Below, piece after piece: positions 1-64,000 of a stretch of 64,000 nucleotides of DNA. The DNA is taken from the NCBI GenBank assembly GCA_049580385.1, contig JBAUPV010000030.1, positions 577,721-641,720 of the forward strand. The letters are read 5' to 3'. The position numbers and the translations under genes were made by a program. Numbering within the stretch: position 1 is the stretch's first letter; the number at the start of each line of letters is the position of its first letter. Under the pieces are notes generated by a model. The model saw nothing but the letters and a program-made list of their open reading frames with translations. It was not told the origin of the DNA and made no database searches. This DNA is from Desulfobaccales bacterium. Lineage in GTDB: Bacteria; Desulfobacterota; Desulfobaccia; Desulfobaccales; 0-14-0-80-60-11.

Positions 1-165
1 TGTTTACTGTTTACTGTTTTCTGTGAAAGGCCAAGTCAAAAACAAAGATGTTTAAGAGAGACGGAAAACGGAAACCATTAATTTTTCATTTTCTGTGATA
101 GACCAAAGCAAAGTCAAGATTGCTTAGGACAGACGGAAAACAGAAAACAGAAAACAGAAAACCCT
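1..165. repeat. Heptamer tandem arrays bracketing two imperfect 53-nt direct repeats
   Basis: TGTTTAC TGTTTAC TGTTTTC at 1-21. GAAAACA x3 plus GAAAACC at 136-163, the reverse complement of the first array. Units 17-69 and 89-141 both start TTTTCTGTGA and end GACGGAAAAC, roughly 75% identical by hand alignment, period 72 nt. Lies just 3' of the agmatinase stop. Confidence 0.7.
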
Positions 166-169
166 CCTT

Positions 170-1048
170 TCACCGCCGGGAGTTTCGATAGATGTAGCCC
201 AGGGCCTTATAAAGGAGACGGGCGGCGGTGAATTCGCTCAGCCGCTGGCCCGGGATGGGGGCCAGTTCCACCAGGTCGAGGCCGATGATGGGGCCGCGGC
301 CAGCCAAGGCCGCCATGACGGCCAGCACCTGGTAATAAGTAAGACCGCCGGGCTCCGGGGTCCCCACCCCTGGCATGATGCCCGGGTCCAGGGCGTCCAG
401 GTCGATGCTCAGGTAGACCGGCCCGGATATGGCTTGGAGATGCTCCAGGGCGCTCTGCCAGCCCGGCGCAGTGTGCAGGTCCCGGGCCGCAAAGACCTTG
501 AGGCGCGGCGCCACCCGCAGGAGTTGGAACTCCTCCTGGGAGTAGCTGCGGATCCCCAGGAGGGTGAGGGGCCGGCCCAACTCGTAAACCCGGCGCAGGA
601 CGCAGGCGTGGGAGAATTTGCTGCCGTCGTAGGCGTCCCGGAGATCGGCGTGGGCGTCCAGGGCCACCACCGTCAGGTCCGGGTAGCGGGTCTGGGCTGC
701 CTGCACCAGGGCGGTGGTGATGGTGTGTTCGCCTCCCAGGGCGGCGATCAATTTCCCCTGCTGAATCCAGGGCTGCACCAGGCGGCGGATCTTGTCCAGC
801 ATGGCCTGGGGGCCGGAGGCCTCCTGGAGCACCGGCATGGCGGTGGCCAGACGGATGGAGGCCGCGGGTTCCCAATCGCCCTCTTCATCCCACAGCTCCA
901 CCTGCCGGGAAGCCGACAAGATGGCCTCCGGCCCTTCCCGGGTGCCGCCCCCGTAAGTGACCGTGGCTTCGTAGGGGACGGGCAGGATCACCGCTTCGGC
1001 TTCTTTCAAGGGCAGGGACCTGGCATCCAGAAAGGTTAGATTAGACAT
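170..1048 (-). CDS. speB: Agmatinase (arginase/ureohydrolase family)
   Basis: 292-aa ORF with the ureohydrolase Mn-binding signatures GGEHTIT, DAHADLRD and SIDLDALDP. Overlaps the upstream regulator gene by 8 nt. Confidence 0.85.
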   Translation of the reverse strand: MSNLTFLDARSLPLKEAEAVILPVPYEATVTYGGGTREGPEAILSASRQVELWDEEGDWEPAASIRLATAMPVLQEASGPQAMLDKIRRLVQPWIQQGKLIAALGGEHTITTALVQAAQTRYPDLTVVALDAHADLRDAYDGSKFSHACVLRRVYELGRPLTLLGIRSYSQEEFQLLRVAPRLKVFAARDLHTAPGWQSALEHLQAISGPVYLSIDLDALDPGIMPGVGTPEPGGLTYYQVLAVMAALAGRGPIIGLDLVELAPIPGQRLSEFTAARLLYKALGYIYRNSRR

Positions 1049-2417
1049 GGTCCGGCTTCCCCGACTCCACTTCTTTCAATTCCATCTCCTTCAGACGCCG
1101 GTAGATGGTGGCCAGGCCGATGCCCAGGAGGCGGGCGGCCAACTCCTTGTCGCCTTCGGTTCTCTTCAGGGTCTGGAGGATGGCCAGGCGCTCGATCTCC
1201 CCCATGGTAACACCCACCGGCAGGACGATCTTGTCGTCATCCGGGGAATGGCGGCGGATTTCGTCGGGCAGGTCCGTGAAGGCCACCAGATCGCCGGTGG
1301 TCAGGGCCACGGCCCGTTCCACCACGTTTTGCAGCTCGCGCACGTTCCCCGGCCAGGAATAACCCTCCAGGGCCCGCATGGCCTCCGGGCTGAACCCCAT
1401 GGCCGGGCGGCCGTTTTCCAGGCAGAACTTGTCCAGGAAGTGCAGGGCCAGCAGGGGGATGTCCTCGGGCCGCTCCCGCAAGGGTGGGACGACGAGGTGG
1501 ATGACGTGGAGCCTGTAAAACAGGTCCTTGCGGAAACGCCCGGCGGCCACCGCGGCCTCCAGGTCCAGGTTGGTGGCGGCGATCAGCCGGACGTCCACCT
1601 TCAGGGTCTGGGACCCTCCCACCCTTTCGAACTCTCCCTCCTGGAGCACCCGCAGCAGCTTCACCTGGGTGGGCGGGGGCATCTCGCTGATCTCATCCAG
1701 GAAGAGGGTGCCACCGTCGGCCAACTCGAAGCGGCCTTTGCGCTGCTGGGTGGCCCCGGTGAAGGACCCTTTCTCGTGCCCGAAGAGTTCCGACTCGATG
1801 AGTCCTTCCGGCAGGGCGCCGCAATTCACCCTGACGAAGGGCTTGGACCGGCGGGGGCTCTGGTAATGGATGGCCTCGGCGATAAGTTCTTTGCCCACCC
1901 CGCTCTCCCCGGAAAGGAGGGCGGTGCTTTTGGTGGGGGCTATCTGGCCGACTACCTGCATAAGCTTGAGGAAGGCCGCGGAGCGGCCCATCATGCGCCC
2001 ACTGGCGCTGCGCTCCTTCAGGGCCTGGCGCAGCCGCTCGTTTTCCACCAGGAGCTTTTGGGTCTCCAGGGCCCGGGTCACCACCTTACGCAGTTCACCC
2101 ATGCGGAAATCTTTGGTGATGAAGTCGTAAATCCCCCGCTTTAAGGCGGAGACGGCCTCATCCACGGTGGCGTGGCCGGAGATCATGATGGCGATGGCCT
2201 CGGGACGCAGGATGCGCAAGGCCCCGAAGAGCTCGGTGCCCACCATGTCCGGGAGCTTCAGGTCGATAATGGCCAGATCCACCGGGTGGCGCCGCACCTC
2301 ATCCAGGGCCGCCACCCCGCTGGCCGCGGCGTGAATCTCATGCCCCAGCTTCTTGAGGCCGGTGGCCAGGGTCTCCCGGGTGGGGGCATCGTCGTCCACT
2401 ACCAAGATGACGCTCAT
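1041..2417 (-). CDS. Sigma-54-dependent response regulator (NtrC family: receiver + AAA+ + Fis-type HTH)
   Basis: Receiver domain (VILVVDDD...DLKLPDM). AAA+ Walker A GESGVGKE, GAFTGA loop (GSFTGA), Walker B LFLDEI. C-terminal HTH LLGIGLATIYRRLKE. Confidence 0.9.
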   Translation of the reverse strand: MSVILVVDDDAPTRETLATGLKKLGHEIHAAASGVAALDEVRRHPVDLAIIDLKLPDMVGTELFGALRILRPEAIAIMISGHATVDEAVSALKRGIYDFITKDFRMGELRKVVTRALETQKLLVENERLRQALKERSASGRMMGRSAAFLKLMQVVGQIAPTKSTALLSGESGVGKELIAEAIHYQSPRRSKPFVRVNCGALPEGLIESELFGHEKGSFTGATQQRKGRFELADGGTLFLDEISEMPPPTQVKLLRVLQEGEFERVGGSQTLKVDVRLIAATNLDLEAAVAAGRFRKDLFYRLHVIHLVVPPLRERPEDIPLLALHFLDKFCLENGRPAMGFSPEAMRALEGYSWPGNVRELQNVVERAVALTTGDLVAFTDLPDEIRRHSPDDDKIVLPVGVTMGEIERLAILQTLKRTEGDKELAARLLGIGLATIYRRLKEMELKEVESGKPDHV

Positions 2418-2423
2418 TTTATG

Positions 2424-2470
2424 GCTCTCAGCTCTAAGCTCTCAGCTTTCAGCAGTCAGCTTTCAGCTTC
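2424..2470. repeat. Heptamer tandem array (GCTCTCA-type, about 6.5 units)
   Basis: GCTCTCA GCTCTAA GCTCTCA GCTTTCA GCAGTCA GCTTTCA GCTTC read directly, immediately upstream of the regulator start codon at 2417. Confidence 0.8.
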
Positions 2471-2499
2471 TTGTTTGGTTTCCTGGCTGAGATCTCATT

Positions 2500-2546
2500 A
2501 GCCTTCGTTTTTGGTTTTTTGCCTTTAGCTGATAGCTGACAGCTTC
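2500..2546. repeat. Left copy of a direct repeat flanking the four-helix-bundle pseudogene
   Basis: AGCCTTCGTTTTTGGTTTTTTGCCTTTAGCTGATAGCTGACAGCTTC. Matches 2925-2985 except for 3 small differences and two extra AGCTGAA heptamers in the right copy. Confidence 0.8.
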
Positions 2547-2564
2547 TTTATTAGCTCTCAGCCT

Positions 2565-2923
2565 TCAGTAGACAGCTTTCAGCTTTTTTATAAACGAGGT
2601 TAGCATTTGCTTAACTTCTCTGGTTTCTCGACTGAGATTCTCATAATCATTATCGCTAATAAATTTAAGATCATAAGACAGCAAGAGATGATACTCCAAT
2701 TCGGTGGCCGACCCCATGGCTATTTGCAGGAATCGGGGAAAATCGGCTTCGCTGTTTCTGCCACAGCCTTCGGAAATATTAGCCGGGATGGAGGCACTGA
2801 ACGGCGCAGTTGCCTGGTTAATCCACATAACTCTTGCCGCGGAAAGGTGGCTGTCACTTTATAGATATCTAAAGCCAATTGGTGGCTCTTCTGCCAAACT
2901 TTTTGTTTTTTAAAATCCCTCAT
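2565..2923 (-). pseudogene. Four-helix-bundle protein (23S rRNA intervening-sequence protein family), frameshifted
   Basis: The N-terminal half is in ORF 2720-2923 (MRDFKKQKVWQKSHQLALDIYKVTATFPRQELCGLTRQLRRS). The C-terminal half is in ORF 2565-2828, another frame (ASIPANISEGCGRNSEADFPRFLQIAMGSATELEYHLLL...). Together they reconstruct the family signature. The frame break is near 2795-2806. Confidence 0.7.
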
Positions 2924-2924
2924 C

Positions 2925-2985
2925 AGCCTTCGCTTTTGTTCTTTTGCCTTTAGCTGAAAGCTGAAAGCTGATAGCTGACAGCTTC
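2925..2985. repeat. Right copy of the direct repeat flanking the four-helix-bundle pseudogene
   Basis: AGCCTTCGCTTTTGTTCTTTTGCCTTTAGCTGAAAGCTGAAAGCTGATAGCTGACAGCTTC. See 2500-2546. Confidence 0.8.
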
Positions 2986-2989
2986 TCTC

Positions 2990-3658
2990 TCACAAACTGT
3001 CCAGCCAACCCAGGATCACCCGGCAGACCTCTTCCAGCAATTCCGGAGACAGGGCGCTGTGGTCCGTTTCAAAGGAATGGCCCACCCTGGGGATGACGTG
3101 CAGGTCGCTCCGCAGCGGTAGGCGCCCCAGCACTTCCGCCAGCAGGTCCAGATGGCAGAAGGGATCCCGGGCCCCCTCGATAAACAGGGTGGGACAAGGC
3201 AACAGATACAGCGGCTGGTCCCGCAGCTGCTCAGGCCGGCCGGGGGGATGCAGGGGGTAGCCCAGGAAGACCAGGCCGCTGGCCCCCACCTCCTGGGCCA
3301 CCAGTTGAGCGGCCAGGCGGGCTCCCATCGATTTTCCCCCCAAGTACAGCGCCAGCCCCTGAAACTCCTTAAGTTCCGCCACGTACTCCAACACCAGGCG
3401 GTAGGCGCCCTCCAGGGCCTCGTCCGGATCAGGCCGTTTCCGCCCATCTTCGGAGTAGGGAAAATTGAAGCGCACCGTGACCAGACCCTGGCGGGCCAAT
3501 TTTTCGTGCAGCCCGGCGATCAGGGGATGGTCCATGTTACTGTTGGCCCCGTGGGCCAGGACCAGGATGCCGGCCATGGTAGTGGTGCGGGGCACTCCCA
3601 GCACGGCCCGGATGGTCCGGCCGCCGTCGATGGCTAAGGTGAAGGGGCGTAATTCCAT
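2990..3658 (-). CDS. Alpha/beta hydrolase (dienelactone hydrolase/KANL3-like)
   Basis: 222 aa. Nucleophile elbow GGKSMGAR (G-x-S-x-G), LVLAHGAN oxyanion region, C-terminal GARD...VGHSF consistent with an Asp/His triad. Confidence 0.7.
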   Translation of the reverse strand: MELRPFTLAIDGGRTIRAVLGVPRTTTMAGILVLAHGANSNMDHPLIAGLHEKLARQGLVTVRFNFPYSEDGRKRPDPDEALEGAYRLVLEYVAELKEFQGLALYLGGKSMGARLAAQLVAQEVGASGLVFLGYPLHPPGRPEQLRDQPLYLLPCPTLFIEGARDPFCHLDLLAEVLGRLPLRSDLHVIPRVGHSFETDHSALSPELLEEVCRVILGWLDSL

Positions 3659-3938
3659 AATCTACTTCCAGGGCGGGACGCCGCCCGGGGGCTCGGAGAC
3701 CTTTCCAGACCTGGCCTCGCCGTTTCGAGGCAGGGTGAACCTTAAAAAAGCCTCAACATTTACCTCTTTAGCACGAATTCTCGATAATGTATAGGGTGCC
3801 CCGATCAAGGCTTCCAGCTTGCGCCATTGCACCCCAGGGGCGGGGCGGGCGCAACGTTGGGACTGCCAGTGGTGGTTTAGTGATGGCTGCCATGGGGATG
3901 CCTCGGAATTGCCAGGGGATTTCCAACTCGGTTTTAGT

Positions 3939-4019
3939 CCCCCCTTTGAAAAAGGGGGGCAGGGGGTATTTAAGATAACTTCCTGAAATCCCGCTAAATC
4001 CCCCTTTTCCCAAGGGGGA
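3939..4019. repeat. Two G5-6/C5-6 hairpins in a 400-nt non-coding gap
   Basis: CCCCCCTTT-GAA-AAAGGGGGG (3939-3959) and TCCCCCTT-TTCCC-AAGGGGGA (3999-4019). Same style as the hairpin cluster at 57876-57969. Confidence 0.6.
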
Positions 4020-4067
4020 CTTTATTACCCTGGAAACTTAGGTTTTCTTGATTTAAGGCCATACTAT

Positions 4068-4919
4068 TTACGAAGCCCAAGACCGGTCTCCGTCCGGCAG
4101 GTCCGCCTCATCAAGAAAGACTCGCTTCGGCCTCACCCCCGCCAACTCCTGCCAAAGGCCGGCTCCCTGCCGCCCGGGGGTGGAACCGGCGAGGGGGACG
4201 GGGACCAGATGTTCCCAGCCCCCCAGATGCACCACCCGCGGATACCTGTCCAGGCAATCCCTAAGCCGCCTGGCCTGCAGCCGCTCCCGGCGCCGGGTTT
4301 CAGGGTCGCGCCTCAGGGACCACCATGGCGTTTGCTGCACGGCCAGGCGGGCCCGCCGGTACTCCCGGGCCATATAGGCAGCCAAGGGCTCATCCTTCGT
4401 GGTCAACAAGGCCCTCACGTTTTCCGGAGCCAGCAGCTCCCGGGCATAGCGGGGCAGGTGCCTCCGGGAGAGCCTTCCCAGGTCCAGGGGGCGCCAGGGA
4501 ATGGCGGAGCGCCGGCCATAGTCCCGAGCCGCCCGGACCTCGAAGGGCAGGGCCACCTGGGCCGCCAGGCGCCGGATGGCCAGGTGGCCGGCGGCGGCTG
4601 GGGGCAGCCCCTCCAGGGCCTGCTCCAGCAGACGCTGCCAGCGGGAACCCTGGCGCTCCCGGTAACGCAGGGAAAAACGGCTGACCTCCACGGTCACCAA
4701 ATCCGGTTTAAAGTGCCGTAAGAGCTTAAGGGCCCGGGCATAGCCCAGGGGGTCGCCGTGCACCGTGCCGATGAGGATGAGCGAGGGGGAGGCTGGGTTT
4801 TTTGAGGGGGGGAAAGGAGGAGCCTTTGGCAAGCGCTCCCCCGCTGCAGGCGCCAAACCCTCCCAGCCCGCATCAGGGGATAGATAAAGGTCCTGCTTTT
4901 GATGATCGGGATTCAGCAT
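4068..4919 (-). CDS. Hypothetical protein, possibly TraB/GumN family
   Basis: 283 aa. LILIGTVHGDPLGYARALKLLRHFKPDLVTVEVS resembles the TraB-family N-terminal LGTAH...PD.V.VEL block. VVHLGGWEHL near the C-terminus. Weak, from memory. Confidence 0.4.
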   Translation of the reverse strand: MLNPDHQKQDLYLSPDAGWEGLAPAAGERLPKAPPFPPSKNPASPSLILIGTVHGDPLGYARALKLLRHFKPDLVTVEVSRFSLRYRERQGSRWQRLLEQALEGLPPAAAGHLAIRRLAAQVALPFEVRAARDYGRRSAIPWRPLDLGRLSRRHLPRYARELLAPENVRALLTTKDEPLAAYMAREYRRARLAVQQTPWWSLRRDPETRRRERLQARRLRDCLDRYPRVVHLGGWEHLVPVPLAGSTPGRQGAGLWQELAGVRPKRVFLDEADLPDGDRSWAS

Positions 4920-5029
4920 ATCTTCGGAAACGCTGGCGTCTCGCCTGTGTTTTCCTGTAGCCGCAGGCTGCAGCAGGCGCTGGCCGGGGCCTGAGCGCCG
5001 GATCAGGGGGCGGACCGGCCCGCCGCGCT

Positions 5030-5088
5030 GCTATGGGCGGCCGTAGGCCGCCCATAGCTAGCGTATGATTTGGTGGGCAATGCCCACC
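5030..5088. repeat. Two strong palindromic hairpins
   Basis: GCTATGGGCGGCC-GTA-GGCCGCCCATAGC (13-bp perfect stem, 5030-5058) and GGTGGGC-AAT-GCCCACC (5072-5088). No adjacent U-run on either strand. Confidence 0.7.
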
Positions 5089-5113
5089 CTACACCTTCGC
5101 CAAGTGGCTGTCT

Positions 5114-5166
5114 TGAGTTTCGAGTTTCGAGTTTTGAGTTTTGAGCTGACAGCTGATAGCTGAATG
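5114..5166. repeat. Heptamer tandem arrays (GAGTTTC/GAGTTTT then AGCTGAC/AGCTGAT/AGCTGAA)
   Basis: GAGTTTC GAGTTTC GAGTTTT GAGTTTT GAGCTGAC AGCTGAT AGCTGAA read directly, abutting the stop of the 5167-6666 gene. Confidence 0.8.
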
Positions 5167-6666
5167 CTATTCCTGCACAAACTCCCGCCCCTCTTTCAGG
5201 GCCGCCTCCGCCCGGGACAGTTGCCGTCCCAGGTAGATGGCGTGGTTGATGTCCGAGAGGGCCACATCCCGGGCGATTTCGTGCTGCAGGCGCGCCGCCC
5301 TCTGACCGCGATATTCCTTCAAGGTGACGTCCTGGAAGCGGTGCTCCACCAGGATGGCCTGGCGGTCCAGGGTGATCCGGAAGTAGCCCATGGGGTCCAG
5401 CCTCACCTTGAAGGGGCGCTTGCCGATGACCAGCAGGGCCCGGTCCAGCTCCCGGGGGTCCAATCCCAGGGAATGGCTGATGACCACCAGGGCCCCGGGA
5501 GGCATGGCGGCCCGCGCCGCCACCCAGGCCTGGATGGCCATGAGCCCGTAAAGATTCAGGGGATAAGCGTCCATGGCGTTATGGGTCCGGAAGGTGGCGC
5601 CCAGGGTCAAACGGCCTTCAAACCGGCGGAAAAACAGGGACACCAGACAGGGGCGGCCCTCTACCCGGGTCAGGTCCCGGGGGTCGTCCCACAAGGTTAC
5701 GTAAGCCTTGCGATCCTCCCGGTCCCGCTTGAGCCGCTCGGCGCAGGCCGCCAGGTTGTCCAGGCCAAAATACTGGCGCAGGCGGTGGCCGTAATTGTAG
5801 GTCTCGTCCGGGCGCTGCTCTCCCCGCAGGATGTCCTCCTGGTAACGCCGCAGCTTTTCGGGGTCGAGATTGACGGCCTTAAGTTTAGCGTCGCCCTCGA
5901 ACCTGGGTTTTTCCACCACCACCTTGACGTGTTGCAGTTCCAGGCGCTCCCCTTTGGCCAGGTTGACCCGGCGGCCAAAACGGCCGAGCAGATAGAGGAC
6001 CTCCTTCCAGGCATCCAGGATATCTTCCCGCACCACCACGTGGCCCCGGGGGTTGCTGGGGTAGTATTGCAACTCCACCTCGGGGAGGGGGACTTTTAAT
6101 CTCTGAAGATTTTCCAGCCCTTTATTAAAGAGTTCCGGTTGCCATGATGCAAAAAATTCCTGGATCGAGGATATTACCGCCTCTCCCTGGGGGTCGCCTA
6201 ACCTCCTCACTTGCAATGAACCTGAAAAATCGTCAGGGCGCACCAAATCGTCCAGGATTCTAGAGGTTTGCCTAATCCGGCAGGTCCCCACCTCTTTTTG
6301 CCCTGCAGTGGCCTGATATCTTATAAGAGATGAATCCTTCCTTTCCAGTCCGAGGGCAAAAAAGTTTTCTAACTCTTCATACGACCCGGAGCGATCATGA
6401 CCGCAAATGAGCAACAGGCGAATCTGCGGGTTGTAAAGCAGATTCCTGAGCAGCTCCCTCAGACCGTTGCCGTAGAGGCTGCCGAAGACCGCAATGGGGC
6501 TGCTGGCCGGGTCCAGATCCACCCCGGCCTGCCGGAAGCGCTCGCGGACATAATCGACCCGGGACCACAGGGTCACCACCCCAATGACCCCGTAGGGATT
6601 GATGATGCTGAGGCGATCCCGGAAATGGAGAGGCTCAAATTTGAGTCCGACTGCCATGCCGCCCAT
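5167..6666 (-). CDS. Three-part fusion: MtrA-like N-domain, thymidylate-synthase-like core, DUF4346-like C-domain
   Basis: N-terminus IGVVTLWS...FGSLYGNGLRELLRNLLYNPQIRLLLICGHDRSG resembles MtrA-type corrinoid-subunit folds. Core RPCLVSLFFRR...LTLGATFRTHNAMDAYPLNLYGL resembles the ThyA PCH/YQRS.D..LG.PFN block. C-terminus DPMGYFRITLDRQAILVEH. Start moved from 6780 to the ATG at 6666 or 6657, because the 38-aa leader looks non-coding. Confidence 0.6.
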   Translation of the reverse strand: MGGMAVGLKFEPLHFRDRLSIINPYGVIGVVTLWSRVDYVRERFRQAGVDLDPASSPIAVFGSLYGNGLRELLRNLLYNPQIRLLLICGHDRSGSYEELENFFALGLERKDSSLIRYQATAGQKEVGTCRIRQTSRILDDLVRPDDFSGSLQVRRLGDPQGEAVISSIQEFFASWQPELFNKGLENLQRLKVPLPEVELQYYPSNPRGHVVVREDILDAWKEVLYLLGRFGRRVNLAKGERLELQHVKVVVEKPRFEGDAKLKAVNLDPEKLRRYQEDILRGEQRPDETYNYGHRLRQYFGLDNLAACAERLKRDREDRKAYVTLWDDPRDLTRVEGRPCLVSLFFRRFEGRLTLGATFRTHNAMDAYPLNLYGLMAIQAWVAARAAMPPGALVVISHSLGLDPRELDRALLVIGKRPFKVRLDPMGYFRITLDRQAILVEHRFQDVTLKEYRGQRAARLQHEIARDVALSDINHAIYLGRQLSRAEAALKEGREFVQE

Positions 6667-6917
6667 TATACTGCAACTGCTGGTTTGGGCAAAAGGCAAA
6701 AGGCCATTGGGAACTAGGCGCAAAAAAAGGCAAAAAGGCTGAAAAACCAGAATTTGGCTCTCTCGCTTCCAACTTTTCATTTGCCGGGGGCAGCCGCCGC
6801 CGCGGTTCTGCGGCTGCTATTAGCCATCAGCTTTTCTCCTCGAATATTGCCCTCCGGGAAGGCAAGATTTATCTTTTTGACTGAGCCGGTGCCGCCGGTT
6901 GAGGAAAACTTGGAAAG

Positions 6918-6933
6918 TGGCTGTCCCTCTGCT
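6918..6933 (+). promoter_or_regulatory. Candidate sigma-54 (-24/-12) promoter for the GAF gene
   Basis: TGGCTGTCCCTCTGCT: GG at 6919-6920 and GC at 6931-6932, the canonical 12-nt offset. The -12 reads CTGCT against consensus TTGCW. Lies 84 nt upstream of the ATG at 7016. Confidence 0.4.
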
Positions 6934-7015
6934 CCCGTATCTGATAAGATAGACTCGGTTGCGGAGGGTTCGCCGAGAATTCCGCGGGCAGGGAGATTTC
7001 AAAGGAGGGCCGGGC

Positions 7016-8083
7016 ATGCCGTCGTCCAAAGAAAGAGTGTATTTGCACAGCTTCCAGGAGATCACGAAGGCCATGAGTTCTCACCTGGGGGTCGACCGGG
7101 TGCTGGAAACCGTGGTGCAGGAACTCACCCAGACCATGGGCCTCAAGGGGGCGACCATCCGCCTGGTCAACCCCAAAACCAACACCCTGGAGCTGGTCGC
7201 CTCGGTGGGCCTGAGTGAGGGGTACCTGCACAAAGGGGCGGTGGACCTGGACAAGAGCCTTACCGAGTCGCTCAGCGGCCGGCCGGTGGCCATTTTTGAC
7301 GCCGCCAACGATCCCCGCATGCAGTATCCCAAGGAGGCCGCAGCCGAAGGGATCGCCAGCATGGTGGCCATCCCCATGATTTTCAAGGGGAAGGTCATCG
7401 GGGTGGTTCGCCTGATCAGCGGCGAACCCCGGGAGTTCACCCTGGAAGAAGTCAATTTCGCCAGCACCGTGGCGGAGATCGGCGCCCAACTGATCAGCAA
7501 CGCCAGGATCTATGAAGCCCGGGTCCGGGAACTCAACTTCCTTAAAGGTCTGCTGGAGGTCTCCAAGGCGGTGAATTCGACCCTGGAGGTCAAGAAGGTG
7601 CTCCATCTACTGGTGAAAACCGCAGTCAACGCCCTGGACATCAAGGCGGCGGCGGTCCGCCTGTTGGATGAGAATCGTCGGAAGCTGGAATTAGTGGCTT
7701 CCTACGGCCTGAGTGACCGCTACCTCAACAAGGGTCCGGTGCTCTCCGACAAGTCCATCGCCGAGGCCATGATGGGCAAGGCGGTTTCCATCTACGACGT
7801 GGCCAGCGACGGCCGGGCCACCTATCCCAAGGAGGCCGGCGAGGAAGGCATCAAGTCCATCCTCTCGCTGCCCATCACCCTCAAGGGCAACGTCATCGGG
7901 GTGATGCGCATCTACACCGGCAAGTATCAGGAGTTTTCCGACGATGAAATCACCTTCATCTCCTCCCTGGCGGAGCAGGCGGCCCTGGCCATGGAAAATG
8001 CCCGCATGTACCAGAAACTCAAAGGGGAATATGAGGAACTGATGAGCGACATGTACCGGTTCGCCGGTTTCACCCGCTTTTGA
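7016..8083 (+). CDS. Tandem GAF-domain protein (no output domain)
   Basis: Two internally similar halves (...GATIRLVNPKTNTLELVASVGLSEGYL... / ...AAAVRLLDENRRKLELVASYGLSDRYL...), each ending in a V.G.(V/M)R.Y(S/T)GE..EF block. RBS AAAGGAGGG precedes the ATG at 7016. Confidence 0.8.
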   Translation: MPSSKERVYLHSFQEITKAMSSHLGVDRVLETVVQELTQTMGLKGATIRLVNPKTNTLELVASVGLSEGYLHKGAVDLDKSLTESLSGRPVAIFDAANDPRMQYPKEAAAEGIASMVAIPMIFKGKVIGVVRLISGEPREFTLEEVNFASTVAEIGAQLISNARIYEARVRELNFLKGLLEVSKAVNSTLEVKKVLHLLVKTAVNALDIKAAAVRLLDENRRKLELVASYGLSDRYLNKGPVLSDKSIAEAMMGKAVSIYDVASDGRATYPKEAGEEGIKSILSLPITLKGNVIGVMRIYTGKYQEFSDDEITFISSLAEQAALAMENARMYQKLKGEYEELMSDMYRFAGFTRF

Positions 8084-8168
8084 AGAGGCCATTATTCCGA
8101 AGGGTGGCAGGGGCGGTTAACCTCCCGCCCCTGTCTCAATTAGGCCGGCTCATTTTCGGGCCCCGTTC

Positions 8169-8849
8169 TCACAATTTCCCCAAAGGCGGCCAGCGGCTGG
8201 TAAAGGCGCGCTCCCCCAGGTGGCGGGCCAGAGCCAACCAGTGGCGGCCACTGGTGGCAAAATAACCCTGCTCCAGCCAAAGCCGGCCGGAGCTGATTAC
8301 CGGCGGGCTGAGCAGGCGCAGGCGGGTAAAGCGTTGGAGCCGAATCACCAGGTCCAGGTCCTCGGGCCGGCGATGGGCAAAGCCACCCAGGGCCTGGAAC
8401 AGCTCCCGTTTCAGGATGAGGACCTGGTCGCCATAGGGCAGGCCCAGCAGGCGGCTGCGCCAGTTGGCCCCCCGGGCGATAAACCTGAGCGCCGGCAGGG
8501 GCGGGTCGAGAGCCAGTTCAAAGGCGCCGGCGGCAAAGGTGGGATCTACCGCGGCCCGGCGCAATGCCGCCAGATGGGCGGGAGCCATCAGGGTGTCGGC
8601 GTGCAGGAAGGCCAGGAGGCCGCCCCGGGCGGCCCGGGCCCCGGCGTTCATCTGGCAGCCCCGGCCGCGGGGAGCCCGCAGGCGGCGGACCCAAGGATGG
8701 CGGCCCGCCACCTCCCAGGTGGCGTCGTCGCTGCCGCCGTCCACCAGGATGATCTCCAGGTCGGAGGCGGGCGGCAGCTGCGCCAGGGTCGCAGCCAGGA
8801 GCGGCGCTTCGTTCAACACCGGCAAAATGATGGATAGGCGCGGATTCAT
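8169..8849 (-). CDS. Family-2 glycosyltransferase
   Basis: MNPRLSIILPVLNEA...EIILVDGGSDD...FLHAD: GT2 N-terminal signature with DxD-like DGGSDD. Start set at the ATG at 8849, because the longer ORF overlaps the divergent gene. Confidence 0.8.
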   Translation of the reverse strand: MNPRLSIILPVLNEAPLLAATLAQLPPASDLEIILVDGGSDDATWEVAGRHPWVRRLRAPRGRGCQMNAGARAARGGLLAFLHADTLMAPAHLAALRRAAVDPTFAAGAFELALDPPLPALRFIARGANWRSRLLGLPYGDQVLILKRELFQALGGFAHRRPEDLDLVIRLQRFTRLRLLSPPVISSGRLWLEQGYFATSGRHWLALARHLGERAFTSRWPPLGKL

Positions 8850-8909
8850 CGGCTCACAGTGATCCCTGCCCTGACCCAGAACCCTCCGGCAAAATTTCCG
8901 GCTCGAATC

Positions 8910-9578
8910 ATGAGCAGCCTGTGCATCATTTTCGCCAAAGAGCCGGTCCCTGGGCAAGTAAAAACCCGCCTGACCCCACCTTTCAGCCCTGGGGAGGCGG
9001 CCCGCCTCTATGGCGCTTTTTTGGCGGATGTCCTGGAGGAAACAGCCCGCATTCCCGAAATGGAGTGCGCCCTGGCTTATGCCCCACCCGGAGCGGGGAA
9101 ATTTTTCCGGGATTTGGCGCCCGGAGTGCGGCGGTTTCCCCAGGAGGGCCGTGATTTGGGAGAGCGCCAGGCCCGGGCCTTTGCTTGGGGCGCAGCCGCC
9201 GGTTTTCAAAACGTTCTGATCCGGGGCAGCGATACCCCGGACCTTCCCGGGGCCATCCTCTCGCAGGCCCGGCGGAGATTGGCCTCCGGGCCAGCCCGGG
9301 TGGTCTTGGGACCCGCCCTGGACGGCGGCTATTATCTGGTGGGACTCAGAGACCCCCAGCCGCAGCTATTTGCGGGGATTTCCTGGTCCAGCGCCGCGGT
9401 TCTGGCCGAGACCCTGAGCCGGGCCCGGGAACTCTCCCTGAGCGTCCATCTTCTGCGCTACTGGCAGGATATTGATAACTATGCGGATCTGATGGCTTTC
9501 CTGAAGAGGCCGCATCCGTCCCCCCGGGCCGGTTGGCGCAGTGACCGGATCGCCCGGGAGTTGTTGGCCGGTATCTGA
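8910..9578 (+). CDS. DUF2064-type (CofC-like nucleotidyltransferase fold) protein
   Basis: MSSLCIIFAKEPVPGQVKTRLTPP...IRGSDTPDL...GPALDGGYYLVGL. Divergent from the GT2 gene, 60 nt apart. Confidence 0.65.
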   Translation: MSSLCIIFAKEPVPGQVKTRLTPPFSPGEAARLYGAFLADVLEETARIPEMECALAYAPPGAGKFFRDLAPGVRRFPQEGRDLGERQARAFAWGAAAGFQNVLIRGSDTPDLPGAILSQARRRLASGPARVVLGPALDGGYYLVGLRDPQPQLFAGISWSSAAVLAETLSRARELSLSVHLLRYWQDIDNYADLMAFLKRPHPSPRAGWRSDRIARELLAGI

Positions 9579-9580
9579 GG

Positions 9581-9630
9581 CAGTGAGCAGTGAGCAGTTA
9601 CTGGCCACTGACTACTGGCCACTGATCACT
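9581..9630. repeat. Short tandem repeats (CAGTGAG x2; CTGGCCACTGA x2)
   Basis: CAGTGAGCAGTGAGCAGTTACTGGCCACTGACTACTGGCCACTGATCACT read directly after the stop at 9578. Confidence 0.75.
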
Positions 9631-9646
9631 ATTTTTCCTGATGGTT

Positions 9647-9675
9647 TTGCCCCTCTCAAGTGTTTCCATTATAAT
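9647..9675 (+). promoter_or_regulatory. Candidate sigma-70 promoter
   Basis: -35 TTGCCC (9647-9652), 17-nt spacer, -10 TATAAT (9670-9675). Lies 34 nt upstream of the ATG at 9709. Confidence 0.45.
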
Positions 9676-9708
9676 GGATGGGGTCATTATCCGGTGCCTT
9701 GAGGCTAA

Positions 9709-10431
9709 ATGCCAGAACCGATAACCGAAAACTCCGATAGAGACAACGGCTTTCAGGGGACAGTCCCCTGGTTGCGCCCCTTAATCTTCCTCCTGGTGCT
9801 GGCGGTCCTGTTGATTATCGGCCGGGCCTTGCATCTCCAGGAGTATCTCCAGGAAGACCGTCTGGGTCGCTTGATTGCCTCTTGCGGGATATGGGGGCCG
9901 TTGGTCTATCTGCTGATTTGGGCCATCGCGCCGTCGCTGTTCATCCCGGCGCTGCCCCTGGTCGTGGCCGGCGGTATCCTGTTCGGCCCCGTGGGGGGAG
10001 TGGTTTACTCCATCCTGGGCGCCTCGGCCGGTTCGTCGCTCGCCTTCCTGGTGTCCCGCTACCTGGCCAGGGACTGGGTGGCGGCCAAAATCAGCGGCTC
10101 CAAGTTGGCTCACCTGGATGAGCTGGTGGGCCGGCACGGCTGGAAAATCGTGGCCTTCACCAGGCTCGTCATCGTGCTGCCGTTTTTCTTGCTCAATTAC
10201 GCCTTCGGCCTCACCCGGGTCGGTTTTTGGCCGTATGCGCTGGCCACCCTGTTCGCCCTGCTCCCTTCCATCACTGCCACTGTATTGGTGTCCAGCAACC
10301 TCTTGGGTCTCCTCCGGGGCCAGGTTTCCATATGGCTGCTCCTGGGGATCCTCTTGCTGGCGGTGGTCGGCCTGCTGCCCTTGATTTACCGGAGAGTCAA
10401 GGCGCAGCAAGGAGAGTCGGTGGAACTCTGA
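9709..10431 (+). CDS. TVP38/TMEM64 (DedA-related) membrane protein
   Basis: 240 aa, multiple TM helices. Family block VVAGGILFGPVGGVVYSILGASAGSSLAFLVSRYLARDWV. Confidence 0.8.
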   Translation: MPEPITENSDRDNGFQGTVPWLRPLIFLLVLAVLLIIGRALHLQEYLQEDRLGRLIASCGIWGPLVYLLIWAIAPSLFIPALPLVVAGGILFGPVGGVVYSILGASAGSSLAFLVSRYLARDWVAAKISGSKLAHLDELVGRHGWKIVAFTRLVIVLPFFLLNYAFGLTRVGFWPYALATLFALLPSITATVLVSSNLLGLLRGQVSIWLLLGILLLAVVGLLPLIYRRVKAQQGESVEL

Positions 10432-10449
10432 TGCAATGTTTAAGGCGGA

Positions 10450-11430
10450 ATGATAAGAATGGCTGGTAAAAGGAGGCAGAGGCGGCTTCTCTGGCTGATC
10501 CCCGTGATGCTGCTGTCGGCCTGGTGGGCCCTATCCTGGTGGCCGCACCTGGCGGTGGGGACCCCCTCGGCGGATGAAGTTCCGCCCGGGGTCCTGATCA
10601 AGGCGGAGCAACTGAAGGTCCTTATCGATAAAAAGGTCCCTCATCTCCGCATTATCGATTTTCGCCCCCTGACCAATTATTATCTGGGGCACATCCCGGG
10701 CGCCATCCATATCTGGCGGCCCGAAACCGAAAACCGGGACCAGTCCTTTCCGGGCCAGCCGCCCGCGGCCAAGCAACTGGAAACCGTTTTAGGCCGCCTG
10801 GGGGTCGGCAACCGGGACACCCTCATCATCTATTCGGACCAATGCGACCAGACCCACCTCTGGTGGCTCCTGGCTTACTACGGTTTGCCCCCCAACCGGA
10901 TGAGGTTGCTGGACGGCGGCTTCGAGGCCTGGAAGGCCAAAGAATTTCCCACCCAGCTCACTGCGCCCCAGTTCCAGCCGGTATCTTTCCGGTTCCCGTC
11001 AAAGTCCGGGGTAGGCACCCTGCTGGCCACTCTGCAGCAGGTCAAAGGAGCTCGTGGGGGGCCCCAGCAGGTCATCCTGGACGCGCGGCGTCAGTCGTTC
11101 TTTTCGGGAGAGGGGACCAAAGAAGGCGCGGCCCGGCCCGGACGTATCCCCGGCGCGGTGTCGGTCTTCTGGGAGGAGAACCGGGTGGCCTCGGGGCCTC
11201 TTAAAGGCTGCTGGAGGAGCCCCGGGGAACTTCGGGAGCTTTATGCCTCCCGGGGGGTGACCCCGGACAAGGACATTTATATCTACACCCACCACGAACG
11301 CTGCGCCGCTTTTAGCCTGGTGAGCCTCTACCTGGCGGGCTATCCCCTGGAGAAGCTGCACCTCTACGCCGGTTCCTGGATCGAATGGAGCCGCAGCCGG
11401 GAGCCCGCGGAGACCGGGCCGGCCAGCTAA
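10450..11430 (+). CDS. Membrane-anchored/exported tandem-rhodanese sulfurtransferase
   Basis: N-terminal RRQRRLLWLIPVMLLSAWWAL anchor. Two rhodanese-like halves (HIPGAIHIW...; RIPGAVSVFW...). Candidate active-site loop HHERCAAFS. Confidence 0.75.
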   Translation: MIRMAGKRRQRRLLWLIPVMLLSAWWALSWWPHLAVGTPSADEVPPGVLIKAEQLKVLIDKKVPHLRIIDFRPLTNYYLGHIPGAIHIWRPETENRDQSFPGQPPAAKQLETVLGRLGVGNRDTLIIYSDQCDQTHLWWLLAYYGLPPNRMRLLDGGFEAWKAKEFPTQLTAPQFQPVSFRFPSKSGVGTLLATLQQVKGARGGPQQVILDARRQSFFSGEGTKEGAARPGRIPGAVSVFWEENRVASGPLKGCWRSPGELRELYASRGVTPDKDIYIYTHHERCAAFSLVSLYLAGYPLEKLHLYAGSWIEWSRSREPAETGPAS

Positions 11431-11460
11431 TTTTTGCGGTTGCCGCTCCCTGATCCGACC

Positions 11461-12990
11461 CTAGCCGCTGATAGTCTTCTCCACCTGGATCTGGTGGGCC
11501 TTGAGCAGTTTCCACAGGGTTACCCGGCTGATGCCCAGAAGGCGGGCTGCCTCGCCCTTCCTGCCGCCGGTCTTGCTGATGGCCTCCAGGAGACGCTGCC
11601 GCGGCAGGGTGGCCCTGGGCGGCGACGCGGCCAGCCTGGCCTTCCCCGGCCCCTCCTTGGGGCCTTCTTTGGCCCGGCGGCCCAAGGCCGGCAGATGCTC
11701 CTTGCCAATGAGGCCTTCGGGGCAGAGCACAAAGGCGTATTCAATGACGTTGATGAGCTCCCGGACGTTACCGGGCCAGTCATGGGCGGCCAGAAGCTCC
11801 ATGACCTCCGGGTCAAGGCCGGTGATGGGCTTGCGGGTCTGGCGGCGGCCCCGTTCGATGAAGGCCTTGGCCAGCAAGGGGATATCCTCCCGCCGCTCCC
11901 TGAGGGGAGGCAGATGGATGGGGATGACCCCGATGCGGTAAAAGAGGTCCTCCCGGAAGCGGCCCAAAGCCATGAGACGGTGAAGGTCCTTGTTGGTGGC
12001 GGTGATCACCCGCACGTCCACCGTGATGGGCAGGTGGTCTCCCACTTTTTCGATGGTCTTTTCCTGGAGGACCCTTAAGAGCTTGGCCTGAGTAGCCAGG
12101 GGCAAATCTCCCACTTCATCCAGGAAGATGCCGCCGCCGTTGGCCGCCTCGAAGCGCCCCACGCGGGTGCGGTCGGCCCCGGTGAAGGCCCCTTTGACGT
12201 GGCCGAAAAGTTCGCTCTCCAACAATGACTCGTTGAGGGCGGCGCTGTTCACCTTGATGAAGGGTCCCTGGCGCCGGGGACCGAGACGGTGGATGGCCGC
12301 GGCCACCAGCTCCTTGCCGGTGCCGGATTCGCCGTAGATGATCACCGGCGCCTGGGATTGGGCGGCGGCGGAAATCAGGGTGAAGAGCTGCACCATCACC
12401 GGGGACTTGCCGATGATCCCGTGAAAGGCTTCCTCCTGTCCCAGCTCCCGGCGCAGGCTGGAGATGAAGAGCTGCATCATGTCCGGGGACGTCGAAGGCA
12501 AGGCGCGGCCCAGGTCTTCCCGGCTCAGCTCCCGGCGCAGGTGGGAGATGACGCGCTCTTTGGCCACCATCTCCCGGAGGTCGGTGAGGTTTTCGACTCC
12601 GGCCACCACCCGGCCGGCCCGATCCTGCAGGACGGCGCCATTCTTGAGAACCTGGATGTGGCTGCCGTCCTTGCGCTCCAGGGTGCATTGGCGGCGGCGT
12701 ACTGAGCCGCCCCGGAACAGCTCGCACTCCTTCCTCCCCCCCCGGCTTCCCGCATCCAGACAGTTTGGACACCTGAGGATGGTACAGGGTTGGCCTAGCA
12801 GGTCTTCCCGGCTGTAGCCGGTGATCTCCTCCAGGGCGGCATTGACTGCCAGGATGGCGCCCTGGGGGTCCACGATCAACAGGCCGTCCATCATGGTATC
12901 GATGACGGTCTTCCAAAACCCTTCCGGTTCCTGGCCGAATAGATTGTCCTTCAGGTGCGCCAGTGAGTCGGCGGGGGTCTCTTGGCTCAT
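11461..12990 (-). CDS. Sigma-54-dependent transcriptional activator with N-terminal PAS domain
   Basis: PAS (LLIVDPQGAILAVNAALEEITGYSREDLLGQPC) followed by a Cys-rich stretch (CTILRCPNCLD...C). AAA+ GESGTGKE, GAFTGA, IFLDEV. C-terminal HTH LLGISRVTLWKLLK. Confidence 0.9.
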   Translation of the reverse strand: MSQETPADSLAHLKDNLFGQEPEGFWKTVIDTMMDGLLIVDPQGAILAVNAALEEITGYSREDLLGQPCTILRCPNCLDAGSRGGRKECELFRGGSVRRRQCTLERKDGSHIQVLKNGAVLQDRAGRVVAGVENLTDLREMVAKERVISHLRRELSREDLGRALPSTSPDMMQLFISSLRRELGQEEAFHGIIGKSPVMVQLFTLISAAAQSQAPVIIYGESGTGKELVAAAIHRLGPRRQGPFIKVNSAALNESLLESELFGHVKGAFTGADRTRVGRFEAANGGGIFLDEVGDLPLATQAKLLRVLQEKTIEKVGDHLPITVDVRVITATNKDLHRLMALGRFREDLFYRIGVIPIHLPPLRERREDIPLLAKAFIERGRRQTRKPITGLDPEVMELLAAHDWPGNVRELINVIEYAFVLCPEGLIGKEHLPALGRRAKEGPKEGPGKARLAASPPRATLPRQRLLEAISKTGGRKGEAARLLGISRVTLWKLLKAHQIQVEKTISG

Positions 12991-13056
12991 AGGTCCTCCG
13001 CCCGGGGAGGGAGGTCGAATTCCCCAGGTTAAATGTTGGCGTTGCAGCCATTAACC

Positions 13057-13082
13057 AATGTTAACCATAAACCATTAACATT
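13057..13082. promoter_or_regulatory. Inverted repeat, candidate activator-binding site (UAS)
   Basis: AATGTTAA-N10-TTAACATT, perfect 8-bp arms. About 95 bp upstream of the -24 element at 13162 and 67 bp upstream of the divergent activator gene. Confidence 0.4.
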
Positions 13083-13134
13083 GTCAACAAGCGCCAGCGG
13101 CAGTTGTCATTATGTGATGTAATAACAGTATGTT

Positions 13135-13147
13135 AATCAAAATATAA
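13135..13147 (+). promoter_or_regulatory. IHF-like site between the UAS and the -24/-12
   Basis: AATCAAAATATAA against consensus WATCAANNNNTTR; one mismatch in the TTR part. Confidence 0.3.
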
Positions 13148-13161
13148 CTATTTCTTAACCT

Positions 13162-13177
13162 TGGCAGACTTCTTGCT
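13162..13177 (+). promoter_or_regulatory. Sigma-54 (-24/-12) promoter
   Basis: TGGCAGACTTCTTGCT against consensus TGGCAC-N5-TTGCW. GG at 13163-13164 and GC at 13175-13176 have the exact 12-nt offset. Divergent from a sigma-54 activator gene. Confidence 0.65.
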
Positions 13178-13307
13178 GTTCATCGTTAGACGGGGAAGCG
13201 CGGGTTGAACTGCCGCCCCAGACCGCACCCCACCGAGCCAACCTGCGACGGGAGAGGCCCGGGGAAATTTCTTGGAAAATATCTTACCTAAGGGACCTGA
13301 CTGAGCC

Positions 13308-13550
13308 ATGAAGAAAGCTCCGAACCTCGAGCCGAAATTGTTTGTCACTGACTTGGCCGTCCTGAACAAGATTTACCAAGCCGCCAAACTTTGTTTAAAA
13401 AGACCTTCCTTAACCACCAAAATGGCGCTGGAATCGACCATTGCCGAAGCGGAACAGACATTTTCATCCCCCCAATATTGCCCCCTGGGAGGCCCCGGAA
13501 CGGGATACGAGGATTTGGTCCTGAAGAACCCCCGGCCCTCAGGGTATTAA
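13308..13550 (+). CDS. Hypothetical 80-aa protein (uncertain)
   Basis: First ORF downstream of the sigma-54 promoter, ending 15 nt before the Usp gene. Weak RBS, no recognisable motif. Confidence 0.3.
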   Translation: MKKAPNLEPKLFVTDLAVLNKIYQAAKLCLKRPSLTTKMALESTIAEAEQTFSSPQYCPLGGPGTGYEDLVLKNPRPSGY

Positions 13551-13565
13551 TTAAGGAGGTAAGGC

Positions 13566-14045
13566 ATGTTTCAGAAAATTTTGGTGCCGATGGATGGTTC
13601 GGCGCTGGCCGCCAGGATTATCCCCCAGGTGGCGGACCTGGCCAAAAGCCAAAACGCCGAAGTCGTCCTGCTCAATGTCTATCCCGACTGGGGCGAGGCC
13701 ACCTCCCCGGAGGTGAAGGCACTCATCGAAGGCGAAGTGAAGCAATGCGAGGCATTTCTGGCCCAGGCCGCCCAGGATTTGACGGCCCAGGGGGTGCAGA
13801 CCAAGGTTGCCTGTGTCCAAGGCACGCCGGCTCATGAAATTATCAATTATGCCAACCAAAACGGACTGGACCTGATCGCCATGGCCACCCACGGCCGGGG
13901 CGAAGTCGCCTGGGTCCTGGGCAGCGTGGCCGAAAAGGTGATGAGTCACGCCACCGTGCCGGTGCTGCTCTTCCGGGTGCTGGGGATTAAACCGCCGAAA
14001 ACCAAGGTAGATTTCCTGGACCTGCTCGACCGGGGCATTCCCTGA
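13566..14045 (+). CDS. Universal stress protein (UspA family)
   Basis: MFQKILVPMDGS...DLIAMATHGRG...GSVAEKVMSHATVPVLL, a classic Usp signature. RBS AAGGAGG. Confidence 0.85.
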   Translation: MFQKILVPMDGSALAARIIPQVADLAKSQNAEVVLLNVYPDWGEATSPEVKALIEGEVKQCEAFLAQAAQDLTAQGVQTKVACVQGTPAHEIINYANQNGLDLIAMATHGRGEVAWVLGSVAEKVMSHATVPVLLFRVLGIKPPKTKVDFLDLLDRGIP

Positions 14046-14115
14046 ACCCGGTGCCGGCGGGTCGCTGTATCCAGATCTTTTTGCCATATTCCCTAATTCA
14101 TTTCAGGAGGATTCC

Positions 14116-15279
14116 ATGCGAAAAAAAGGGTTGGTGATTTTGGGCGTGATTGCCCTACTGACGGTGGCGGCCACCCTGCTCTGGGCCGCGCCGTCTTTCG
14201 CCGACAAACTGTCCGAGGCCATTGCCCAGACACCCCAGGGCACCGGCCCGGGCATGATCCATCCCGGCGCCCCCAAGGGCTTTTTTGGGATTCCCGGGGC
14301 CCCTCACCATTTCTTCTTATTTTACATCCTATGGGGCATCTGGGTCGGCTGGATCTTCTCATCAGTAGGCGCCTTCGGCGGCATCATGGCCGGTGTGGGC
14401 CATATCAGTGTCTTCGGGCTCTCTGATTACGCCAGCGGTTTCAAAAATACCAGCCCCGGTTTGAACAAGCTGATGACCGATGCCATCCGCACCAGCAACC
14501 AGTATCTGGTGGGATTGTCGGCCTTGATTTCTTCCTTTACCTATTACCGCATGGGACGGCTGGTGCTGCCCCTGGGCTTATGTTTGGCCATTGGCGGCAT
14601 TCTCGCCGGCTACCTGGTCCCCCTGCTTACTGTGGGTCACATGAATGTCAGCCTCTATGTGGGCTTTTTCGGGGTCATCGTCTTCGCCGTGGCCTTCGTG
14701 CTCTTCTATGAAACCACATCTAAAGGCCAGGAGAAAAAGAAGGCTGCCAAGGCCGCAGCCAAGGCCTTTGAAGAAGCTCATATCAAGAAAACTACGCAGG
14801 TCAGCGCTGAGCATGTCAAAGGGGTGCAGGTCACCCATTGGGGCCTGAGCAAGATCTCTTTCACTTTTTATGGCCAGGAATTCTCCTTCAATCCCCTCTG
14901 GCCCCTGCTGGGCGGCTTTGTCATCAATGGCATCTCCGCCTTGATCGGGGTGGGAGGCGGCTTCCTCTATGTCCCTTTCCTCACCTCGGTGGCCGGTCTG
15001 CCCATGTTCATCGTGGCCGGCACTTCGGCCCTGGCGGTGCTGGTGGGCATGTTTGTGAACATCTTCAATATGATGGTGATGCGGCACGTGCCCGTGGATT
15101 TCCTTTTGATTAGCACCGAACTGATTGGCATCGCCATCGGCTCCGTGCTCGGTCCGCTCACCTCCAAGAACATCCCTGAAATCTGGCTGAAACGCATCTT
15201 CGTGATCCTGGCGGTGTACGTGGGCATCGGTTATCTCACCAAGGGCTTTATGGGTCATTCCATCTTACCGGGAATGTAG
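14116..15279 (+). CDS. TauE/SafE-family anion (sulfite/sulfonate) exporter-like membrane protein
   Basis: 387 aa. Two hydrophobic halves split by a Lys-rich loop (QEKKKAAKAAAKAFEE). Family-like block GVGGGFLYVPFLTSVAGLPMFIVAGTSALAV. Confidence 0.75.
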   Translation: MRKKGLVILGVIALLTVAATLLWAAPSFADKLSEAIAQTPQGTGPGMIHPGAPKGFFGIPGAPHHFFLFYILWGIWVGWIFSSVGAFGGIMAGVGHISVFGLSDYASGFKNTSPGLNKLMTDAIRTSNQYLVGLSALISSFTYYRMGRLVLPLGLCLAIGGILAGYLVPLLTVGHMNVSLYVGFFGVIVFAVAFVLFYETTSKGQEKKKAAKAAAKAFEEAHIKKTTQVSAEHVKGVQVTHWGLSKISFTFYGQEFSFNPLWPLLGGFVINGISALIGVGGGFLYVPFLTSVAGLPMFIVAGTSALAVLVGMFVNIFNMMVMRHVPVDFLLISTELIGIAIGSVLGPLTSKNIPEIWLKRIFVILAVYVGIGYLTKGFMGHSILPGM

Positions 15280-15343
15280 GAAAATCGAGCCAAAACAGAG
15301 AGAAGGTCCGGCCTGGTCCGGCCCTCCCTCTTGGTAAACAACC

Positions 15344-15937
15344 ATGGAGATGCCTTCCCTTTATCTCTTTCTGGATCCTTACCTGATTTGGTTTTACCGG
15401 CTGACAGGGCAGGGAGGGTGGAATTTTGTCATCGGCACCTCGGTGTTGGCCGTCCTGGCCATGCTGGTTGGTGAATTTACCTCCTCCCTGGCGTCTTTGC
15501 TGGTGCATCGGCACTTCACTCAGGTAGCCGGCGAAGCCAAGAAATATCAGGATTTGTCCATGGAGGCATTGAAGGCGGGTGACAGACCGGCCTATGAGGC
15601 GGCCAATAAACTGGCCAACGAGGCCTTCGGCCATGCCTTTTTCCAGCAGCTTACCATGTCCGCGACCTTCCTCTGGCCCGCCTTCTTCGCCTTGGCCTGG
15701 ATGTCCTACCGCTTTGCGGACCTAAAGTTCCCCGTGCCCTACCTCCATTTCTCCTTAGGGTATGTCGCGGTGTTCCTGTTTCTTTTTGTGGCCGCCTACT
15801 TTGTCTTTAAGCCGCTGAAGTACAGGATTCCCTATTTCCGCCGCATCAAAGCGATGTTGGACGCCTCCAGCCATGCGGCTCAGGAAATGAAAAGTTTTGC
15901 CGATCTGCCGGCGCCGGGCGCCGAGGGCAAGCCCTGA
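15344..15937 (+). CDS. Hypothetical integral membrane protein
   Basis: 197 aa with about 4 hydrophobic helices. Same strand and tight spacing within the operon. No motif recognised. Confidence 0.55.
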   Translation: MEMPSLYLFLDPYLIWFYRLTGQGGWNFVIGTSVLAVLAMLVGEFTSSLASLLVHRHFTQVAGEAKKYQDLSMEALKAGDRPAYEAANKLANEAFGHAFFQQLTMSATFLWPAFFALAWMSYRFADLKFPVPYLHFSLGYVAVFLFLFVAAYFVFKPLKYRIPYFRRIKAMLDASSHAAQEMKSFADLPAPGAEGKP

Positions 15938-16006
15938 AGGCGGAGGGCCGGCCTGCGCCTGACCATCCTAGGTTCTTATGGAAATAGTGATGGGTAAACA
16001 AAAGAC

Positions 16007-16015
16007 TGATATAAT
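16007..16015 (+). promoter_or_regulatory. Candidate extended -10 promoter (internal)
   Basis: TGaTATAAT at 16007-16015 in an AT-rich 100-nt gap, 30 nt upstream of the ATG at 16045. No good -35. Confidence 0.35.
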
Positions 16016-16044
16016 CAAAATAAATAATTTACAGGAAGGCTGCC

Positions 16045-18138
16045 ATGGCAAAGGAAGTTTTTAGCATCTGCTTTATGTGTACGCAGCGGTGCCCCATTCG
16101 CATCCTGGTGGAAAATGACGATGTGAAGTGGATCGAAGGCAATCCCCACGTGGCCGGCATCGAGGGAGCCCTGTGCGCCAAGGGTTCCGCGGGCCTGGGG
16201 CTGTTGCACGACAGCGAGCGGCCGCAGTATCCCATGATCCGCGTCGGTCCCCGGGGCGCCGGCCAATGGCAACGAGCCACCTGGGACGAGGCCCTCGATT
16301 TCGTGGCCGCCAAACTCCAGGACATCGTCCGGGAACACGGCCCCCAGAGTCTCATTTGGGCAGAGCGGAACAATCTCAACACCCACATTGTCAAGGCCTT
16401 CATGAACGCCCTGGGCTCCCCTAACCATGTCACTCATGAATCCCTGTGCAGGGGCTCGGTGATCACGGCTGTCAACACCCTGACGGGGTTCCCGTATGCC
16501 CCGGCGGACGTGGGCGTCGACTATGCCAACACCCGGCACATGATCATGTATGGCCGCAATCTCTTTGAGGCCCTGGAAATCAAGTCTATCAACAATCTCC
16601 TGGGCGCCATGGAGAAGGGGGCCAAACTCACCTATATCGACCCCCGGATCAGCGTCACCGCCACCAAGGCCGACCGCTACTGGATGATCCGCCCCGGCAC
16701 TGACCTGGCCCTCAACTACGCCCTGATCCGGACCATCCTGAAAGAGCGTCTTTACGATCAGGTCTACGTCAAGCAATGGGTCACGGGGCTCAAGGAGCTG
16801 GAAGCCTTTGTGGAGCCCTATACCCCGGAGTGGGCCGAGCAGGAGACCGGCATCCCGGCCAACGAGATCGTCGAACTGGCCCGGGAGGCCGCGGCCGTCA
16901 AGCCGGCGGTGGTCTTCCATTACGGTTATCGGGGCTCGCATCACACCGATGAGATCTACATACGCCGTTCCATGATCATCCTCAATGCCTTGATGGGCTC
17001 AATCGAGGCCAAGGGTGGCATATTTTTCAAAAAAACGCCCAAGGACGCCGGCCGCGGCGACATCGGCCGGTATTCCGCCCAGGTATTCCCCAAGATTAGC
17101 CAGCCCCGGTTTGATGGCGCCGGGGGGGCGGCCTTTCCCATTATCAATGCCTTCCACGGCAATGTCCAGCAGTTGGCCCATGCCATCCTGGATCAGGACC
17201 CCTATCCTATCAAGGCTCTGATCGCCAACCGCTTCGACCCCTTGGCCTCCATCCCGGACGCCGCCGCCACCCGGCGGGCCCTGGATCAACTGGACCTCGT
17301 CGTCGCCCTGGAGGCCAACTTCAGTGAAACCGCCTGGTACGCCGACGTCATCTTGCCGGAGTCCATCTATCTGGAGCGCTCCGACTGCATCCAGTTGGTC
17401 ACGGGCCTCAAGCCCGCGCTCTACATGCGCCGGCAGGCGGTGACGCCCCGGTACGACAGCCTGCCCGCCTGGCTGATCATCAAGAAACTGGCCCAGCGCC
17501 TGGGCCTGGAGCGGTACTTTCCTTATGAGACCATCGAGGACATCTGGAATTTTCAGCTTAAGAACCTGGGGGTAAAGATCGAGGATTTTGAGGCTACGGG
17601 CTTTGTGCCTCTGTCGGACAAGCCTATCCTCTGGGACCGGGAAAAGGGCATCAAGTTCAAAACTCCTTCAGGCAAGATAGAGTTGGTAAGTTCCCTGATG
17701 GAAAATGCCGGCATCCCCTCGTTTGTGCCTTACACTCACAGGCCGGAGCCGCCGGCAGACCATTTCCGCCTGATAGTGGGGCGCTGCGCGGCGCATACCC
17801 ACATCTCCACCCAGAACAATTGCTACTTGAACGAATTGGTGCCGGAAAATGAATTGTGGATTAATACCCAACCTGCCGGCCGTTTAGGGATCAAGAATGG
17901 GGCCTATGTCGAGGTGTCTTCGCCGTTGGCCGTTGGTAAAATTAAGGCGAAGGTGACGGACGCCATCCATCCGGAAGCGGTATTCATGCTGCACGGCTTC
18001 GGCAAGACGGTGCCGGCCCAAACCCGCTCCTACCACAAGGGCGTCAGCGACGCCCTGCTGGAGGAAAATGTTACCGACCCGGTGGGGGGCAGCCCGGGCC
18101 TACACGAGACCATGGTGCAGGTGCGATCCCTCAACTAA
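16045..18138 (+). CDS. Molybdopterin (bis-MGD) oxidoreductase catalytic subunit, PsrA/PhsA-like, no Tat signal
   Basis: 697 aa. The N-terminus starts directly with the Fe-S motif CFMCTQRC...C(AKG), with no twin-arginine leader. Candidate Mo-ligand region NHVTHESLCRGS. Typical MopB length and C-terminal beta-barrel region. Confidence 0.85.
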   Translation: MAKEVFSICFMCTQRCPIRILVENDDVKWIEGNPHVAGIEGALCAKGSAGLGLLHDSERPQYPMIRVGPRGAGQWQRATWDEALDFVAAKLQDIVREHGPQSLIWAERNNLNTHIVKAFMNALGSPNHVTHESLCRGSVITAVNTLTGFPYAPADVGVDYANTRHMIMYGRNLFEALEIKSINNLLGAMEKGAKLTYIDPRISVTATKADRYWMIRPGTDLALNYALIRTILKERLYDQVYVKQWVTGLKELEAFVEPYTPEWAEQETGIPANEIVELAREAAAVKPAVVFHYGYRGSHHTDEIYIRRSMIILNALMGSIEAKGGIFFKKTPKDAGRGDIGRYSAQVFPKISQPRFDGAGGAAFPIINAFHGNVQQLAHAILDQDPYPIKALIANRFDPLASIPDAAATRRALDQLDLVVALEANFSETAWYADVILPESIYLERSDCIQLVTGLKPALYMRRQAVTPRYDSLPAWLIIKKLAQRLGLERYFPYETIEDIWNFQLKNLGVKIEDFEATGFVPLSDKPILWDREKGIKFKTPSGKIELVSSLMENAGIPSFVPYTHRPEPPADHFRLIVGRCAAHTHISTQNNCYLNELVPENELWINTQPAGRLGIKNGAYVEVSSPLAVGKIKAKVTDAIHPEAVFMLHGFGKTVPAQTRSYHKGVSDALLEENVTDPVGGSPGLHETMVQVRSLN

Positions 18139-18156
18139 GTTTCCCGGAGGAAAATT

Positions 18157-18681
18157 ATGAGTCAGTATTATCTCATCCAGGACCAGAAAAAGTGCATCGG
18201 CTGTCTGAGCTGCGAGGTGCATTGCAAGAGCAATAAGGGTCTGCCCCTGGGTCCCCGCCTGGGCCAGATCATCCCCGTAGGCCCCAAGATGGTGGCGGCA
18301 GCCCCCCGCATGGGTTTTATCTTTATGCCCTGTTTCCATTGTTCCGAACCGTGGTGCGTGCCGGTGTGCCCCACCGGGGCGATGCGCAAGCGGCCCAAAG
18401 ACGGCATTGTTTACGTGGAGCAGTCCCTGTGCGTGGGCTGCAAAAGCTGTATCACCGCCTGTCCCTGGGGCGCGCCCCAGTGGCATCCGCAACTGGGCAA
18501 AGCTGTAAAATGCGACTACTGCATGGACCGCATCGACGAGGGCCTGAAACCGGCTTGCGTCACCAAGTGCGTCACCCATTGCCTGCAGTTCGGCCTCGCC
18601 GAGCAATTGGATACTACCCGGCGGGAACGCCTGGCCAAAGCGGTGGCCTTCGAGCTGGATACCGTGGTCAGCGGCCACTGA
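18157..18681 (+). CDS. 4x[4Fe-4S] ferredoxin-type electron-transfer subunit (PsrB/DmsB-like)
   Basis: CIGCLSCEVHC, CFHCSEPWCVPVCP, CVGCKSCITACP, CDYCMDR...ACVTKC. Confidence 0.85.
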   Translation: MSQYYLIQDQKKCIGCLSCEVHCKSNKGLPLGPRLGQIIPVGPKMVAAAPRMGFIFMPCFHCSEPWCVPVCPTGAMRKRPKDGIVYVEQSLCVGCKSCITACPWGAPQWHPQLGKAVKCDYCMDRIDEGLKPACVTKCVTHCLQFGLAEQLDTTRRERLAKAVAFELDTVVSGH

Positions 18682-18694
18682 GGTGAGGACGGAA

Positions 18695-21600
18695 ATGATG
18701 GTCGCCCAGTACGCCCCTATTCAGATTAATATCTTCACTTTTCCGGGCAAAGGCCTGGAAGAAGCCGAAGGCGTGCGAGACGCCTTTATGGCGGCCTTGA
18801 AGGAGCGGGCCCTTGACGAACTGGGCCCCCTGGACGTGCAACTGATGGGCTGGCGGGGCATCGAGGGCCGGGACGTCATGGTGGAGGTGCGCCAAAATGG
18901 CGACTCCAGTCTCTACGAACTGGTCACCCCGGATATGGCCTCCCGCATCGTCCAGAGCCACCTGGAGGAGCACCGGCCGGTGCAGCGCTGGGCGGTGGGC
19001 AAAGACTTCGAGGCTTATTACGAGGGCCAGACCGTCCGGATATCAGAACTTCTGGGAAAGATCGACCCGCTCTCTTTGGAGGATTACCAGGATTACGACG
19101 GCTACAAGAGCCTGCTGTCCTTTTACAGTCAGGGCTTCGATTCGTTTCTGCAGAAGGTGGTGGCCTCCGGTTTTTGCGAGTTCTCCCGAACCCGGAGCCT
19201 TCCTTGCGGCACCGCCTGGTGTACCTTCCGGGCGGAGAAGCAACGGCCCCTCCTGGTAGTCAATGCCGCGCCCCCCTTTCCTTCAGCCACCGCAGATTTG
19301 CTGCTCCTGGAGGGCTGTCCCCATCAGGTCTTGGAGGGCATTATCCTGGCTGCCAAGACCCTCCAGGCCGAGGTGGCGGTGGTCTACTTGCCGGCCAACG
19401 CCCCGCTGGCAGTGGAGCGGCTGCAAGCCGCCTGGACCAGGCTGACCGAGAGCCGGATTCTGCCGGAAGCCGTACCGCTGAAACTGATCATTATTTCCGG
19501 AGAATCGCGGTTTATGGTGGAGGACGAAAACCAGTTCATCCAGGCCCTGCAGTCTCTGCTGCCTCGGGACCTTCTTACGAAATACGGGGGTTCCCCCTTT
19601 CTGGTCCATAGCCTGGGCACCCTGGCGTCGCTCCCCTTCATCGCCCAGACGCCGGTCTCCGTCTTCCGGAAATTGGGGATCGCCTGCTCCTCCGGCACCA
19701 TGATCTTCCGCCTGATGGGCGCCGTGGAAACCCCCGGTTTTGTGGAAGTCGCCGTTTCCTCCACCCTGGAGGAGGTGATCAATGGTCCGGGGGGCGGCTT
19801 CCGGCACGGCCGCAAACCAAAGGCCGTCCTGGTGGGGGGGCCTCTGGGGGGCGTCTTTCCGCTGCACCTGCTAAAGCTCAGTCTGAACCACGAGACCCTC
19901 CTGGAAATGGGCGGTTCCCTGGCCCTGGGGACCATCCAGGTCCTCGACGAGCGGGATTGTATCGTCGCCCTGGCGCTGGAGCAGTTCGAATTTATCTTGC
20001 AGCAACCGGGGGCCCAGTGCTCCACTTGCCGCGCCGGCCTCCTTACGGTTAAAGACTTGTTGCACCGGGTTGCCTCAGGCGAGGCCGGCCCGGATGCCCT
20101 GGAAGAGCTGGAGCGCGCCTGTGTGGCCTTGAAGAAAAAGGCCGGCTGTCACCTGGGAAGCCAGGCGGTGAACCCCATCCTCACTTCGCTCCACTATTTC
20201 CCGGATGAATACCGGATGCACACGGACAACAAGCATTGTCCGGCCCGGGTCTGCCCCAAGCTCCTGCTGGCCCCTTGCCACGCGGCCTGCCCGGCCGGGA
20301 TCGACATTCCCAGCTACATGGCCCTGGTGGCTCAGGGCCGGTTCGTGGAAGCCCTGGAAGTTATCCGCCAGGACAACCCCTTTCCCTGGGTCTGCGGTCT
20401 CATCTGTCCGCACCCCTGCGAACGGAGCTGTGTGCGGGGCAACCTGGACCAGCCCCTCAACATCAAATACCTGAAGGCCTTTGTGGCCGATTATGCCACC
20501 CGGCACGGCGAATACGCCCCTTTGCAGCCGGAGGCGCCCAATGGCCATCGCGTCGCCGTGGTCGGCTCCGGACCCGCTGGTCTATCTTGCGCCCATTACC
20601 TGACCTTGCAAGGTTACGCGGTGACCGTCTTCGAGGCCCTGCCGGAGGCCGGCGGCCTCTTCATTGCCGGGATTCCCGAATATCGCCTGCCCCGGGAGGT
20701 GGTGCGCAAGGAAGTGGAGCTGATCCGTTCTCTGGGGGTGGAAATTCGGACCGCGGTGACGGTGGGCCGCGACGTCACCCTGGAGGAACTGCGCCGGCGA
20801 GGCTATGAGGCCTTTTTCCTGGGGATCGGGGCCCATCTGGGCTACAAGTTGAAGATCGAAGGCGAAAATGACTTTCCCCAGGTCTATGACGTGATCTCTT
20901 TCCTGCGTCAGGTTAACCTGGGCAATAAACTGAAGCCGGCGGACAAGGTGGTGATCATCGGCGGCGGCAACGCGGCCATGGACGCGGCCCGGACCTGCGT
21001 GCGCCTGGGCTGCCGGGAGGTTCACGTCTCTTACCGCCGCACCAAGAAGGAGATGCCGGCCCATCCCGAGGAAATTGAGCAGGCCCTGGAGGAAGGGGTC
21101 CAGATTCATTTTCTGACGGTGCCCATCAAGATCGGCGGCGAACAGGGCCGGGTGCAATACCTGGAATGCCTCCGGGCCGAGTTGGGCCGTCCGGACGCTT
21201 CCGGACGCCGCCGCCCCATCTCCATTGCCGACAGCAACTACTTGATCGAGGTCGGGGCGGTGATCACTGCCATCGGCCAGCAGCCCGATCTCTGCCCCTT
21301 CCCGGTACCGCCGGTGGAGACCAGCCCCTGGTGCACCATCGTCACCGAGAAAGGCAGTACCAGCACCAGCGTGAGGGATATCTTCTCCGGCGGCGACGCG
21401 GTCACCGGTCCGGCCACGGCGGTGGAAGCCATCGCCGCCGGCAAACAGGCCGCCCTGGAGATTCACCATTTTCTGTCCCGGGACCAGGGTCCGCTGCCGC
21501 AGGCCAGGCCCCAGAAGCGCGGCCGGGTGCCCTTCCTGGCCATCCCGGCCGAGGAGAAGATTGCCAACCAGCGGGTGCCCACGCCGTTTTTGGATATGGA

Positions 21601-22096
21601 ACAGCGCCGCCATAACTTCGAGCGGGTGGAACTCGACTACTCCCCGGAAGAGGCCCAGAGAGAGGCGCAGCGTTGCTTGCGGTGCGACGTCTGCATCCGT
21701 TGCGGCGCCTGCGAGCGGGTTTGCCGGGATACCATGCAGGTCTATGCCCTGAAGTTTACCCAGATCAGCCCCACGGAGCGGGTGCTCAGCGACTACCACC
21801 GGGCCCGGGAGCGCTGTATCGCCTGCGGCGCCTGCGCCCTGATATGCCCCACCGGGGCCATCGACTACCTGGAGGGGCCGGAGCACCGGGAAATACGCCT
21901 TTGCGGCACCGTCTTAAACCGCCTCGAGGAGCCCAAATGCCCCGGTTGCGGCGGCCCCTTGCCTCCGGTCCGCTATCTCGATTATGTCGCCTCCCACAGC
22001 GACGCGGTCACAGGCAAGCAGGTGCTGCGCCGGTTCTGCTCCGCTTGCGCCCGGGAAAAACGGGCCCAGGAGTTTGTCAACCTGGCCGGGACCTAG
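18695..22096 (+). CDS. Fusion flavo-Fe-S protein: NuoF-like (degenerate) + GltD-like NAD(P)H:FAD oxidoreductase + 2x[4Fe-4S] ferredoxin
   Basis: NuoF-like VVNAAPPFPS...LLLEGCPHQVLEGIILAAK. GltD-like CP...CHAACPAGIDIPSYM...NPFPWVCGLICPHPCERSCVRG, VAVVGSGPAGLSCA, VVIIGGGNAAMD. C-terminal CLRCDVCIRCGACERVC and CIACGACALICPTGAI. The ORF opens at GTG 18683; the ATG at 18695 follows GAGGTGAGGA. Confidence 0.8.
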   Translation: MMVAQYAPIQINIFTFPGKGLEEAEGVRDAFMAALKERALDELGPLDVQLMGWRGIEGRDVMVEVRQNGDSSLYELVTPDMASRIVQSHLEEHRPVQRWAVGKDFEAYYEGQTVRISELLGKIDPLSLEDYQDYDGYKSLLSFYSQGFDSFLQKVVASGFCEFSRTRSLPCGTAWCTFRAEKQRPLLVVNAAPPFPSATADLLLLEGCPHQVLEGIILAAKTLQAEVAVVYLPANAPLAVERLQAAWTRLTESRILPEAVPLKLIIISGESRFMVEDENQFIQALQSLLPRDLLTKYGGSPFLVHSLGTLASLPFIAQTPVSVFRKLGIACSSGTMIFRLMGAVETPGFVEVAVSSTLEEVINGPGGGFRHGRKPKAVLVGGPLGGVFPLHLLKLSLNHETLLEMGGSLALGTIQVLDERDCIVALALEQFEFILQQPGAQCSTCRAGLLTVKDLLHRVASGEAGPDALEELERACVALKKKAGCHLGSQAVNPILTSLHYFPDEYRMHTDNKHCPARVCPKLLLAPCHAACPAGIDIPSYMALVAQGRFVEALEVIRQDNPFPWVCGLICPHPCERSCVRGNLDQPLNIKYLKAFVADYATRHGEYAPLQPEAPNGHRVAVVGSGPAGLSCAHYLTLQGYAVTVFEALPEAGGLFIAGIPEYRLPREVVRKEVELIRSLGVEIRTAVTVGRDVTLEELRRRGYEAFFLGIGAHLGYKLKIEGENDFPQVYDVISFLRQVNLGNKLKPADKVVIIGGGNAAMDAARTCVRLGCREVHVSYRRTKKEMPAHPEEIEQALEEGVQIHFLTVPIKIGGEQGRVQYLECLRAELGRPDASGRRRPISIADSNYLIEVGAVITAIGQQPDLCPFPVPPVETSPWCTIVTEKGSTSTSVRDIFSGGDAVTGPATAVEAIAAGKQAALEIHHFLSRDQGPLPQARPQKRGRVPFLAIPAEEKIANQRVPTPFLDMEQRRHNFERVELDYSPEEAQREAQRCLRCDVCIRCGACERVCRDTMQVYALKFTQISPTERVLSDYHRARERCIACGACALICPTGAIDYLEGPEHREIRLCGTVLNRLEEPKCPGCGGPLPPVRYLDYVASHSDAVTGKQVLRRFCSACAREKRAQEFVNLAGT

Positions 22097-22140
22097 TCCC
22101 TGGCCGTCCCTGGATGTCGATCCACCCTTCTTATTTAAAT

Positions 22141-22206
22141 GTAGGATAAAGACCGACTTGGGGGCTGGTAAGAGTCCTATGGAAAAATCAGACTCATGCG
22201 GACAGC
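22141..22206 (+). promoter_or_regulatory. 66-nt conserved element, copy A
   Basis: GTAGGATAAAGACCGACTTGGGGGCTGGTAAGAGTCCTATGGAAAAATCAGACTCATGCGGACAGC. Aligns without gaps to copies B, C and D. Ends 212 nt upstream of the ATG at 22419. Confidence 0.75.
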
Positions 22207-22418
22207 TTTTCAACCTGGGCTGTGAGAGTTTAGGGGCGTGAAGAAATGAGTTTTCCGAAGTTTGCCGATCAGCAGAGCAGTTTTTAAATGTGCGGAGAAT
22301 TTGGCCTGGATGGCCGTCCGTTTCTAAGCCGAGGTTCAGTTTAACTGCTGGCGGCTAACAGCAGGAGCTATCTCCCCGAATTCGCGGCGAACAGCCCACA
22401 TCAGCAAAGGAGAAGAAA

Positions 22419-23582
22419 ATGTCGTATTACATGTATGACGGGTCCACGGAAGTGACTCCCTGGGAAAGGATGTTCGCCACCATGAATGGCGAAAAGCTTG
22501 ATAGGGTCCCGGTGCATCTCTACCCGCGCTGGACCGCTCTCGAATACCTGGGGCTTACCTTCAAGCAGTCATGGGATGATCCCGATCTGTATGCCAAGGC
22601 GCAGATCATGGCTCAGCAGCGGTTCCAGTATGACTGTGCCGTCGACTTCGATATGATGGGACCGGTTGAAGAAGCCATCGGTGCGACCCTCAAGTACCCC
22701 GAGGATGATGTCCCCCAGATTGCCGAGCCCTTCATCAAGACCAAAGAGGACATGAAGAAGGCCAAATGGAAGCTCGATCCGCGCAAAGACGGCAATATGC
22801 CCAAGGTTCTGCACTGCATCAAGAGCCTGAAGTCAGGGCTGATCAAGGCAGGCAACGGCACCCAGAAGGTGCCCATTATGACCTGGGGCAGTTGCCCTTC
22901 CCGGACCGCCGCCTGTCTGACAGGTTTCAAGGAGTGGTTCCTGATCGTCGCCCGGGACCCGGATTGGGCCCTCGAACTCATGCAAGCCGCCATGGACGGC
23001 TGGCTGCAAATGGTCATTGCCGCTCATGAAGCGGGAGCCGACTGCGTTTGGGTCAACGACCCGGTTTCCTCGGCCGACTGCATCTCCAGGAAACATTATG
23101 AAACCTTGACCCAGCCGTTTGAACGCAAGTTCATCGAGGCCATCCGGCGTGAAACCGGTATGAAGATCATCTTCCATCCTTGTGGGAACTGGCATGACCG
23201 TCTCGATCTCGTCTATCAGAACCAAGCCGACGGCTATTTCCTAGGCCCGATGAATATCGATCTTTGCACCCAAAAGGCTGTCGAGGTCAGAGACGCCGGT
23301 CTCAATCCGCACCTGAAGTTCCTTAACGGCAATTTCGGTGCGGCCACCAAGAGTTCTACGGCGGACCGGAAGCCCGTCCCTTATGCCACCACCCTCAAAT
23401 TCGGCACCCCTGAGGAACTTATCGAGGAGAGCAGGATTATCATCGAGACCGTTGAAGGCGGTGGTCTGCGCTGCATGCTCGGCCCCAACTGTTGGGAGCC
23501 GAAGGGGGCCGCTAACATCAACCGCGATGCGGTGGTCTACGCGGCGCGCCGGCACGGCAGTTACCTCAAAAAAGAAGAGTAA
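22419..23582 (+). CDS. URO-D-family methyltransferase (MtaA/MtbA/MtsA-like, Zn type)
   Basis: 387 aa. N-terminal ...ERMFATMNGEKLDRVPV... typical of the family. Zn motif H-x-C (IFHPCGNW) plus downstream Cys (LRCMLGPNCW). Confidence 0.75.
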   Translation: MSYYMYDGSTEVTPWERMFATMNGEKLDRVPVHLYPRWTALEYLGLTFKQSWDDPDLYAKAQIMAQQRFQYDCAVDFDMMGPVEEAIGATLKYPEDDVPQIAEPFIKTKEDMKKAKWKLDPRKDGNMPKVLHCIKSLKSGLIKAGNGTQKVPIMTWGSCPSRTAACLTGFKEWFLIVARDPDWALELMQAAMDGWLQMVIAAHEAGADCVWVNDPVSSADCISRKHYETLTQPFERKFIEAIRRETGMKIIFHPCGNWHDRLDLVYQNQADGYFLGPMNIDLCTQKAVEVRDAGLNPHLKFLNGNFGAATKSSTADRKPVPYATTLKFGTPEELIEESRIIIETVEGGGLRCMLGPNCWEPKGAANINRDAVVYAARRHGSYLKKEE

Positions 23583-23591
23583 ATCGGGAGG

Positions 23592-24236
23592 ATGACGGTG
23601 GAAATATTAGCGGAAATCGCCAAAGCGGTCTATGACGGAGATGAGCCGAAAACACTCGAGCTTGTCAAGAAGGCGATGGCTGAAGGCGTAGGCGCCCAGG
23701 ACATCGTGGATAAGGGGTTGGTAAAGGGGCTCCACGAATGTGGCGCCGGCTACGAGGCCGGAGAGAAGTTCATCCCCGAGATGCTGATGGCGGCTGAAGC
23801 CATGAAGGCCTCCATGGCGGTTCTCAAACCGCATCTCGTGGTCGGGGAGTCCGTCGGCGGCAAGGTCGTGTTGGCCACAGTTGAAGGCGACGTCCATGAC
23901 ATCGGCCTCGAACTGGTTGCCACCATGCTGGGCAGCGCCGGCCTGGAAGTCAATTTCATGGGGCCGGACGTGGAAACATCCCGCATCATCGCGGCGGTAA
24001 AGGAGGACAAACCTCAATTGCTGGGATTATCCGCGCTGCTTACCAACACGATGGATACTATGCCCGTGATCATCAAGAAACTTGAGCAGGAAGGCCTCAG
24101 AAGTTCGCTCAAGGTAATCATCGGGGGCGCCCCGGTTTCTCAGGATTTCGCGGACCTGATCGGGGCGGACGGCTACGCCTACGATGCCGCCGCGGCCGTT
24201 CCGGTGGCGAAAAAGCTGGTGAGCCAAGTGGCCTGA
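23592..24236 (+). CDS. Corrinoid (B12-binding) protein, MtaC/MtbC/MtsB-like
   Basis: B12-binding DxHxxG motif EGDVHDIGLELV, followed by LLGLSALLT and IIGGAP. N-terminal helical cap domain. The true start may be GTG 23598, which has better spacing from GGGAGG. Confidence 0.85.
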   Translation: MTVEILAEIAKAVYDGDEPKTLELVKKAMAEGVGAQDIVDKGLVKGLHECGAGYEAGEKFIPEMLMAAEAMKASMAVLKPHLVVGESVGGKVVLATVEGDVHDIGLELVATMLGSAGLEVNFMGPDVETSRIIAAVKEDKPQLLGLSALLTNTMDTMPVIIKKLEQEGLRSSLKVIIGGAPVSQDFADLIGADGYAYDAAAAVPVAKKLVSQVA

Positions 24237-24271
24237 TGATCCCAAGTTCCCGGTAACCCGTAAGTGATGCC

Positions 24272-24313
24272 AATCGGCTATCTCGTCTTAAACGGGATAG
24301 CCGATTTCTTTTC
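24272..24313 (+). terminator. Rho-independent terminator
   Basis: AATCGGCTATC (24272-24282) pairs perfectly with GATAGCCGATT (24296-24306), followed by TCTTTTC. Lies 36 nt after the corrinoid-protein stop. Confidence 0.7.
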
Positions 24314-24409
24314 ACAAAATCATGTTGTATTAAATAGAGCCTTCCGCCCCCTCCGGGAACTGAGCATTGGAGATGCGGTATCCGTAATATTCAATGGTCG
24401 CAAGGGGAG

Positions 24410-24685
24410 ATGGAAAGGCTTGAGAGAGTGATCTCGCCAAAGTACAACCCCGATCCCTGGAAGAAGTGGATGGACAGGCTCGATAAAATCTATGGAAATG
24501 GTTCCATCTTCGAGAAGATGTATGCCATCGCCCAGGAGGTTCCTGCCAACGCTTACGCCATCGATATAGTTCCGAAACGCTGGTGGAAGCCGAACCCGCC
24601 CTGGTGGAATAACTCCGATACGGCGCCGTGGAGGAGAGGAACCGGCTGCTTCGCGAGATCCCTCGAAAAGAAGACCCCCGGATAG
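24410..24685 (+). CDS. Hypothetical 91-aa Trp/Pro-rich protein (uncertain)
   Basis: ORF in a lower-GC gap between convergent genes. Composition is protein-like (WWKPNPPWWNN), but the SD abuts the ATG. Confidence 0.25.
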   Translation: MERLERVISPKYNPDPWKKWMDRLDKIYGNGSIFEKMYAIAQEVPANAYAIDIVPKRWWKPNPPWWNNSDTAPWRRGTGCFARSLEKKTPG

Positions 24686-24731
24686 CCACTCAGTTGGCGT
24701 CGATCCTGCCAACCCCGTCAGACTTACAGCT

Positions 24732-25607
24732 TTAAGCAGCCTGGCGCGCCCGGAACCCCTTGATCCACTTCATGCCGTGGGGGTCTCTCCCTTCTATCAG
24801 GTCGGCAGCTTGCAGGGCACTCGCTTCTTGCTTTTTTAACGGGTTGCAGATCGGGCAGGTCAAACCGGCTTCCACTGAGAGCGCCAGAAAAACTGCAGTC
24901 AGGGTTTCCCGGTCGGGCATACCAAAGGAGATGTTGGATGCGCCCATGGTAATATTGACCCCGAAGCTGTTGACGATCATGCGTACGGCCTCCAGAACCA
25001 TCTTGCCAGCTCGCCACTCGGTTCCCAGCGTTAAGACGAGAGGGTCGATCACGATGTCCTCGGCGGGGATTCCCAGTTTGCCAGCCTCTTCGATGATCTT
25101 GGCGGCATTCTGAAATCTTTCGTCAGCGGTCTTGGGGATACCGGTATCTCCGCTGCATAGCCCAATGACCGGGCAGCCATACTCTTTAATCAGAGGCAAC
25201 ACCGCCTTGAGGCGCTTGGTTTCCGCACTCACCGAATTCACCAAGGGCCTGGCCCCGTCTTTACAGTAGTAGTTGAGAGCCGCTGCCAGCGTCTCAGTTC
25301 TGGGAGAATCGATGCAGATCGGAAAGTCATCCGTTGCTGCTCTGATTTCCTTGATAATTTGAACCATCAGGACGGACTCATCGGCGCCAGGCACTCCGGC
25401 ATTCACGTCCAGGATCCCGGCCCCCGCGGCAATCTGGGCCAGGGCATCCCTGCGAACCATATCGAATCTGCCCTCGCTCAGTTCAGCCCGCAGCACCTTT
25501 CGGCCGGTGGGGTTTATCCTTTCCCCGATGATCACCACCCCCTGGTCACGGCAGATGCGCGTTTCCTTTTTCGCTGATTTAACTAAAGTAGTAAGATTGG
25601 TCGTCAT
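24732..25607 (-). CDS. Pterin-binding methyltransferase (methyl-H4folate:corrinoid, AcsE/MtrH/MetH-domain-like)
   Basis: VIIGERINPTGRK...AGAGILDVNAG...ICIDSP...LVNSVS, a TIM-barrel pterin-binding signature. Start set at the ATG at 25607 (MTTNLTTLVK). Confidence 0.8.
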   Translation of the reverse strand: MTTNLTTLVKSAKKETRICRDQGVVIIGERINPTGRKVLRAELSEGRFDMVRRDALAQIAAGAGILDVNAGVPGADESVLMVQIIKEIRAATDDFPICIDSPRTETLAAALNYYCKDGARPLVNSVSAETKRLKAVLPLIKEYGCPVIGLCSGDTGIPKTADERFQNAAKIIEEAGKLGIPAEDIVIDPLVLTLGTEWRAGKMVLEAVRMIVNSFGVNITMGASNISFGMPDRETLTAVFLALSVEAGLTCPICNPLKKQEASALQAADLIEGRDPHGMKWIKGFRARQAA

Positions 25608-25897
25608 TGGGTCGCACTCCTTCCGGTGGCAAAATTTCCATAACCCCCATGGGGCAAAATGATCTGGTTCCTCAAGGGACGAGTCATCCAGAAAGTGAAG
25701 ATCTCCGTGATGACCTTCCCAGCGCCGGTACTCGTTGCTGGGAGAGATTGGGTCACGCACGGAGATCTGCAGCAGCTGGGCCAGGAGGATGCCATCCTGG
25801 CGCAGCGGTTTAAGCCTTTAGGGGCGAGAGCCCCCTGGGAGCCTGCCGTCCCCGCTAAAGTCAGAGACGCATCCGGGCAGGCGCCAGCCAGCCTCTC

Positions 25898-26722
25898 TTA
25901 TTCAGTTACTCCCAGCTTTTTGACTTCATCCATCACGGCGGGTTCCACCACCGGGACGACTGCTTTTTCCTTCTCCATGGCGTCTTTCTCGGGAATTGCG
26001 AAGGTCCCCGGTACCACGGTGACCAAACCATGGATGTTGACTATGGGATAGCCGTCGTGGACCCAACCCCTGAATCCATCAGTGACATTAATGATTTTCC
26101 CGGAATAGCCCATGTCGATCATAATCTTATGGACGATGGCGCCTCGATTGGAACCATTTTCAGGAGTCCCGGCCTTGCACATGAGGTAGTAGGTGGCCGT
26201 GGAGTCCGGGGCGATACTCGGGAGCAGCCAGTAAGCCAGGCCGGTGTCCAGGCGGATTGCTCCGGGGACATGCCCCGCCGCGAATTCCGATTCCATACGC
26301 ACATCCAGGAGGTGAATTTTAGGATTTTTCCAGCCTTCCTGCTCAATCCAAAGTTTGTAGAAATCGTCGGCGGAAATCCCTATGCCATACTGCCACATTA
26401 TGGGACGAAATTCATTCTGGCCGTTTTCGAAAAGCTCCTTGGGGGTCAGGACTGCTCCCGTATGACGCGGAGTCAGGGTTTTGCTGATGATGTAATTCTT
26501 ACCCCGGCCCATGGCCTCGAGTTGTTCCTTAGTCCAGGGCTTCTTGGAAAACTCCAGGATCTGTTTTTCCGTCCAGTCTTTGCTGGGGCCTACGCCCTGG
26601 TCCTGGGCGCCCTGAGCTTTGGCGGCCCCCTCCTCTGCCGCCAAGGCGAGAGAACCAGTGAAGAGAATGGCCACCAAGATGGCAAATACCGATACAACCG
26701 CGCTCCTTCTAAGTTTTTCCAT
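25898..26722 (-). CDS. Exported single-domain rhodanese-like sulfurtransferase
   Basis: Signal peptide MEKLRRSAVVSVFAILVAILFTGSLALAAEE. Rhodanese block HLLDVRMESEFAAGHVPGAIRL and active-site loop YYLMCKAGTPENGSNRG. RBS AAAGGAG before the ATG at 26722. Confidence 0.75.
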   Translation of the reverse strand: MEKLRRSAVVSVFAILVAILFTGSLALAAEEGAAKAQGAQDQGVGPSKDWTEKQILEFSKKPWTKEQLEAMGRGKNYIISKTLTPRHTGAVLTPKELFENGQNEFRPIMWQYGIGISADDFYKLWIEQEGWKNPKIHLLDVRMESEFAAGHVPGAIRLDTGLAYWLLPSIAPDSTATYYLMCKAGTPENGSNRGAIVHKIMIDMGYSGKIINVTDGFRGWVHDGYPIVNIHGLVTVVPGTFAIPEKDAMEKEKAVVPVVEPAVMDEVKKLGVTE

Positions 26723-26966
26723 CTTACCAACGCTCCTTTCTTGGGGGTGAGGATTCACTGCTCTCCTAATGGACAACCCGGCCGCAAAATACGATTTCTG
26801 CCCTTTCACCTCCATACTGCGGGTTTAAAGTATGGCCCTTTGGGCCCAAAACCGCCCAGGTGGGCCCAAGCGTAGTCGGCCGGAAAAGAGCCGCAGGGGT
26901 GATCCCTAATAATGGTGCGCAGTTTGGATGGCCCCAATTCTTAAATGCCACGGACTGGCCGCGAAC

Positions 26967-27032
26967 GCTGTCCGGGAGAGTCTGATTTTTTTATAGGATA
27001 ATCCCTCTCCTATAAGTCCGCATTTGTCCTAC
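26967..27032 (-). promoter_or_regulatory. 66-nt conserved element, copy C
   Basis: Minus-strand read: GTAGGACAAATGCGGACTTATAGGAGAGGGATTATCCTATAAAAAAATCAGACTCTCCCGGACAGC. Ends 244 nt upstream of the rhodanese ATG at 26722. Confidence 0.75.
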
Positions 27033-27204
27033 ATTTTGTCGCTTTAGATTAACTGGAGAAAAAAATGGTGTTAATCATTCCGGTTAGCCACCGGGAGGGT
27101 AGGAGGGAAAGCCCTTGGAGGTCCAAAGGGCTGCGAGGGAATCAAAAATCTCCGGGAAGTGGTGCGGGGGCAAAGGAGGCTATCGATGGGTCAGGAAGAC
27201 CCTC

Positions 27205-27831
27205 CTAAATTTCCCCGGCCCCAGGGCAGGCAGATTTGGGAGCCAGGTTAAATCCGATGAGGATCGTACCTAATTCAGGTTTCCCAGTCTCCCAACCAAA
27301 GTGCTCCTTGAGATAAAGGTCGGCCGATCCCAGGGGCGAGGCCGAGAGAATGTCCTCAACGCCGGGAATCCCTTCTAATTCAGGAAACCTCAAGCCCCGA
27401 AAAACGAAAACCGGCCGTTGACCGGCATTTTGCTTTATTCTGTCATAGTAAACGGCAAAATTCTTGCCGATGACCTTAACCTTCTCGCTTTTTTTCAATG
27501 ATTCCAGGCGCTCCGGGTCACAGACCTCCTCGCCGATGACCACACCACCCATTACCCAGGAGAGGCAGGGCTCCGAGGCGTGCCTGAAGTCATTATTGTT
27601 CAAAACCACGCAGACCATCCGTCTAGCGAGAACAGTTAAAACCCCTTCGTTGCAATACTTGCCTAATCCCCCCAGGCCTCGCTCCTGAAGCTCTTCCTCA
27701 AATCGCCTGAGGATTCCCCGATCGTTCTCATCAATCCAGCCAACAGCCAGTATCCCTCTGGTGTTGCGCAAGGCTTTTTCTACGCTGGGCTTACATTTTC
27801 CCGGGTCATAGCAGCAATTGCCACTAGGCAT
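27205..27831 (-). CDS. Hypothetical Cys-rich protein
   Basis: 208-223 aa, lower GC than its neighbours. N-terminal CCYDPGKC cluster plus scattered Cys. No SD at either candidate start (TTG 27876 or ATG 27831). Family not recognised. Confidence 0.5.
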   Translation of the reverse strand: MPSGNCCYDPGKCKPSVEKALRNTRGILAVGWIDENDRGILRRFEEELQERGLGGLGKYCNEGVLTVLARRMVCVVLNNNDFRHASEPCLSWVMGGVVIGEEVCDPERLESLKKSEKVKVIGKNFAVYYDRIKQNAGQRPVFVFRGLRFPELEGIPGVEDILSASPLGSADLYLKEHFGWETGKPELGTILIGFNLAPKSACPGAGEI

Positions 27832-27942
27832 GTCAAAATCCGATTCGATAAGGATAAGTATCAGGCCGAGCGCCAAGATTTTTATATCGAGGCATCATTT
27901 ACAGAGATTATATAATCTAAATTGATCTAAAATGGGAGTGAA

Positions 27943-30207
27943 GTGATTCCGGCCCAGGGGCGCTCCCATGTTGGCAAGGGCTCCGCGGGCCTGAGTGGCA
28001 ATATGGGAACCACCGGAAAAAGCAAACCCGATCCTCCTCTCCTGAGGCCCCTCGCTTTTCTGATCATGGCCATGCTTCTGGTCGTTCTTCTCTTGCTGGC
28101 GCTGGTCCGGCAGGACCGTCAGCCTTGGAAATCCTATCAAGAGGCCTACCGCCTAAACCAGGCCCAGAAACTGGCAGAATCGTTGCGAGGTAAGATTCCG
28201 GAAGTGGAGATCCGGGACAGATGCAAAACCATAACCCAGGCGCCTTTCCGGGTGAAAGAACTGAGGCCGATTATTACCGGCAAGGAGGAAAGGTGCCTCA
28301 CCTGCCACGATGGCCTGGAGGAGGTTAGCCCCTCCCATCCGGTGGAGGAATTCGGTTGCGTAATCTGCCACGGGGGTCAGGGAATCGGGGTGACGGTGGC
28401 TGTCGCCCACCAGGGCCTCATCGGCGGCCGCAATCCCTCGGACCTGTCAGTCGCCAGCCAGACCTGCGGCGGCGCAGGGGGGCAATGTCATGCGGGCCGA
28501 AGATTGGTAGCCCAAAACGAGGTAACCCGGGTGCGTTGCGGCGTAATGGCGACCATGAGTGGAGTCATTGCCAGCCTGCGTTACTCGTGGGCGGCTCAAA
28601 CCTCGGATGAGGCCCGCTATGCCTCTGTAGGAGTTAAAAATCCTGCTCCCCAGCCGGGCACTTTAGCTGAATTATTGACGCTTCCCCGGATGGGGCCGAT
28701 ATCTGGAAATGGGCCTGCCGGTTCCGAGGGACTGGTCCCAGCCTCTTCGGGAGAGCTTGCCGCCGATCACTGGCGCAAGCTCTGTGCCTCATGCCACCTC
28801 TGGAACAGAAAAGACCGCGGCCCCTCGGCCCATTCCTCAGGCTGCGCCGCCTGCCACGCTCTCTATAACCCCAAAGCGACCTACGAGGGCGCTGATCCGA
28901 CTCTACCCCGGGGGCAACCCGGTTACTCGAGACTGCACCGCCTGACCACCGCCATACCGGTGAGTCAATGTCTGCGGTGCCATAATCGCTCTGGACGTCT
29001 GGGAATTTCCTACACCGGCCTGGAAGAGGCGGACGGTTATGGCACCCCTTACCGGCAAGGGCGGCCCAACCTGGAGGCCCTCTCGGGAGGTAGAGATGTA
29101 CGCCATTTAGTCCCTGACATCCACTTTGAACGAGGAATGGCCTGTATAGACTGCCATTCCGGCAAGGAAGTCATGGGTGACGGCAACATTTACAGCCACA
29201 TGCGCCAACAGGTCGAAATTCGTTGTAACGACTGCCATGGCAGCTTCGGCCGGCCTCCCCGCACCAAGGTCTTGGGCGCAGAGGATGAAGAGGCCCTCTG
29301 GAGGGCCAGGGCCCTGGGGCTGGGCGATCTCCGGGGCCGGGAGGTGGGAATTACCCGGCGGGGGACGGCTATTTTGAATCTGCGCAAAGAGGATGGCAAG
29401 ATGATCCTCACCAGCAAACTGGACCGGAAAGATCACCTGTGCCCGACCATTACCACTGACCGGGATCATGCCATTCCCGGCCATGGCGCGGATCGCCTGG
29501 AATGCTCGGCCTGCCACTCCCGCTGGGCGCCCCAGTGTTACGGCTGCCACGACTACCGGCATCGCGGTGACCAGGGACTGGATAATCAGACCCAAGTCAA
29601 AACCGAGGGACTGTGGCAGGAAACCAGGGACTATTATCGATTTGACAATCCCACCCTGGGAATCGATTCACGCCAGCGGGTATCCCTGGTGGTGCCCGGC
29701 TGCCAGGTGGTCTATACCGAGTTGGCGCCAGATGGAACGGTGATGGCCGGTAACGACAAAAAAGTGTTCACGGGCGCGGGTATAGGCCACGGTATCGTCT
29801 CAACCCCCATCTCGCCTCATACGACGCGCCCCGAAGTTCGCTCCTGCCAGGAGTGTCATGCCGATCCGAAGACCCTGGGTATTGGGCAGGGCTTGTTCCA
29901 GCCCGGTAAGCGCTGGGCAGCGAACACCTTCGTTTCTTTGGTGCAACCGGAGATCAACCCGCTGGGTTTTGCCTGGGAGAGCCTTGCCGATCCCCAGGGG
30001 CGCCCTTTGGCAGCCACGACGCATGACGGCGCTCGCCCTTTTAATGGGGAAGAATTGAGACGCATTCTCGAGGTGGCCCCCTGCCTTCCCTGTCATGGCC
30101 GTTATGATGATCCGATCTGGTCGAATCCGGCGGCGGCCTTCGTTAGGGCCAAATTGCCATTGCATCAGCGGCAGGTGGGCCGCTGGTTGGACGGAACTGG
30201 AAAATGA
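27943..30207 (+). CDS. Membrane-anchored multiheme cytochrome c (11 CxxCH + 1 CX6CH)
   Basis: TM anchor LAFLIMAMLLVVLLLLALV. CxxCH motifs: CLTCH, CVICH, CASCH, CAACH, CLRCH, CIDCH, CNDCH, CSACH, CYGCH, CQECH, CLPCH, plus CGGAGGQCH. Starts at GTG 27943 after GGGAG (alternative ATG 28003). Confidence 0.85.
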   Translation: MIPAQGRSHVGKGSAGLSGNMGTTGKSKPDPPLLRPLAFLIMAMLLVVLLLLALVRQDRQPWKSYQEAYRLNQAQKLAESLRGKIPEVEIRDRCKTITQAPFRVKELRPIITGKEERCLTCHDGLEEVSPSHPVEEFGCVICHGGQGIGVTVAVAHQGLIGGRNPSDLSVASQTCGGAGGQCHAGRRLVAQNEVTRVRCGVMATMSGVIASLRYSWAAQTSDEARYASVGVKNPAPQPGTLAELLTLPRMGPISGNGPAGSEGLVPASSGELAADHWRKLCASCHLWNRKDRGPSAHSSGCAACHALYNPKATYEGADPTLPRGQPGYSRLHRLTTAIPVSQCLRCHNRSGRLGISYTGLEEADGYGTPYRQGRPNLEALSGGRDVRHLVPDIHFERGMACIDCHSGKEVMGDGNIYSHMRQQVEIRCNDCHGSFGRPPRTKVLGAEDEEALWRARALGLGDLRGREVGITRRGTAILNLRKEDGKMILTSKLDRKDHLCPTITTDRDHAIPGHGADRLECSACHSRWAPQCYGCHDYRHRGDQGLDNQTQVKTEGLWQETRDYYRFDNPTLGIDSRQRVSLVVPGCQVVYTELAPDGTVMAGNDKKVFTGAGIGHGIVSTPISPHTTRPEVRSCQECHADPKTLGIGQGLFQPGKRWAANTFVSLVQPEINPLGFAWESLADPQGRPLAATTHDGARPFNGEELRRILEVAPCLPCHGRYDDPIWSNPAAAFVRAKLPLHQRQVGRWLDGTGK

Positions 30208-32147
30208 GGATTCCGGTAAACCTGAGACTGGCGATGGCTCTCTGCATCTGGGTCGGAGCTGTATGGGCTTTGCCCTGCCTCGGTTCTCCGGCCCCGAGTC
30301 CGGGACCGGAGGTGGGTCATTCTCCAGCGGGCCTTGCGTGTCCCGGTGGCCCTAAAGGCAGATCGGATTGCCCCTGGGCGCCTGGGGGGCTCATAAGCAA
30401 CCCCGCTGATTTAACTCCTGCTGCCCGTACCTGCGGCCGCTGCCATCAAGAACAGGAGCACTGGGTAAAAAGATCCCTCATGGCCACCGCCAGCGGGATC
30501 ATCAACCAGACCCGGTTTCTCTGGGGAGCCCAGCCGGATGCAGCGCCGCGCTATGGGGCTGCGGCAATTGCGGGGCTGCGGCTCCTGCCCACCCAGGAGG
30601 CCTCGGGGGCCCTGGTGGACGACCTGCTCCGCCGCCGCTGCCTGCGCTGCCATCTCGGGGCCTCCGATCCGAGGAGCCCTGAAGGGGCCGCAGGTGATGC
30701 CGGGGCGAAGGGCGGGTCGGCTTGTGCGGCGTGCCATATCGTGAACGAGAGCGAGAGAATTGGGCCGGACCAGAAAGTGCCCGGGAAGGGAGGACAACCA
30801 GGACCTTATCGCCTGACCACATCTGTGCCCACTTCCCAATGTCTCCACTGCCACCGCGAGAATCACGCGGGCGCCGATTACGCAGGACTTTTCGAGCGGG
30901 ATCAATCGGTATCCTCTAACTTTGAGGCCACGGACCCCGGTTTAGTTCCTCAGCTCTATGGCAATTCGTATCACTTCCTGCTGCCTGATATTCATTACGA
31001 ACGCGGGATGCATTGCATCGATTGCCACCCGATGGAAGAAATCATGGGCGAGGGAACCATCCACTCTCAATCTCAGGAGCAGGTAGGCTTACGGTGCACG
31101 GACTGTCACGGCAGCCCGGGGAAACCGCCCCACAGCCGCCGGGTGACCATTGCCGACCAGCGGGCCCTGCGGGCGGCCCGCGCCAATCCCCACTACGATC
31201 TCGAAATCGGCCAAAAGGTTATTGTCACCTCAAAAGGCTACCTGCTGACGAACACCCGGGAAGAGAAAGGAGGCAGGTTCCTGCTGGTGTCCAAGGTTGA
31301 TGGCAAAATACATCAAATTCCGACCCTGGCCCGGGAAGGTCCGGGAAAAGGGCCGCTTGACCATCGCCTCCCCGGCCACCTGAATAAAATGGAGTGCGCC
31401 GCCTGCCATGCCGCCTGGACTTTCCAGGATCTCGGGTTGCACTTGCTGCGGCTGGACGCCGCCGATTACCAGCCCTGGATCTGGCTCACCCAGCAGGATG
31501 ATCCGCAGGCTACACGGATTCTCAGGGAAGAGCTGGTGAAGCCGCCGGGACAGAGAAATTTGCCGCACTCTCGAGACTATCTTACTGGCAAAGCCTCCCC
31601 TGGCATCTGGTTGGCAGGCTACTCCAGGCGCAGCTGGGAGGGGATCATTTTGGGCGTCGATTACCGGGGGCTGGTAAGCGCCTTCCGGCCTCAATATCAG
31701 TATTGGGTCAGCCGGGTGGATGCCGGAGGGCGGGTGCTCCTCGATTCTGTCACCCCGACCACGGCGGCTGGGCGGGCGGCCCTTGCCTGGAACCCTTATA
31801 CCCCCCACACGACCAGGCGTCAGACCCGCGCTTGCTGGGACTGCCACGGAAATACACGCGCCTTGGGCTTGGGTGAGATGTTGATCCGGGCCAAAGATGG
31901 GCAGCCGCTGGGGCTGACCAGGCCAAACGCCGACGGCCTGGGCATTGGGTTCGAGCTGGACCAGGTGATTGATGGGCAGGGGCGGAGCCTGCAGACCACC
32001 ACCAGGCCTGGAGCCGCATTTCTCGATCGAGAGCGGCTTAGGCGGCTGGACGCCGGTAATCCCCTTTATGTGAAATACCTTTTGGAGTATTATGCGAACA
32101 AGGAAGCCTATGGAGATCCCGCGGGTTTCACAGACCCCAAAAAGTGA
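30204..32147 (+). CDS. Periplasmic multiheme cytochrome c (8 CxxCH), paralog of the preceding gene
   Basis: Signal peptide MRIPVNLRLAMALCIWVGAVWALPC. CxxCH motifs: CGRCH, CLRCH, CAACH, CLHCH, CIDCH, CTDCH, CAACH, CWDCH. ATGA start/stop overlap with the upstream gene. Shared blocks include DIH(F/Y)ERGM.CIDCH. Confidence 0.85.
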   Translation: MRIPVNLRLAMALCIWVGAVWALPCLGSPAPSPGPEVGHSPAGLACPGGPKGRSDCPWAPGGLISNPADLTPAARTCGRCHQEQEHWVKRSLMATASGIINQTRFLWGAQPDAAPRYGAAAIAGLRLLPTQEASGALVDDLLRRRCLRCHLGASDPRSPEGAAGDAGAKGGSACAACHIVNESERIGPDQKVPGKGGQPGPYRLTTSVPTSQCLHCHRENHAGADYAGLFERDQSVSSNFEATDPGLVPQLYGNSYHFLLPDIHYERGMHCIDCHPMEEIMGEGTIHSQSQEQVGLRCTDCHGSPGKPPHSRRVTIADQRALRAARANPHYDLEIGQKVIVTSKGYLLTNTREEKGGRFLLVSKVDGKIHQIPTLAREGPGKGPLDHRLPGHLNKMECAACHAAWTFQDLGLHLLRLDAADYQPWIWLTQQDDPQATRILREELVKPPGQRNLPHSRDYLTGKASPGIWLAGYSRRSWEGIILGVDYRGLVSAFRPQYQYWVSRVDAGGRVLLDSVTPTTAAGRAALAWNPYTPHTTRRQTRACWDCHGNTRALGLGEMLIRAKDGQPLGLTRPNADGLGIGFELDQVIDGQGRSLQTTTRPGAAFLDRERLRRLDAGNPLYVKYLLEYYANKEAYGDPAGFTDPKK

Positions 32148-32514
32148 GTAGGGCCAGGGTGCAGCCCATGGCCAGCAGAATCGCCAGATGGATGCTGAAG
32201 CGGTACCTATGCGCCGCATCGGGCTGGGCGGCGCCGGGAACCCAGGGGAGGACGGCGAGCAGGCCCAATGAGGCGAGAGGGATAATCAGTCCCGCCCAGA
32301 GGGCTGGCAGGTAGCGCAGCAGTACTTGAAGCCAGATGATGAGCCAGGGAGCGGTTATTTCGCCCACGGCTCGATTCTCCGGAGTCACCGTGGAATAGCC
32401 TGGAGGCCAGAGCAAGGCCAGCCCTAGCAGAATCAAGGCCAGGAGCATTGCCGCCAGCAATTCTCTGACAATCAGCTCTTTGCGTCTGGCGAATCTGGAA
32501 CGGCTTTCCGGCAT
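32128..32514 (-). CDS. Cytochrome b C-terminal part (b6f subunit-IV/PetD-like), 3 TM
   Basis: 128 aa with 3 hydrophobic helices. GEITAPWLIIWLQVLLRYLPALWAGLIIPLASLGLL aligns by eye to the PetD ...LPEWYFFP.FQILR..PNKL.G.L... region. Overlaps the 3' end of the convergent cytochrome gene by 20 nt. Confidence 0.65.
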   Translation of the reverse strand: MPESRSRFARRKELIVRELLAAMLLALILLGLALLWPPGYSTVTPENRAVGEITAPWLIIWLQVLLRYLPALWAGLIIPLASLGLLAVLPWVPGAAQPDAAHRYRFSIHLAILLAMGCTLALLTFWGL

Positions 32515-32586
32515 TATACCAACTTGCTGGGCAGGAGTTTTCAGTTGGGCGGTGCCAAGACCTTAGCAAACTTGCTAGCCGATTAT

Positions 32587-33066
32587 ATGTTACCGATTAG
32601 AAAAAACAAGCATCCCGAGTCTCGCCCGGGACGTCGCAGATTTGTGCTTTCCCTGGGATGGTCCCTGCTGGGGCTGGCCTTTGCCGGGGTGACCTGGATG
32701 ACCGGGGGGTTCCTCGGTGGGGCTCGGGCCCGCTCAGATCCGGAACCGGCGAATTTCGGTCCCCCCGGCGCTTACCGCATCGGCTCAGTGGTCAAATTGG
32801 GCCGGATAGTTCTCTTGCGAGATGCAACCGGTTTCTGGGCTGTATTTGCCGTTTGTCCCCATTTAGGCTGCCAGCCTGCCTTTGATGAGAACCGGCGGAT
32901 ATTTGTCTGCCCGTGCCATGGAAGTCAGTTCGACCCGGAGGGGCGTTTCCTGGCGGGGCCCGCTAAAAGGGGCATGAGTTTGGCCGCGTTGCGTTTGGAC
33001 AGCCTCGGGGCGCTGGTAGCCTATCCGCAAGAAAAGGTCAAGGCTGGTGACAGGTTTAACCCGTGA
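32587..33066 (+). CDS. Rieske [2Fe-2S] protein with Tat signal
   Basis: PGRRRFVLSLGWSLLGLAFAG twin-arginine leader. Cluster boxes CPHLGC and CPCHGS. Confidence 0.85.
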   Translation: MLPIRKNKHPESRPGRRRFVLSLGWSLLGLAFAGVTWMTGGFLGGARARSDPEPANFGPPGAYRIGSVVKLGRIVLLRDATGFWAVFAVCPHLGCQPAFDENRRIFVCPCHGSQFDPEGRFLAGPAKRGMSLAALRLDSLGALVAYPQEKVKAGDRFNP

Positions 33067-33689
33067 GATTCGATAAGTTCTTAGAGCACATCCATCCGTC
33101 TAAAATTTCGGAAGATCGCATCCGCATAAGCTCCACGTTTTGTCTGGGAGGCGCGGCGTTTTTTCTTTTCATTACCTTAGGCGTTACCGGCCTGCTCCTG
33201 GCCATTTACTATCTGCCCAGCGCCGCAGGGGCCAAGGCAGGGATCCACGATCTAACCTATGTGGTTCCCTTCGGCTGGCTCATCCGCGCCCTTCATTTTT
33301 GGGCCGGCCAACTCATGCTCGTGGCTATTCTTTTGCATACCGGGCGCGTGGTGGCGGCGCGTGCCTACCTACCCCCGCGGCAGGGAAATTGGCTGATCGG
33401 AGTGGCGCTCTTGCTCATTACCGGTGGCCTCGATTTTTCCGGCTACGTGCTGCGTTGGGACTCGCAAACCTTTTGGGCAGCTCAAGTAATGTCTCAGCTT
33501 CTGGAGCGGGTGCCGCTAATCGGCCCTGAACTGCAACAAATCCTGCTGGGCGGACCTCAAATCACCGAGTCCGGACTCTTGCGTTTCTATGCCTTTCATT
33601 GCCTCTTGGGGCCGGTGCTGTGCTTATCATTGATCATGTATCATTTTTGGCGGGTCCGGCGCGATGGGAACCTGGGAAAATCGCTCTGA
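33063..33689 (+). CDS. Cytochrome b, N-terminal (b6-like) part, 4 TM, two His pairs
   Basis: 208 aa. RALHFWAGQLMLVAILLH and FHCLLGPVLCLSLIMYH heme-ligand pairs. GTG start overlaps the Rieske stop. Confidence 0.8.
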   Translation: MRFDKFLEHIHPSKISEDRIRISSTFCLGGAAFFLFITLGVTGLLLAIYYLPSAAGAKAGIHDLTYVVPFGWLIRALHFWAGQLMLVAILLHTGRVVAARAYLPPRQGNWLIGVALLLITGGLDFSGYVLRWDSQTFWAAQVMSQLLERVPLIGPELQQILLGGPQITESGLLRFYAFHCLLGPVLCLSLIMYHFWRVRRDGNLGKSL

Positions 33690-33737
33690 TAGCCTGATAG
33701 ATTGCCAGCCAGATAGCGTCTGGCCGCGGAGGTCAAG

Positions 33738-33767
33738 TTGACATTCCGCGTAAATTTGCGTTACCAT
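33738..33767 (+). promoter_or_regulatory. Candidate sigma-70 promoter
   Basis: -35 TTGACA (33738-33743), 18-nt spacer, -10 TACCAT (33762-33767), upstream of the low-GC gene at 33901. Confidence 0.4.
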
Positions 33768-33900
33768 CCCGGCGAAGGGAAAATTGGGCTTCGAGAAGAG
33801 GACCGCTTGAGAGAATTTACTCGGGCCAAAAGGCTCCAAAATCTCGGTGGGCAGAAATAACAATGGATGTGGAATAATCCCGGTTAGGAGGGTTAACATC

Positions 33901-34380
33901 ATGGCCAAAAGGATCATAAGTCTCTTGGTGTTGCTAATTCTTTTTATGGCTCTACCCATTGCCGCGGTAGAAGTATCCTCTGAATTCAAACCTGGTTCAG
34001 AGCCGGATGGTTTCAGGGGTATAAAGTGGGGAACCGATATATCAACTTTGAAAGGGATGAAATTAATAAAAGATGATGGACCCGAGAAATATTACCAGAA
34101 AAAAGACGACAATATGACCATAGGTGCTTCTCAACTTAGCGAGATCACCTATGGTTTTAAGGATGGGAAATTTGATAGTGTAATAATACATACAAAGGGA
34201 TATGTAAATTATGGTCATTTAAAAGATGCTTGTATCGAGAAATATGGAAAAGGGATAAAAACGGGGGTTGGTGAATCATTTGCCTGGGTTGGGAATAAAA
34301 CCTGGGTGAAGCTCAGGTATGAGAAGGACAAGGATGAAGGAGTCCTGATATCTTCGGTAATCCCCCAGGGGGGTTGTTAA
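33901..34380 (+). CDS. Hypothetical secreted protein (low-GC gene)
   Basis: Signal peptide MAKRIISLLVLLILFMALPIAAVE. RBS TAGGAGGG. Markedly AT-richer than its neighbours. No motif recognised. Confidence 0.65.
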   Translation: MAKRIISLLVLLILFMALPIAAVEVSSEFKPGSEPDGFRGIKWGTDISTLKGMKLIKDDGPEKYYQKKDDNMTIGASQLSEITYGFKDGKFDSVIIHTKGYVNYGHLKDACIEKYGKGIKTGVGESFAWVGNKTWVKLRYEKDKDEGVLISSVIPQGGC

Positions 34381-34446
34381 AGGAGCCCGGTAGGTGAAGA
34401 TCGTTTAGGCCTCGGTTGGGTTCGAGCGGAGATCTGAATAGGAACT

Positions 34447-34512
34447 GTAGGACAAAAACCGACCAGCCACCGTAAGTAAATCCTATAAATAAATAGGACA
34501 CTTCCCGATTGC
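34447..34512 (+). promoter_or_regulatory. 66-nt conserved element, copy D (most divergent)
   Basis: GTAGGACAAAAACCGACCAGCCACCGTAAGTAAATCCTATAAATAAATAGGACACTTCCCGATTGC. Keeps GTAGGAC, ACCGAC, TCCTAT and TAGGAC at the same columns. Ends 94 nt upstream of the ATG at 34607. Confidence 0.6.
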
Positions 34513-34606
34513 GGTCCATCCGGGCTCAGGCATCTAGTAATAACAAAACACCAGAGACCGCCGGTCAGGGCGACGGTTAAGGTTTATCTGAGAAAAGGAG
34601 CGCATA

Positions 34607-34882
34607 ATGAGGCTGAAAAAGATTATTTTCATCGGATTGTGCCTGGTTTTGAGTGCTGGGCTGATCCACCTGAATGTGGGTGTCTGCCAACAGCCCAAGC
34701 CGGATGAAACGGGGACCAAACTGCCTGCGGCTACGCCCGCAGGCAAGACGCCGGCTCCCCAGCCCCCCTGTAACACGCCTGCCAAGGCGCCCGGGGAGGT
34801 CAAACCGGAAAGTAAGCCGGCAGCTCCGGCAATACCTCCGGCCAAGGAACCCGCCAAGCCTGAGGAAAATGAGGGATGTTAG
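34607..34882 (+). CDS. Small secreted Pro/Ala/Lys-rich protein
   Basis: 91 aa. Signal peptide MRLKKIIFIGLCLVLSAGL, then low-complexity PKPDETGTKLPAATPAGKTPAPQPP..., C-terminal Cys. RBS AAAAGGAG. Confidence 0.6.
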   Translation: MRLKKIIFIGLCLVLSAGLIHLNVGVCQQPKPDETGTKLPAATPAGKTPAPQPPCNTPAKAPGEVKPESKPAAPAIPPAKEPAKPEENEGC

Positions 34883-35120
34883 CCCCGCGCCTGGGCGCCC
34901 TCATCTGCAATCCTGAGCGTTGCCACTTCCTGGACGCCCGGCCCTAGGCCCAAGAGGAACCCGGCCGCGGGAAGGAGCGTCCAGGCCGCTATTAGGGAAG
35001 GCTCTCCTGGGGCATTGTCCTGAGCTCAAGGCCCGGGATTAATCCTCCCTATATTGGAAAACCTGGCTCCCTCTATCGCCGCCCACCCCCGTACCTCATA
35101 CGGCCGCCCACCCCCGCAAA

Positions 35121-35186
35121 GTAGGACAGATACCGACCTTGTGATGGCAAAAGGTCCTATAAGATAATCAGACTCATGCGGACAAT
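35121..35186 (+). promoter_or_regulatory. 66-nt conserved element, copy B
   Basis: GTAGGACAGATACCGACCTTGTGATGGCAAAAGGTCCTATAAGATAATCAGACTCATGCGGACAAT. Ends 155 nt upstream of the ATG at 35342. Confidence 0.75.
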
Positions 35187-35341
35187 ATTTTCCCGGCGTT
35201 TATGCTTATATTGCAGGTGGAAAGGACCGGCTTCTTCGATGGCTTCTTAATCAAAGGAGGGCTGTGGCCGGAAGGGCGGGAGCGGTTTTGCTGTCATGGG
35301 AGTTCGCAGCTAAAAACTTATCCGAAAGGGAGGTGCGAGGC

Positions 35342-36451
35342 ATGAAAAGGGCAATGGTTTTCGGTTTCTTCGCAGTATTGGTGGCAAGCCTGGCCTTGGG
35401 CGCAGGCCCCGTATTGGCGGAGGAGAGTTTCACGGTGGGCTGGCAACCGTATTACATTGACAGTTACTCGCCCGCGATTATTCAGGAACTCCATTTGACG
35501 GATAAATACCTTCCCGGGGTGAAAGTCGAATACCAGGAAGGTTTGCACACTGCCCTGTTTGCGGCCAGAGTTCTGGCGGGCCGGATCCAGGTGGGGTACG
35601 GGGAAGCCAATCCCTTAAACATCGTATGCAGCAATCGGGCCCAAGGCGAGGTCCGGGAAGTTATCTGCACCAGCAACTCACCCGGTCAGCGCTGCGCCTT
35701 GTTGTTGACCCGGCTCGATGCTCCCGACTTCAAGACGCCCCTGGATGCGATGAAATGGCTGGATGGCAAGATCGTCGCCTCCCCCTGGGGCAGTTGCGCT
35801 GACAAGTTTATGCGGATAGCCATGGATAAGCTGCAGATAAAGCCGGCGCAGTACCTTAATCAGAGCATCGAAATTATCAGCACGAATTTCAAGATCAAGA
35901 AGATTGACGCCGCGGCCGTGTGGGAACCGACCGCCTCGAGGGTAGGCACCCTGGCGGGCCTGGGAATCGCCAAGCTGGCTGCTACCGGCGAGGTCTGCGG
36001 CGATAGGGATGTCGGGATGATGATGATGCGCGGCGAATTCATCGATAAACATCCCGATCTGGCGAAAGGTTGGCTCAAGTGCGAACTGGAAGCTGAGCGC
36101 TTCATGGCTGATCCCAATAATTGGCAGAAGGCCGTGGCCATGATCGCCAAACACGCGGTGGGAATGCCCGAGAGGGCCATCTGGTTCGGCCTCTACGGCG
36201 AGATCCCCAAGAACGTTGGTGGAGTTAACCCCAAAACGGTTATGCCATTTACTATTGATGCTGAACTCAACAACTACATCCATGAGCTTTATAAATTCCA
36301 GGTTGCGCATAAGGAGGTTTCTACCGCAGCTCCCCCTGCCAACCTCATTGATGACCATCTCGCGGTGGAGGTGCTGAAGGAAGCCGGCCTGACGTCGCCT
36401 ATCGGCCAGATTAATGCGCTCCCGGCTGATCAAAATCCCTTCAAGCAGTAA
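35342..36451 (+). CDS. ABC transporter substrate-binding protein (NMT1/SsuA/TauA-like, NitT/TauT family)
   Basis: Signal peptide MKRAMVFGFFAVLVASLALGAGPVLA. Size and periplasmic-binding-protein composition fit, and NitT/TauT-type permease and ATPase genes follow. RBS GGGAGG. Confidence 0.7.
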   Translation: MKRAMVFGFFAVLVASLALGAGPVLAEESFTVGWQPYYIDSYSPAIIQELHLTDKYLPGVKVEYQEGLHTALFAARVLAGRIQVGYGEANPLNIVCSNRAQGEVREVICTSNSPGQRCALLLTRLDAPDFKTPLDAMKWLDGKIVASPWGSCADKFMRIAMDKLQIKPAQYLNQSIEIISTNFKIKKIDAAAVWEPTASRVGTLAGLGIAKLAATGEVCGDRDVGMMMMRGEFIDKHPDLAKGWLKCELEAERFMADPNNWQKAVAMIAKHAVGMPERAIWFGLYGEIPKNVGGVNPKTVMPFTIDAELNNYIHELYKFQVAHKEVSTAAPPANLIDDHLAVEVLKEAGLTSPIGQINALPADQNPFKQ

Positions 36452-36556
36452 CGGCTTTTAAGTTTGGGCGCCATACTCCTCTGGCCTGGATGACGGAGGG
36501 TTTTCAGGCCAGAGGAGGCCTTAGGCAAACCAGGTCATTTTAGAGACACACTGAGA

Positions 36557-37483
36557 GTGCCAATGGAACCGGAAGAAATACTCCATTCAGAAGAAGCCCA
36601 GGCCCTGGCCGAGCAGGGAAGGCAACCTCCTGCGCCTGAAGAAGAAGAGATGCAGCCCCTGACGTGGGAAATAACGATGGCCCGCATCAGGCATGCCCTG
36701 CGAACTTCGGCGCCGTACCTGGGAGCATTGGGATTACTGTCCACCCTGCTCGCCTATTGGCTGCTGACGGAAGTCTTTAAGGCGCCGCTGTTCGCCAAGA
36801 TTCCCGGTCCGGTAGCAGTGGCGAACGAATGGTTTTCGCATCATCCCATGTTCGGCATATCCATTTACAGCAGCGTCTATTACCGGCACATTTGGGCAAG
36901 CTGCTGGCGGATTATCCAGGCTTTTCTCCTGGCGACCGTGCTCGGGGTGCCGCTTGGATTGTTCATGGGGTGGAAAAAGGTCTTCAAGGATTATACCTTT
37001 CCGCTTTTTGAATTGCTTCGGCCTATCCCCATGCTGGCTTGGGTGCCGCTGGCGATTCTGATGTTTCCGGGCTACGAAGCGAGCGTTATTTATGTGACCT
37101 TCCTGGGCTCCTTTTTCGTCACCACCCTGAACACCCTTCTCGGCGTCGAATCAATCGATGAGGCCTACTTCAGGGCGGCGCTTTGCTTGGGATCCAAGCC
37201 GCGGCATCTCTTTTTTCACGTTATCCTGCCCGGAGCCCTGCCGTTTATCTTCACGGGGCTGCAAATCAGCATGGGCTACGCCTGGTTTTGCCTGGTGGCC
37301 GGAGAGATGATCGCCGGCAGCTATGGCCTGGGTTATCTTATCTGGAACTCCTACATGCAGTTCCAGGAACCAGTGCTGATAATCGCCATGATCACCCTGG
37401 GATTTTTGGGATGGTTCAGCAGCGCCTTGATCCGCGTGCTGGCCAGGCGCTTGATGCAATGGCAAGTAAGGGAGATGGCTTGA
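36557..37483 (+). CDS. ABC transporter permease 1 (SsuC/TauC-like)
   Basis: 308 aa, 6 TM. EAA-type loop SIDEAYFRAALCLGSKPRHLFFHVILPGALP. Confidence 0.8.
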   Translation: MPMEPEEILHSEEAQALAEQGRQPPAPEEEEMQPLTWEITMARIRHALRTSAPYLGALGLLSTLLAYWLLTEVFKAPLFAKIPGPVAVANEWFSHHPMFGISIYSSVYYRHIWASCWRIIQAFLLATVLGVPLGLFMGWKKVFKDYTFPLFELLRPIPMLAWVPLAILMFPGYEASVIYVTFLGSFFVTTLNTLLGVESIDEAYFRAALCLGSKPRHLFFHVILPGALPFIFTGLQISMGYAWFCLVAGEMIAGSYGLGYLIWNSYMQFQEPVLIIAMITLGFLGWFSSALIRVLARRLMQWQVREMA

Positions 37484-38373
37484 TGATACTCAGTCAAACC
37501 CTAGGGAAAGATGGCGAGGCGCTGGCGCCAAAACCGGCAATCTCCTCCGAGGCCACGGCGGGAAAGATTAGTATTCGAGACGTGTCCATCGTTTACGACC
37601 CGGAAGGGACCCACGTTGTCGCAGTCGACAGCTGCTCCCTGGAAATTCCGGCCGGAGAGTTCTGTGTCGTCGTGGGGCCGTCCGGCTGTGGCAAGACGAC
37701 GCTGCTCAATGCCATCGCCGGGTTCCATGGGGTCACGTCGGGCGAAATCTATATGGACGATGACCTGCTCTGCTCGGCTGAGAGAACGACGAAACCCGGA
37801 GCCGACCGCATCGTGGTTTTTCAGAACGGGGCGCTCTTCCCGTGGAAGACGGTCCTGGAAAACATCGTCTACGGCCCGATGATCCAGGGAAAGATGTCCC
37901 GCCAGGAGGCCATTGCCGCCTGTCATGAACTGCTTATCCAAATGGGGCTGAGCGGAATTTCCCACAGATATCCGAGCGAGATCTCCGGCGGGATGCGCCG
38001 CCGGGTCGAGATTGCCCGGGCCATGATGAACGATCCCAAGGTGTTGCTGCTGGATGAGCCCTTCCGGGCCATGGACGCCCTGACCAAGACGGTGGTCCAG
38101 AAATACCTGCTGGATGTCTACGATGCTTCCAATAAGACCGTCTTCTTCATCACCCACGACCTGGATGAGGCCATATTTCTGGGCAGCAGGGTCATCGTGG
38201 TCACCAGCCGGCCAGCCCGGGTCAAGAGGATTATCAATATAGAAATACCTCGGCCACGTGACTTCCGGGTGCTCACATCCGAATATTACCGGAAACTGAA
38301 GGAGGAAACCCTGGAAGCGGTCCACGAAGAGGCCCAGAAGGCTTTTGAGGCTGGCGAACGGGAGATGGCTTAG
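37483..38373 (+). CDS. ABC transporter ATP-binding protein 1
   Basis: Walker A GPSGCGKTT, signature ISGGMRRR, Walker B LLLDEPF. ATGA overlap with the permease stop; the longer ORF from 37183 is rejected. Confidence 0.85.
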   Translation: MILSQTLGKDGEALAPKPAISSEATAGKISIRDVSIVYDPEGTHVVAVDSCSLEIPAGEFCVVVGPSGCGKTTLLNAIAGFHGVTSGEIYMDDDLLCSAERTTKPGADRIVVFQNGALFPWKTVLENIVYGPMIQGKMSRQEAIAACHELLIQMGLSGISHRYPSEISGGMRRRVEIARAMMNDPKVLLLDEPFRAMDALTKTVVQKYLLDVYDASNKTVFFITHDLDEAIFLGSRVIVVTSRPARVKRIINIEIPRPRDFRVLTSEYYRKLKEETLEAVHEEAQKAFEAGEREMA

Positions 38374-38427
38374 CCCGGTGACGGGATTGCCACTGGCGGC
38401 TACGCCAGTTAAGAGGGGAAGTTTTAT

Positions 38428-39243
38428 ATGTCGGCGCCACCTAAAGGATCCAAGAATGGCAGCCTCGGTAAAAAGGTCCAGAAGGTCCTGACGGATAGGT
38501 CAGCCTACCGGGGCTGTTTTTCTATCATCGTCTTCCTGATCATCTGGGAGTTAGGCACCAGGTACGGCCTGCCAATCCTCAAGTCTATTCCGCCTCCGAG
38601 CGCGGTTCTGATTGCGTTCAAAGAGTCGTTCGTGGACCCGGCGTATTGGGGTGACTGGGGGAATAGCTTTGTACGGATTGGCCTCGGCTTCATTTTGGCC
38701 CAGATCATCGGCATTCCCCTGGGGCTGCTCATGGGAACCAGCCGCTACTTTCGGGAATTGAGTCTGCCGGTATTCGAGGTCTTGCGGCCCATACCGCCCC
38801 TGGCCTGGGTTCCCGCCGCGGCCCTTTTCTGGCCGACCCCTGAGATGAGTATCGTTTTCGTCACCTTTCTGGGCGCTTTTTTCGTGACGATCCTGAATAT
38901 CGTGGGCGGGGCCCGGAGTATCGACGCCCGCTTCATCCGGGCGGCTGTTTCGCTCGGGTCCAGCCGTAGAGATATCTTCTGGCGAATCGTTCTTCCCGCG
39001 ACCTTGCCCAGTATCATCGTGGCTTTGACGGTGGGCATCGGCGTCTGCTGGAACACGGTGGTGGCGGCCGAGATGCTCGCCGGCCACTCCGGCCTGGGGT
39101 TTCTGACCTGGCGGGCCTATGTGACCTTCACCTATCCCTTGATCGTGGTCGGCATGATCAGCATCGGCGTAGCCGGCTACATCTCCAGCGCTATTATCCG
39201 GCTTTTGGGAAGTCGTATGACGCCGTGGCTCAAAACCAGTTAA
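38428..39243 (+). CDS. ABC transporter permease 2
   Basis: 271 aa. EAA-type loop SIDARFIRAAVSLGSSRRDIFWRIVLPATLP. Paralog of permease 1. Confidence 0.8.
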   Translation: MSAPPKGSKNGSLGKKVQKVLTDRSAYRGCFSIIVFLIIWELGTRYGLPILKSIPPPSAVLIAFKESFVDPAYWGDWGNSFVRIGLGFILAQIIGIPLGLLMGTSRYFRELSLPVFEVLRPIPPLAWVPAAALFWPTPEMSIVFVTFLGAFFVTILNIVGGARSIDARFIRAAVSLGSSRRDIFWRIVLPATLPSIIVALTVGIGVCWNTVVAAEMLAGHSGLGFLTWRAYVTFTYPLIVVGMISIGVAGYISSAIIRLLGSRMTPWLKTS

Positions 39244-39264
39244 TGCCGGTTACCATAGTAGAGG

Positions 39265-40167
39265 ATGACTGAAATGCCGCAACCGATTGCCAACGGGCAG
39301 AACGGCCACTACCAAGTCCTGGCGCAGGCCGCGTCGGCCGAGATGATTGTAGAGAACGTGCGTAAGAGCTACGGGATCCACCCGGTGGTCCAGGTGCTGG
39401 AGGATTGCTCCCTGGTGCTGGAGAACCGTAAGCTCACGGTTTTGATCGGTCCTTCGGGCTGCGGCAAGAGCACCCTGATCAACATCCTGGCCGGCTATGA
39501 CCTGCCGGATTCGGGAAAGGTCACCATCGACGGCCAACCGGTCAGGGGACCGGGACGCGACCGTCTGGTAGTCTTTCAAGAAACCGCTCTCTTTCCCTGG
39601 ATGACCACCTTTCAGAACGTCAGTTACGGGCCCCAGGTTCGGAAGGAAATGGGCAAGGAAGCCTTGCAGGCGGAAACGATGAAGCTGCTTAAGCTGGTCG
39701 GGCTCGAAGCCTTCGCAGACAAGTATCCCTCACAACTTTCGGGCGGCATGATGCGCAGGGCCGAATTGGTCAGGGCCTTGATTAACCGGCCCAAGGTCAT
39801 GCTCATGGACGAACCGTTCCGGGGACTGGACGCCATGACCCGGGAGTTGATGCAGGAGTATTACGTCCGTCTCTTCGAGACCAAACCCGGGACCAACCTG
39901 TTTGTGACCACGGAGATCGATGAGGCCATTTTCCTGGCGGACCGGCTCGTGATCATGAGCAACCGGCCAGCCAGCATCAGAAAGGTCATCGACATCAATC
40001 TGCCCAGGCCGCGCCAGTTCCAGATGCTCACTTCCAAGGAATATCTGGGATATAAGAAGGATGCCTTGGAAATACTTCATGTGGAAGCCATGAAGGCCTT
40101 TGCTAAGGGTAAGCAGGACGCTGCCGACTTTATGGAGGCATATTCAAAGACCGCAGGCAATCCTTGA
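39265..40167 (+). CDS. ABC transporter ATP-binding protein 2
   Basis: Walker A GPSGCGKST, signature LSGGMMRR, Walker B MLMDEPF. The start may be the ATG at 39274, which has better SD spacing. Confidence 0.85.
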   Translation: MTEMPQPIANGQNGHYQVLAQAASAEMIVENVRKSYGIHPVVQVLEDCSLVLENRKLTVLIGPSGCGKSTLINILAGYDLPDSGKVTIDGQPVRGPGRDRLVVFQETALFPWMTTFQNVSYGPQVRKEMGKEALQAETMKLLKLVGLEAFADKYPSQLSGGMMRRAELVRALINRPKVMLMDEPFRGLDAMTRELMQEYYVRLFETKPGTNLFVTTEIDEAIFLADRLVIMSNRPASIRKVIDINLPRPRQFQMLTSKEYLGYKKDALEILHVEAMKAFAKGKQDAADFMEAYSKTAGNP

Positions 40168-40295
40168 TGAGGGCTAATTCATCCCAAAATATCTTCGGGT
40201 ACCGGAAATGGATTCCGGGCGTGGGCAATAGGCTGATGTTGGCGTCTTGGGCGGGATGCCGGCAGGCGACCCCCGGCATATAAATTGACTTCATT

Positions 40296-40338
40296 ATTCG
40301 ATATTTCTATAATTTAAGATATATAGATGTTATCGAAT
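40296..40338. promoter_or_regulatory. Inverted repeat in the AT-rich gap upstream of yeeE-like gene
   Basis: ATTCGATA (40296-40303) and TATCGAAT (40331-40338), perfect 8-bp arms with a 27-nt AT-rich spacer, inside a 250-nt gap. Confidence 0.35.
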
Positions 40339-40417
40339 CCGGTCACCTGGCAATAATCGAGGGTTTCTTATCTCCTTTCGGCATTAGACCCCGGACATTG
40401 CCTGCAGGAGATTCGTC

Positions 40418-41608
40418 ATGGCGGTTAACTCTCCATTGCTCAAAGAACTTAAGAGGGGCTACAGCCTTCTCTTCGAAAAGCAATGGCATCCGCTCGTGGG
40501 AGGGTTATTGATCGGGCTTCTGGCCATAATGATTGAGGCCTGGTCGCGGCCTTGGGGCATTGTGGCAGGAATCCGCAATTGGGCCGATTGGCTTTTTTAC
40601 GGAGTGGGCCTGTACGCCCACAAGCCGGAAAACCCCTTGCTCTTTTCCCCATCCGTGATGGATCTGGGCCTTATCCTGGGAAGCCTTGCCGCGGCGCTGC
40701 TGGCCAAAGAATTTGCCTTGCAAAGGCCTCCGAAACTCGAAGCAGTTAAGGGCCTGGTGGGGGGCCTGTTCATGGGAGTGGGCTCCTCGCTGGCTCTGGG
40801 ATGCAACGTCGGGGCTTTTTTCTCTCCTCTGGTCAACCTGTCCGCCAACGCTTTGTTGATGATGATCGGGTTGATCTGCGGCGCCTATCTCGGTCTTCGC
40901 TACATCCTCTGGGAAGTGGAAAACCTTCCTGCCCCCAGTCCCGCCTCAGCCGTAACTTCTCCCAAGCAGACCCCAACGTTCAATTGGAAGACGGCTCATC
41001 CCTATTTGGGCGCCCTGGTCTTGGTTGGCCTGGTGTTGGCGGCCCATCTCTATGGCAAGTTTTCCTATGGCGAAGCTGGGGGATTGCTGCTCTTTGGAGC
41101 CGCTTTCGGGGTCGTGATCCAGCGTTGCCGTTTCTGCTTTGTGCGCGCCTTTCGGGACCCCTTTATGACTGGTGAATCCGAGATCGGCAAGGCCGTGGCC
41201 ATCAGCATTATCATTGCCGTCATCGGTATTGCGGTGCTCAAGGCGACCGGCCTCAGGAGAGAGACCATGTATGTGATACCAGCCTTCGGTTGGGGCTCCT
41301 TGGTGGGAGGAGTCATTTTTGGCATCGGCATGGTCGTTGCCGGAGGCTGCGGCAGTGGGACCCTTTGGAGAGTGGCCGAAGGGAATATGAAGTTATGGAT
41401 TGCCTTGTTTGCTTTTGCCACCTCCAACTCCCTTATGACTGGATGGCTGCTAGCCTGGGGGATTCGTCCAACACTGGGTTCAGCAGTCTTCCTACCCCAC
41501 TACGTAGGTTGGGAAGGGGCCATCTTTTTGGTCATTGGCATTGCTCTGATCTGGTTAGTGATTCTTGCCTGGAATGAACAGACCAACAAATTCACCGTGG
41601 AACTCTGA
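40418..41608 (+). CDS. YeeE/YedE-family sulfur-compound (thiosulfate-type) transporter
   Basis: 396 aa, polytopic. Conserved Cys loops LALGCNVGAFF and VAGGCGSGTLWR, plus QRCRFCF. Confidence 0.8.
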   Translation: MAVNSPLLKELKRGYSLLFEKQWHPLVGGLLIGLLAIMIEAWSRPWGIVAGIRNWADWLFYGVGLYAHKPENPLLFSPSVMDLGLILGSLAAALLAKEFALQRPPKLEAVKGLVGGLFMGVGSSLALGCNVGAFFSPLVNLSANALLMMIGLICGAYLGLRYILWEVENLPAPSPASAVTSPKQTPTFNWKTAHPYLGALVLVGLVLAAHLYGKFSYGEAGGLLLFGAAFGVVIQRCRFCFVRAFRDPFMTGESEIGKAVAISIIIAVIGIAVLKATGLRRETMYVIPAFGWGSLVGGVIFGIGMVVAGGCGSGTLWRVAEGNMKLWIALFAFATSNSLMTGWLLAWGIRPTLGSAVFLPHYVGWEGAIFLVIGIALIWLVILAWNEQTNKFTVEL

Positions 41609-41684
41609 GGTCGAAGCGTATCGGGGAACTGCGCCGTGCCGGCTGCTAATTGGGGATGTTACCAAACCATAAGGGGGAACTCGC

Positions 41685-41924
41685 ATGGATGACCTCAAAC
41701 CCGACGAAGTTCTGGATTGCCGGGGCCTTAGTTGCCCTATGCCGATTCTCAAGATTAAGAGAGCCATAGCCAACATGAGCGCCGGCCAGGTCCTGGAGGT
41801 CTTGGGAACCGACCCCGGAACCAGGAACGACCTCCCTGCCTGGGCCAAACGGACCGGGAACGAGTATCTTGGCGAGAAAGAAGGAAGCGGTTTCATTCAC
41901 TTTTTTGTTCGAAAAGCCTCGTAG
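41685..41924 (+). CDS. TusA/SirA-family sulfur carrier
   Basis: 79 aa. LDCRGLSCPMPILKIKRAI with the CPxP active-site Cys. Confidence 0.85.
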   Translation: MDDLKPDEVLDCRGLSCPMPILKIKRAIANMSAGQVLEVLGTDPGTRNDLPAWAKRTGNEYLGEKEGSGFIHFFVRKAS

Positions 41925-41962
41925 CGACTGCAACCCAGATCCTCTGATCCGGAAGGGGAATC

Positions 41963-42268
41963 ATGGAAGAAACGTTGGGAATATTGGTAGCCACGAAGGA
42001 TTCCCTGGAACACCTGCTGGGATTGGTGGCCGCGGCTCAAAAGAAGGGATTGCGCCTGGTTATCTTTCTGACCGCGGAGGGAGTCTTGCTCTCCCAGGAG
42101 CCCCGCTTCAGGGAACTTGCGGGCCGGGCGGAAATATCTTTGTGCGATGTCGGTTTCAAAGGCTTTGGGCTGCAAGGAGAGGTGCCTGGTCTGGAAAAGA
42201 AGGATTTCGCCACCCAGGCCAAGCACGCGGAAATGCTGGCAGACTGCAATTATTATTTCATGTTGTGA
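41963..42268 (+). CDS. DsrE/DsrF-like small protein
   Basis: 101 aa. LGILVATKD...LVIFLTAEGV...ISLCDVGFKGFGL fits the DsrE-fold pattern. From memory. Confidence 0.55.
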   Translation: MEETLGILVATKDSLEHLLGLVAAAQKKGLRLVIFLTAEGVLLSQEPRFRELAGRAEISLCDVGFKGFGLQGEVPGLEKKDFATQAKHAEMLADCNYYFML

Positions 42269-42280
42269 GGGTGCTTCAAC

Positions 42281-42571
42281 ATGCCTGCGAAAAAAGTGGC
42301 GATCCTGGCGCGCCACCCCCATCGCCAGTATGAGGCATTGCGGTCCAGCTTGGGGTGCCTCCTGGAAAACCATGAGGTGACTTACCTGGTGCTGGGGTAC
42401 GAGGTAGACCTGGACCAGGCCTATAGCGAGAACCTGGAGTTTTTGGATGAAATGGAAGGGACTCGCTTCAGCAATCACCCGGACAATGTGGAGAAGCATG
42501 GCTTCGGTTATCTTGACCTGGCCCAGATAGGGGAGTTGCTGCGAGAGCAGGACATCGTCATTCCTTTCTGA
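42281..42571 (+). CDS. DsrE/DsrF-like small protein
   Basis: 96 aa. KKVAILARHPH...VTYLVLGYEV. Size, position and beta-alpha pattern are consistent with a DsrF-type partner. Confidence 0.45.
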   Translation: MPAKKVAILARHPHRQYEALRSSLGCLLENHEVTYLVLGYEVDLDQAYSENLEFLDEMEGTRFSNHPDNVEKHGFGYLDLAQIGELLREQDIVIPF

Positions 42572-42579
42572 GAGGGGAT

Positions 42580-42753
42580 ATGAAGATTTTACACGTGTTT
42601 CGGCATCCGCCGGATGAGGTGGTTCTGGAATTGGCGGCTATCGTTTCCCGGGAGAGAGAGGCCGCCGAATTTCCACTGTATCAGGATGGGGTCGATTATG
42701 ATCTGCTGTTGGAGTTGATACTTAGCAACGACCAGGTAATTACCTGGTGGTAA
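42580..42753 (+). CDS. 57-aa ORF, possibly a truncated DsrH-like protein (absent from the ORF track)
   Basis: Hand translation: MKILHVFRHPPDEVVLELAAIVSREREAAEFPLYQDGVDYDLLLELILSNDQVITWW. GAGAGGGG lies 2 nt before the ATG, which is 9 nt after the previous stop. Confidence 0.45.
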   Translation: MKILHVFRHPPDEVVLELAAIVSREREAAEFPLYQDGVDYDLLLELILSNDQVITWW

Positions 42754-43185
42754 GACGAAGAAATATAAGCCCATGGCAAAGGGAAAAAGAAGTTCAGCTT
42801 CCGCTATTTCCCGATAAATGAGCCAGCCGCTCAGAATCCCAGCCTCATTAGCCGTTAGCCTCCAGCCATTTGAGCAGACTGGGGTTGTGGATAGCCTCCA
42901 GTGCGAAGGCGCCGGGCCCATCTCCCCGCCATCTTAAAGGCGGCGCACCTGGTTCCGCCGGCACGCCAGTTCTGCCTCAGCCATACCCATTGGCGTTGAC
43001 CCAAGCGCCCTGCAGCGGCCTGATGTCCATCTCCGGGGCGCCAGTCTCATTCCCCTGCTACCCATTTGCGGATAAACAGAGCACCCCATTAATCAGAATT
43101 TTTCCATAATATCAAAGTAGATAGATGAGTGCCGCGTTTGTTCTGATATACTTTAAAAATAATTCAGGCCCAGGGAAAACCCTCG

Positions 43186-44040
43186 ATGTCATATACACGC
43201 ATTATTATTCTGTTATCGCTAACCATGATTTTATTTGCGAGTAATTCCCTGCTATGCAGGGCCGCTCTCAAGAGTACCAGCATTGACGCAGCCAGCTTTA
43301 CGACAATTCGCTTAATTTCCGGAGCGATTATACTGTGGGTGATAGTGCGAACGAATCACGGCACCCATGTCGGTGGCGGCAACTGGCCGTCAGCTTTTAT
43401 GCTGTTCGTTTATGCTATCGGATTTTCTTTCGCCTATATCAGTCTATCTGCCGCAACCGGTGCCTTACTGCTCTTCAGTGCCGTAGAGGCGACCATGATC
43501 AGCCATGGGATTTGGATGGGAGAACGTCTGCGCAGAGTACAGCTTCTCGGCCTCGTCCTCGCCTTCAGTGGATTTGTCGGTCTGTTGCTGCCAGGGCTCA
43601 CGGCCCCTCCCCTGGGCGGTTCCATATCGATGTTAATCGCCGGGGTGGCTTGGGGCATATATTCTTTGCGCGGGAGAGGGGCGAGAGATCCCGTCAAGTC
43701 AACTGCAGGGAATTTCCTGCGCGCCGTCCCCATGGCGCTGGCACTGAGTATATTGAGCTTTAAAGGCGCCACTCTCGATAATGCCGGAGTCGTCTATGCG
43801 ATAGCGTCGGGCGCCCTGGCTTCTGGAATAGGGTACTCCATCTGGTATATGGCCTTACCCGCCTTAAAGGCTACCAGCGCCGCCATAGTGCAACTCTGTG
43901 CCCCGGTTATTGCGGCCCTGGGTGGCCTCGTCTTGCTTGGTGAGCCTATAACCATGCGCCTGGCGCTGGCCTGCGTAGCTATACTCGGTGGGATCGCCCT
44001 GGCAATTCTGGAGAAGCGCAATGGTAACTTCGCCAACTAG
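43186..44040 (+). CDS. EamA/DMT-family transporter
   Basis: 284 aa, 10 TM in two similar halves. Lower GC than the neighbouring genes. Confidence 0.75.
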   Translation: MSYTRIIILLSLTMILFASNSLLCRAALKSTSIDAASFTTIRLISGAIILWVIVRTNHGTHVGGGNWPSAFMLFVYAIGFSFAYISLSAATGALLLFSAVEATMISHGIWMGERLRRVQLLGLVLAFSGFVGLLLPGLTAPPLGGSISMLIAGVAWGIYSLRGRGARDPVKSTAGNFLRAVPMALALSILSFKGATLDNAGVVYAIASGALASGIGYSIWYMALPALKATSAAIVQLCAPVIAALGGLVLLGEPITMRLALACVAILGGIALAILEKRNGNFAN

Positions 44041-44124
44041 ATCGTTCCAACTGGCACCCCGCCAGGAGGCGTTCGCCTAATGCAGCACCTCGGGGCACCA
44101 ACAGTTTTCGGAACCATGCTGCAA

Positions 44125-44133
44125 TGGTATAAT
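44125..44133 (+). promoter_or_regulatory. Extended -10 promoter
   Basis: TGgTATAAT at 44125-44133, with a weak -35. Would give a leader of about 180 nt before the ATG at 44321. Confidence 0.45.
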
Positions 44134-44221
44134 GGAAAAGTCGACCCCGCCAACGCTACGATTTAGGCCCCGCTTTCCTGATCCTGGCGCTGGGGGTTAT
44201 TCCCCGATCAGGGCCTTCGGG

Positions 44222-44335
44222 CTCTGCCGCTGCCACCGGCAAGGCTGAGGTGCGGCGGGAAAATGTGAGAACCCGGGTGAAATGCCCGGTTGGCAAGCAA
44301 CTGCAAAGGCGAAGCCGGTAATGAGTCCGACCATT
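44222..44335 (+). promoter_or_regulatory. Cobalamin-riboswitch-like leader
   Basis: GCCGC (44226-44230) and GCGGC (44252-44256) form a stem that closes onto GGGAAAA. GAGAA follows. Hairpin CCGGG-UGAAAUG-CCCGG at 44273-44289. Then GUUGGCAAGCAACUGCAAAGG. This order matches the remembered B12-element core (AGGGAA / NCCGGUGNNAAUCCGG / GCUG.C..GCA.C.G.AA.GG). The 3' B12 box is only partial (AGUCCGACC, over the start codon). Confidence 0.5.
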
Positions 44336-46171
44336 CGTATCCTTGGCCGTCCGCAGCCTATAACCGTTGAGGATGGTTCGACTCTTTTGAAGGCGCTGGT
44401 TGCGGCAGGATTTTCCGTCGCGGCCGATTGCGGCGGCAAGGGCAAATGCGGCCGCTGCAAGGTCAAGGTTCATAAAGGGGCATCGCGTCTGCCGCTCGCG
44501 CCGGTGGAGAGCAAACGCCTCGGAGACGCGGAGGCCGCCCGGGGCTTGCGGCTGGCCTGTCAACATGCGGCTGTTGATGGGCTGGTTTTGGAAGTCGTCG
44601 AAGAGTTGTATCGGCAGGAAGTCTACAAAAGGCTTGGGATTGGCCTTGGCCGGCCTTTACCGGTGAGCCCCTCTGTCCACCTGGTTCCTCTTCCCGGTGG
44701 GGAAATTGAAAGTGCCTTGGCGGCAGCAGGGCTTCTCAAGGAGGTCGACTGGCCGGCCATCCTGCCGGACGCCGGGCGTTGCCAACCCCCCGCCGGTGAG
44801 AGACCTGCCGTGTCCGCTGGTCTTCCCCCATCGTGCTGCTCTGCGCTCGTCACCGAGTTTAACCGGGTAATCGGGCTGGTGGCGCCCTCTTTTGCGCCTT
44901 ACGGGGTCGCAGTCGATTTGGGGACCAGCACCATAGCCGTCTACCTGGGCAACCTGCAAACAGGAGAAGTCCTCGGCATCGAGAGCGCCCGCAATCCTCA
45001 AATCTCCTTCGGAGCCGATGTCATGAGCCGGATCACGGCTTGCAGGGATCCCAAGGATGCGGAAACCCTGAGAGAGATGGCCCGTGGGACCATATCTGCC
45101 TGCATCCGGACCCTGGGCCGGCGCTATGACCTTCCCCAGGAAAGTCTGGTGGACGCGCTGGTGGTGGGAAACTCCACCATGATCCACATTCTCCTGGGAG
45201 CCCCCGTGCACGGCCTGGGAGTCGCCCCCTATCGGCCCCTATTTCATGAAAGCCTCAAAGTTCGAGCGCAGGAAATCGGATTGCCGCTCCATGCGGGCGC
45301 CTTCGTGCAAACTCTCCCTCTGCCCTCGGCCTTTGTAGGCGCCGATACGATGGCCGCCTGGTTGTGGGTGGAGCGTACTGGGGATGAAGGCCCGACGCTG
45401 CTTTTGGACCTGGGGACCAACGGAGAGATGGTGCTTTCGGTAAACGGCCGCCTGTGGGCCACCTCCTGCGCCACCGGTCCCGCCTTCGAAGGCGCCACCC
45501 TCAGTTGCGGCATGGCCGGAATGCCCGGCGCCATCGAGAAGGTGGCCTTCCTGGATGGGGCTCTGGAACTGAAGGTGATCGGGGACTCCGCAGATCCTGC
45601 CATCCGCCCGCAGGGCCTTTGCGGTTCTGGCGCCATGTCGGCGCTGGCGGCTCTCCTGAAGTGCGGCATCATTCGTCCTGACGGGAGATTCGAGCCGGGT
45701 TTGCATCATAAGTCTCTGCGGCGTACGCCTGCAGGAGTCGAATTCATTCTCGCTTCGGCTAAACAGGCTGCCAATGGACGGCCTGTCGTCATGACCCAGA
45801 AAGATGTTCGGGAATTACAGCTTGCCAAGGGCGCCGTCGCCACCGGGATTAAGTTCCTCTGTAAGGCTGCAGGAATCCGGGCGCCGGCACGCATACTTCT
45901 GGCCGGAGCCTTTGGCAACGTTATTGCGGCAGAGGATGCCATTACTATGGGTATGGTCCCCAGGATCGATGCCGGCAGAATCGCCGGAATCGGCAATGCC
46001 GCCGGGCTGGGGGCCTCACTGGCCCTCTTGGATATTCGGGGCCGCCGGCGTGCCGAGGCGCTGCTTCACGAAATGGAGGTGGTAGAAATGGGCGACGCCC
46101 CGGGTTTCAGAGAGGCCTTCTTTGCAAGCCTTGCCTTTCCGGAAGGACGGCAAGCGGACCGAGAGCTTTAA
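44321..46171 (+). CDS. RACo-type reductive activator of corrinoid proteins ([2Fe-2S] ferredoxin + ASKHA ATPase)
   Basis: N-terminal plant-type ferredoxin (CGGKGKCGRCKV...LACQ). ASKHA phosphate motifs DLGTSTIAVYL and LDLGTNGEM. Confidence 0.8.
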   Translation: MSPTIRILGRPQPITVEDGSTLLKALVAAGFSVAADCGGKGKCGRCKVKVHKGASRLPLAPVESKRLGDAEAARGLRLACQHAAVDGLVLEVVEELYRQEVYKRLGIGLGRPLPVSPSVHLVPLPGGEIESALAAAGLLKEVDWPAILPDAGRCQPPAGERPAVSAGLPPSCCSALVTEFNRVIGLVAPSFAPYGVAVDLGTSTIAVYLGNLQTGEVLGIESARNPQISFGADVMSRITACRDPKDAETLREMARGTISACIRTLGRRYDLPQESLVDALVVGNSTMIHILLGAPVHGLGVAPYRPLFHESLKVRAQEIGLPLHAGAFVQTLPLPSAFVGADTMAAWLWVERTGDEGPTLLLDLGTNGEMVLSVNGRLWATSCATGPAFEGATLSCGMAGMPGAIEKVAFLDGALELKVIGDSADPAIRPQGLCGSGAMSALAALLKCGIIRPDGRFEPGLHHKSLRRTPAGVEFILASAKQAANGRPVVMTQKDVRELQLAKGAVATGIKFLCKAAGIRAPARILLAGAFGNVIAAEDAITMGMVPRIDAGRIAGIGNAAGLGASLALLDIRGRRRAEALLHEMEVVEMGDAPGFREAFFASLAFPEGRQADREL

Positions 46172-46174
46172 CCT

Positions 46175-48400
46175 ATGAGTCGTTTGCTATCATTACTTGC
46201 GCCAAAACTCCGCAGCCGGCTGGTGCTTCTGGTGCTCCTGGCTGTCCTGCCATCTCTGGGGCTGATGTTCTACATGGGATTGGAAGAACATCAGATACAG
46301 TCGGCTGACCTGGAGATGAACACCCTGCGGCTTACTCGCCTGGCAGCCGGCCACTTGAGCCAGGCTATCGAAGGAACCCGCCAGTTGCTTACGGGGCTTT
46401 CCCAGTTGCGCGAGGTCCGCGAGGGTGATTTCGAGGAGAGCAGAGAGCTCTTTGTAAATCTACTCAAGGAATTTCCATATTATGTGAACCTGGGCATGAT
46501 TGACGACAACGGCGATATCGTCTGCAGCGGCTGGCAATCTGAGGCGCCCGTTCATTTGGGAGACCAGGGTTATGTCCAGCGCGCCCTGAAGACGGGCGAT
46601 TTTGTGATAAGCGGTTATCAACTGGAGAGCTCCAGCGGAAAACCGGTAATCTATTTCGTTTATCCGGTAAAGGGTTTGGTGTCTGAGGTTTATGCCGCTC
46701 TCGACCTCTCCTCGATCAAAACTATCGACATTGCGGCGCAACTCCCAGCCGGCGGAGTGTTTCTGGTCCTAGATTACAATGGCGTGATTCTGGCCCGGTA
46801 CCCTGCTCCTGAAAAGTGGATCGGCCAACTTATGCCTGCCGATTGGCCCTTTTTGGGCTATTTGATGGTCCCTTTCGAGCCGGTGGTTGACGCCGGTACG
46901 GATGAAGGCCGGGGCTCGCTCGTGGCCATTAATGGCGGCGACCTGAAACCGGAGCGGCTCTATGGGATCACCACGATTCATGCCGCTCCGGAGACGAACA
47001 TCTACGTAAGCATCGGGATGTCGAAGGAAACGGCTTTCGCCGCGATTAATCGCGTATTCCAAAGGAATGTTACAGGTGTGGTCCTGGTTGGTATTCTGGC
47101 ACTGGTGGCGGCCTGGATAGGCGGCGACGTCTTTATTTTGCGCCGCCTGAAGGATCTCGTCGGCGCCACCAAACGCATGGCTTCCGGAGATCTGGGCGTG
47201 CGGGTCAGGCCGTTCGGCGATCGTGACGAACTTAGCATATTGGCTTCCTCGTTCAACGAAATGGCCGAATCGCTCGACGCCCGCACCACGCAGGTGCGCC
47301 AGGCTGAGGCCAAGTACCGCACCCTTGTAGAGCAGATCCCGATGGTCACTTATACCGCGCCCCTGGACAAGGCTCGCGGCGCCTTCTACATCAGCCCGCA
47401 GATTGAATCGATCCTGGGGTACTCTCCTAAAGAGTGGCTGGCTGACCCGGGATTGTGGGTCAAGCTACTCCACCCGGAGGATCGGGATCGGGTTTTGGCG
47501 GAAAGTCAGAGAGCCCCCCTGGATTCTAACGGGGCAGTATTTCGGTCTGAATACCGTATACTTACCAGAAAAAGCGACGTGTTGTGGCTCCGCGACGAGG
47601 CCACGGCGGTGAGAAGTGGACTGGCTGAGCCTGAGTTTTTACAGGGAATCATGTTCGATGTCACGGATCAAAAACGGTTTGAAGAAGAACTTAAGAGTTC
47701 CCATGAAAGAATGCGCGAGCTTGCCGCTCACATAGAAGGCGTGCGGGAAGAAGAAAGAACCCGGATTGCCCGGGAGATCCACGACGAACTGGGCCAGGCG
47801 CTCACAGGTATCAAGATCGATCTGGCCTGGATGAACAAGAAACTCCAGTTTCCCGATGGAGCCACCGAGACAGGCTTGCTGTTAAAGAGGATAACAGGCA
47901 TGAAGGATACCATCGACGCCACGGTGCAAGTGGTGCGAAAGATCAGCGCCGAACTCAGGCCGGGTATCCTCGATGGGTTCGGTCTGCCGGCGGCCATCGA
48001 ATGGCAGGCTGCGGAGTTTCAGGACCGTACCGGTTTACAGTGCCAAATCAGCGCCATTCCTGAGGATCTGGATCTGGCTGAAAGGCCTTCTTCAGCAATT
48101 TTTCGAATTTTCCAGGAACTTTTGAATAACGTCGTCCGCCACGCCAACGCCAGCAAGGTAAGTATCAGCTTGAGGAAGAGGAGGGGAATGCTGATCCTGG
48201 AGGTTCAGGACAATGGCAGAGGAATTTCCGAGAACGAAAAATACAAGGCAAATTCCTTCGGGCTTTTGGGAGTCCGGGAGCGAGTGGCGATCCTGGGTGG
48301 CAAGTCCAGCATTAAAGGCGTCCAGGGGCAGGGGACGATTGTCACCATAAGGATTCCCCTTCCAGGCGAATCAGGAACTAATAACCACATCAAAGCCTAG
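46175..48400 (+). CDS. Sensor histidine kinase (periplasmic Cache-like domain, HAMP, PAS, HisKA_3, HATPase)
   Basis: Two TM segments flank a periplasmic region of about 270 aa. HAMP RMASGDLGVRV...FNEMAESL. H-box RIAREIHDELGQ. N/G boxes NNVVRHANA and DNGRGI...GLLGVRERV. Confidence 0.85.
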   Translation: MSRLLSLLAPKLRSRLVLLVLLAVLPSLGLMFYMGLEEHQIQSADLEMNTLRLTRLAAGHLSQAIEGTRQLLTGLSQLREVREGDFEESRELFVNLLKEFPYYVNLGMIDDNGDIVCSGWQSEAPVHLGDQGYVQRALKTGDFVISGYQLESSSGKPVIYFVYPVKGLVSEVYAALDLSSIKTIDIAAQLPAGGVFLVLDYNGVILARYPAPEKWIGQLMPADWPFLGYLMVPFEPVVDAGTDEGRGSLVAINGGDLKPERLYGITTIHAAPETNIYVSIGMSKETAFAAINRVFQRNVTGVVLVGILALVAAWIGGDVFILRRLKDLVGATKRMASGDLGVRVRPFGDRDELSILASSFNEMAESLDARTTQVRQAEAKYRTLVEQIPMVTYTAPLDKARGAFYISPQIESILGYSPKEWLADPGLWVKLLHPEDRDRVLAESQRAPLDSNGAVFRSEYRILTRKSDVLWLRDEATAVRSGLAEPEFLQGIMFDVTDQKRFEEELKSSHERMRELAAHIEGVREEERTRIAREIHDELGQALTGIKIDLAWMNKKLQFPDGATETGLLLKRITGMKDTIDATVQVVRKISAELRPGILDGFGLPAAIEWQAAEFQDRTGLQCQISAIPEDLDLAERPSSAIFRIFQELLNNVVRHANASKVSISLRKRRGMLILEVQDNGRGISENEKYKANSFGLLGVRERVAILGGKSSIKGVQGQGTIVTIRIPLPGESGTNNHIKA

Positions 48401-48419
48401 CGTTAGCGGAGAAGCCGAG

Positions 48420-49061
48420 ATGCCCAGAGTATTGGTTGCCGATGATCACGCCATCATGAGGCGTGGTTTGAAACACATCCTGGAGGAAGAATTCCACAGT
48501 ATCATATTCGGGGAAGCCAGCAACGGTCAGGAGGCGCTCGATCTGGCCTGGAAGCAGGACTGGGATATTGTGATCCTCGACATCACCATGCCCGGCCGCG
48601 GCGGACTCGACATACTGAAAGAGTTGAAACAGTTCCGCCCGAAACTGCCGGTGCTGGTCCTTAGTATGCACTCGGAAGATCAGTTTGCGGTGCGCGTCTT
48701 GAAGGCCGGCGCCTCAGGCTATATGACCAAGGAAAACGTTCCTGAGGAACTGGTCAAGGCCTTCAAGAAAGTGCTGGCAGGCGGGAAATACGTCAGCGCC
48801 TCTCTTGCGGAAAAATTGGCTCTCCGCCTGGAAATCGATGACGAGAAGCCCTTATATGAAACGCTCTCGGATCGCGAATACCAGGTACTCTGTCTGATCG
48901 GCTCGGGGAAAACCGTCAAACAGATATCCGAGGAGCTAGCGCTCAGCATCAAAACGATCAGCACCTACCGCACCAGGATCCTGGAAAAGCTCAGAATGAC
49001 CTCGAACGCGGAACTGACCCATTATGCCCTGAAACACAAATTGGTGGATTGTGACCTTTAG
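48420..49061 (+). CDS. NarL/LuxR-family response regulator
   Basis: Receiver domain (RVLVADDH...DITMPG). C-terminal LuxR HTH (LSDREYQVLCLIGSGKTVKQISEELALSIKTISTYRTRILEKL). Confidence 0.9.
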   Translation: MPRVLVADDHAIMRRGLKHILEEEFHSIIFGEASNGQEALDLAWKQDWDIVILDITMPGRGGLDILKELKQFRPKLPVLVLSMHSEDQFAVRVLKAGASGYMTKENVPEELVKAFKKVLAGGKYVSASLAEKLALRLEIDDEKPLYETLSDREYQVLCLIGSGKTVKQISEELALSIKTISTYRTRILEKLRMTSNAELTHYALKHKLVDCDL

Positions 49062-49133
49062 GAGTGCCGGCAATGGCTCGGTGAAGAGGAACTGAGCTGA
49101 GCTTATCATAACAGACCAGGAAAGAGGACGCCC

Positions 49134-49697
49134 ATGAAGCGCAACAAGAGATGGGGCATGACCCTGGCGGTGCTGCTGGCCGTCTTCCTTGCTGCTGCGG
49201 CCTGGGGTCAACTGCGAATCCAATCGGGGGCCTTGACCGACGCCTTAAAGGATAACATCCGGCACCCGCCGAAATTGGAGGAGTTGATCTTCCGGCTCAC
49301 CAACGACGCTCGCCGCCAGAACGGCCTCCCCGACCTGGAGCCGGATGAGGCGCTGTCGGAAGCGGCCCGGAATTACAGCGACGAGTTGCTGAAGGGCAAC
49401 TTCTTCAGCCATAAAGACCTCCAGGGCAGGGGCCCCCAGCAGCGCCTGGATGAGGAACAACCGGCGAAGCAGGCGTATGCTTATCGCGTGGGCGAGAATA
49501 TTGCCGGTTTTTCCAGACTCGATTATTCTGACACTAAAACCCTAGCCCGGATGATCATGGATGGTTGGATGACTTCCCCGGCCCACCGGCAGAATATTCT
49601 CCAGCCTCTCTATACCCATTTAGGGGTGGGGGTGTCGATCCAGGGAACAGAGCTGCGGGTCACTCAGGAATTTGCCAGAAGGACGGCCCTGAGATAG
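49134..49697 (+). CDS. Secreted CAP/SCP (YkwD-like) domain protein
   Basis: Signal peptide. NFFSHKD, GENIA and WMTSPAHRQNIL...THLGVGV motifs. Confidence 0.75.
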   Translation: MKRNKRWGMTLAVLLAVFLAAAAWGQLRIQSGALTDALKDNIRHPPKLEELIFRLTNDARRQNGLPDLEPDEALSEAARNYSDELLKGNFFSHKDLQGRGPQQRLDEEQPAKQAYAYRVGENIAGFSRLDYSDTKTLARMIMDGWMTSPAHRQNILQPLYTHLGVGVSIQGTELRVTQEFARRTALR

Positions 49698-49904
49698 ATC
49701 AGGCTCGCCATTAAGAACTCCTTAGCCTTTCCGTTAATCCCCCATCCACCTGTCGCCCCGGGGGGGGGAGGGAAAAACTCGAGTGGAAGCCTATGAGAGT
49801 GAGACGTCCAGAGACTAACCCCTCAGGGCCCTGCTCAAACAACTGCCTGAAACCGACCCGAAAGATTAGCGAAGCGAATCTGAAACTTAGGTCAAACCAG
49901 TCTC

Positions 49905-51077
49905 ATGCTCAGGAAACCATGCCATTCGAACGAAGCGCAACCGGCCAGCGCCGGGCATCCGGCGACAGCCCTGGATACCCGCCTGAACGAATTTCTCACG
50001 AAGTGCCGTTCAGGACGTACACCCCGCGAATGCCTGATATGCCAGAAAAATTGTGAATTCCTGCGCAGCACCATGACTCCCAGACAACTGGCTGAAAAGC
50101 TGAAAGAGGATTATGGCTTTGACGCTACCATTCCCTTTTCCTGCAACCTTTGCAGCCTGTGTGGCGAGCTTTGCCCTGAAGGTTTGGACGTTGGCGGTCT
50201 CTGCCAGGAAGTCAGGACCTACCTTTCCTCTCAAGGCCTGTCCCCTCTGCCCCAGCACAAACCGGTTATCAGCCATCAGCGGTGGAGCTCCTCCAGGGTT
50301 TTCACGTTAGCCAAAGCAAATCGCCTGAACCAGGCAGACACTCGACAGGTTTTTTTCCCGGGGTGCAATCTCGCTGCCTATTCACCTGACCTGGTGGCGA
50401 AAACCTTTGAGCATTTGCGCAGCAAAATGCCCCATACCGGGATCATCCTTAACTGCTGCGGCGCTCCCAGCTATCTGCTGGGTGAAATGACTCTATTCCA
50501 AGGCATCCTGGAGGGAATCGACCGGCAGCTGAAAGCCCTGGGGGCCTCTGAAATCATAACGGCCTGCCCCGGGTGCTACCAGTTTCTCAAGGTTCATGCC
50601 CCTCAATGGAAGATCAGCGGCCTCTACGATGTGTTGGTTGAAGTCGGGCTACCGGAGAGGGACTTTGGGACCGCGGCAGCTATTTTTGCCATCCATGATT
50701 CTTGTCCGGTTCGCCATGAGGCGGCATTCCGGCAGTCCGTTCGGGAGGTGCTGCAGAAACTGGGGTGCCGCACCGCAGAGATGAAGTTCAGCGGGGAAAG
50801 GACACGCTGTTGTGGGGGAGGGGGCATGATGGCCGCAATAAATCCCGGGCTCTCCGGGAAGATTGCCCGGCGGCGCGTGGAGGAAACTCCCCATGATATC
50901 GTGACTTACTGCGCCGGATGCCGCGAGAATTTCGCCCGCCAGGAAAAGGGAGCACTGCATGTGTTAGACCTGGTATTTAATTCCAACTGGCAGCAGGACA
51001 GCACGAAGCCGCCTGGCGCTGGCCTTAAGAAGTGGAAGAACCGCTGGGACTTAAAGCGTCGGTTAAAGCGGAGCTAG
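49905..51077 (+). CDS. HdrD/GlpC-like Fe-S oxidoreductase with two CCG domains
   Basis: CNLCSLCGELCPEG ferredoxin motif. CCG-type blocks FFPGCNL...NCCGAP and HDSCP...RCCGGGG. Confidence 0.7.
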   Translation: MLRKPCHSNEAQPASAGHPATALDTRLNEFLTKCRSGRTPRECLICQKNCEFLRSTMTPRQLAEKLKEDYGFDATIPFSCNLCSLCGELCPEGLDVGGLCQEVRTYLSSQGLSPLPQHKPVISHQRWSSSRVFTLAKANRLNQADTRQVFFPGCNLAAYSPDLVAKTFEHLRSKMPHTGIILNCCGAPSYLLGEMTLFQGILEGIDRQLKALGASEIITACPGCYQFLKVHAPQWKISGLYDVLVEVGLPERDFGTAAAIFAIHDSCPVRHEAAFRQSVREVLQKLGCRTAEMKFSGERTRCCGGGGMMAAINPGLSGKIARRRVEETPHDIVTYCAGCRENFARQEKGALHVLDLVFNSNWQQDSTKPPGAGLKKWKNRWDLKRRLKRS

Positions 51078-51145
51078 ACCCTGGCGACCATGAATGGTCT
51101 ATCCCCAAAGCGCCTTACCGACAAAAATTCGGAAGAAGGTTTGAG

Positions 51146-51736
51146 ATGGAAGAACCGATGGCAAAAGAGTCTTGCCTGAACAGCAGGCGCGGTTTCGTCA
51201 AGGGAGTCTTTGGAGGGTGTGCGGCGGTGTTGCTGTCCGGTGTGGTTGTCCCTTCTGCCTTCGCCGCTCCAGCGGGACCGGCCCGGCCTGGGAGCGATGC
51301 CGAACTGGCGGAATGGTCCAAACAGCGATTTCTTTTTCACTGGAACTGCTCCCAGGCGGTGCTGGAAGCCCTTGGTCCCAGGTATGGGCTCGATTACAAT
51401 TTGGCCGTGAAAATCGCCTGCGCCTTCGCCGCGGGTGAATGGAAGGGTAAGACCTGTGGCTCTTTCACCGCTGGTTACATGGCGATCGGTCTGGCGCATG
51501 GGGCGATCCCTAAGAAAGAAGACCATTATGACGTTAAGCCGGTCCATGAGCGGTTGGTGCGATTTGACCAAGCCATGCTGGCCGCCTTCGGCACCCTGGA
51601 CTGCAGCGCCTTGCTGGGTACGGACATGGGCACTCCCCAGGGGATTAAAGAGGCGGCTGACCGGGGAATGTTTACCAAGGTATGTCCCAAAACCGTAGTG
51701 GCGGCGGTGACTGGAATCCTGAAGATCAACGTCTGA
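51146..51736 (+). CDS. C_GCAxxG_C_C-family redox protein with Tat-type signal
   Basis: SRRGFVKGVFGGCAAVLLSGVVVPSAFA leader. NCSQAVLEAL, KTCGSFTAG and LDCSALL...VCPK Cys pattern. Confidence 0.65.
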   Translation: MEEPMAKESCLNSRRGFVKGVFGGCAAVLLSGVVVPSAFAAPAGPARPGSDAELAEWSKQRFLFHWNCSQAVLEALGPRYGLDYNLAVKIACAFAAGEWKGKTCGSFTAGYMAIGLAHGAIPKKEDHYDVKPVHERLVRFDQAMLAAFGTLDCSALLGTDMGTPQGIKEAADRGMFTKVCPKTVVAAVTGILKINV

Positions 51737-51870
51737 GGGTGTCGGTAGGGCGGGCCTCCGTGCAGGTGGGGCGGGCCTCCTTGCCCGCCATGTGGAGGCG
51801 GCCAGGGACGGCGCCCCACCCAAGCAAAGCGTAAAATCCAAGCCAGGCGCGGCGCAGGAAGGCAGAGGAG

Positions 51871-52398
51871 ATGAGAAGAACGATAAGAGAGCAAGCACCG
51901 GAAACGACCGTTTCCCTGGCGGACGCCCCGCTGGGGGGAATTGTTCTTTCCTTTACCGCCAAGGGGTTGGCAGCCCTCGATTTTGCCGAAGAGGCCGGCG
52001 AGATAGTCCGGGAGCGCACCTCCCTAGCAGAGACGGTTGCTCCCATGATCGGGAGGGTGGTCAAGGAACTGCGCGCCTTTTTTGCGGGAGCGCCTACGGA
52101 TTTTCGGGACCTGCCCCTGGACCTGCAGGGCACGCCCTTCCAACTCAGGGTCTGGCAGGAATTGCGCCGCATTCCCTGGGGCGCCACCATCTCCTACCGG
52201 GAATTGGCTCGACGGGCCGGCTCCCCCAAGGCCTTCCGGGCCGCGGGCCAAGCCAACGCCGTTAACCCCATCCCCATCATCATTCCCTGCCACCGGGTCA
52301 TCTCGGCCGACGGCGGGCTCGGCGGCTACAGCTCCGGCCTGTGGCGCAAATGCTGGCTCCTGAAGCACGAAGGAGTTAGGCAAAAAGGTTGTAGGTAA
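51871..52398 (+). CDS. ogt: Methylated-DNA--protein-cysteine methyltransferase
   Basis: Active site IIIPCHRVI. WGATISYRELA helix-turn-wing. Confidence 0.85.
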   Translation: MRRTIREQAPETTVSLADAPLGGIVLSFTAKGLAALDFAEEAGEIVRERTSLAETVAPMIGRVVKELRAFFAGAPTDFRDLPLDLQGTPFQLRVWQELRRIPWGATISYRELARRAGSPKAFRAAGQANAVNPIPIIIPCHRVISADGGLGGYSSGLWRKCWLLKHEGVRQKGCR

Positions 52399-52435
52399 AA
52401 ATAGGGGTGCGGCCCCACCGGCGCCCAGCGCCACC

Positions 52436-53404
52436 CTAGGCCCTTACATGGCCCTGCACCTCGTAACCCTCTTCTTGGAGCTTCCCGGCGAAATAGGGAA
52501 TGGTCTGCTTCAGCCCCTGCTCCAGGGAAATCTCGGGTTGCCAGCCCAATAAGTCCCTGGCCCTGGAAATATCCGGGCGGCGCCGCCCCGGGTCGTCGGG
52601 CGGCAGAGGCCGATGGCTGATGGGCGAGGGGCTTTTCACCATCGATTTGACCTTGGTAGCCAGCTCCAGGATGGTAAATTCATCAGGGTTGCCCAGGTTC
52701 ACCGGGTCATGCACCCCCTCTTGGTTCATCAGGCGCACCAGGGCCTCCACCAGGTCGGAGACATAGCAAAAGGAGCGGGTCTGTTGGCCCTGGCCATAGA
52801 TGGTGATCTCGCCGCCGGTCAAGGCCTGGACGATGAAATTGCTCACCACCCGGCCGTCATTAATGGCCATCCGGGGACCGAAGGTGTTGAATATGCGGGC
52901 GATGCGGATATCTACCCCATTCTGGCGGTGATAATCCATCATCAGGGTTTCCGCCACCCTCTTGCCTTCGTCGTAGCAGCTCCGCACTCCTATACAGTTG
53001 ACGTTGCCCCAATATTCCTCTTTTTGGGGATGGACCAGGGGATCACCGTAGACCTCGGAGGTGGAGGCCAACAGGATGCGGGCCTTGACCCTTTTCGCCA
53101 GCCCCAGCATGTTGAGGGTTCCCAGGACATTAGTCTTGATAGTCTTCACCGGGTTGTATTGGTAGTGCACCGGCGAGGCGGGGCAGGCCAGGTGATAGAT
53201 CTGGTCCACCTCCAGCATGACGGCAGTGACCACGTCCTGGCGGATCAGCTCCAGGCGGGGATTGTCCCTCAGGGGGTCCAGGTTCTTCTTGGAGCCGGTG
53301 AAGTAATTGTCCAGACAAAGGACTTCATGGTTCTGGGCAAGGAGCCGCTCCACCAAATGGGAGCCGATGAATCCTGCCCCGCCGGTTACCAGCACGCGGG
53401 CCAT
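52436..53404 (-). CDS. UDP-glucuronate decarboxylase (UDP-xylose synthase), SDR family
   Basis: [17 protein letters not shown]...[12 protein letters not shown]...STSEVYG...YDEGKR. Start set at the ATG at 53404 after GGAAGGAG. Confidence 0.85.
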
Positions 53405-53554
53405 AATTGCCGTTCTCCTTCCCTCGAATAATTGCCCCCCATTGTAACCTCCCCGGGCCGCCAGGTAAATTCCAGATTGACACAATCCCCAAATAACTGA
53501 GAATATACGGGTATAGACGATGCCGCTTATCCTTATTTAGCGTGGGGTGAAACT

Positions 53555-54139
53555 ATGCTTGGGCGCACGGAACGGCTTAGCTTTCCAGGGTTGCGATCCT
53601 GGGGAAAACCCTTCTTGTTTCTGGCGATGGCCTTGCTGCTGGCCGGCTGTTCCCAGAAATCCCAAAAATCCGCTGAGGAATTGCGAGGCGAGATTCAGGA
53701 TCTCAAAAAGGAAGTCAAATCCATGCAGGAGAAGTTGGACAAATTGCAGGCCAACCAACAGGCCATGCTGGCCCTCCTGCAGAAACCCGTCCAGCCGCCG
53801 CCGGCCGCGGAGTTAGTTCCGCCGCCGCCTCCGCAGCCGCCGCCTCCGCAGATTCTGACGGTCAGCCAGTTGCTGGCCAACAAGGACCGCCTCCTGGGCA
53901 GCCGGGTCACGGTGAGGGGCATGCCGGGACCGGTGATTATGCACCACAAGTCCTTGCTCCTGCTGGCCCCGGAAGGGATGGTGGAGGTCCTCCTGGGCAG
54001 CCTCCCGGATGAAAAATTGGTGGCCCGCCTCACCTCCACCCCCCTGGAGAAGCCGATAACCGTCACCGGGGTTGTGGGCCCGCCGGCCCCGGATTCCAGC
54101 GCCAAGCTGGCAATCACCGCCGAGGCCGTGGATTTCTGA
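53555..54139 (+). CDS. Hypothetical lipoprotein with coiled-coil and Pro-rich linker
   Basis: Lipobox LLLAGC. EELRGEIQDLKKEVKSMQEKLDKLQ, then PPPPQPPPPQ. Confidence 0.6.
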   Translation: MLGRTERLSFPGLRSWGKPFLFLAMALLLAGCSQKSQKSAEELRGEIQDLKKEVKSMQEKLDKLQANQQAMLALLQKPVQPPPAAELVPPPPPQPPPPQILTVSQLLANKDRLLGSRVTVRGMPGPVIMHHKSLLLLAPEGMVEVLLGSLPDEKLVARLTSTPLEKPITVTGVVGPPAPDSSAKLAITAEAVDF

Positions 54140-54156
54140 GGAGGAATGAACCTCCG

Positions 54157-55572
54157 GTGTCGGCCTGGCGCACCATAAGCCGGCGGCTGTTGAGTAAAAA
54201 GCCGGTTGTCTCTGGCCGCGGCCTGACCCTGAGCCGCAGCCTGAATCGTCTGGACCTGATGGTCATGGGGGTGGCCCAGATCATCGGCGCCGGCATCTTC
54301 GTCATCTCCGGCGTGGGCATCCGGATCGCCGGGCCGGGGATGCTCCTCTCCCTGCTGCTGGCGGGAACCGCCTGCACCCTGGCGGCCCTGTGCTATGCCG
54401 AGTTGGCGGCCATGATGCCCCTGGCCGGCAGCGTTTACACATACGCCTACGGCATCTTCGGGGAGCTGGCCGCCTGGATCATCGGCTGGGACCTGATCCT
54501 GGAATACGGCATGGGCGCGGCCACGGTGGCCTCCGGCTGGTCCAGCTACCTGCAGGACCTGATGCTGGGATTCGGTTGGCGCCTGCCTCAATGGGCCAGC
54601 GGCCCGCCCTTCAGCCAGCCGGGCCGGGTGCTCAATCTGCCCGCGGCCCTGGTGGTCGCCGGGTTCGCGGTCCTGCTCATCCTCCGCACCCGCATCAGCG
54701 CCCTGATCGCCCGCGGCTTCGTAGTGGGGAAACTGACGGTGCTGGCCTTCATTATAGCCCTGGGGGCAGCCTTTGTGCGGCCGCACCACTGGCTGCCGCT
54801 GATGCCCAATGGCGCCGGCAGCATTATCGGGGCCTCCGCCCTGGTCTTTTTCGCCTACCTGGGCTTCGACGTGGTGGCCATCGCTGCCGAAGAAGCCCGC
54901 AATCCGGACCGGGATGTGCCTTTCGGCATTATCGGCTCCCTGGTCGTTTGCAGCCTCATCTACCTGGCGGCGGTATTGGTGCTGCTGGGCATGGTTCCCT
55001 ACGCCCAGGTGAACCCGGGCTCTCCCTTTTCCAGCGCTTTTCGCCAGGTGGGCCTGCCCTGGGCTGCGGCCCTGGTGGGGGTGGGAGCCCTGGTCGGCAT
55101 CACCGGTGTCCTGTACATGCTAATGTGGGCCCAGCCGCGGTTGCTGTTCGCCATGGCCCGGGATGGCCTCCTACCCCCATGGGTGTCGGCTCTACACCCC
55201 CGCTTCCAAACCCCATACCGCTCAACAATTTGCTGCGGGGCCGGGGTGGCCCTGGTGGCCTCCCTCACCCCCATAGAGAAGCTGGCCTATCTCTGCAACA
55301 TCGGCACCCTGTTCGCCTTCTTTTTGGTGTGCCTGGGGGTTCTGGTCCTGCGCCTGGTCCAGCCGGAGGAGCCCCGCCCTTTCCGCTGCCCCTGGGGCAA
55401 GACCGTGGCCGTGGCCGGGGCCCTGGTCTGCCTGGCCCTGATGCTTTCCATGCCGGCCAGTTCCTGGTGGCGGTTAGTGCTGTGGCTCCTGGCGGGATTG
55501 ACGGTCTATTTCCTGTACGCCTATCGAAGCGGCCACTTCCGGGAGGACGAGGGTCGGGGTGATGCAGATTAA
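54157..55572 (+). CDS. APC-family amino-acid permease
   Basis: 471 aa, 12-13 TM. GVAQIIGAGIFVISG and AFFAYLGFDVVAIAAEEARNPDRDVP family blocks. GTG start. Confidence 0.85.
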   Translation: MSAWRTISRRLLSKKPVVSGRGLTLSRSLNRLDLMVMGVAQIIGAGIFVISGVGIRIAGPGMLLSLLLAGTACTLAALCYAELAAMMPLAGSVYTYAYGIFGELAAWIIGWDLILEYGMGAATVASGWSSYLQDLMLGFGWRLPQWASGPPFSQPGRVLNLPAALVVAGFAVLLILRTRISALIARGFVVGKLTVLAFIIALGAAFVRPHHWLPLMPNGAGSIIGASALVFFAYLGFDVVAIAAEEARNPDRDVPFGIIGSLVVCSLIYLAAVLVLLGMVPYAQVNPGSPFSSAFRQVGLPWAAALVGVGALVGITGVLYMLMWAQPRLLFAMARDGLLPPWVSALHPRFQTPYRSTICCGAGVALVASLTPIEKLAYLCNIGTLFAFFLVCLGVLVLRLVQPEEPRPFRCPWGKTVAVAGALVCLALMLSMPASSWWRLVLWLLAGLTVYFLYAYRSGHFREDEGRGDAD

Positions 55573-55691
55573 CAGGGAGGGAATCATAGGGGGAGGCCAG
55601 GCGCCAGCGGCCCCGGGGCCTTGATGATGGACCCGCCATCGAGCCTTGGCGGCGCCGGTCTTGGAAAAATTACCCCAAAGCCTCAGGGGAT

Positions 55692-56123
55692 CTAAACCGG
55701 CTTATTCACCAGCAGCCAGTAGAAGCCCATCTCCGCCACGGTCTTGGCGAAGGACTCGAATTCCACCGGCTTGACCACGTAGCTGTTCACCCCCAGGCGA
55801 TAGCACTCCTCGATATCCCGGTCTTCGTGGGATGAGGTCAGGACCACCACCGGAATGGTCCGGGTGCGCTCGTCGTCCTTCAGCCTCTGGAGCACCTCCA
55901 GGCCACTCACCTTGGGAAGCTTCAGGTCCAGGAGAATCACCTTCAGGTGGTTGGCCTGCCCGGCGAACGAGCCGGTGTTGAAGATAAAATCGAGGGCCTC
56001 GGCGCCGTCCTTGACCACCTGCACCCGGTTGGCCAGATTGTGTTTCTGCAGGGAACGCAAGGTGAGTTCCACGTCGTGGGGGTTGTCCTCTACCAGCAGT
56101 ATCTCCGCATCCTTATAATTCAT
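55692..56123 (-). CDS. Single-domain response regulator (CheY-like)
   Basis: 143 aa. [10 protein letters not shown]...LLDLKLPK...VVVLTSS...VVKP. Confidence 0.85.
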
Positions 56124-56174
56124 GGCATTTCCAGATGGCGCCGGATTTTCCCAACCCGGCGCCGGTCTCGTCCC

Positions 56175-56750
56175 TTAAAGATTTTTTAGATCGCCCAGGG
56201 TAAACAGCGCCTCAACCTGGGGGACGGCCGCGGCCACCGCTTCCCGGCCCCCTTCCTGCCGGTCCACCAGGATCAGGACCTTGACTACCTGGAGACCGAA
56301 GTCCCGGGCCGCGGCAATGGCCTTGAGCGTGGACCCCCCGGTGGTGATGACGTCTTCCAGGATCACCACCCGGTCTCCGGGCCGGACGTCACCCACCAGC
56401 AGTCCGCCGGCGCCGTGATCCTTGGCCTGTTTGCGCACCGAGAAGGCGCCTACGGGCCGGCCCTTGAGAAAGCTGGTGAGGGCGACGGCGTGGGCGATGG
56501 GGTCCGCGCCCAGGGTGAGGCCGCCCACCGCCTCCACCTCTAGACCCCGGAGCATCTCCCAAAAAATCTCGCCGATGAGAGATAGGCCCTCAGCATTATG
56601 GGTGGTGGGCCGGCAGTCTATATAGTAGGGACTCTCCCGCCCGGACGCCAGCCTAAAGGGTTGCTGGGGACGGTAGTAATAAGATTTTTGCCTGAGGAGC
56701 TGCCGCAATCTTTCCTTGCGCAGGTCTGTTTCGCCTTCCCGGCTGCTCAT
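56175..56750 (-). CDS. pyrE: Orotate phosphoribosyltransferase
   Basis: PRPP-binding motif VVILEDVITTGGS. Start set at the ATG at 56750. Confidence 0.8.
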   Translation of the reverse strand: MSSREGETDLRKERLRQLLRQKSYYYRPQQPFRLASGRESPYYIDCRPTTHNAEGLSLIGEIFWEMLRGLEVEAVGGLTLGADPIAHAVALTSFLKGRPVGAFSVRKQAKDHGAGGLLVGDVRPGDRVVILEDVITTGGSTLKAIAAARDFGLQVVKVLILVDRQEGGREAVAAAVPQVEALFTLGDLKNL

Positions 56751-56897
56751 AACTATTTGCCCCCGTCCCGGCTTAACAAATGGGCCCGGTTCCCATCTAA
56801 TTAAACAAATTGGCGCTGCCGGCCTTGGAGTTGGCCGGAGAACGCCGCCGCCCTGCAGCACGGCAAGACCGGGCTGAAGGGCCTGAAGGGGGAAAAA

Positions 56898-56978
56898 ATG
56901 GCCCTGGGAATCTTGGTCTATTGGACTTCACTCAGTTACCTCTACCTCAACTTGCTCGTCTGGTGGGCTGCCAGATAG
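56898..56978 (+). CDS. 26-aa hydrophobic mini-ORF (uncertain)
   Basis: Hand translation: MALGILVYWTSLSYLYLNLLVWWAAR. GAAGGGGGA lies upstream of the ATG. Not in the ORF track because it is under 60 aa. Confidence 0.3.
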   Translation: MALGILVYWTSLSYLYLNLLVWWAAR

Positions 56979-57093
56979 ATAAGCCGCCAGGTTAAAGGCA
57001 ACGGAAACCTGGGCCGTCACCAAAGGACCGCAGCCCTGGCCCGGGTTACTGGAACCACCACTCACCCCCAGCCCTGAGCTTAAGGAGGCAGGA

Positions 57094-57192
57094 ATGAGAG
57101 TTCTGGCCAGCAGAATCGGGATTTGGATGTTCGTGCTTTTCGGCCTCATCTGCCTGGTGAGCCTGCTCCAGAAGAGTTTCGTCTACTGGTGA
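57094..57192 (+). CDS. 32-aa single-TM mini-protein (uncertain)
   Basis: Hand translation: MRVLASRIGIWMFVLFGLICLVSLLQKSFVYW. Strong SD TAAGGAGG 5 nt before the ATG. The 3' end overlaps the convergent NUDIX gene by 10 nt. Confidence 0.45.
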   Translation: MRVLASRIGIWMFVLFGLICLVSLLQKSFVYW

Positions 57193-57755
57193 TCCCCCAA
57201 TTCCTTGAGCCTGAAATATTCGTCCAGGATGCTCTTGGTGGCGCGGAAGGGAATCTGGTCCCAGGGGATCTCACCAATGGCAAAGACCCCGATATCCAGG
57301 ACTTCCTCCCCCGGGGCCATTTGCCCTTCCAGATATTCGGTCAGATAGGCGACCACCACGGTGTCGCTGTCCTTGTAGGAGTAAACCCCCAGGAGCCGGT
57401 CCACCCGCACCTTTAGGTTGGCCTCCTCCTCAACCTCACGCACCACCGCCTCCTCCAACAACTCCCCCACATCCATGAAGCCGCCGGGCAACACCCAGAG
57501 GCCGTAGCCCGGGTGCACGGCGCGGCGCGTCATGACCACCCCGCCATCCTTGGGGACCACGGCAATGACCGCCACCTTGGGGTCTTCATAGAGGACGTAC
57601 CGGCAAACATGGCATACCAGCCGCTCCGGGCCTGCGGACTTAACGATGCGCCTTTCCAAAGGCCCGCCGCACTGGGGGCAGAACTTGTAGGTGTGGGTCG
57701 ATTTAAAGGCCACTTCCCTTGCCTTTTTCTGATTAGAGAGCAACCAGAAGGCCAA
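57183..57755 (-). CDS. NUDIX hydrolase with N-terminal zinc ribbon
   Basis: CPQCGG...CHVCRY zinc ribbon. Nudix box GGFMDVGELLEEAVVREVEEEANL. Confidence 0.85.
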   Translation of the reverse strand: MAFWLLSNQKKAREVAFKSTHTYKFCPQCGGPLERRIVKSAGPERLVCHVCRYVLYEDPKVAVIAVVPKDGGVVMTRRAVHPGYGLWVLPGGFMDVGELLEEAVVREVEEEANLKVRVDRLLGVYSYKDSDTVVVAYLTEYLEGQMAPGEEVLDIGVFAIGEIPWDQIPFRATKSILDEYFRLKELGDHQ

Positions 57756-57875
57756 ATGAGCCTTGCTAAATCAGCATAGGGGTCAGTAGTGTCCGTCCAG
57801 GTTTTTGCTAATCTGCCGTGTAATCTGGGCTGCCGAATCTTCTTTATTTAACTTATGGAGTTATGTTGTTTTTTC

Positions 57876-57969
57876 CCCTCTCCCCCAAAATGGGGGAGAG
57901 GGCAGGGTGAGGGGGAAGTAATCAGTTGCCACCCCTCACCCCAGCCCTCTCCCCTCACAGGGGAGAGGG
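57876..57969. repeat. Cluster of three GC-rich hairpins
   Basis: CCCTCTCCCCC-AAAAT-GGGGGAGAGGG (57876-57902). GGGTGAGGGG...CCCCTCACCC (57905-57941). CCCTCTCCCC-TCACA-GGGGAGAGGG (57945-57969). The outer two share the same arms. Confidence 0.75.
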
Positions 57970-58035
57970 AGTTTTGGCGTTTCCGGGCTGCCCCCGTCTT
58001 CTCTGTCTTAATGCTTACTGCCACATTTTCAATCT

Positions 58036-59154
58036 TCATTCGCCGGCCCTTATCCAAAATCTCTGCCGGACACTACTCGCCAGGGGTCCGGTTTGCCAGG
58101 GCAAACCCCCGGGCCGACCCGGCGGGGCCTCTTTAGGCAAGGCAACCGCGGCTGACTCCCTTGGCCTCGTGGCGGCAAGTTTGGCCTGGATCACCTCGCT
58201 GTTTGGCTCATTAACGCCGGAAACCACGCTGAGGGGCGTGGGGCAAAAGGTCAGGGCGAATACCAAAATGGTGAAGAAGCCGAGCCAGCGCCGGCGAGTG
58301 TCCAGGGGCAACCAATAGTAGGACGGCGGGGGATGGCGCCATCCCATGAAGCTGAGCAGTACGGCCCATATCAGCCAACCATACCAGAAAATCAGTCCGC
58401 AGGCCACCAGCAGCCCCAGGAAGACCAGGGAAATTCGGCGATGGTATTCCGGGACCAGGGCATAGCTGACGTGGCCGCCGTCCAGTTGGCCCACCGGGAT
58501 CAGGTTCAGGGAGGTGACCAACATCCCGATCCAACCGGCAAAGGCCACCGGATGCAGGATGACCTGCGCCTGCGGCGACAAATTGCCGAAGGCCAGCCAG
58601 CTCAGTAACTGGTATAAGAGAGGCTCGCCCAAGGCCAGCATTTCATGGCCGCCTTGCATCACCGTGACGGTGGAGAGTTTCAGGCCCACCAGGGTCACCG
58701 GGATGGAGACCGCCACTCCGATCAACGGCCCGGCGCAACCCACGTCCATCAAGGCCCGCTTGTCCTGGATGGGGGAACGGATGCGGATAAAGGCCCCAAA
58801 GGTGCCGATGAAGAAGGGGATGGGTGGAGCCGGGATGAAGAAGGGCAGGGTCACCGCCAGCTGGTGGCGCCGGGACACCAGATAGTGTCCCATTTCGTGG
58901 GCCCCCAGGATCAGCAGCAGGGTGAAAGAAAACGGCACTCCCCGGTAAAGGAGCCCAGGTTCGGTCAAGGGGTTTACCCCTTGCTGAATGGCCCCGGCGG
59001 CGATGGTCGTAGCGACGGTCGCCAAAAACAATACCAGGGGCAGGGCCAGCCGCCGCGGGCTTAGCGGTCCGGGCGCCCGGGGGCTGGCCGGGCCGGGCCC
59101 TGCTCCCCTCGCTTCCGGCGCCTGGGGGGGCCAGAGGGTGGGGTCCGGCGTCAT
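58036..59154 (-). CDS. Site-2 protease family (peptidase M50) membrane metalloprotease
   Basis: HEMGHYLVSRRH (HExxH) in a TM segment, downstream NLIPVGQLDGGH. The start at ATG 59154 forms an ATGA overlap with the upstream gene's stop. Confidence 0.8.
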   Translation of the reverse strand: MTPDPTLWPPQAPEARGAGPGPASPRAPGPLSPRRLALPLVLFLATVATTIAAGAIQQGVNPLTEPGLLYRGVPFSFTLLLILGAHEMGHYLVSRRHQLAVTLPFFIPAPPIPFFIGTFGAFIRIRSPIQDKRALMDVGCAGPLIGVAVSIPVTLVGLKLSTVTVMQGGHEMLALGEPLLYQLLSWLAFGNLSPQAQVILHPVAFAGWIGMLVTSLNLIPVGQLDGGHVSYALVPEYHRRISLVFLGLLVACGLIFWYGWLIWAVLLSFMGWRHPPPSYYWLPLDTRRRWLGFFTILVFALTFCPTPLSVVSGVNEPNSEVIQAKLAATRPRESAAVALPKEAPPGRPGGLPWQTGPLASSVRQRFWIRAGE

Positions 59155-59879
59155 TTCAGCCCCACCATTTGTCTTAAGGCCGCCATCTCCGGCGCCGTCA
59201 GCAGGCGATAGCTGGCCCGGGCCAGCCTTCCCAGGCGCAAAGGGCCGAAGGCGATGCGCTTCAGCTTCAACACCGGATGCCCGACCTTTTCCAGGAGGCG
59301 CTTCACCAGATGGTGGCGGCCCTCCCATACCGTGAGCTCCAAAACGGTCTTATCCTCCTGCCGTTTAATGACCTCCACCTCGGCGGCCACCCGCCTGCCG
59401 TCGATGGAGACGCCAGCTCTCAACTCCGCCAGGACCCGGCGCTCCACCTGTCCGGCTACCGTCAGCCGGTAGCTGCGGGGCACCTGGTGGCTGGGGTGCG
59501 TCAGCCGGTGGGCCAACTCCCCGTCGCTGCTGAGGAGCAGCAAGCCGGTGGCGTCATAATCGAGACGGCCCACCGGATAGAGGCGGCCCCGGAGATCTTC
59601 CGGCAACAGATCCATCACCAGCCGCCGCCCCTGGGGATCCCGCCGGGTGCAGATAAAGCCGTAGGGCTTGTGCAGCACCACGGTCAGCGGCGGGGCTGCC
59701 GCGGAGACCGGGCGGTCGTCCAGAAGCACCACCTCCCGGGCCGGATCCACCCTGGTGCCCATCTCGGTAACCACCCGGCCGTTGACCCTGACCCGGCCGG
59801 CCCGGATCAACTCCTCCGCCGCTCGTCGGGAAGCCACCCCGGCCCGCGACAGGAATTTTTGCAGACGCTCTTCCGACAT
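59151..59879 (-). CDS. Pseudouridine synthase, RsuA/RluB family (S4 domain + catalytic domain)
   Basis: S4 domain RLQKFLSRAGVASRRAAEELIRAGRVRVNG. Catalytic motif YPVGRLDYDATGLLLLS. Start set at the ATG at 59879. Confidence 0.85.
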   Translation of the reverse strand: MSEERLQKFLSRAGVASRRAAEELIRAGRVRVNGRVVTEMGTRVDPAREVVLLDDRPVSAAAPPLTVVLHKPYGFICTRRDPQGRRLVMDLLPEDLRGRLYPVGRLDYDATGLLLLSSDGELAHRLTHPSHQVPRSYRLTVAGQVERRVLAELRAGVSIDGRRVAAEVEVIKRQEDKTVLELTVWEGRHHLVKRLLEKVGHPVLKLKRIAFGPLRLGRLARASYRLLTAPEMAALRQMVGLK

Positions 59880-59880
59880 A

Positions 59881-59975
59881 AGTAAAAAGTAAAAAGTAAA
59901 AATCGGTTTCTCTGTACACTCTGCGCCTCTGCGGTGAGAAATAAGAACGGGGTTCACCGCAGAGACGCAGAGGAC
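59881..59975. repeat. AGTAAAA x3 heptamer array plus a 20-bp imperfect inverted repeat (REP-like)
   Basis: AGTAAAAAGTAAAAAGTAAAA at 59881-59901. CTCTGCGCCTCTGCGGTGAG (59919-59938) against TTCACCGCAGAGACGCAGAGG (59953-59973), with CGCAGAG iterated three times. Confidence 0.7.
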
Positions 59976-59992
59976 GCAGAGGTAAGAGCCTT

Positions 59993-61048
59993 TTAACTTT
60001 TGCCTTTTTGACACGGCAGGTTGAAGCCAATGGCCTCCCGCACTGCGGCCGTGGTTTCTTTGGCCTGTTCCCGGGCCCGTTTATTACCCTCTTCCAGGAT
60101 GTCCCGGACTTCATCCGGGTGGGCCTCGAAGTGGCGCCGCCGCTCCTGAAGGGGAGCCATATTCTCGAGCAAGGCCTCAGCCAGCAGCTTTTTACAATCG
60201 ACGCACCCCAGGGCCGCGCCCCGGCAATCCTCTATAATCTCGGCGGCCCTCTCTTTGGGCAGGTTGAGGCGATGAAAAGGGAAGGCCAGGCAGCGGTCCG
60301 GCTCCCCGGGGTCCCGCCGGAAGGGGCGCAGGGTATCGGTGGTCATCTGGCGCACCTTTTGGGCCATAACCGCAGGGGGGTCGCTCAGATAGATGCAGTT
60401 GTCATAACTTTTGCTCATCTTGCGGCCATCGGTGCCGGTGAGTTTGGGAATCTCGGTGAGCAGGGCCTCCGGCTCCGGGAAGATGGGCCGATAGAGGTGG
60501 TTGAACCGCCGGGCGATCTCCCGGGTCATCTCCACATGGGGCACCTGGTCCACCCCCACCGGCACCCCCTCGGCCTTGTACATCAGGATGTCGGCGGCCT
60601 GGAGCACCGGGTAGCCCAAAAACCCGTAGGTGGTCAGGTCCTTGTGGGCCAACGCCTCGATCTGGTCCTTGTAGGTGGGGTTGCGCTCCAGCCAGGGCAC
60701 CGGGGTAAACATGCCGAAGATGAGATAGAGCTCGGCGTGCTCCGGAATGGCCGACTGCACGAAGAGGGTCGATTTCTTGGGGTCGAGCCCGGCGCTCAGC
60801 CAATCGATGATCATCTCCGGGATGAAGCGGCTGATGGCCTGGGGGGCCTCGTATTCCGTGGTGATGGCGTGCCAGTCGGCCACGAAATAATAGCAGCGGT
60901 AATGCTCCTGGAGATTGACCCAATTGTAGAGGGCGCCGTAGTAATTTCCCAGGTGCAGCCTGCCGGTGGGGCGCATGCCGCTAAGGATGCGCCTCTTGCC
61001 TGAGCCGGCGGCTGGTGGTTTTAAAGAAGCTTTCTCTGCCAATGCCAT
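59993..61048 (-). CDS. trpS: Tryptophan--tRNA ligase
   Basis: Class-I HIGH-type motif (TGRLHLGNY) and KMSKS (GRKMSKSYDN). 351 aa. Confidence 0.9.
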   Translation of the reverse strand: MALAEKASLKPPAAGSGKRRILSGMRPTGRLHLGNYYGALYNWVNLQEHYRCYYFVADWHAITTEYEAPQAISRFIPEMIIDWLSAGLDPKKSTLFVQSAIPEHAELYLIFGMFTPVPWLERNPTYKDQIEALAHKDLTTYGFLGYPVLQAADILMYKAEGVPVGVDQVPHVEMTREIARRFNHLYRPIFPEPEALLTEIPKLTGTDGRKMSKSYDNCIYLSDPPAVMAQKVRQMTTDTLRPFRRDPGEPDRCLAFPFHRLNLPKERAAEIIEDCRGAALGCVDCKKLLAEALLENMAPLQERRRHFEAHPDEVRDILEEGNKRAREQAKETTAAVREAIGFNLPCQKGKS

Positions 61049-61134
61049 TAGTAATCCTTACTTAATTCGGATTTTCCGTTCGTCCCAAGTTGGCCTATGA
61101 ACGCCGTGGTCCGCCAGTCCTTGCCTGGCATATC

Positions 61135-61398
61135 CTAAGCGTCTTGGAGCGACTCCAGGTAAGAGCTTAGGGAACTGACAGTGTGGCCCGGCGCAACTTC
61201 ATCCCCGGAACGGAGATCGTGGATGGCCACCCGCACAGGTTCCTCCAGGGTGCTGGGAAAGCTCTCCCCGCTGGCGTCGTTGACGGTAATATAGGCGCGC
61301 TTCCCCTGATATTTTATCCATTTCGTATATGATGCCTTCCCGGCGCAACTGGCCGCGAGATTGAAACCATGGGTTTTCATTGTTTCTTCGAGGCTCAT
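61135..61398 (-). CDS. Hypothetical 87-aa protein
   Basis: Clean ORF between trpS and the crotonase gene. No motif recognised. Confidence 0.45.
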   Translation of the reverse strand: MSLEETMKTHGFNLAASCAGKASYTKWIKYQGKRAYITVNDASGESFPSTLEEPVRVAIHDLRSGDEVAPGHTVSSLSSYLESLQDA

Positions 61399-61447
61399 CG
61401 TTTTTTACCTTGCCGGATGGCGGGATTTTCCCGGCCGCGCTGCCAAC

Positions 61448-62224
61448 TCAGCGCCCCCGCCATTCCGGGGTTCTCTTTTCCAGAAAGGCCTGCACGCCTT
61501 CCTCCGCATCCATGGTGCAGCAAAGAGCGGCAAAACGGTCGCTCAGCATGTTCATGGCCTGGCCGTAGGGAACATCCTGCATCCCATAAATTCCGGCCTT
61601 GCCGGCCTGCAAGGCCAAAGGGCTTTTGGCGGCCAATTTTTTGGCCAGTTCCAGGGTGGCTTCCTCCAGTTTATCACTGGGCACCACCTTGTTGACCAGT
61701 CCCAATCTCTGGGCCTCGGCCGCGGTGATGATATCTCCGGTCAGTACTAACTCCAGGGCCTTTTTGCGGCCGACGTTGCGGACCAAGGGCGCCGCCGGCC
61801 CCAGGCAGATGAGGCCGACATTGATGGCGGTGGTCCCGAATTTGGCGTCTTCCGCGGCCACCGTCAGGTCACAGGCAAAAGACAGGCCGGCGCCGTTGGC
61901 CAGGGCATACCCCTTGACCGAGGCGATGACCGGCTTTTTCATGCTGGCGATGGTGTGATTGTGTTCATCCATCAAGCGGATGAACTCGCGGTATTCCTGA
62001 TTGCTCTTCCCCTTGAATTCCTCCAGGGCAATCCCGGTGGAGAAATGTTTGCCATTGGCGTCGATCACCACTACCCGGATGCCGGGGTCCTTCTCCATTT
62101 CCCAAAGGGCGGCATTTAGCTCCCGGGCGAAAGGAACGTTGAAGGTGTTCATGGCCTGGGGGCGATTCAGGGTAATGATGCCGATCTGCTCCTGCCGGTC
62201 CACCAAAACGTTGGAATATTCCAT
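61448..62224 (-). CDS. Enoyl-CoA hydratase/isomerase (crotonase) family
   Basis: IGIITLNRPQAMN...GKHFSTGIAL...ASVKGYALANGAGLSFACD. RBS GGAGGAG before the ATG at 62224. Confidence 0.85.
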   Translation of the reverse strand: MEYSNVLVDRQEQIGIITLNRPQAMNTFNVPFARELNAALWEMEKDPGIRVVVIDANGKHFSTGIALEEFKGKSNQEYREFIRLMDEHNHTIASMKKPVIASVKGYALANGAGLSFACDLTVAAEDAKFGTTAINVGLICLGPAAPLVRNVGRKKALELVLTGDIITAAEAQRLGLVNKVVPSDKLEEATLELAKKLAAKSPLALQAGKAGIYGMQDVPYGQAMNMLSDRFAALCCTMDAEEGVQAFLEKRTPEWRGR

Positions 62225-62443
62225 AATCCGCTCTCCTCCTCTTCCAAGAGAAATCAATGTTCAGTTTTTTGGCGGCGCTTTTCTCAAAATATCGCGGGAA
62301 AAATCTAGTTGGGAACACGGCCAGCGGGTGGGATCTCGGGAAATGATTAATCCTGCCATATGGCTATTTTCGCTCAAAACGAGTGTTTTGCAAAGATTCC
62401 CAAGTGGCTCGGTTTCCTCGCGGGAGCTTTAGAAAAATATTCC

Positions 62444-63001
62444 TCATAGATATACTTCCATGAATTTCCTGAGTTCCTCCAGCAACAGGGCCGGCTGGCG
62501 CTGAGTGTCCAAACGCAGCAGGGGCTGGTCCTCGGGCCCCGGGGGGTCAAAATCCCTGGCCTGGGCCTCGAAGAGATCCACCCGGCCGTCGGAAACCGCC
62601 TGGGGGTCGGTGCGCCTGATCCCCAGACGCCGGCGGGCCTCCTCCGGGGGGCAGGCGCAATAAACGAAGATTGCGGGCGCCCGGTGCTCCCGGGCCAGTT
62701 GCCGCGCCCGCTCCCGGTTCCCGGCACGCTTAAAGGAGCCGTCCAGGATAACCCCGCTCCCCTCGGCCAGGTGCGCCGCGGCCAGGCGGAGCATCTCCGC
62801 GTAGGTCCGGGCCGAGAAATCTTCCGCATAAATCCCCTGGCCAAAGTCCGTTTCGGCCCGGTCGCCGGGAGCTAACCCCGCCAGGGCCTTGCGCACCCGA
62901 TCGCTCTCGATGACCGGCCAGCCCCTGGCCTGGCCCAGGGCCCGGGCCAGGGTGGATTTCCCTGCGCCCATCAGGCCGAAGATCACCACTAGGCCAGCCA
63001 C
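62444..63001 (-). CDS. P-loop kinase-like ATPase (AAA_33-type)
   Basis: Walker A GLMGAGKST. GTG start overlaps the upstream APH-like ORF by 13 nt. Confidence 0.7.
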   Translation of the reverse strand: MAGLVVIFGLMGAGKSTLARALGQARGWPVIESDRVRKALAGLAPGDRAETDFGQGIYAEDFSARTYAEMLRLAAAHLAEGSGVILDGSFKRAGNRERARQLAREHRAPAIFVYCACPPEEARRRLGIRRTDPQAVSDGRVDLFEAQARDFDPPGPEDQPLLRLDTQRQPALLLEELRKFMEVYL

Positions 63002-63990
63002 CGCTCCCCTTCCTCAGCGTACTCTCCGGCCAACCGGAAATAGGCCCTGGCCAGCTCTTTGGCCTGGGTCCTGGCCTGCGGGGCCAGTTCCGGGTCCTGG
63101 GCGGTGAAGGCGGCGATCTTGCCCCTGACGCAGGCCCGGTAGCACTTGTAAAAATCGAGCATCAGCAAGAGATCCGGGTCTGCGGTGGTCCGGGCCAGAT
63201 GCTCCACAAAGTGGCGGCTCAACTCGCGGAATCCGTGAAAATCGAGGTCCATGGCCAGGAAATCGACATCCGCCGCCACATCACCATATCTGAATCGGGG
63301 ATTAAATTCAATGCAGTCGAAGATATATACCTGGTCGGCCAGGCAGATGTTCTTCATGTGCAGGTCGCCGTGGCAGTCGCGGATGCGGCCTTCCCGGATG
63401 CGCCGCAAAAACAGGGCCCGGTGCTTACTCAGGAAAGAGAGGGCAAATTTTTCGATACGGTCCAAGATCTTTCGGGAAATCACCGGGCCCACCAGGTTCT
63501 CGATGCGGGAGAAATTCTCCTGGTGGTTATAGAGGACGATGGCCGGCTCCCCGAACTTGTGGATCCTGGGATTGCTGGCCGCCTGGGCGTAAAAGGGCGC
63601 CAGCCGGGCGATGATGGCGTCCAGGTGTTCCCGCGAGAGCTCCCCCCGGTCCGCCACTTCGTCCATCATGCGCTCCTGGGGCAGGCGCGCCATCTTCAAG
63701 GCGTAATCGACGGGCTGGCCCCGGCCCCCCAGACGCACCTTGGGCGCCAGGCCGCGGGAAGCGGTGATGGGCAGGACCTCCAGATAGATATCCGGGCAGA
63801 GACGGCGGTTCAGGAGTAGCTCTTCGTGCAAATAATGGTGGCGCCGGCGCAGGGTGGTAAAGTTGAGAAACTCCAACTCCACCGGCTTCTTGACCTTGTA
63901 GGCGAAGCGGTCGGTGAGGAAGACATAGGAGATATAGGTCTGGACCAGCAGCACCCGGGAGGTGGGCTCCTGGTAGGCCGCGGGGTCCAT
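62989..63990 (-). CDS. Aminoglycoside-phosphotransferase/protein-kinase-like fold protein
   Basis: Brenner motif CHGDLHMKNI and downstream IFDCIEF. 333 aa. Confidence 0.7.
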   Translation of the reverse strand: MDPAAYQEPTSRVLLVQTYISYVFLTDRFAYKVKKPVELEFLNFTTLRRRHHYLHEELLLNRRLCPDIYLEVLPITASRGLAPKVRLGGRGQPVDYALKMARLPQERMMDEVADRGELSREHLDAIIARLAPFYAQAASNPRIHKFGEPAIVLYNHQENFSRIENLVGPVISRKILDRIEKFALSFLSKHRALFLRRIREGRIRDCHGDLHMKNICLADQVYIFDCIEFNPRFRYGDVAADVDFLAMDLDFHGFRELSRHFVEHLARTTADPDLLLMLDFYKCYRACVRGKIAAFTAQDPELAPQARTQAKELARAYFRLAGEYAEEGERWLA

Positions 63991-64000
63991 GAGGGCCGCC

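What the first reader, a model, noticed from the sequence alone, without database searches (positions are those of the whole stretch)
11461..22096. Sigma-54 regulatory unit driving a cytoplasmic, NAD(P)H-linked PsrA/PhsA-like molybdoenzyme operon
A PAS-domain sigma-54 activator (11461-12990, minus strand) is divergent from a near-consensus -24/-12 promoter, TGGCAGACTTCTTGCT (13162-13177). A perfect inverted repeat, AATGTTAA-N10-TTAACATT (13057-13082), lies about 95 bp upstream, with an IHF-like AATCAAAATATAA between them.

The co-oriented genes downstream are a small ORF, Usp, a TauE/SafE-type exporter and a membrane protein. Next come a Mo-bisMGD subunit with no Tat leader (the protein begins at the CFMCTQRC Fe-S motif) and a 4-cluster ferredoxin subunit. 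In place of a membrane quinol anchor (PsrC/NrfD type) there is an 1137-aa NuoF-like/GltD-like/ferredoxin fusion.

That architecture predicts a soluble enzyme running NAD(P)H to FAD to Fe-S to Mo. Its substrate is unknown; the TauE and rhodanese neighbours hint at a sulfur oxyanion or organosulfur compound.
Basis: partly seen in the sequence, partly recalled or inferred. Interest (0 to 1): 0.7.

Follow-up and report, generated by a model that had tools for sequence, protein, structure and literature searches.

The report
Cytoplasmic NADPH-fed sulfur-type molybdoenzyme operon
A sulfate-reducer-type bacterium carries a sigma-54-switched gene set for a thiosulfate/polysulfide-reductase-like molybdenum enzyme that stays inside the cell and, in place of a membrane quinol anchor, has its own NADPH-oxidising iron-sulfur flavoprotein; the same unit recurs in hundreds of related species, and that electron-donor subunit is not mentioned in any paper I found in the searchable library.

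Summary
The catalytic subunit has no room for a Tat leader. The -24/-12 element is the only match in the window.

Comparative data add support:
- The Mo subunit, the 4-cluster subunit and a GltD/NfnL-type NADPH flavoprotein are adjacent in 60 of 64 evaluable related loci. At least 591 matching stretches were found in the species-representative genome collection.
- Two further loci carry an intact NuoE/NuoF module in the same slot.
- Sigma-54 promoters and sigma-54 activators recur across the family. Some loci have a second promoter for a divergent TauE permease pair.

One correction: the NuoF-like half of the 1137-aa fusion is a decayed relic. Its FMN, NADH and 2Fe-2S motifs are lost. Only the GltD-like half can bind NAD(P)H.

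The two halves best match the B and A subunits of the NfnABC/Stn transhydrogenases.

Best reading: a soluble NADPH -> FAD -> Fe-S -> Mo reductase of an imported sulfur anion, most probably thiosulfate. Published proteomics reports Tat-less "PhsAB-like" enzymes without a known electron donor, but I could not verify that they are orthologous.

Verdict: a new variant of a known kind. The substrate is unproven.

The parts
11461..12990 (-). Sigma-54 enhancer-binding activator: Cys-rich PAS sensor domain, AAA+ domain (GAFTGA), Fis-type HTH
   Evidence: Pfam Sigma54_activat 9e-68, PAS 3.5e-12, HTH_8 6e-09. GAFTGA and Walker A seen in the translation. Orthologues lie divergent from the operon in related loci. 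The PAS cysteines are conserved among PAS-type orthologues.
13056..13083 (.). Probable upstream activator site: perfect inverted repeat CAATGTTAA-N10-TTAACATTG, about 105 bp upstream of the promoter. It overlaps a sigma-70-like -35/-10 match for the activator gene on the minus strand.
   Evidence: 9-nt arms, 100% complementary. (same repeat at about -104 in L001, L003, L004 and L040; TGTTAA/TTAACA variants elsewhere). (minus-strand TTGACA-18-TAACAT at 13087-13058). Binding was not tested.
13162..13177 (+). Sigma-54 -24/-12 promoter, TGGCAGACTTCTTGCT
   Evidence: Unique match in the window. Conserved GG/GC core with variable spacer in 14 of 18 loci with a divergent activator. Across the family such matches occur at 0.227 per kb upstream of MoA against 0.062 per kb in a coding control.
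13308..13550 (+). 80-codon ORF in the leader; doubtful gene
   Evidence: No Pfam or NCBIfam hit. tblastn finds it only in L001, at 78% identity.
13566..14045 (+). Universal stress protein
   Evidence: Pfam Usp 6e-31. Found in the same position in a minority of related loci (L001, L002, L008, L010, L016, L017, L021, L022).
14116..15279 (+). TauE/SafE (DUF81) family anion permease, 387 aa, with multiple hydrophobic (predicted transmembrane) segments (8 or more in a simple hydropathy scan)
   Evidence: Pfam TauE 4.9e-19. Hydropathy profile. An orthologue is present in 36 of 59 evaluable loci, co-oriented in 25 and divergent in 11. Divergent copies have their own -24/-12 element.
15344..15937 (+). 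197-aa membrane protein, a conserved partner of the TauE permease
   Evidence: No Pfam hit. 2-3 hydrophobic segments. Always next to TauE in 36 of 59 loci. A protein annotated 'transmembrane protein co-occurring with sulfite exporter TauE/SafE' is reported in PMC13490349.
16045..18138 (+). Catalytic Mo/W-bisPGD subunit of the PsrA/PhsA lineage. It is leaderless (cytoplasmic), has an FS0 motif C9-x2-C12-x3-C16...C44, and Cys135 is the predicted Mo ligand.
   Evidence: Pfam. NCBIfam PhsA 583 bits (cut-off 694) against 256 bits for the next family. Thermus PsrA 2vpw at 7e-120, with C135 aligned to C173. No upstream start codon. It sits in a leaderless clade in a neighbour-joining tree.
18157..18681 (+). 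Four-[4Fe-4S] electron-transfer subunit (PsrB/DmsB type), with no signal peptide and no membrane anchor
   Evidence: Pfam Fer4_11 3e-25 and NCBIfam DmsB 1.9e-42. Four Cys motifs and no hydrophobic segment. Adjacent to MoA in essentially all loci.
18683..22096 (+). Electron-input subunit; the probable true start is ATG 18698.
- Residues ~28-430: relic HydB/NfnB (NuoF)-like domain without FMN, NADH or 2Fe-2S motifs.
- Residues 431-515: N3-like cluster region.
- Residues 516-935: GltD/NfnL-like domain with 2x[4Fe-4S] + FAD + NADPH site.
- Residues 996-1062: 2x[4Fe-4S] ferredoxin domain.
- C-terminus: conserved 5-Cys tail.
   Evidence: Pfam and NCBIfam PRK12771, 507 bits. PDB matches: NfnB/StnB for the N-terminal half, and NfnA, StnC and NfnI-L for the second half. 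Motif decay. Conservation per domain and per cysteine. Synteny. Start-codon comparison.

Best explanation
The region is one sigma-54-dependent operon (promoter 13162-13177, genes 13566-22096) under a divergently encoded one-component activator. The activator's Cys-rich PAS domain senses an unknown cytoplasmic signal.

The operon makes two things:

1. **A permease pair.** A TauE/DUF81 anion permease and its small membrane partner move a sulfur oxyanion across the membrane.
2. **A soluble three-subunit molybdoenzyme.** NADPH reduces the FAD of the GltD/NfnL-like domain of the large subunit. Electrons then pass through its two [4Fe-4S] clusters and its C-terminal dicluster ferredoxin domain. From there they cross the four clusters of the PsrB-like subunit and FS0 of the catalytic subunit, and reach a Cys-ligated Mo/W-bisPGD site of the Psr/Phs type.

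The most likely reaction is reductive cleavage of thiosulfate to sulfite plus sulfide in the cytoplasm, with the sulfite going on to dissimilatory sulfite reductase. Polysulfide, tetrathionate or selenite are alternatives that sequence cannot separate.

The NuoF-like N-terminal half of the large subunit is a conserved but catalytically dead remnant. It probably serves as a scaffold, and may still hold one [4Fe-4S] cluster.

**Shown:** gene content, synteny, motif integrity and decay, promoter conservation.

**Inferred:** complex formation, direction of electron flow, NADPH specificity, substrate.
For: **Architecture and conservation.**
- MoA, FeSB and the GltD-like gene are adjacent and co-oriented in 60 of 64 evaluable loci. 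Two further loci have NuoE + intact NuoF + NuoG-N-like genes in the same slot. Two unrelated pyridine-nucleotide modules in one position argue for an NAD(P)H link.
- In the window the gaps between the three genes are 18 nt and 1 nt.

**Cytoplasmic location.**
- There is no start codon upstream and the homologues are about 695 aa.
- The family sits in a clade of 22 leaderless representatives, sister to Tat-bearing ones.
- FeSB and Fus have no hydrophobic segment.

**Psr/Phs identity.**
- NCBIfam PhsA scores 583 bits against at most 256 bits for any other MopB family.
- Thermus PsrA matches at 7e-120, with the Mo-ligand Cys conserved.

**NADPH site.**
- The GSGPAG and GGGNAAMDAAR...YRR motifs are present.
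- The best structural relatives are NfnA, StnC and NfnI-L. In those enzymes NADPH reduces this FAD and electrons leave through two [4Fe-4S] clusters (PMC11829005).
- All Cys of these clusters are 100% conserved in 64 long-form proteins.

**Regulation.**
- Sigma-54 promoters are conserved.
- Sigma-54 activators are found in 38 of 59 evaluable loci, either PAS-type or NtrC-type with a PAS histidine kinase.

**Sulfur-anion link.**
- The TauE pair co-occurs with the enzyme genes, and divergent copies carry their own sigma-54 promoter match, suggesting co-regulation.
- Published proteomics of Dissulfuribacter thermophilus found a Tat-less PhsAB-like enzyme lacking PhsC, together with a TauE protein and its co-occurring membrane protein. 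All were more abundant during thiosulfate disproportionation, and the electron donor was unidentified (PMC13490349).

**Energetics (textbook values, from memory).** The thiosulfate/(HS- + HSO3-) couple is about -402 mV. NADPH (-320 mV) is far better matched to it than menaquinol (-74 mV).
Against: - There are no biochemical or expression data for this family.
- I could not verify that the published PhsAB-like proteins are orthologues of this MoA.
- PsrA, PhsA and SrrA cannot be told apart by sequence (PMC12998232; PMC10100899).
- PsrA His145 is Arg108 here, and the Arg332/His333 pair aligns to Tyr295/Arg296. The pocket therefore differs from the one solved structure.
- With NADPH alone, thiosulfate reduction is slightly endergonic under standard conditions.
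- One close relative (L006) shows no GltD-like gene downstream.
- Hashimoto et al.'s genome-comparison table (PMC9751629) has several minus entries for the Desulfobacca acetoxidans type strain. The column meanings were not recovered. If one of them is the PhsA-orthologue column, the unit would not be universal even in the lineage.
Confidence: 0.55

Rival explanations
1. The enzyme is the same, but the sulfur or chalcogen substrate is different. It would be a cytoplasmic NADPH:polysulfide/sulfane-sulfur, tetrathionate or selenite reductase, used for detoxification or assimilation rather than for thiosulfate cleavage.
For: - The PsrA/PhsA/SrrA lineage contains all of these activities, and they cannot be separated by sequence.
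- A Psr homologue contributes to tetrathionate respiration in Shewanella (title of PMC12949373).
- The GltD half also scores on the YgfK 'putative selenate reductase' model, at 350 bits, below its cut-off of 835.
- A DedA/VTT gene and a rhodanese gene lie upstream in the window.
- All of these couples are easily reduced by NADPH (textbook potentials).
Against: - Rhodanese (6 loci) and DedA (13 loci) are not conserved with the unit.
- No sulfurtransferase of the Sud, TusA or DsrE type is conserved next to it.
- The conserved partner is an anion permease of a family known for sulfite and sulfonates.
- The only condition-specific data point to thiosulfate, and their orthology is unverified.
Confidence: 0.2
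2. The enzyme runs in the opposite direction in vivo. It would condense sulfite and sulfide to thiosulfate while reducing NADP+, with the TauE pair exporting the product. That would make it a sulfite-stress relief valve.
For: - The couple (about -402 mV, textbook value) lies below NADP+/NADPH, so this direction is exergonic.
- TauE was originally described as an exporter (cited in PMC3949148).
- A Usp gene is in the operon.
- Inducible sigma-54 control would fit a stress response.
Against: - The published up-shift was seen with thiosulfate as the substrate.
- Distant loci carry histidine kinases, some with a periplasmic Cache domain and, in 7 loci, a PhnD-like binding protein. That suggests sensing of an external compound to be imported.
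- There is no direct evidence for either direction.
Confidence: 0.12
3. The large subunit still works as an Nfn/Stn-like, flavin-based electron-bifurcating or confurcating device. It would combine NADPH with a second carrier such as ferredoxin to reach the low potential of the substrate, rather than acting as a simple NADPH dehydrogenase.
For: - Both halves best match the B and A subunits of the bifurcating NfnABC/Stn complexes.
- The GltD/NfnL-type FAD is the bifurcating flavin in NfnSL (PMC11829005).
- The substrate potential is similar to H+/H2 and CO2/formate, which Bfu enzymes handle by bifurcation.
- The relic domain, a probable N3-like cluster and a 100%-conserved C-terminal 5-Cys site are kept under selection.
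- Some loci have complete NuoE/NuoF/NuoG-N-like sets.
Against: - In Bfu enzymes the bifurcation site is the B-subunit FMN with clusters B1 and C1. Here the FMN and NADH loops and the 2Fe-2S ligands are gone, and no NuoE-like gene is in the operon.
- No NfnS-like partner is present for the NfnSL mode.
- Short forms and one natural deletion (L002, lacking residues 1-336) do without the relic domain.
Confidence: 0.08
4. The Mo subunit is not a sulfur enzyme at all. It would be a non-redox or organic-substrate MopB, such as an acetylene-hydratase-like or hydroxylase-like enzyme, kept reduced by the flavoprotein.
For: - Acetylene hydratase is the second-best solved relative, at 3.8e-61.
- It is cytoplasmic and needs a low-potential reductant for activity (established knowledge).
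- In the closest relatives, corrinoid methyltransferase genes lie downstream.
Against: - The PhsA/PsrA match is far stronger (7e-120; 583 bits) and full-length.
- The methyltransferase genes are conserved in only 5 of 81 loci.
- A four-cluster subunit plus a dedicated NADPH module implies catalytic electron flux rather than occasional activation.
Confidence: 0.05

Closest known systems
Polysulfide reductase PsrABC of Thermus thermophilus (PDB 2VPW) and thiosulfate reductase PhsABC of Salmonella
   Same: The catalytic subunit aligns full-length (E 7e-120). It has the same FS0 motif and the same Cys ligand to Mo. It is paired with a four-cluster PsrB/PhsB-type subunit.
   Different: There is no Tat leader and no PsrC/PhsC (NrfD) quinol-oxidising anchor. 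Electrons come from a soluble flavoprotein rather than from menaquinol. The active site faces the cytoplasm. PsrA His145 is Arg here.
Tat-less 'PhsAB-like' enzymes lacking PhsC, reported in Dissulfuribacter thermophilus and Desulfolithobacter dissulfuricans (PMC13490349, PMC9751629)
   Same: They are described as cytoplasmic Mo and Fe-S subunit pairs without a membrane subunit, in Desulfobacterota. The sizes are similar (PhsA-2 705 aa; PhsB 150-168 aa). A TauE protein and its partner membrane protein rise together with the enzyme on thiosulfate.
   Different: Those papers name no electron-donor subunit. One of the two D. dissulfuricans copies lies next to nuoA-C rather than a GltD-like gene. 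Orthology with the window's protein was not verified.
Bfu-type transhydrogenase NfnABC / StnABC (PDB 9N5U, 8OH5, 9BOV)
   Same: The N-terminal half of the fusion is homologous to NfnB/StnB (6e-67). The second half is homologous to the NfnL/GltD-like FAD-NADPH domain of NfnA/StnC (about 1e-107 to 1e-120).
   Different: It is a mirror image. In Nfn/Stn the FMN subunit is active and the fused Fdh-like pterin domain is an empty remnant. Here the FMN module is the remnant and a genuine pterin enzyme of the Psr type is attached as separate subunits. There is no NuoE-like C subunit, and the two parts are fused into one chain.
NAD(P)H-linked cytoplasmic MopB enzymes (NADP-dependent formate dehydrogenase of acetogens, FdsABG, assimilatory NADH-nitrate reductases)
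   Same: The logic is the same: a leaderless MopB catalytic subunit is wired by Fe-S clusters to a flavin/pyridine-nucleotide module. This is established knowledge; a fused FdhAB with an NAD(P)H/FAD domain is mentioned in PMC12142623.
   Different: The catalytic subunit belongs to the sulfur/chalcogen (Psr/Phs/Srr) lineage, not the Fdh or Nas lineages. The PhsA model scores 583 bits against 256 for Fdh-alpha and 167 for NasC.
SoeABC sulfite dehydrogenase and bacterial SreABC sulfur reductase (cytoplasm-facing sulfur MopB enzymes)
   Same: They are cytoplasm-oriented molybdoenzymes acting on inorganic sulfur (PMC10100899).
   Different: They form a separate bSreA/SoeA lineage and keep an NrfD-type membrane anchor (established knowledge). 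The window's enzyme groups with PsrA/PhsA and has no anchor.

Membership tests
Psr/Phs/Srr lineage of complex iron-sulfur molybdoenzymes (MopB) | MopB catalytic subunit with an N-terminal FS0 [4Fe-4S] motif plus the Molybdopterin and Molydop_binding domains | tested here: met
   Pfam PF04879, PF00384 and PF01568 all score above their cut-offs.
Psr/Phs/Srr lineage of complex iron-sulfur molybdoenzymes (MopB) | Cysteine ligand to Mo at the position of PsrA Cys173 | tested here: met
   C135 aligns with C173 of 2vpw. It is invariant in 11 family members.
Psr/Phs/Srr lineage of complex iron-sulfur molybdoenzymes (MopB) | Closer to PhsA/PsrA than to any other MopB family | tested here: met
   NCBIfam PhsA scores 583 bits against 256 (Fdh), 198 (DmsA), 152 (ArrA) and 74 (TtrA). 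It is below the PhsA equivalog cut-off of 694, so this is not an equivalog. In the neighbour-joining tree the clade is sister to Tat-bearing Psr-like representatives (no bootstrap).
Psr/Phs/Srr lineage of complex iron-sulfur molybdoenzymes (MopB) | Four-cluster PsrB/PhsB electron-transfer subunit encoded next to A | tested here: met
   Fer4_11 3e-25; four Cys motifs.
Canonical respiratory PsrABC/PhsABC | Twin-arginine leader on the A subunit (periplasmic active site) | tested here: not met
   There is no upstream start codon. The protein starts 8 residues before FS0. The homologues are about 695 aa.
Canonical respiratory PsrABC/PhsABC | NrfD/PsrC-type integral membrane quinol-oxidising subunit | tested here: not met
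   The gene after B is the GltD-like flavoprotein in 60 of 64 loci. No NrfD hit was found among the operon genes. The membrane proteins present are TauE and a 197-aa protein of unknown family.
Canonical respiratory PsrABC/PhsABC | Thiosulfate or polysulfide reductase activity | not testable with these tools
   This needs an enzyme assay.
Bfu-type NfnABC/Stn transhydrogenase | B subunit with a functional FMN/NADH site and the N3/B1 cluster | tested here: not met
   RGRGGAGFPT becomes EFSRTRSLPC. CNADEGDPGAF becomes VNAAPPFPSAT. GAGAFVCGEETAL becomes GESRFMVEDENQF. The first N3 Cys is lost. This holds across the family, while comparator proteins keep all motifs.
Bfu-type NfnABC/Stn transhydrogenase | NfnL/GltD-like FAD-NADPH domain with two [4Fe-4S] clusters | tested here: met
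   Fer4_20 4e-23 and Pyr_redox_2 5.6e-25. 9n5u_A at 6e-111 and 5jca_L at 7e-100. Motifs and Cys are conserved.
Bfu-type NfnABC/Stn transhydrogenase | NuoE-like [2Fe-2S] C subunit | tested here: not met
   No PF01257 protein is in the operon. The thioredoxin-like N-terminus of the fusion has lost its Cys (GCxGxC becomes GWRGIE).
Sigma-54-dependent regulon (bEBP + -24/-12 promoter) | Activator with a sigma-54 interaction AAA+ domain carrying GAFTGA | tested here: met
   PF00158 9e-68. GAFTGA is in the sequence.
Sigma-54-dependent regulon (bEBP + -24/-12 promoter) | GG-N10-GC promoter element upstream of the regulated operon, conserved in orthologous loci | tested here: met
Sigma-54-dependent regulon (bEBP + -24/-12 promoter) | Upstream activator sequence bound by the activator | tested here: inconclusive
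   A conserved inverted repeat lies at about -104. Binding was not tested. The IHF-like site is not above chance.
Sigma-54-dependent regulon (bEBP + -24/-12 promoter) | rpoN present and required; transcription start at the element | not testable with these tools
   No rpoN was seen among the window ORFs that were scanned. This needs the whole genome and transcription-start mapping.

The most novel reading that the evidence does not exclude
This may be the founding example of a widespread, unrecognised enzyme class: soluble NADPH-dependent thiosulfate (sulfur-anion) reductases. At least 591 matching stretches were found in the species-representative genome collection. Such enzymes could supply the 'missing' cytoplasmic thiosulfate-cleaving step of many sulfate reducers and sulfur disproportionators.

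The catalytic Psr/Phs dimer would act as a plug-in cytoplasmic module, wired alternatively to three partners: a GltD/NfnL flavoprotein, a NuoEF module, or, in outlying lineages, a Nuo-type proton-pumping membrane arm.

In the boldest version, the retained Nfn/Stn-derived parts make it a flavin-based bifurcating or confurcating sulfur reductase.
Probability: 0.3. Interest if true: 0.8.

Novelty: new variant of a known kind. Interest (0 to 1): 0.62.

Why it matters
Thiosulfate is a hub intermediate of the anoxic sulfur cycle. Yet recent papers state that PhsAB enzymes lacking the quinol-binding C subunit have never been functionally analysed, and that their electron source is unknown (PMC9751629; PMC13490349).

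The conserved GltD-type NADPH subunit, and its NuoEF replacement, give a concrete and directly testable answer: the electrons come from pyridine nucleotides inside the cell.

That changes how energy budgets for thiosulfate reduction and disproportionation are drawn, because the cleavage step itself would neither use the proton-motive force nor conserve energy.

It also supplies a three-gene marker for metagenomic surveys. And it shows an evolutionary bridge between MopB enzymes and Bfu/Nfn transhydrogenases, with the decayed module on the opposite side from the one decayed in Nfn/Stn.

Tried and rejected
- **Hidden Tat leader.** Rejected. No start codon lies between the upstream stop and ATG 16045, and the family lengths are uniform.
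- **IHF site.** One-mismatch matches are no more frequent than chance.
- **RNA element in the 377-nt leader or the 322-nt gap after the fusion gene.** No Rfam hit anywhere in the window.
- **Corrinoid methyltransferase genes (22419-24236) as part of the unit.** Rejected. They are conserved in only the 4-5 closest loci, although no terminator-like site was found before 24272.
- **Rhodanese and DedA neighbours as functional partners.** Not conserved.
- **A functional NuoF/NADH site.** Rejected by motif comparison.
- **SoeA or bacterial SreA identity.** These form a different lineage and keep a membrane anchor.
- **Orthology with the Dissulfuribacter or Desulfolithobacter PhsAB-like proteins.** I could not show it. 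No supplementary sequences are held. A search seeded with the outlying representative P0221 returned only unnamed Desulfobacterales proteins.
- **Prior description of the GltD-like partner.** Eight full-text searches found none. The library lacks most subscription journals, so absence is not proof.
- **Structure prediction.** Not run. Sequence matches to solved structures were already at E <= 1e-60.

Full report
**What is in the sequence**

The window has 59% G+C. It is 92-98% identical at the protein level to Desulfobaccales metagenome-assembled genomes (L001-L004).

- a PAS / sigma-54-AAA+ / HTH_8 activator on the minus strand (11461-12990), with GAFTGA present;
- on the plus strand, a doubtful 80-codon ORF, then Usp;
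- a TauE/SafE-family permease;
- a 197-aa membrane protein without a Pfam family;
- a 697-aa MopB subunit;
- a 174-aa protein with four ferredoxin-type Cys motifs;
- a 1137-codon ORF with NuoF-like, GltD-like and dicluster-ferredoxin regions.

Comparison with homologues shows that the last gene more probably starts at ATG 18698.

**Cytoplasmic location**

ATG 16045 is the first start codon after the preceding in-frame stop, and it has a GGAAGG ribosome-binding site. Residue 3 aligns with residue 38 of Thermus PsrA, so the roughly 37-residue Tat leader is simply absent. Nearly all of the 120 best database homologues are 693-699 aa.

I built a neighbour-joining tree of 138 MopB representatives taken from an exhaustive HMMER search. 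The family lies inside a clade of 22 leaves. All of them have at most 25 residues before the FS0 motif. The clade is sister to a group with RRxFLK-type leaders. The tree has no bootstrap support and should be read as indicative only.

**What kind of Mo enzyme**

The PhsA model of NCBIfam scores 583 bits. That is below its equivalog cut-off of 694, but far above formate dehydrogenase (256), DmsA (198), ArrA (152) and TtrA (74). Thermus PsrA (2VPW) aligns end to end at E = 7e-120. Its Mo-ligand Cys173 falls on the invariant Cys135, while PsrA His145 is replaced by an invariant Arg108.

The enzyme therefore belongs to the PsrA/PhsA/SrrA lineage. It is not a canonical member: two defining features of respiratory Psr/Phs, the Tat leader and the NrfD-type anchor, were tested and are not met.

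**The third subunit**

The C-terminal 620 residues best match the NfnL/GltD-like FAD-NADPH domain of:
- 9BOV chain A (1.5e-120);
- NfnA (9N5U chain A, 6e-111);
- 8OH5 chain C, which is StnC (7e-107);
- the large subunit of NfnI (7e-100).

The dinucleotide motifs GSGPAG and GGGNAAMDAAR...YRR are intact. Every cysteine of the two GltD-type clusters, of the dicluster ferredoxin domain and of a C-terminal 5-Cys site is 100% conserved in 64 long-form proteins.

The N-terminal 520 residues best match the FMN subunits of the same complexes: NfnB at 6e-67, 9BOV chain B, and StnB. However, the residue-level alignment and a family alignment with intact comparators show four losses:
- the FMN loop (RGRGGAGFPT becomes EFSRTRSLPC);
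- the NADH loops (CNADEGDPGAF becomes VNAAPPFPSAT; GAGAFVCGEETAL becomes GESRFMVEDENQF);
- the [2Fe-2S] cysteines of the thioredoxin-like N-terminus (GCxGxC becomes GWRGIE);
- the first N3 cysteine.

The relic is still under selection. It keeps 60-62% identity to the window protein, against 77-80% for the active half. C426, C446, C449 and C489 are 94-100% conserved, so one cluster may survive. A close relative (L002) lacks residues 1-336. Desulfobacterales-type proteins keep only the last 60-100 residues of this region.

The fusion is thus a mirror image of NfnABC/Stn, where the pterin domain is the empty remnant and the FMN site is active (PMC11829005; PMC10482914).

**Conservation of the unit**

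A scan of one genome per species found at least 591 stretches encoding a relative of the catalytic subunit. They come from Desulfobaccales, Syntrophobacterales, Desulfobacterales and Desulfarculaceae. Cultured carriers include Desulfacinum hydrothermale, Desulfatirhabdium butyrativorans and two Desulfofundulus species.

Downstream of the catalytic gene:
- Of 64 loci with enough sequence, 60 have the GltD-like gene directly after the Fe-S subunit gene. Of these, 22 are in the long form.
- Two loci (L043, L062) instead have a NuoE-like gene, an intact NuoF-like gene (Complex1_51K, 149 bits) and NuoG-N-like Fe-S proteins.
- One locus has the GltD-like gene inverted nearby.
- One locus (L006) has none.

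Two unrelated pyridine-nucleotide modules in one genomic slot is the strongest argument available here that the Mo enzyme is fed by NAD(P)H.

Upstream, of 59 evaluable loci, 36 have the TauE orthologue together with the small membrane protein, and 38 have a sigma-54 activator.

**Regulation**

The -24/-12 match is unique in the window, but on its own it is only weakly significant. Comparative evidence makes it convincing. In 14 of 18 loci with a divergent activator gene, a match of 9 or more of 11 positions sits in the intergenic region, with conserved GG/GC and a drifting spacer.

The 9-nt inverted repeat CAATGTTAA-N10-TTAACATTG lies about 105 bp upstream. It is conserved in the closest five loci and recognisable as TGTTAA/TTAACA half-sites in others.

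Across all loci, such promoter matches are 3.7 times denser upstream of the Mo gene than in the coding control. Where the TauE pair is divergent, there are two promoters in the shared intergenic region. One, TGGTATG-N4-TTGCT, lies 90-170 bp before the Mo gene. The other, TGGCATAC-N3-TTGCT, is on the other strand. This pattern suggests that permease and enzyme are co-regulated.

The sensor input is swapped between lineages. Near relatives have a PAS-AAA+-HTH one-component activator. Distant ones have an NtrC-type receiver activator with a PAS histidine kinase, some with a periplasmic Cache domain and, in 7 loci, a PhnD-like binding protein.

The IHF-like sequence is not above chance.

**Mechanism proposed**

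The inferred electron path is:

NADPH -> FAD (GltD-like domain) -> two [4Fe-4S] -> dicluster ferredoxin domain -> four clusters of the PsrB-like subunit -> FS0 -> Mo/W-bisPGD.

The substrate would be an anion handled by the TauE pair. Thiosulfate is the leading candidate for four reasons:
- the lineage the catalytic subunit belongs to;
- the permease family;
- the energetics. These are textbook values quoted from memory: thiosulfate/(HS- + HSO3-) at about -402 mV is a hopeless match for menaquinol but a near match for NADPH, once sulfite is pulled away by sulfite reductase;
- proteomics of Dissulfuribacter thermophilus. There, a Tat-less PhsAB-like pair, a TauE protein and a 'transmembrane protein co-occurring with TauE' all rise during thiosulfate disproportionation. 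The authors note the missing membrane subunit and leave the electron source open (PMC13490349).

Hashimoto et al. likewise state that PhsAB without C has never been functionally analysed (PMC9751629). I could not retrieve those sequences, so their orthology to this family is unverified.

Polysulfide, tetrathionate and selenite cannot be excluded, since the lineage cannot be subdivided by sequence. The reverse reaction, thiosulfate formation as a sulfite-stress valve, is thermodynamically allowed.

**Comparison with what is known, and novelty**

The enzyme works like other NAD(P)H-linked cytoplasmic MopB enzymes, such as NADP-dependent formate dehydrogenases and assimilatory nitrate reductases. 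The difference is a catalytic subunit from the sulfur/chalcogen lineage and an electron-input subunit derived from the Nfn/Stn family.

In eight full-text searches I found no description of the GltD-like partner, of the relic domain or of the sigma-54 control. The library omits most subscription journals.

I rate it a new variant of a known kind. The family is common and its A/B genes are routinely annotated as 'thiosulfate/polysulfide reductase chain A'. The donor subunit, however, turns an acknowledged open question into a simple enzyme assay.

**Limits**

Everything rests on sequence comparison. Complex formation, cofactor content, NADPH specificity, direction and substrate are inferred. 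The neighbour-joining tree is unsupported by resampling. Promoter scoring used a simple consensus count.

Noticed in passing
L046:12652-15450 (+) and 15533-17413 (+) (Desulfofundulus australicus DSM 11792): Here the GltD-like third subunit is a 932-aa protein with a C-terminal methyl-accepting-chemotaxis signalling domain (residues 778-928). It is followed by a dCache_3/HAMP chemoreceptor. This looks like a redox flavoprotein fused to a taxis transducer, possibly energy or sulfur-anion taxis coupled to this enzyme.
   Followed up: partly
L081:1-11238 (metagenome contig carrying P0221, a leaderless outlier of the clade): A leaderless Psr-like subunit lies between two four-cluster ferredoxin genes and before a NuoE-like gene. 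Directly upstream are NuoI/J/K-like genes and four antiporter-like (NuoL/M/N) genes. In Desulfolithobacter dissulfuricans, PhsA-1/PhsB-1 (GF1_30490/30500) are likewise followed by nuoA, nuoB and nuoC. This suggests Psr/Phs-type modules docked on Nuo-like proton-pumping arms that lack NuoEFG.
   Followed up: partly
L062:12760-17065 and L043 (Desulfobacterales MAGs): In place of the GltD-like gene, these loci have NuoE-like (218 aa), intact NuoF-like (593 aa) and two NuoG-N-terminal-like 2Fe-2S/4Fe-4S proteins after the Mo and Fe-S genes. That is a HydBC/Bfu-like input module. Thirteen other loci carry one such NuoG-N-like protein after the GltD-like gene.
   Followed up: partly
window 12690-12800 (-), residues ~66-103 of the activator: The PAS domain of the activator contains a cysteine cluster (PC...RC..C...EC...QC). 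At least four of these positions are conserved in nearly all PAS-type orthologues. This is reminiscent of Fe-S-binding or thiol-based redox PAS sensors. The ligand is unknown.
   Followed up: partly
window 22419-25760 and 44282-46171: These are the parts of a corrinoid methyltransferase system:
- an MtaA/URO-D-like methyltransferase (22419-23582);
- a corrinoid protein (23592-24236), followed by a strong terminator at 24272-24306;
- a pterin-binding MeTr-like protein on the opposite strand (24732-25760);
- further away, a RACo-type corrinoid activase (44282-46171).

Only the first two cluster with the operon, and only in the 4-5 closest relatives.
   Followed up: partly
window 40418-41608 (+): A YeeE/YedE-type 'sulphur transport' protein (PF04143, 1e-55). 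From memory, this family is implicated in thiosulfate uptake. It lies about 18 kb downstream of the operon.
   Followed up: no
window 27943-33689 (+): Two large multihaem cytochrome c genes (754 and 647 aa, with weak c3/c7/MtrC-like hits) are followed by Rieske and cytochrome b genes. This could be an extracytoplasmic electron-transfer module.
   Followed up: no
window 1041-2417 (-): A second sigma-54 activator, of the receiver-domain (NtrC) type, is encoded in the window. The organism clearly uses sigma-54 regulation, although rpoN itself was not seen among the ORFs scanned.
   Followed up: no
window 18100-18678 (-) and equivalents in 13 loci: A 192-codon antisense ORF fully overlaps the Fe-S subunit gene and appears 'conserved' across loci (cluster 8). 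It is a shadow of the conserved sense gene in G+C-rich DNA, not a gene. It displaced the true gene in my greedy ORF selection.
   Followed up: yes
window 5167-6780 (-): A 537-aa protein combines a thymidylate-synthase-like region with a C-terminal pterin-binding DUF4346 domain. It is conserved upstream in a few close relatives. Its function is unclear.
   Followed up: no

What the first reader, a model, noticed from the sequence alone, without database searches (positions are those of the whole stretch)
22141..35186. Four gap-free copies of a 66-nt element, each pointing at a downstream transcription unit
Copies:
- A, 22141-22206 (+): GTAGGATAAAGACCGACTTGGGGGCTGGTAAGAGTCCTATGGAAAAATCAGACTCATGCGGACAGC
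- B, 35121-35186 (+): GTAGGACAGATACCGACCTTGTGATGGCAAAAGGTCCTATAAGATAATCAGACTCATGCGGACAAT
- C, 27032-26967 (-): GTAGGACAAATGCGGACTTATAGGAGAGGGATTATCCTATAAAAAAATCAGACTCTCCCGGACAGC
- D, 34447-34512 (+): GTAGGACAAAAACCGACCAGCCACCGTAAGTAAATCCTATAAATAAATAGGACACTTCCCGATTGC

The four align column for column. Invariant or near-invariant blocks are GTAGGA (columns 1-6), (A/G)C(C/G)GAC (12-17), TCCTAT (35-40), an A-rich run (41-47), T(C/A)(A/G)GAC (48-53) and (G/C)C(G/C)GA(C/T) (58-63).

So an NNGGAC/NCGAC-type hexamer recurs in direct orientation at columns 2, 12, 48 and 58, with 10-nt phasing inside each pair. It occurs once inverted, as GTCCTA at columns 34-39.

Every copy faces its downstream gene and ends 94-244 nt before the start codon. 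The downstream genes are the URO-D methyltransferase/corrinoid pair, the exported rhodanese (followed by the pterin methyltransferase), a small secreted Pro-rich protein, and the ABC importer/YeeE/TusA/DsrE string.

The interior between TAGGAC and GTCCTA shows no compensatory pairing. A multi-site DNA operator/UAS therefore looks more likely than an RNA structure.
Basis: seen in the sequence. Interest (0 to 1): 0.8.

Follow-up and report, generated by a model that had tools for sequence, protein, structure and literature searches.

The report
Shared promoter-operator of a two-component regulon
The four 66-nt copies are real and are most likely the shared control region (protein-binding sites plus promoter) through which one uncharacterised sensor kinase/response-regulator pair, encoded 13 kb downstream, switches on four operons for corrinoid methyl transfer and sulfur handling.

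Summary
The four gap-free copies sit exactly where stated, and a profile search finds no others in the window. The element is not a genome-wide repeat: a complete 3.4-Mb relative has only four pattern matches.

In about 12 related Desulfobaccales and Syntrophobacter-like genomes, the element sits upstream of the same four orthologous units and always points at them. Columns that I left free in the search patterns are nearly invariant (C13, G51, C59, G61 and A62 in 51/51 copies). The GTAGGA and TCCTA arms are also invariant in copies found without specifying them.

There is no support for an RNA:
- The alignment fold finds only one 6-bp stem.
- There are no compensatory changes among 90 unique copies.
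- Folding z-scores are about 0.
- Rfam gives no hit.

The key new evidence concerns the window's dCache-type histidine kinase (46175-48400) and NarL/GerE-type response regulator (48420-49061). In all six orthologous kinase/regulator loci that I fetched by protein, an element lay within 10 kb. It is often within 70 nt of the regulator's stop codon or divergent from the kinase gene, even where the target genes differ.

Best reading: a multi-half-site operator/promoter module about 92 bp long, bound by this regulator. The transcription start (about column 55 or about column 98) is unresolved. This is a new member of a known kind, of moderate interest.

The parts
22141..22232 (+). Copy A. Columns 1-66 are 22141-22206, plus the conserved downstream block to about column 92. 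Half-sites: TAGGAT 22142-22147, ACCGAC 22152-22157, inverted GTCCTA 22174-22179, TCAGAC 22188-22193, GCGGAC 22198-22203. The -10-like AAAAAT is at 22183-22188 and TG..A...T at 22223-22231. It faces the URO-D methyltransferase gene.
26941..27032 (-). Copy C. Columns 1-66 are 27032-26967, with the downstream block to about 26941. It faces the rhodanese / pterin-methyltransferase unit.
34447..34541 (+). Copy D. Columns 1-66 are 34447-34512. The second site pair is TAGGAC-N4-CCCGAT. The downstream block AGGCATCTAGTAAT is at 34528-34541. It faces the small secreted Pro-rich ORF.
35121..35212 (+). Copy B. Columns 1-66 are 35121-35186. The downstream block TGCTTATATT is at 35203-35212. It faces the SsuA/NMT1-type binding protein, ABC transporter, YeeE and TusA string.
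46175..48400 (+). Sensor histidine kinase (HAMP-PAS_3-HisKA_3-HATPase). Its orthologues carry an N-terminal dCache_1 domain. Proposed sensor of the regulon.
48420..49061 (+). NarL/FixJ-family response regulator (REC + GerE helix-turn-helix). Proposed binder of the element.
   Evidence: co-location
44282..46171 (+). RACo-type reductive activator of corrinoid proteins, immediately upstream of the kinase and regulator genes. It ties the two-component system to the corrinoid methyltransferase genes.
22419..24236 (+). Target unit A: MtaA/CmuA-like URO-D family methyltransferase (22419-23582) and corrinoid protein (23592-24236).
24732..26815 (-). Target unit C: rhodanese-domain protein (25898-26815) and methyl-THF:corrinoid methyltransferase-like pterin-binding protein (24732-25760).
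34607..34882 (+). Target unit D: 91-aa Pro-rich ORF with no family match. It is conserved downstream of D-type copies in relatives.
35264..41924 (+). Target unit B: SsuA/NMT1-like binding protein, two permeases, two ATPases, YeeE-type sulfur transporter (40418-41608) and TusA (41685-41924).

Best explanation
The element is double-stranded DNA. It is the conserved upstream control region, about 92 bp long, of a small regulon governed by the dCache histidine kinase (46175-48400) and the NarL/GerE-type response regulator (48420-49061).

Inferred mechanism: the phosphorylated regulator binds a fixed array of TAGGAC-like half-sites. These are two direct-repeat pairs with 10-bp phasing (columns 2-17 and 48-63) and one inverted half-site (columns 34-39). 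Binding recruits RNA polymerase to a promoter that has no recognisable -35 hexamer. This co-induces the corrinoid methyltransferase genes, the rhodanese/pterin methyltransferase genes, a small secreted protein and the ABC-YeeE-TusA sulfur import string.

The start site is unresolved, and two readings remain:
- (i) The -10 is the almost invariant NANNAT at columns 43-48, so the start is near column 55. The first site pair is then centred near -45 and the second pair straddles the start, where it might repress at high regulator levels.
- (ii) The -10 is the TGnNATnnT-like block at columns 83-91, so the start is near column 98. The second site pair is then centred at -42.5 (classical class II geometry), the A-tract lies at -57 to -51, and the first pair is at -88.5.

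Shown: the conservation, copy number, orientation, absence of RNA signals, and co-location with the kinase/regulator pair. Inferred: binding, activation rather than repression, the start site and the signal.
For: (1) The element is real and under selection.
- A genome-collection scan specified only GTAGGA, GAC, TCCTAT and AAT. It returned 51 matches, almost all in Desulfobaccales, 'delta proteobacterium' or Syntrophobacter MAGs.
- In these, the unspecified columns C13, G51, C59, G61 and A62 are 51/51, and A8, A10 and A44 are 49-50/51.
- A second scan anchored only on the 3' part returned 37 true copies. All have GTAGGA at columns 1-6 and TCCTA at columns 35-39.

(2) It behaves as a regulon marker.
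- Copies sit upstream of the same four orthologous units in about 12 genomes, always co-oriented.
- A complete 3.4-Mb chromosome has only four pattern matches.

(3) It is linked to the kinase/regulator pair.
- Orthologues of the pair (47-91% identity) lie beside pattern-found copies in L006, L032, L026, L089 and L080.
- In the forward test I fetched loci through regulator orthologues. All six with the same dCache kinase carry the element within 10 kb. These are Desulfoferrobacter suflitae L101/L102 (three copies), L104/L106, L105, L107 and L099 (a short variant). The locus with a different kinase type (L103) has none.
- In L101, L105, L107, L026, L089 and L080 a copy starts between 0 and about 165 nt after the regulator's stop codon. 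In L101, L080 and L032 a copy is divergent from the kinase gene.
- With about 4 copies per 3.4 Mb, the chance of a copy within +/-10 kb of a random locus is roughly 2% (my estimate).

(4) The regulator's recognition-helix region (LS[IV]KT[IV]STYRxRI) is nearly identical in all these orthologues, matching the invariance of the half-sites.

(5) Promoter features.
- There is no canonical sigma-70 promoter and no -24/-12 promoter in the four intergenic regions, as expected for activator dependence.
- A -10 weight matrix peaks sharply at columns 43-48, with a mean of 4.1 bits and 93% of copies at 3 bits or more.
- A second conserved block lies at columns 83-91.

(6) Relic copies that have lost their downstream gene (L036, L022) are decaying.
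Against: - No binding or expression data exist. The link to the regulator is by co-location only.
- In the window itself no copy lies next to the RACo-kinase-regulator operon. The nearest copy is 9 kb upstream of the operon.
- The half-site geometry is unusual for NarL-family regulators, which typically use inverted heptamers. Here there are direct pairs 46 bp apart and one inverted site.
- The two start-site readings conflict, and each is contradicted by one variant. In L026 the start codon is at about column 97, which argues against reading (ii) there. L099 lacks 24 nt between the first site pair and the A-tract, which argues against reading (i) there.
- In C- and D-type copies there is no purine at columns 54-59 for a start near column 55.
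- Many copies are orthologous, so the counts overstate the number of independent events.
Confidence: 0.72

Rival explanations
1. It is a DNA operator/promoter, but it is bound by a different protein than the NarL-type regulator at 48420-49061. That could be another transcription factor, or an alternative sigma factor that recognises the GGAC/GTCC blocks.
For: Binding was not tested. In the window, the regulator gene is 9-26 kb from the copies. The direct-repeat geometry is not typical for this regulator family. The GAC-N16-GTCC spacing loosely resembles ECF-type -35/-10 spacing (my reading).
Against: The kinase/regulator pair is the only gene set that travels with the element when the target genes change. 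No other regulator gene recurs in those loci.
Confidence: 0.13
2. It is a structured cis-regulatory RNA, such as a riboswitch or leader, in the 5' UTR. The GUAGGA:UCCUAU stem would form the core.
For: The two arms are complementary. Each copy is on the sense strand upstream of a gene, with 94-244 nt to the start codon. D-type copies could form an alternative UCCUAU/AUAGGA hairpin.
Against: - RNAalifold finds only the 6-bp stem around a 28-nt loop (-3.2 kcal/mol), with nothing in the interior or flanks.
- Among 90 unique copies, arm 1 is invariant in 89. All arm-2 changes are one-sided, with zero compensatory pairs. The would-be pair 7:34 is a standard pair in only 49/90.
- MFE z-scores of the four copies are 0.0, +1.3, -0.1 and -0.5, and the four predicted folds differ.
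- Rfam gives no hit at the gathering threshold, and only one chance-level match (E = 0.16, 17.9 bits against a gathering score of 70) to an unrelated viral family in the permissive scans.
- The associated regulator has a DNA-binding GerE domain, not an RNA-binding one.
Confidence: 0.05
3. It is an upstream activating sequence for one of the sigma-54 enhancer-binding proteins encoded in the window.
For: A PAS/sigma-54 activator gene lies at 11461-12990. The element ends 94-244 nt from the start codons, a distance typical for such sites.
Against: No TGGCAC-N5-TTGCW match with up to 2 mismatches lies between any copy and its gene. The conserved TGGCAT-like block at columns 83-88 has no GC at the -12 distance. 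The sigma-54 activator gene does not travel with the element in other lineages.
Confidence: 0.03
4. It is a REP/MITE-like dispersed repeat, or the remnant of a mobile element, with no regulatory role.
For: It is a repeated, partly palindromic intergenic sequence. A duplicated A+E block occurs between convergent genes in L036 and L022.
Against: There are only four copies in the 64-kb window and four pattern matches in a complete 3.4-Mb chromosome. Copies keep orthologous positions and a fixed orientation toward genes across species whose flanks have diverged. The misplaced copies are decaying.
Confidence: 0.02

Closest known systems
BvgA-dependent promoters of Bordetella (fha, bipA). Recalled from memory, not tested here.
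   Same: The regulator belongs to the NarL/FixJ family. The heptad core contains TCCTA. Several regulator units occupy about 70 bp, from about -100 down to the -35 region. At bipA, extra sites downstream of the start repress. This resembles both start-site readings proposed here.
   Different: BvgA uses inverted heptad pairs spaced about 22 bp apart. Here the pairs are direct repeats with 10-bp phasing plus a single inverted half-site. The kinase is a dCache/HisKA_3 type, not BvgS. The taxa and target genes are unrelated.
NarL/NarP heptamer arrays (TACYYMT, 7-2-7 sites)
   Same: NarL is the closest solved structure to the regulator by sequence (E = 2.6e-29). The kinase has the HisKA_3 family dimerisation domain shared with NarX/NarQ. 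There are multiple short half-sites in mixed orientation upstream of respiratory and energy genes.
   Different: The regulator scores 130.7 bits against the NarL equivalog cut-off of 250. The half-site sequence and spacing differ. The sensor domain is dCache, not the NarX P-box domain.
GacA/UvrY box (TGTAAG-N6-CTTACA) upstream of Csr/Rsm small RNA genes
   Same: The best NCBIfam hit of the regulator is the UvrY/SirA/GacA family. A palindromic element with a TGTAGG-like arm lies upstream of long leaders.
   Different: The score is 192.9 bits, below the cut-off of 280. The kinase lacks the BarA/GacS receiver and Hpt domains. No GacA box occurs in the elements. The targets here are protein-coding operons.
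DosR/DevR box (GGGACT-N-AGTCCC type palindrome; motif recalled from memory)
   Same: DevR is among the closest solved homologues. The half-site core is GGAC/GTCC.
   Different: The DosR box is a compact 20-bp palindrome. Here the inverted arms are 33 bp apart centre to centre, and most half-sites are direct repeats.

Membership tests
Operator/promoter array of a NarL/FixJ-family response regulator | A cognate REC+GerE regulator and its kinase are encoded with or near the regulated genes. | tested here: met
   The regulator is at 48420-49061 and the kinase at 46175-48400. Orthologues lie beside copies in L006, L026, L032, L080, L089, L099, L101, L104, L105 and L107.
Operator/promoter array of a NarL/FixJ-family response regulator | Short (6-7 bp) half-sites repeated at helical-turn spacing, with sequence (not pairing) conserved. 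| tested here: met
   Half-sites lie at columns 2-7, 12-17, 34-39 (inverted), 48-53 and 58-63. They are nearly invariant across 90 unique copies, while the spacers vary freely.
Operator/promoter array of a NarL/FixJ-family response regulator | Located upstream of, and oriented with, the regulated promoters, which lack a consensus -35. | tested here: met
   All four window copies and their orthologues face a gene. No canonical sigma-70 promoter was found apart from one 9/12 match inside copy B.
Operator/promoter array of a NarL/FixJ-family response regulator | Physical, phosphorylation-dependent binding of the regulator to the sites. | not testable with these tools
   This needs EMSA, footprinting or DAP-seq.
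GacS/GacA (BarA/UvrY) system | The regulator reaches the UvrY/SirA/GacA equivalog score. | tested here: not met
   192.9 bits against a cut-off of 280.
GacS/GacA (BarA/UvrY) system | An unorthodox kinase with receiver and Hpt domains, and a GacA box TGTAAG-N6-CTTACA. | tested here: not met
   The kinase is HAMP-PAS-HisKA_3-HATPase. No GacA box occurs with up to 3 mismatches near any copy.
Riboswitch / structured cis-regulatory RNA | Conserved helices supported by compensatory changes. | tested here: not met
   There are zero double-sided changes in the only candidate helix, and 7:34 is a standard pair in 49/90. The alifold energy is -3.2 kcal/mol.
Riboswitch / structured cis-regulatory RNA | Folding more stable than shuffled sequence, or a match to a described RNA family. 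| tested here: not met
   z-scores are 0.0, +1.3, -0.1 and -0.5. Rfam gives no match at the gathering threshold. The permissive scans gave only one chance-level match (RF00192, E = 0.16, 17.9 bits against a gathering score of 70).
REP / MITE dispersed repeat | High copy number with no orientation or position bias relative to genes. | tested here: not met
   There are 4 copies in the window, 4 pattern matches in a complete 3.4-Mb chromosome and 3-6 in other MAGs. All functional copies face a gene.
Sigma-54 upstream activating sequence | A -24/-12 promoter (TGGCAC-N5-TTGCW) downstream of the site. | tested here: not met
   No match with up to 2 mismatches lies between any copy and its start codon.

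The most novel reading that the evidence does not exclude
The roughly 92-bp block may be a fixed-geometry nucleoprotein switch. On this reading, one NarL-family regulator occupies five half-sites on both sides of a start near column 55: the upstream pair would activate and the pair straddling the start would repress at high regulator levels. That would give band-pass co-expression of a previously unrecognised pathway in uncultured peat and sediment Desulfobaccales. The pathway would couple corrinoid-dependent demethylation of an imported organosulfur compound to sulfur trafficking. The same regulator-plus-box cassette has been rewired to respiratory genes (nuo, Psr/Nrf-like, Hdr/Dsr-like) in other lineages.
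Probability: 0.2. Interest if true: 0.6.

Novelty: new member of a known kind. Interest (0 to 1): 0.45.

Why it matters
If correct, the motif gives a sequence handle for predicting the whole regulon of an uncharacterised and widespread dCache kinase / NarL-type regulator pair. This pair occurs in Desulfobaccales, Syntrophobacterales and beyond.

It ties several gene sets into one co-regulated unit in mostly uncultured sulfate-reducer relatives. These are a corrinoid methyltransferase set (URO-D type, corrinoid protein, pterin methyltransferase, RACo), rhodanese, an SsuA-like ABC importer and YeeE/TusA.

It also points to a culturable organism, Desulfoferrobacter suflitae, where three copies flank the kinase/regulator pair. 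There the signal, the start site and the binding could be tested directly.

The kind of object, a response-regulator operator/promoter, is well known. The surprise is limited to its unusually long, gap-free, five-site architecture.

Tried and rejected
- **RNA motif.** I tested Rfam at the gathering threshold on the whole window and at a permissive E-value on the three regions that hold the four copies. The only return was one chance-level match (RF00192, E = 0.16). I also ran RNAalifold on both strands with and without flanks, single-sequence folds with shuffles and explicit pair counts. None supports a structure.
- **Sigma-54 promoter.** I read the TGGCAT-like block at columns 83-88 as a possible -24 element. 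The -12 GC is never at the right distance.
- **GacA box.** Absent.
- **IHF site.** The A-tract plus AATCAGAC-N-TG resembles WATCAR-N4-TTR. However, G51 replaces the conserved A, and D-type copies (ATAGGAC) do not fit. I rejected this as a general explanation.
- **MerR-type promoter.** The spacing of 19 bp between CCGACT and TATAAA fits, but the spacer is not conserved.
- **Small leader ORF.** The ATG in CTCATGCGG is absent in C- and D-type copies.
- **Canonical sigma-70 scan.** Nothing was found except one 9/12 match inside copy B.
- **Fixing the start site.** A -10/-35 weight-matrix profile over 90 copies strongly favours columns 43-48 as the -10. It cannot exclude the block at columns 83-91.
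- **Literature search.** Searches for the motif and for thiosulfate-type NarL-family sensors found nothing describing this element.
- **Outlier hits.** The pattern hits in Zixibacteria, Acidobacteriota and Bacillota MAGs (L008, L010, L037) have unrelated neighbours. I treat them as chance matches.

Full report
**Observation.** They align without gaps. A degenerate pattern made from the conserved blocks gives four matches, against none in 100 dinucleotide-preserving shuffles. A profile HMM built later from about 50 related copies finds only these four in the 64 kb (E = 2e-12 to 6e-17, nothing else at E < 10). Each copy is intergenic and points at the next gene.

**Surroundings.**
- Copy A precedes an MtaA/CmuA-like URO-D-family methyltransferase and a corrinoid protein.
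- Copy C precedes a rhodanese-domain protein and a methyl-THF:corrinoid-type pterin methyltransferase.
- Copy D precedes a 91-aa Pro-rich ORF.
- Copy B precedes an SsuA/NMT1-like binding protein, two permease/ATPase pairs, YeeE and TusA.
- Further along the same strand lie a RACo-type corrinoid reductive activase (44282-46171), a HAMP-PAS-HisKA_3 histidine kinase (46175-48400) and a REC+GerE response regulator (48420-49061).
- The window matches a Desulfobaccales-like MAG contig (GCA_052326905.1).

**Is it a dispersed repeat?** No. I scanned 185,579 species-representative genomes with a pattern that fixed only GTAGGA, GAC, TCCTAT and AAT. This returned 51 matches in 45 stretches, almost all in Desulfobaccales, 'delta proteobacterium' or Syntrophobacter MAGs. 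There were 3-6 per genome, clustered on one or two contigs. One complete 3.4-Mb chromosome has four matches. Three hits in other phyla have unrelated neighbours and fit the roughly 17 chance matches expected for an 18-base pattern.

The unspecified columns are strikingly conserved: C13, G51, C59, G61 and A62 in 51/51, and A8, A10 and A44 in 49-50/51. The copies fall into the same four types as in the window. Each type lies upstream of the orthologue of the same unit, in the same orientation, in about a dozen genomes.

**RNA or DNA?** A second scan, of metagenome contigs, anchored only on the 3' part of the element and left both 'arms' free. All 37 true copies carry GTAGGA at columns 1-6 and TCCTA at columns 35-39. 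I then examined 90 unique copies.
- Arm 1 is invariant in 89.
- Every change in arm 2 is one-sided. Some are wobble-compatible and some are disruptive. There is not a single compensatory double change.
- The would-be seventh pair (7:34) is a standard pair in only 49/90.
- RNAalifold predicts nothing beyond this 6-bp stem around a 28-nt loop (-3.2 kcal/mol), on either strand, with or without flanks.
- The four window copies fold no better than shuffles (z = 0.0, +1.3, -0.1 and -0.5), and into four different structures.
- Rfam gives nothing at the gathering threshold. The permissive scans gave only one chance-level match to an unrelated viral family (RF00192, E = 0.16).

Invariant sequence blocks separated by freely varying spacers of fixed length are the signature of base-specific protein recognition on DNA. 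They are not the signature of an RNA helix.

**Which protein?** The decisive lead came from neighbours. Several pattern-found copies lie in lineages that lack the methyltransferase genes. These still sit beside orthologues of the window's kinase and regulator:
- L032, divergent from the kinase gene.
- L026, 67 nt after the regulator's stop codon.
- L089/L073.
- L080, with three copies: one divergent from the kinase, one just after the regulator and one before a PsrB/NrfD-like operon.
- L006.

I then ran the test in the other direction. I searched for homologues of the regulator, fetched contigs for seven of them (69-77% identity) and scanned those contigs with the profile.
- Every locus whose kinase has the same dCache_1-HAMP-PAS_3-HisKA_3 architecture carries the element.
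- Desulfoferrobacter suflitae has three copies: one divergent from the kinase, one 59 nt after the regulator's stop and one before a receiver-only gene.
- L104/L106 have a copy before nuoA. L107 has one 9 nt after the stop. L105 has one overlapping the stop.
- L099 has a shortened variant before YeeE.
- The one locus with a different kinase type (L103) has none.

With about four copies per 3.4 Mb, a copy within 10 kb of a random locus is expected about 2% of the time (my estimate). The recognition-helix region of the regulator is almost identical in all these orthologues. This fits the invariance of the half-sites.

The regulator is a NarL-family protein, closest to NarL, VraR, DesR and DevR among solved structures. 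It does not reach any named NCBIfam equivalog; its best hit, UvrY/GacA, scores 193 bits against a cut-off of 280.

**Anatomy.** The conserved core has the following parts:
- A direct-repeat pair, TAGGAC-N4-NCCGAC (columns 2-17).
- A 16-nt variable, purine-rich spacer.
- An inverted half-site, (G/A)TCCTA (columns 34-39).
- An A-tract ending in AAT (columns 41-48).
- A second direct pair, T(C/A)(A/G)GAC-N4-NC(G/C)GA(C/T) (columns 48-63).
- After 19 variable positions, a block with T83 G84 (74-79%), A87 (80%), T88 (62%) and T91 (70%).

Conservation between the four paralogous types ends there.

**Where does transcription start?** Two readings survive.
- **Reading (i).** A -10 weight matrix scores columns 43-48 far above any other position, with a mean of 4.1 bits and 93% of copies at 3 bits or more. 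All eight copies found without constraining those columns keep NANNAT there. A- and D-type copies add a TG at the extended -10 position. This puts the start near column 55, the first site pair near -45 and the second pair across the start.
- **Reading (ii).** The TGnNATnnT-like block at columns 83-91 puts the start near column 98. The second pair is then centred at -42.5, which is class II geometry as recalled for LuxR-type activators. The A-tract lies at -57 to -51 and the first pair at -88.5. This would explain why conservation stops at about column 92.

Each reading is contradicted by one variant. In L026 the next gene's start codon is at about column 97, which argues against (ii). L099 lacks 24 nt between the first pair and the A-tract but has a good TATACT at columns 85-90, which argues against (i). 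I cannot decide between them without 5'-end data.

No canonical sigma-70 promoter and no sigma-54 promoter are present in the four intergenic regions. This is consistent with dependence on an activator.

**Relic copies.** In L013, L085, L036 and L022, a fifth 'E-type' copy lies back-to-back with an A-type copy and has no gene downstream. Its leader resembles the C-type leader. In L012/L048, A and C are arranged back-to-back as a divergent pair. E is therefore best read as the C promoter left behind after a rearrangement. It is visibly decaying in L036 and L022. This suggests the element is maintained only where it drives a gene.

**Verdict.** The most likely mechanism is control of four operons by the dCache kinase / NarL-type regulator pair, through a fixed array of half-sites in a roughly 92-bp promoter region (confidence about 0.7). 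Binding, the sign of regulation, the start site and the signal are all inferred. It is a new member of a known kind of system, with an unusually long gap-free architecture. Interest is moderate.

Noticed in passing
window 13162-13177 (+): This is the best sigma-54-type promoter match in the window (TGGCAGACTTCTTGCT, 1 mismatch). It lies about 170 nt from the divergently oriented PAS/sigma-54 activator gene (11461-12990, -). It is upstream of the cluster with an 80-aa ORF, Usp, TauE, a PhsA-like molybdoenzyme, a Fer4 protein and the 1137-aa NuoF/GltD-like fusion. This is probably a separate regulon from the 66-nt element.
   Followed up: partly
L013 6627-6691 (+); L085 2119 (+); L036 4978-4914 (-); L022 ~7305-7368 (+): These are 'E-type' extra copies lying back-to-back with an A-type copy and pointing at no gene. 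The leader is homologous to the C-type leader, and the sequence is decaying in L036 and L022. They look like fossil C-type promoters left after a rearrangement of a divergent A|C pair, an arrangement still seen in L012/L048.
   Followed up: partly
L099 4342-4385 (+): This is a shortened variant of the element upstream of YeeE in a 6.2-Mb genome: TAGGAC-TTGA-CCGGAC, followed directly by AGAAAAAT-AGGAG-N5-CCGACAG. It lacks the 16-17-nt spacer and the inverted TCCTAT. A TATACT sits at the position of the column 85-90 block.
   Followed up: partly
It keeps the same register even in Desulfoferrobacter suflitae. It is a candidate extended -10, but its role is unresolved.
   Followed up: partly
L022 and L036 (e.g. 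L036 6469-7173 +): An ORF with a CsrA-like N-terminus and a long C-terminal extension lies about 1.3 kb beyond the misplaced A/E element pair. The regulator's best family-level hit is UvrY/GacA, whose classical targets are CsrA-titrating small RNAs. No link was established.
   Followed up: no
L004 (ENA contig_33608) 1834-3685: This strain-level variant of the window locus has an identical URO-D methyltransferase. However, its corrinoid protein is truncated (122 aa), and a DctP-type TRAP binding protein is inserted before the pterin methyltransferase gene.
   Followed up: no
TusA (41685-41924) is confirmed.
   Followed up: partly
window 44282-49061 (+): The corrinoid reductive activase (RACo) is immediately followed by the kinase (4-nt gap) and the regulator (19-nt gap). 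This suggests one operon. It may be read through from the copy-B-driven string, which would give positive autoregulation.
   Followed up: no
L026 1338-1403 (+), contig labelled Bacteroidota MAG: This copy has only the first 48 columns conserved. It lies 67 nt after a regulator orthologue (61% identity), and the next gene (a receiver-only protein) starts at about column 97. Either it is a minimal functional form, or the contig is mis-binned or horizontally acquired.
   Followed up: partly
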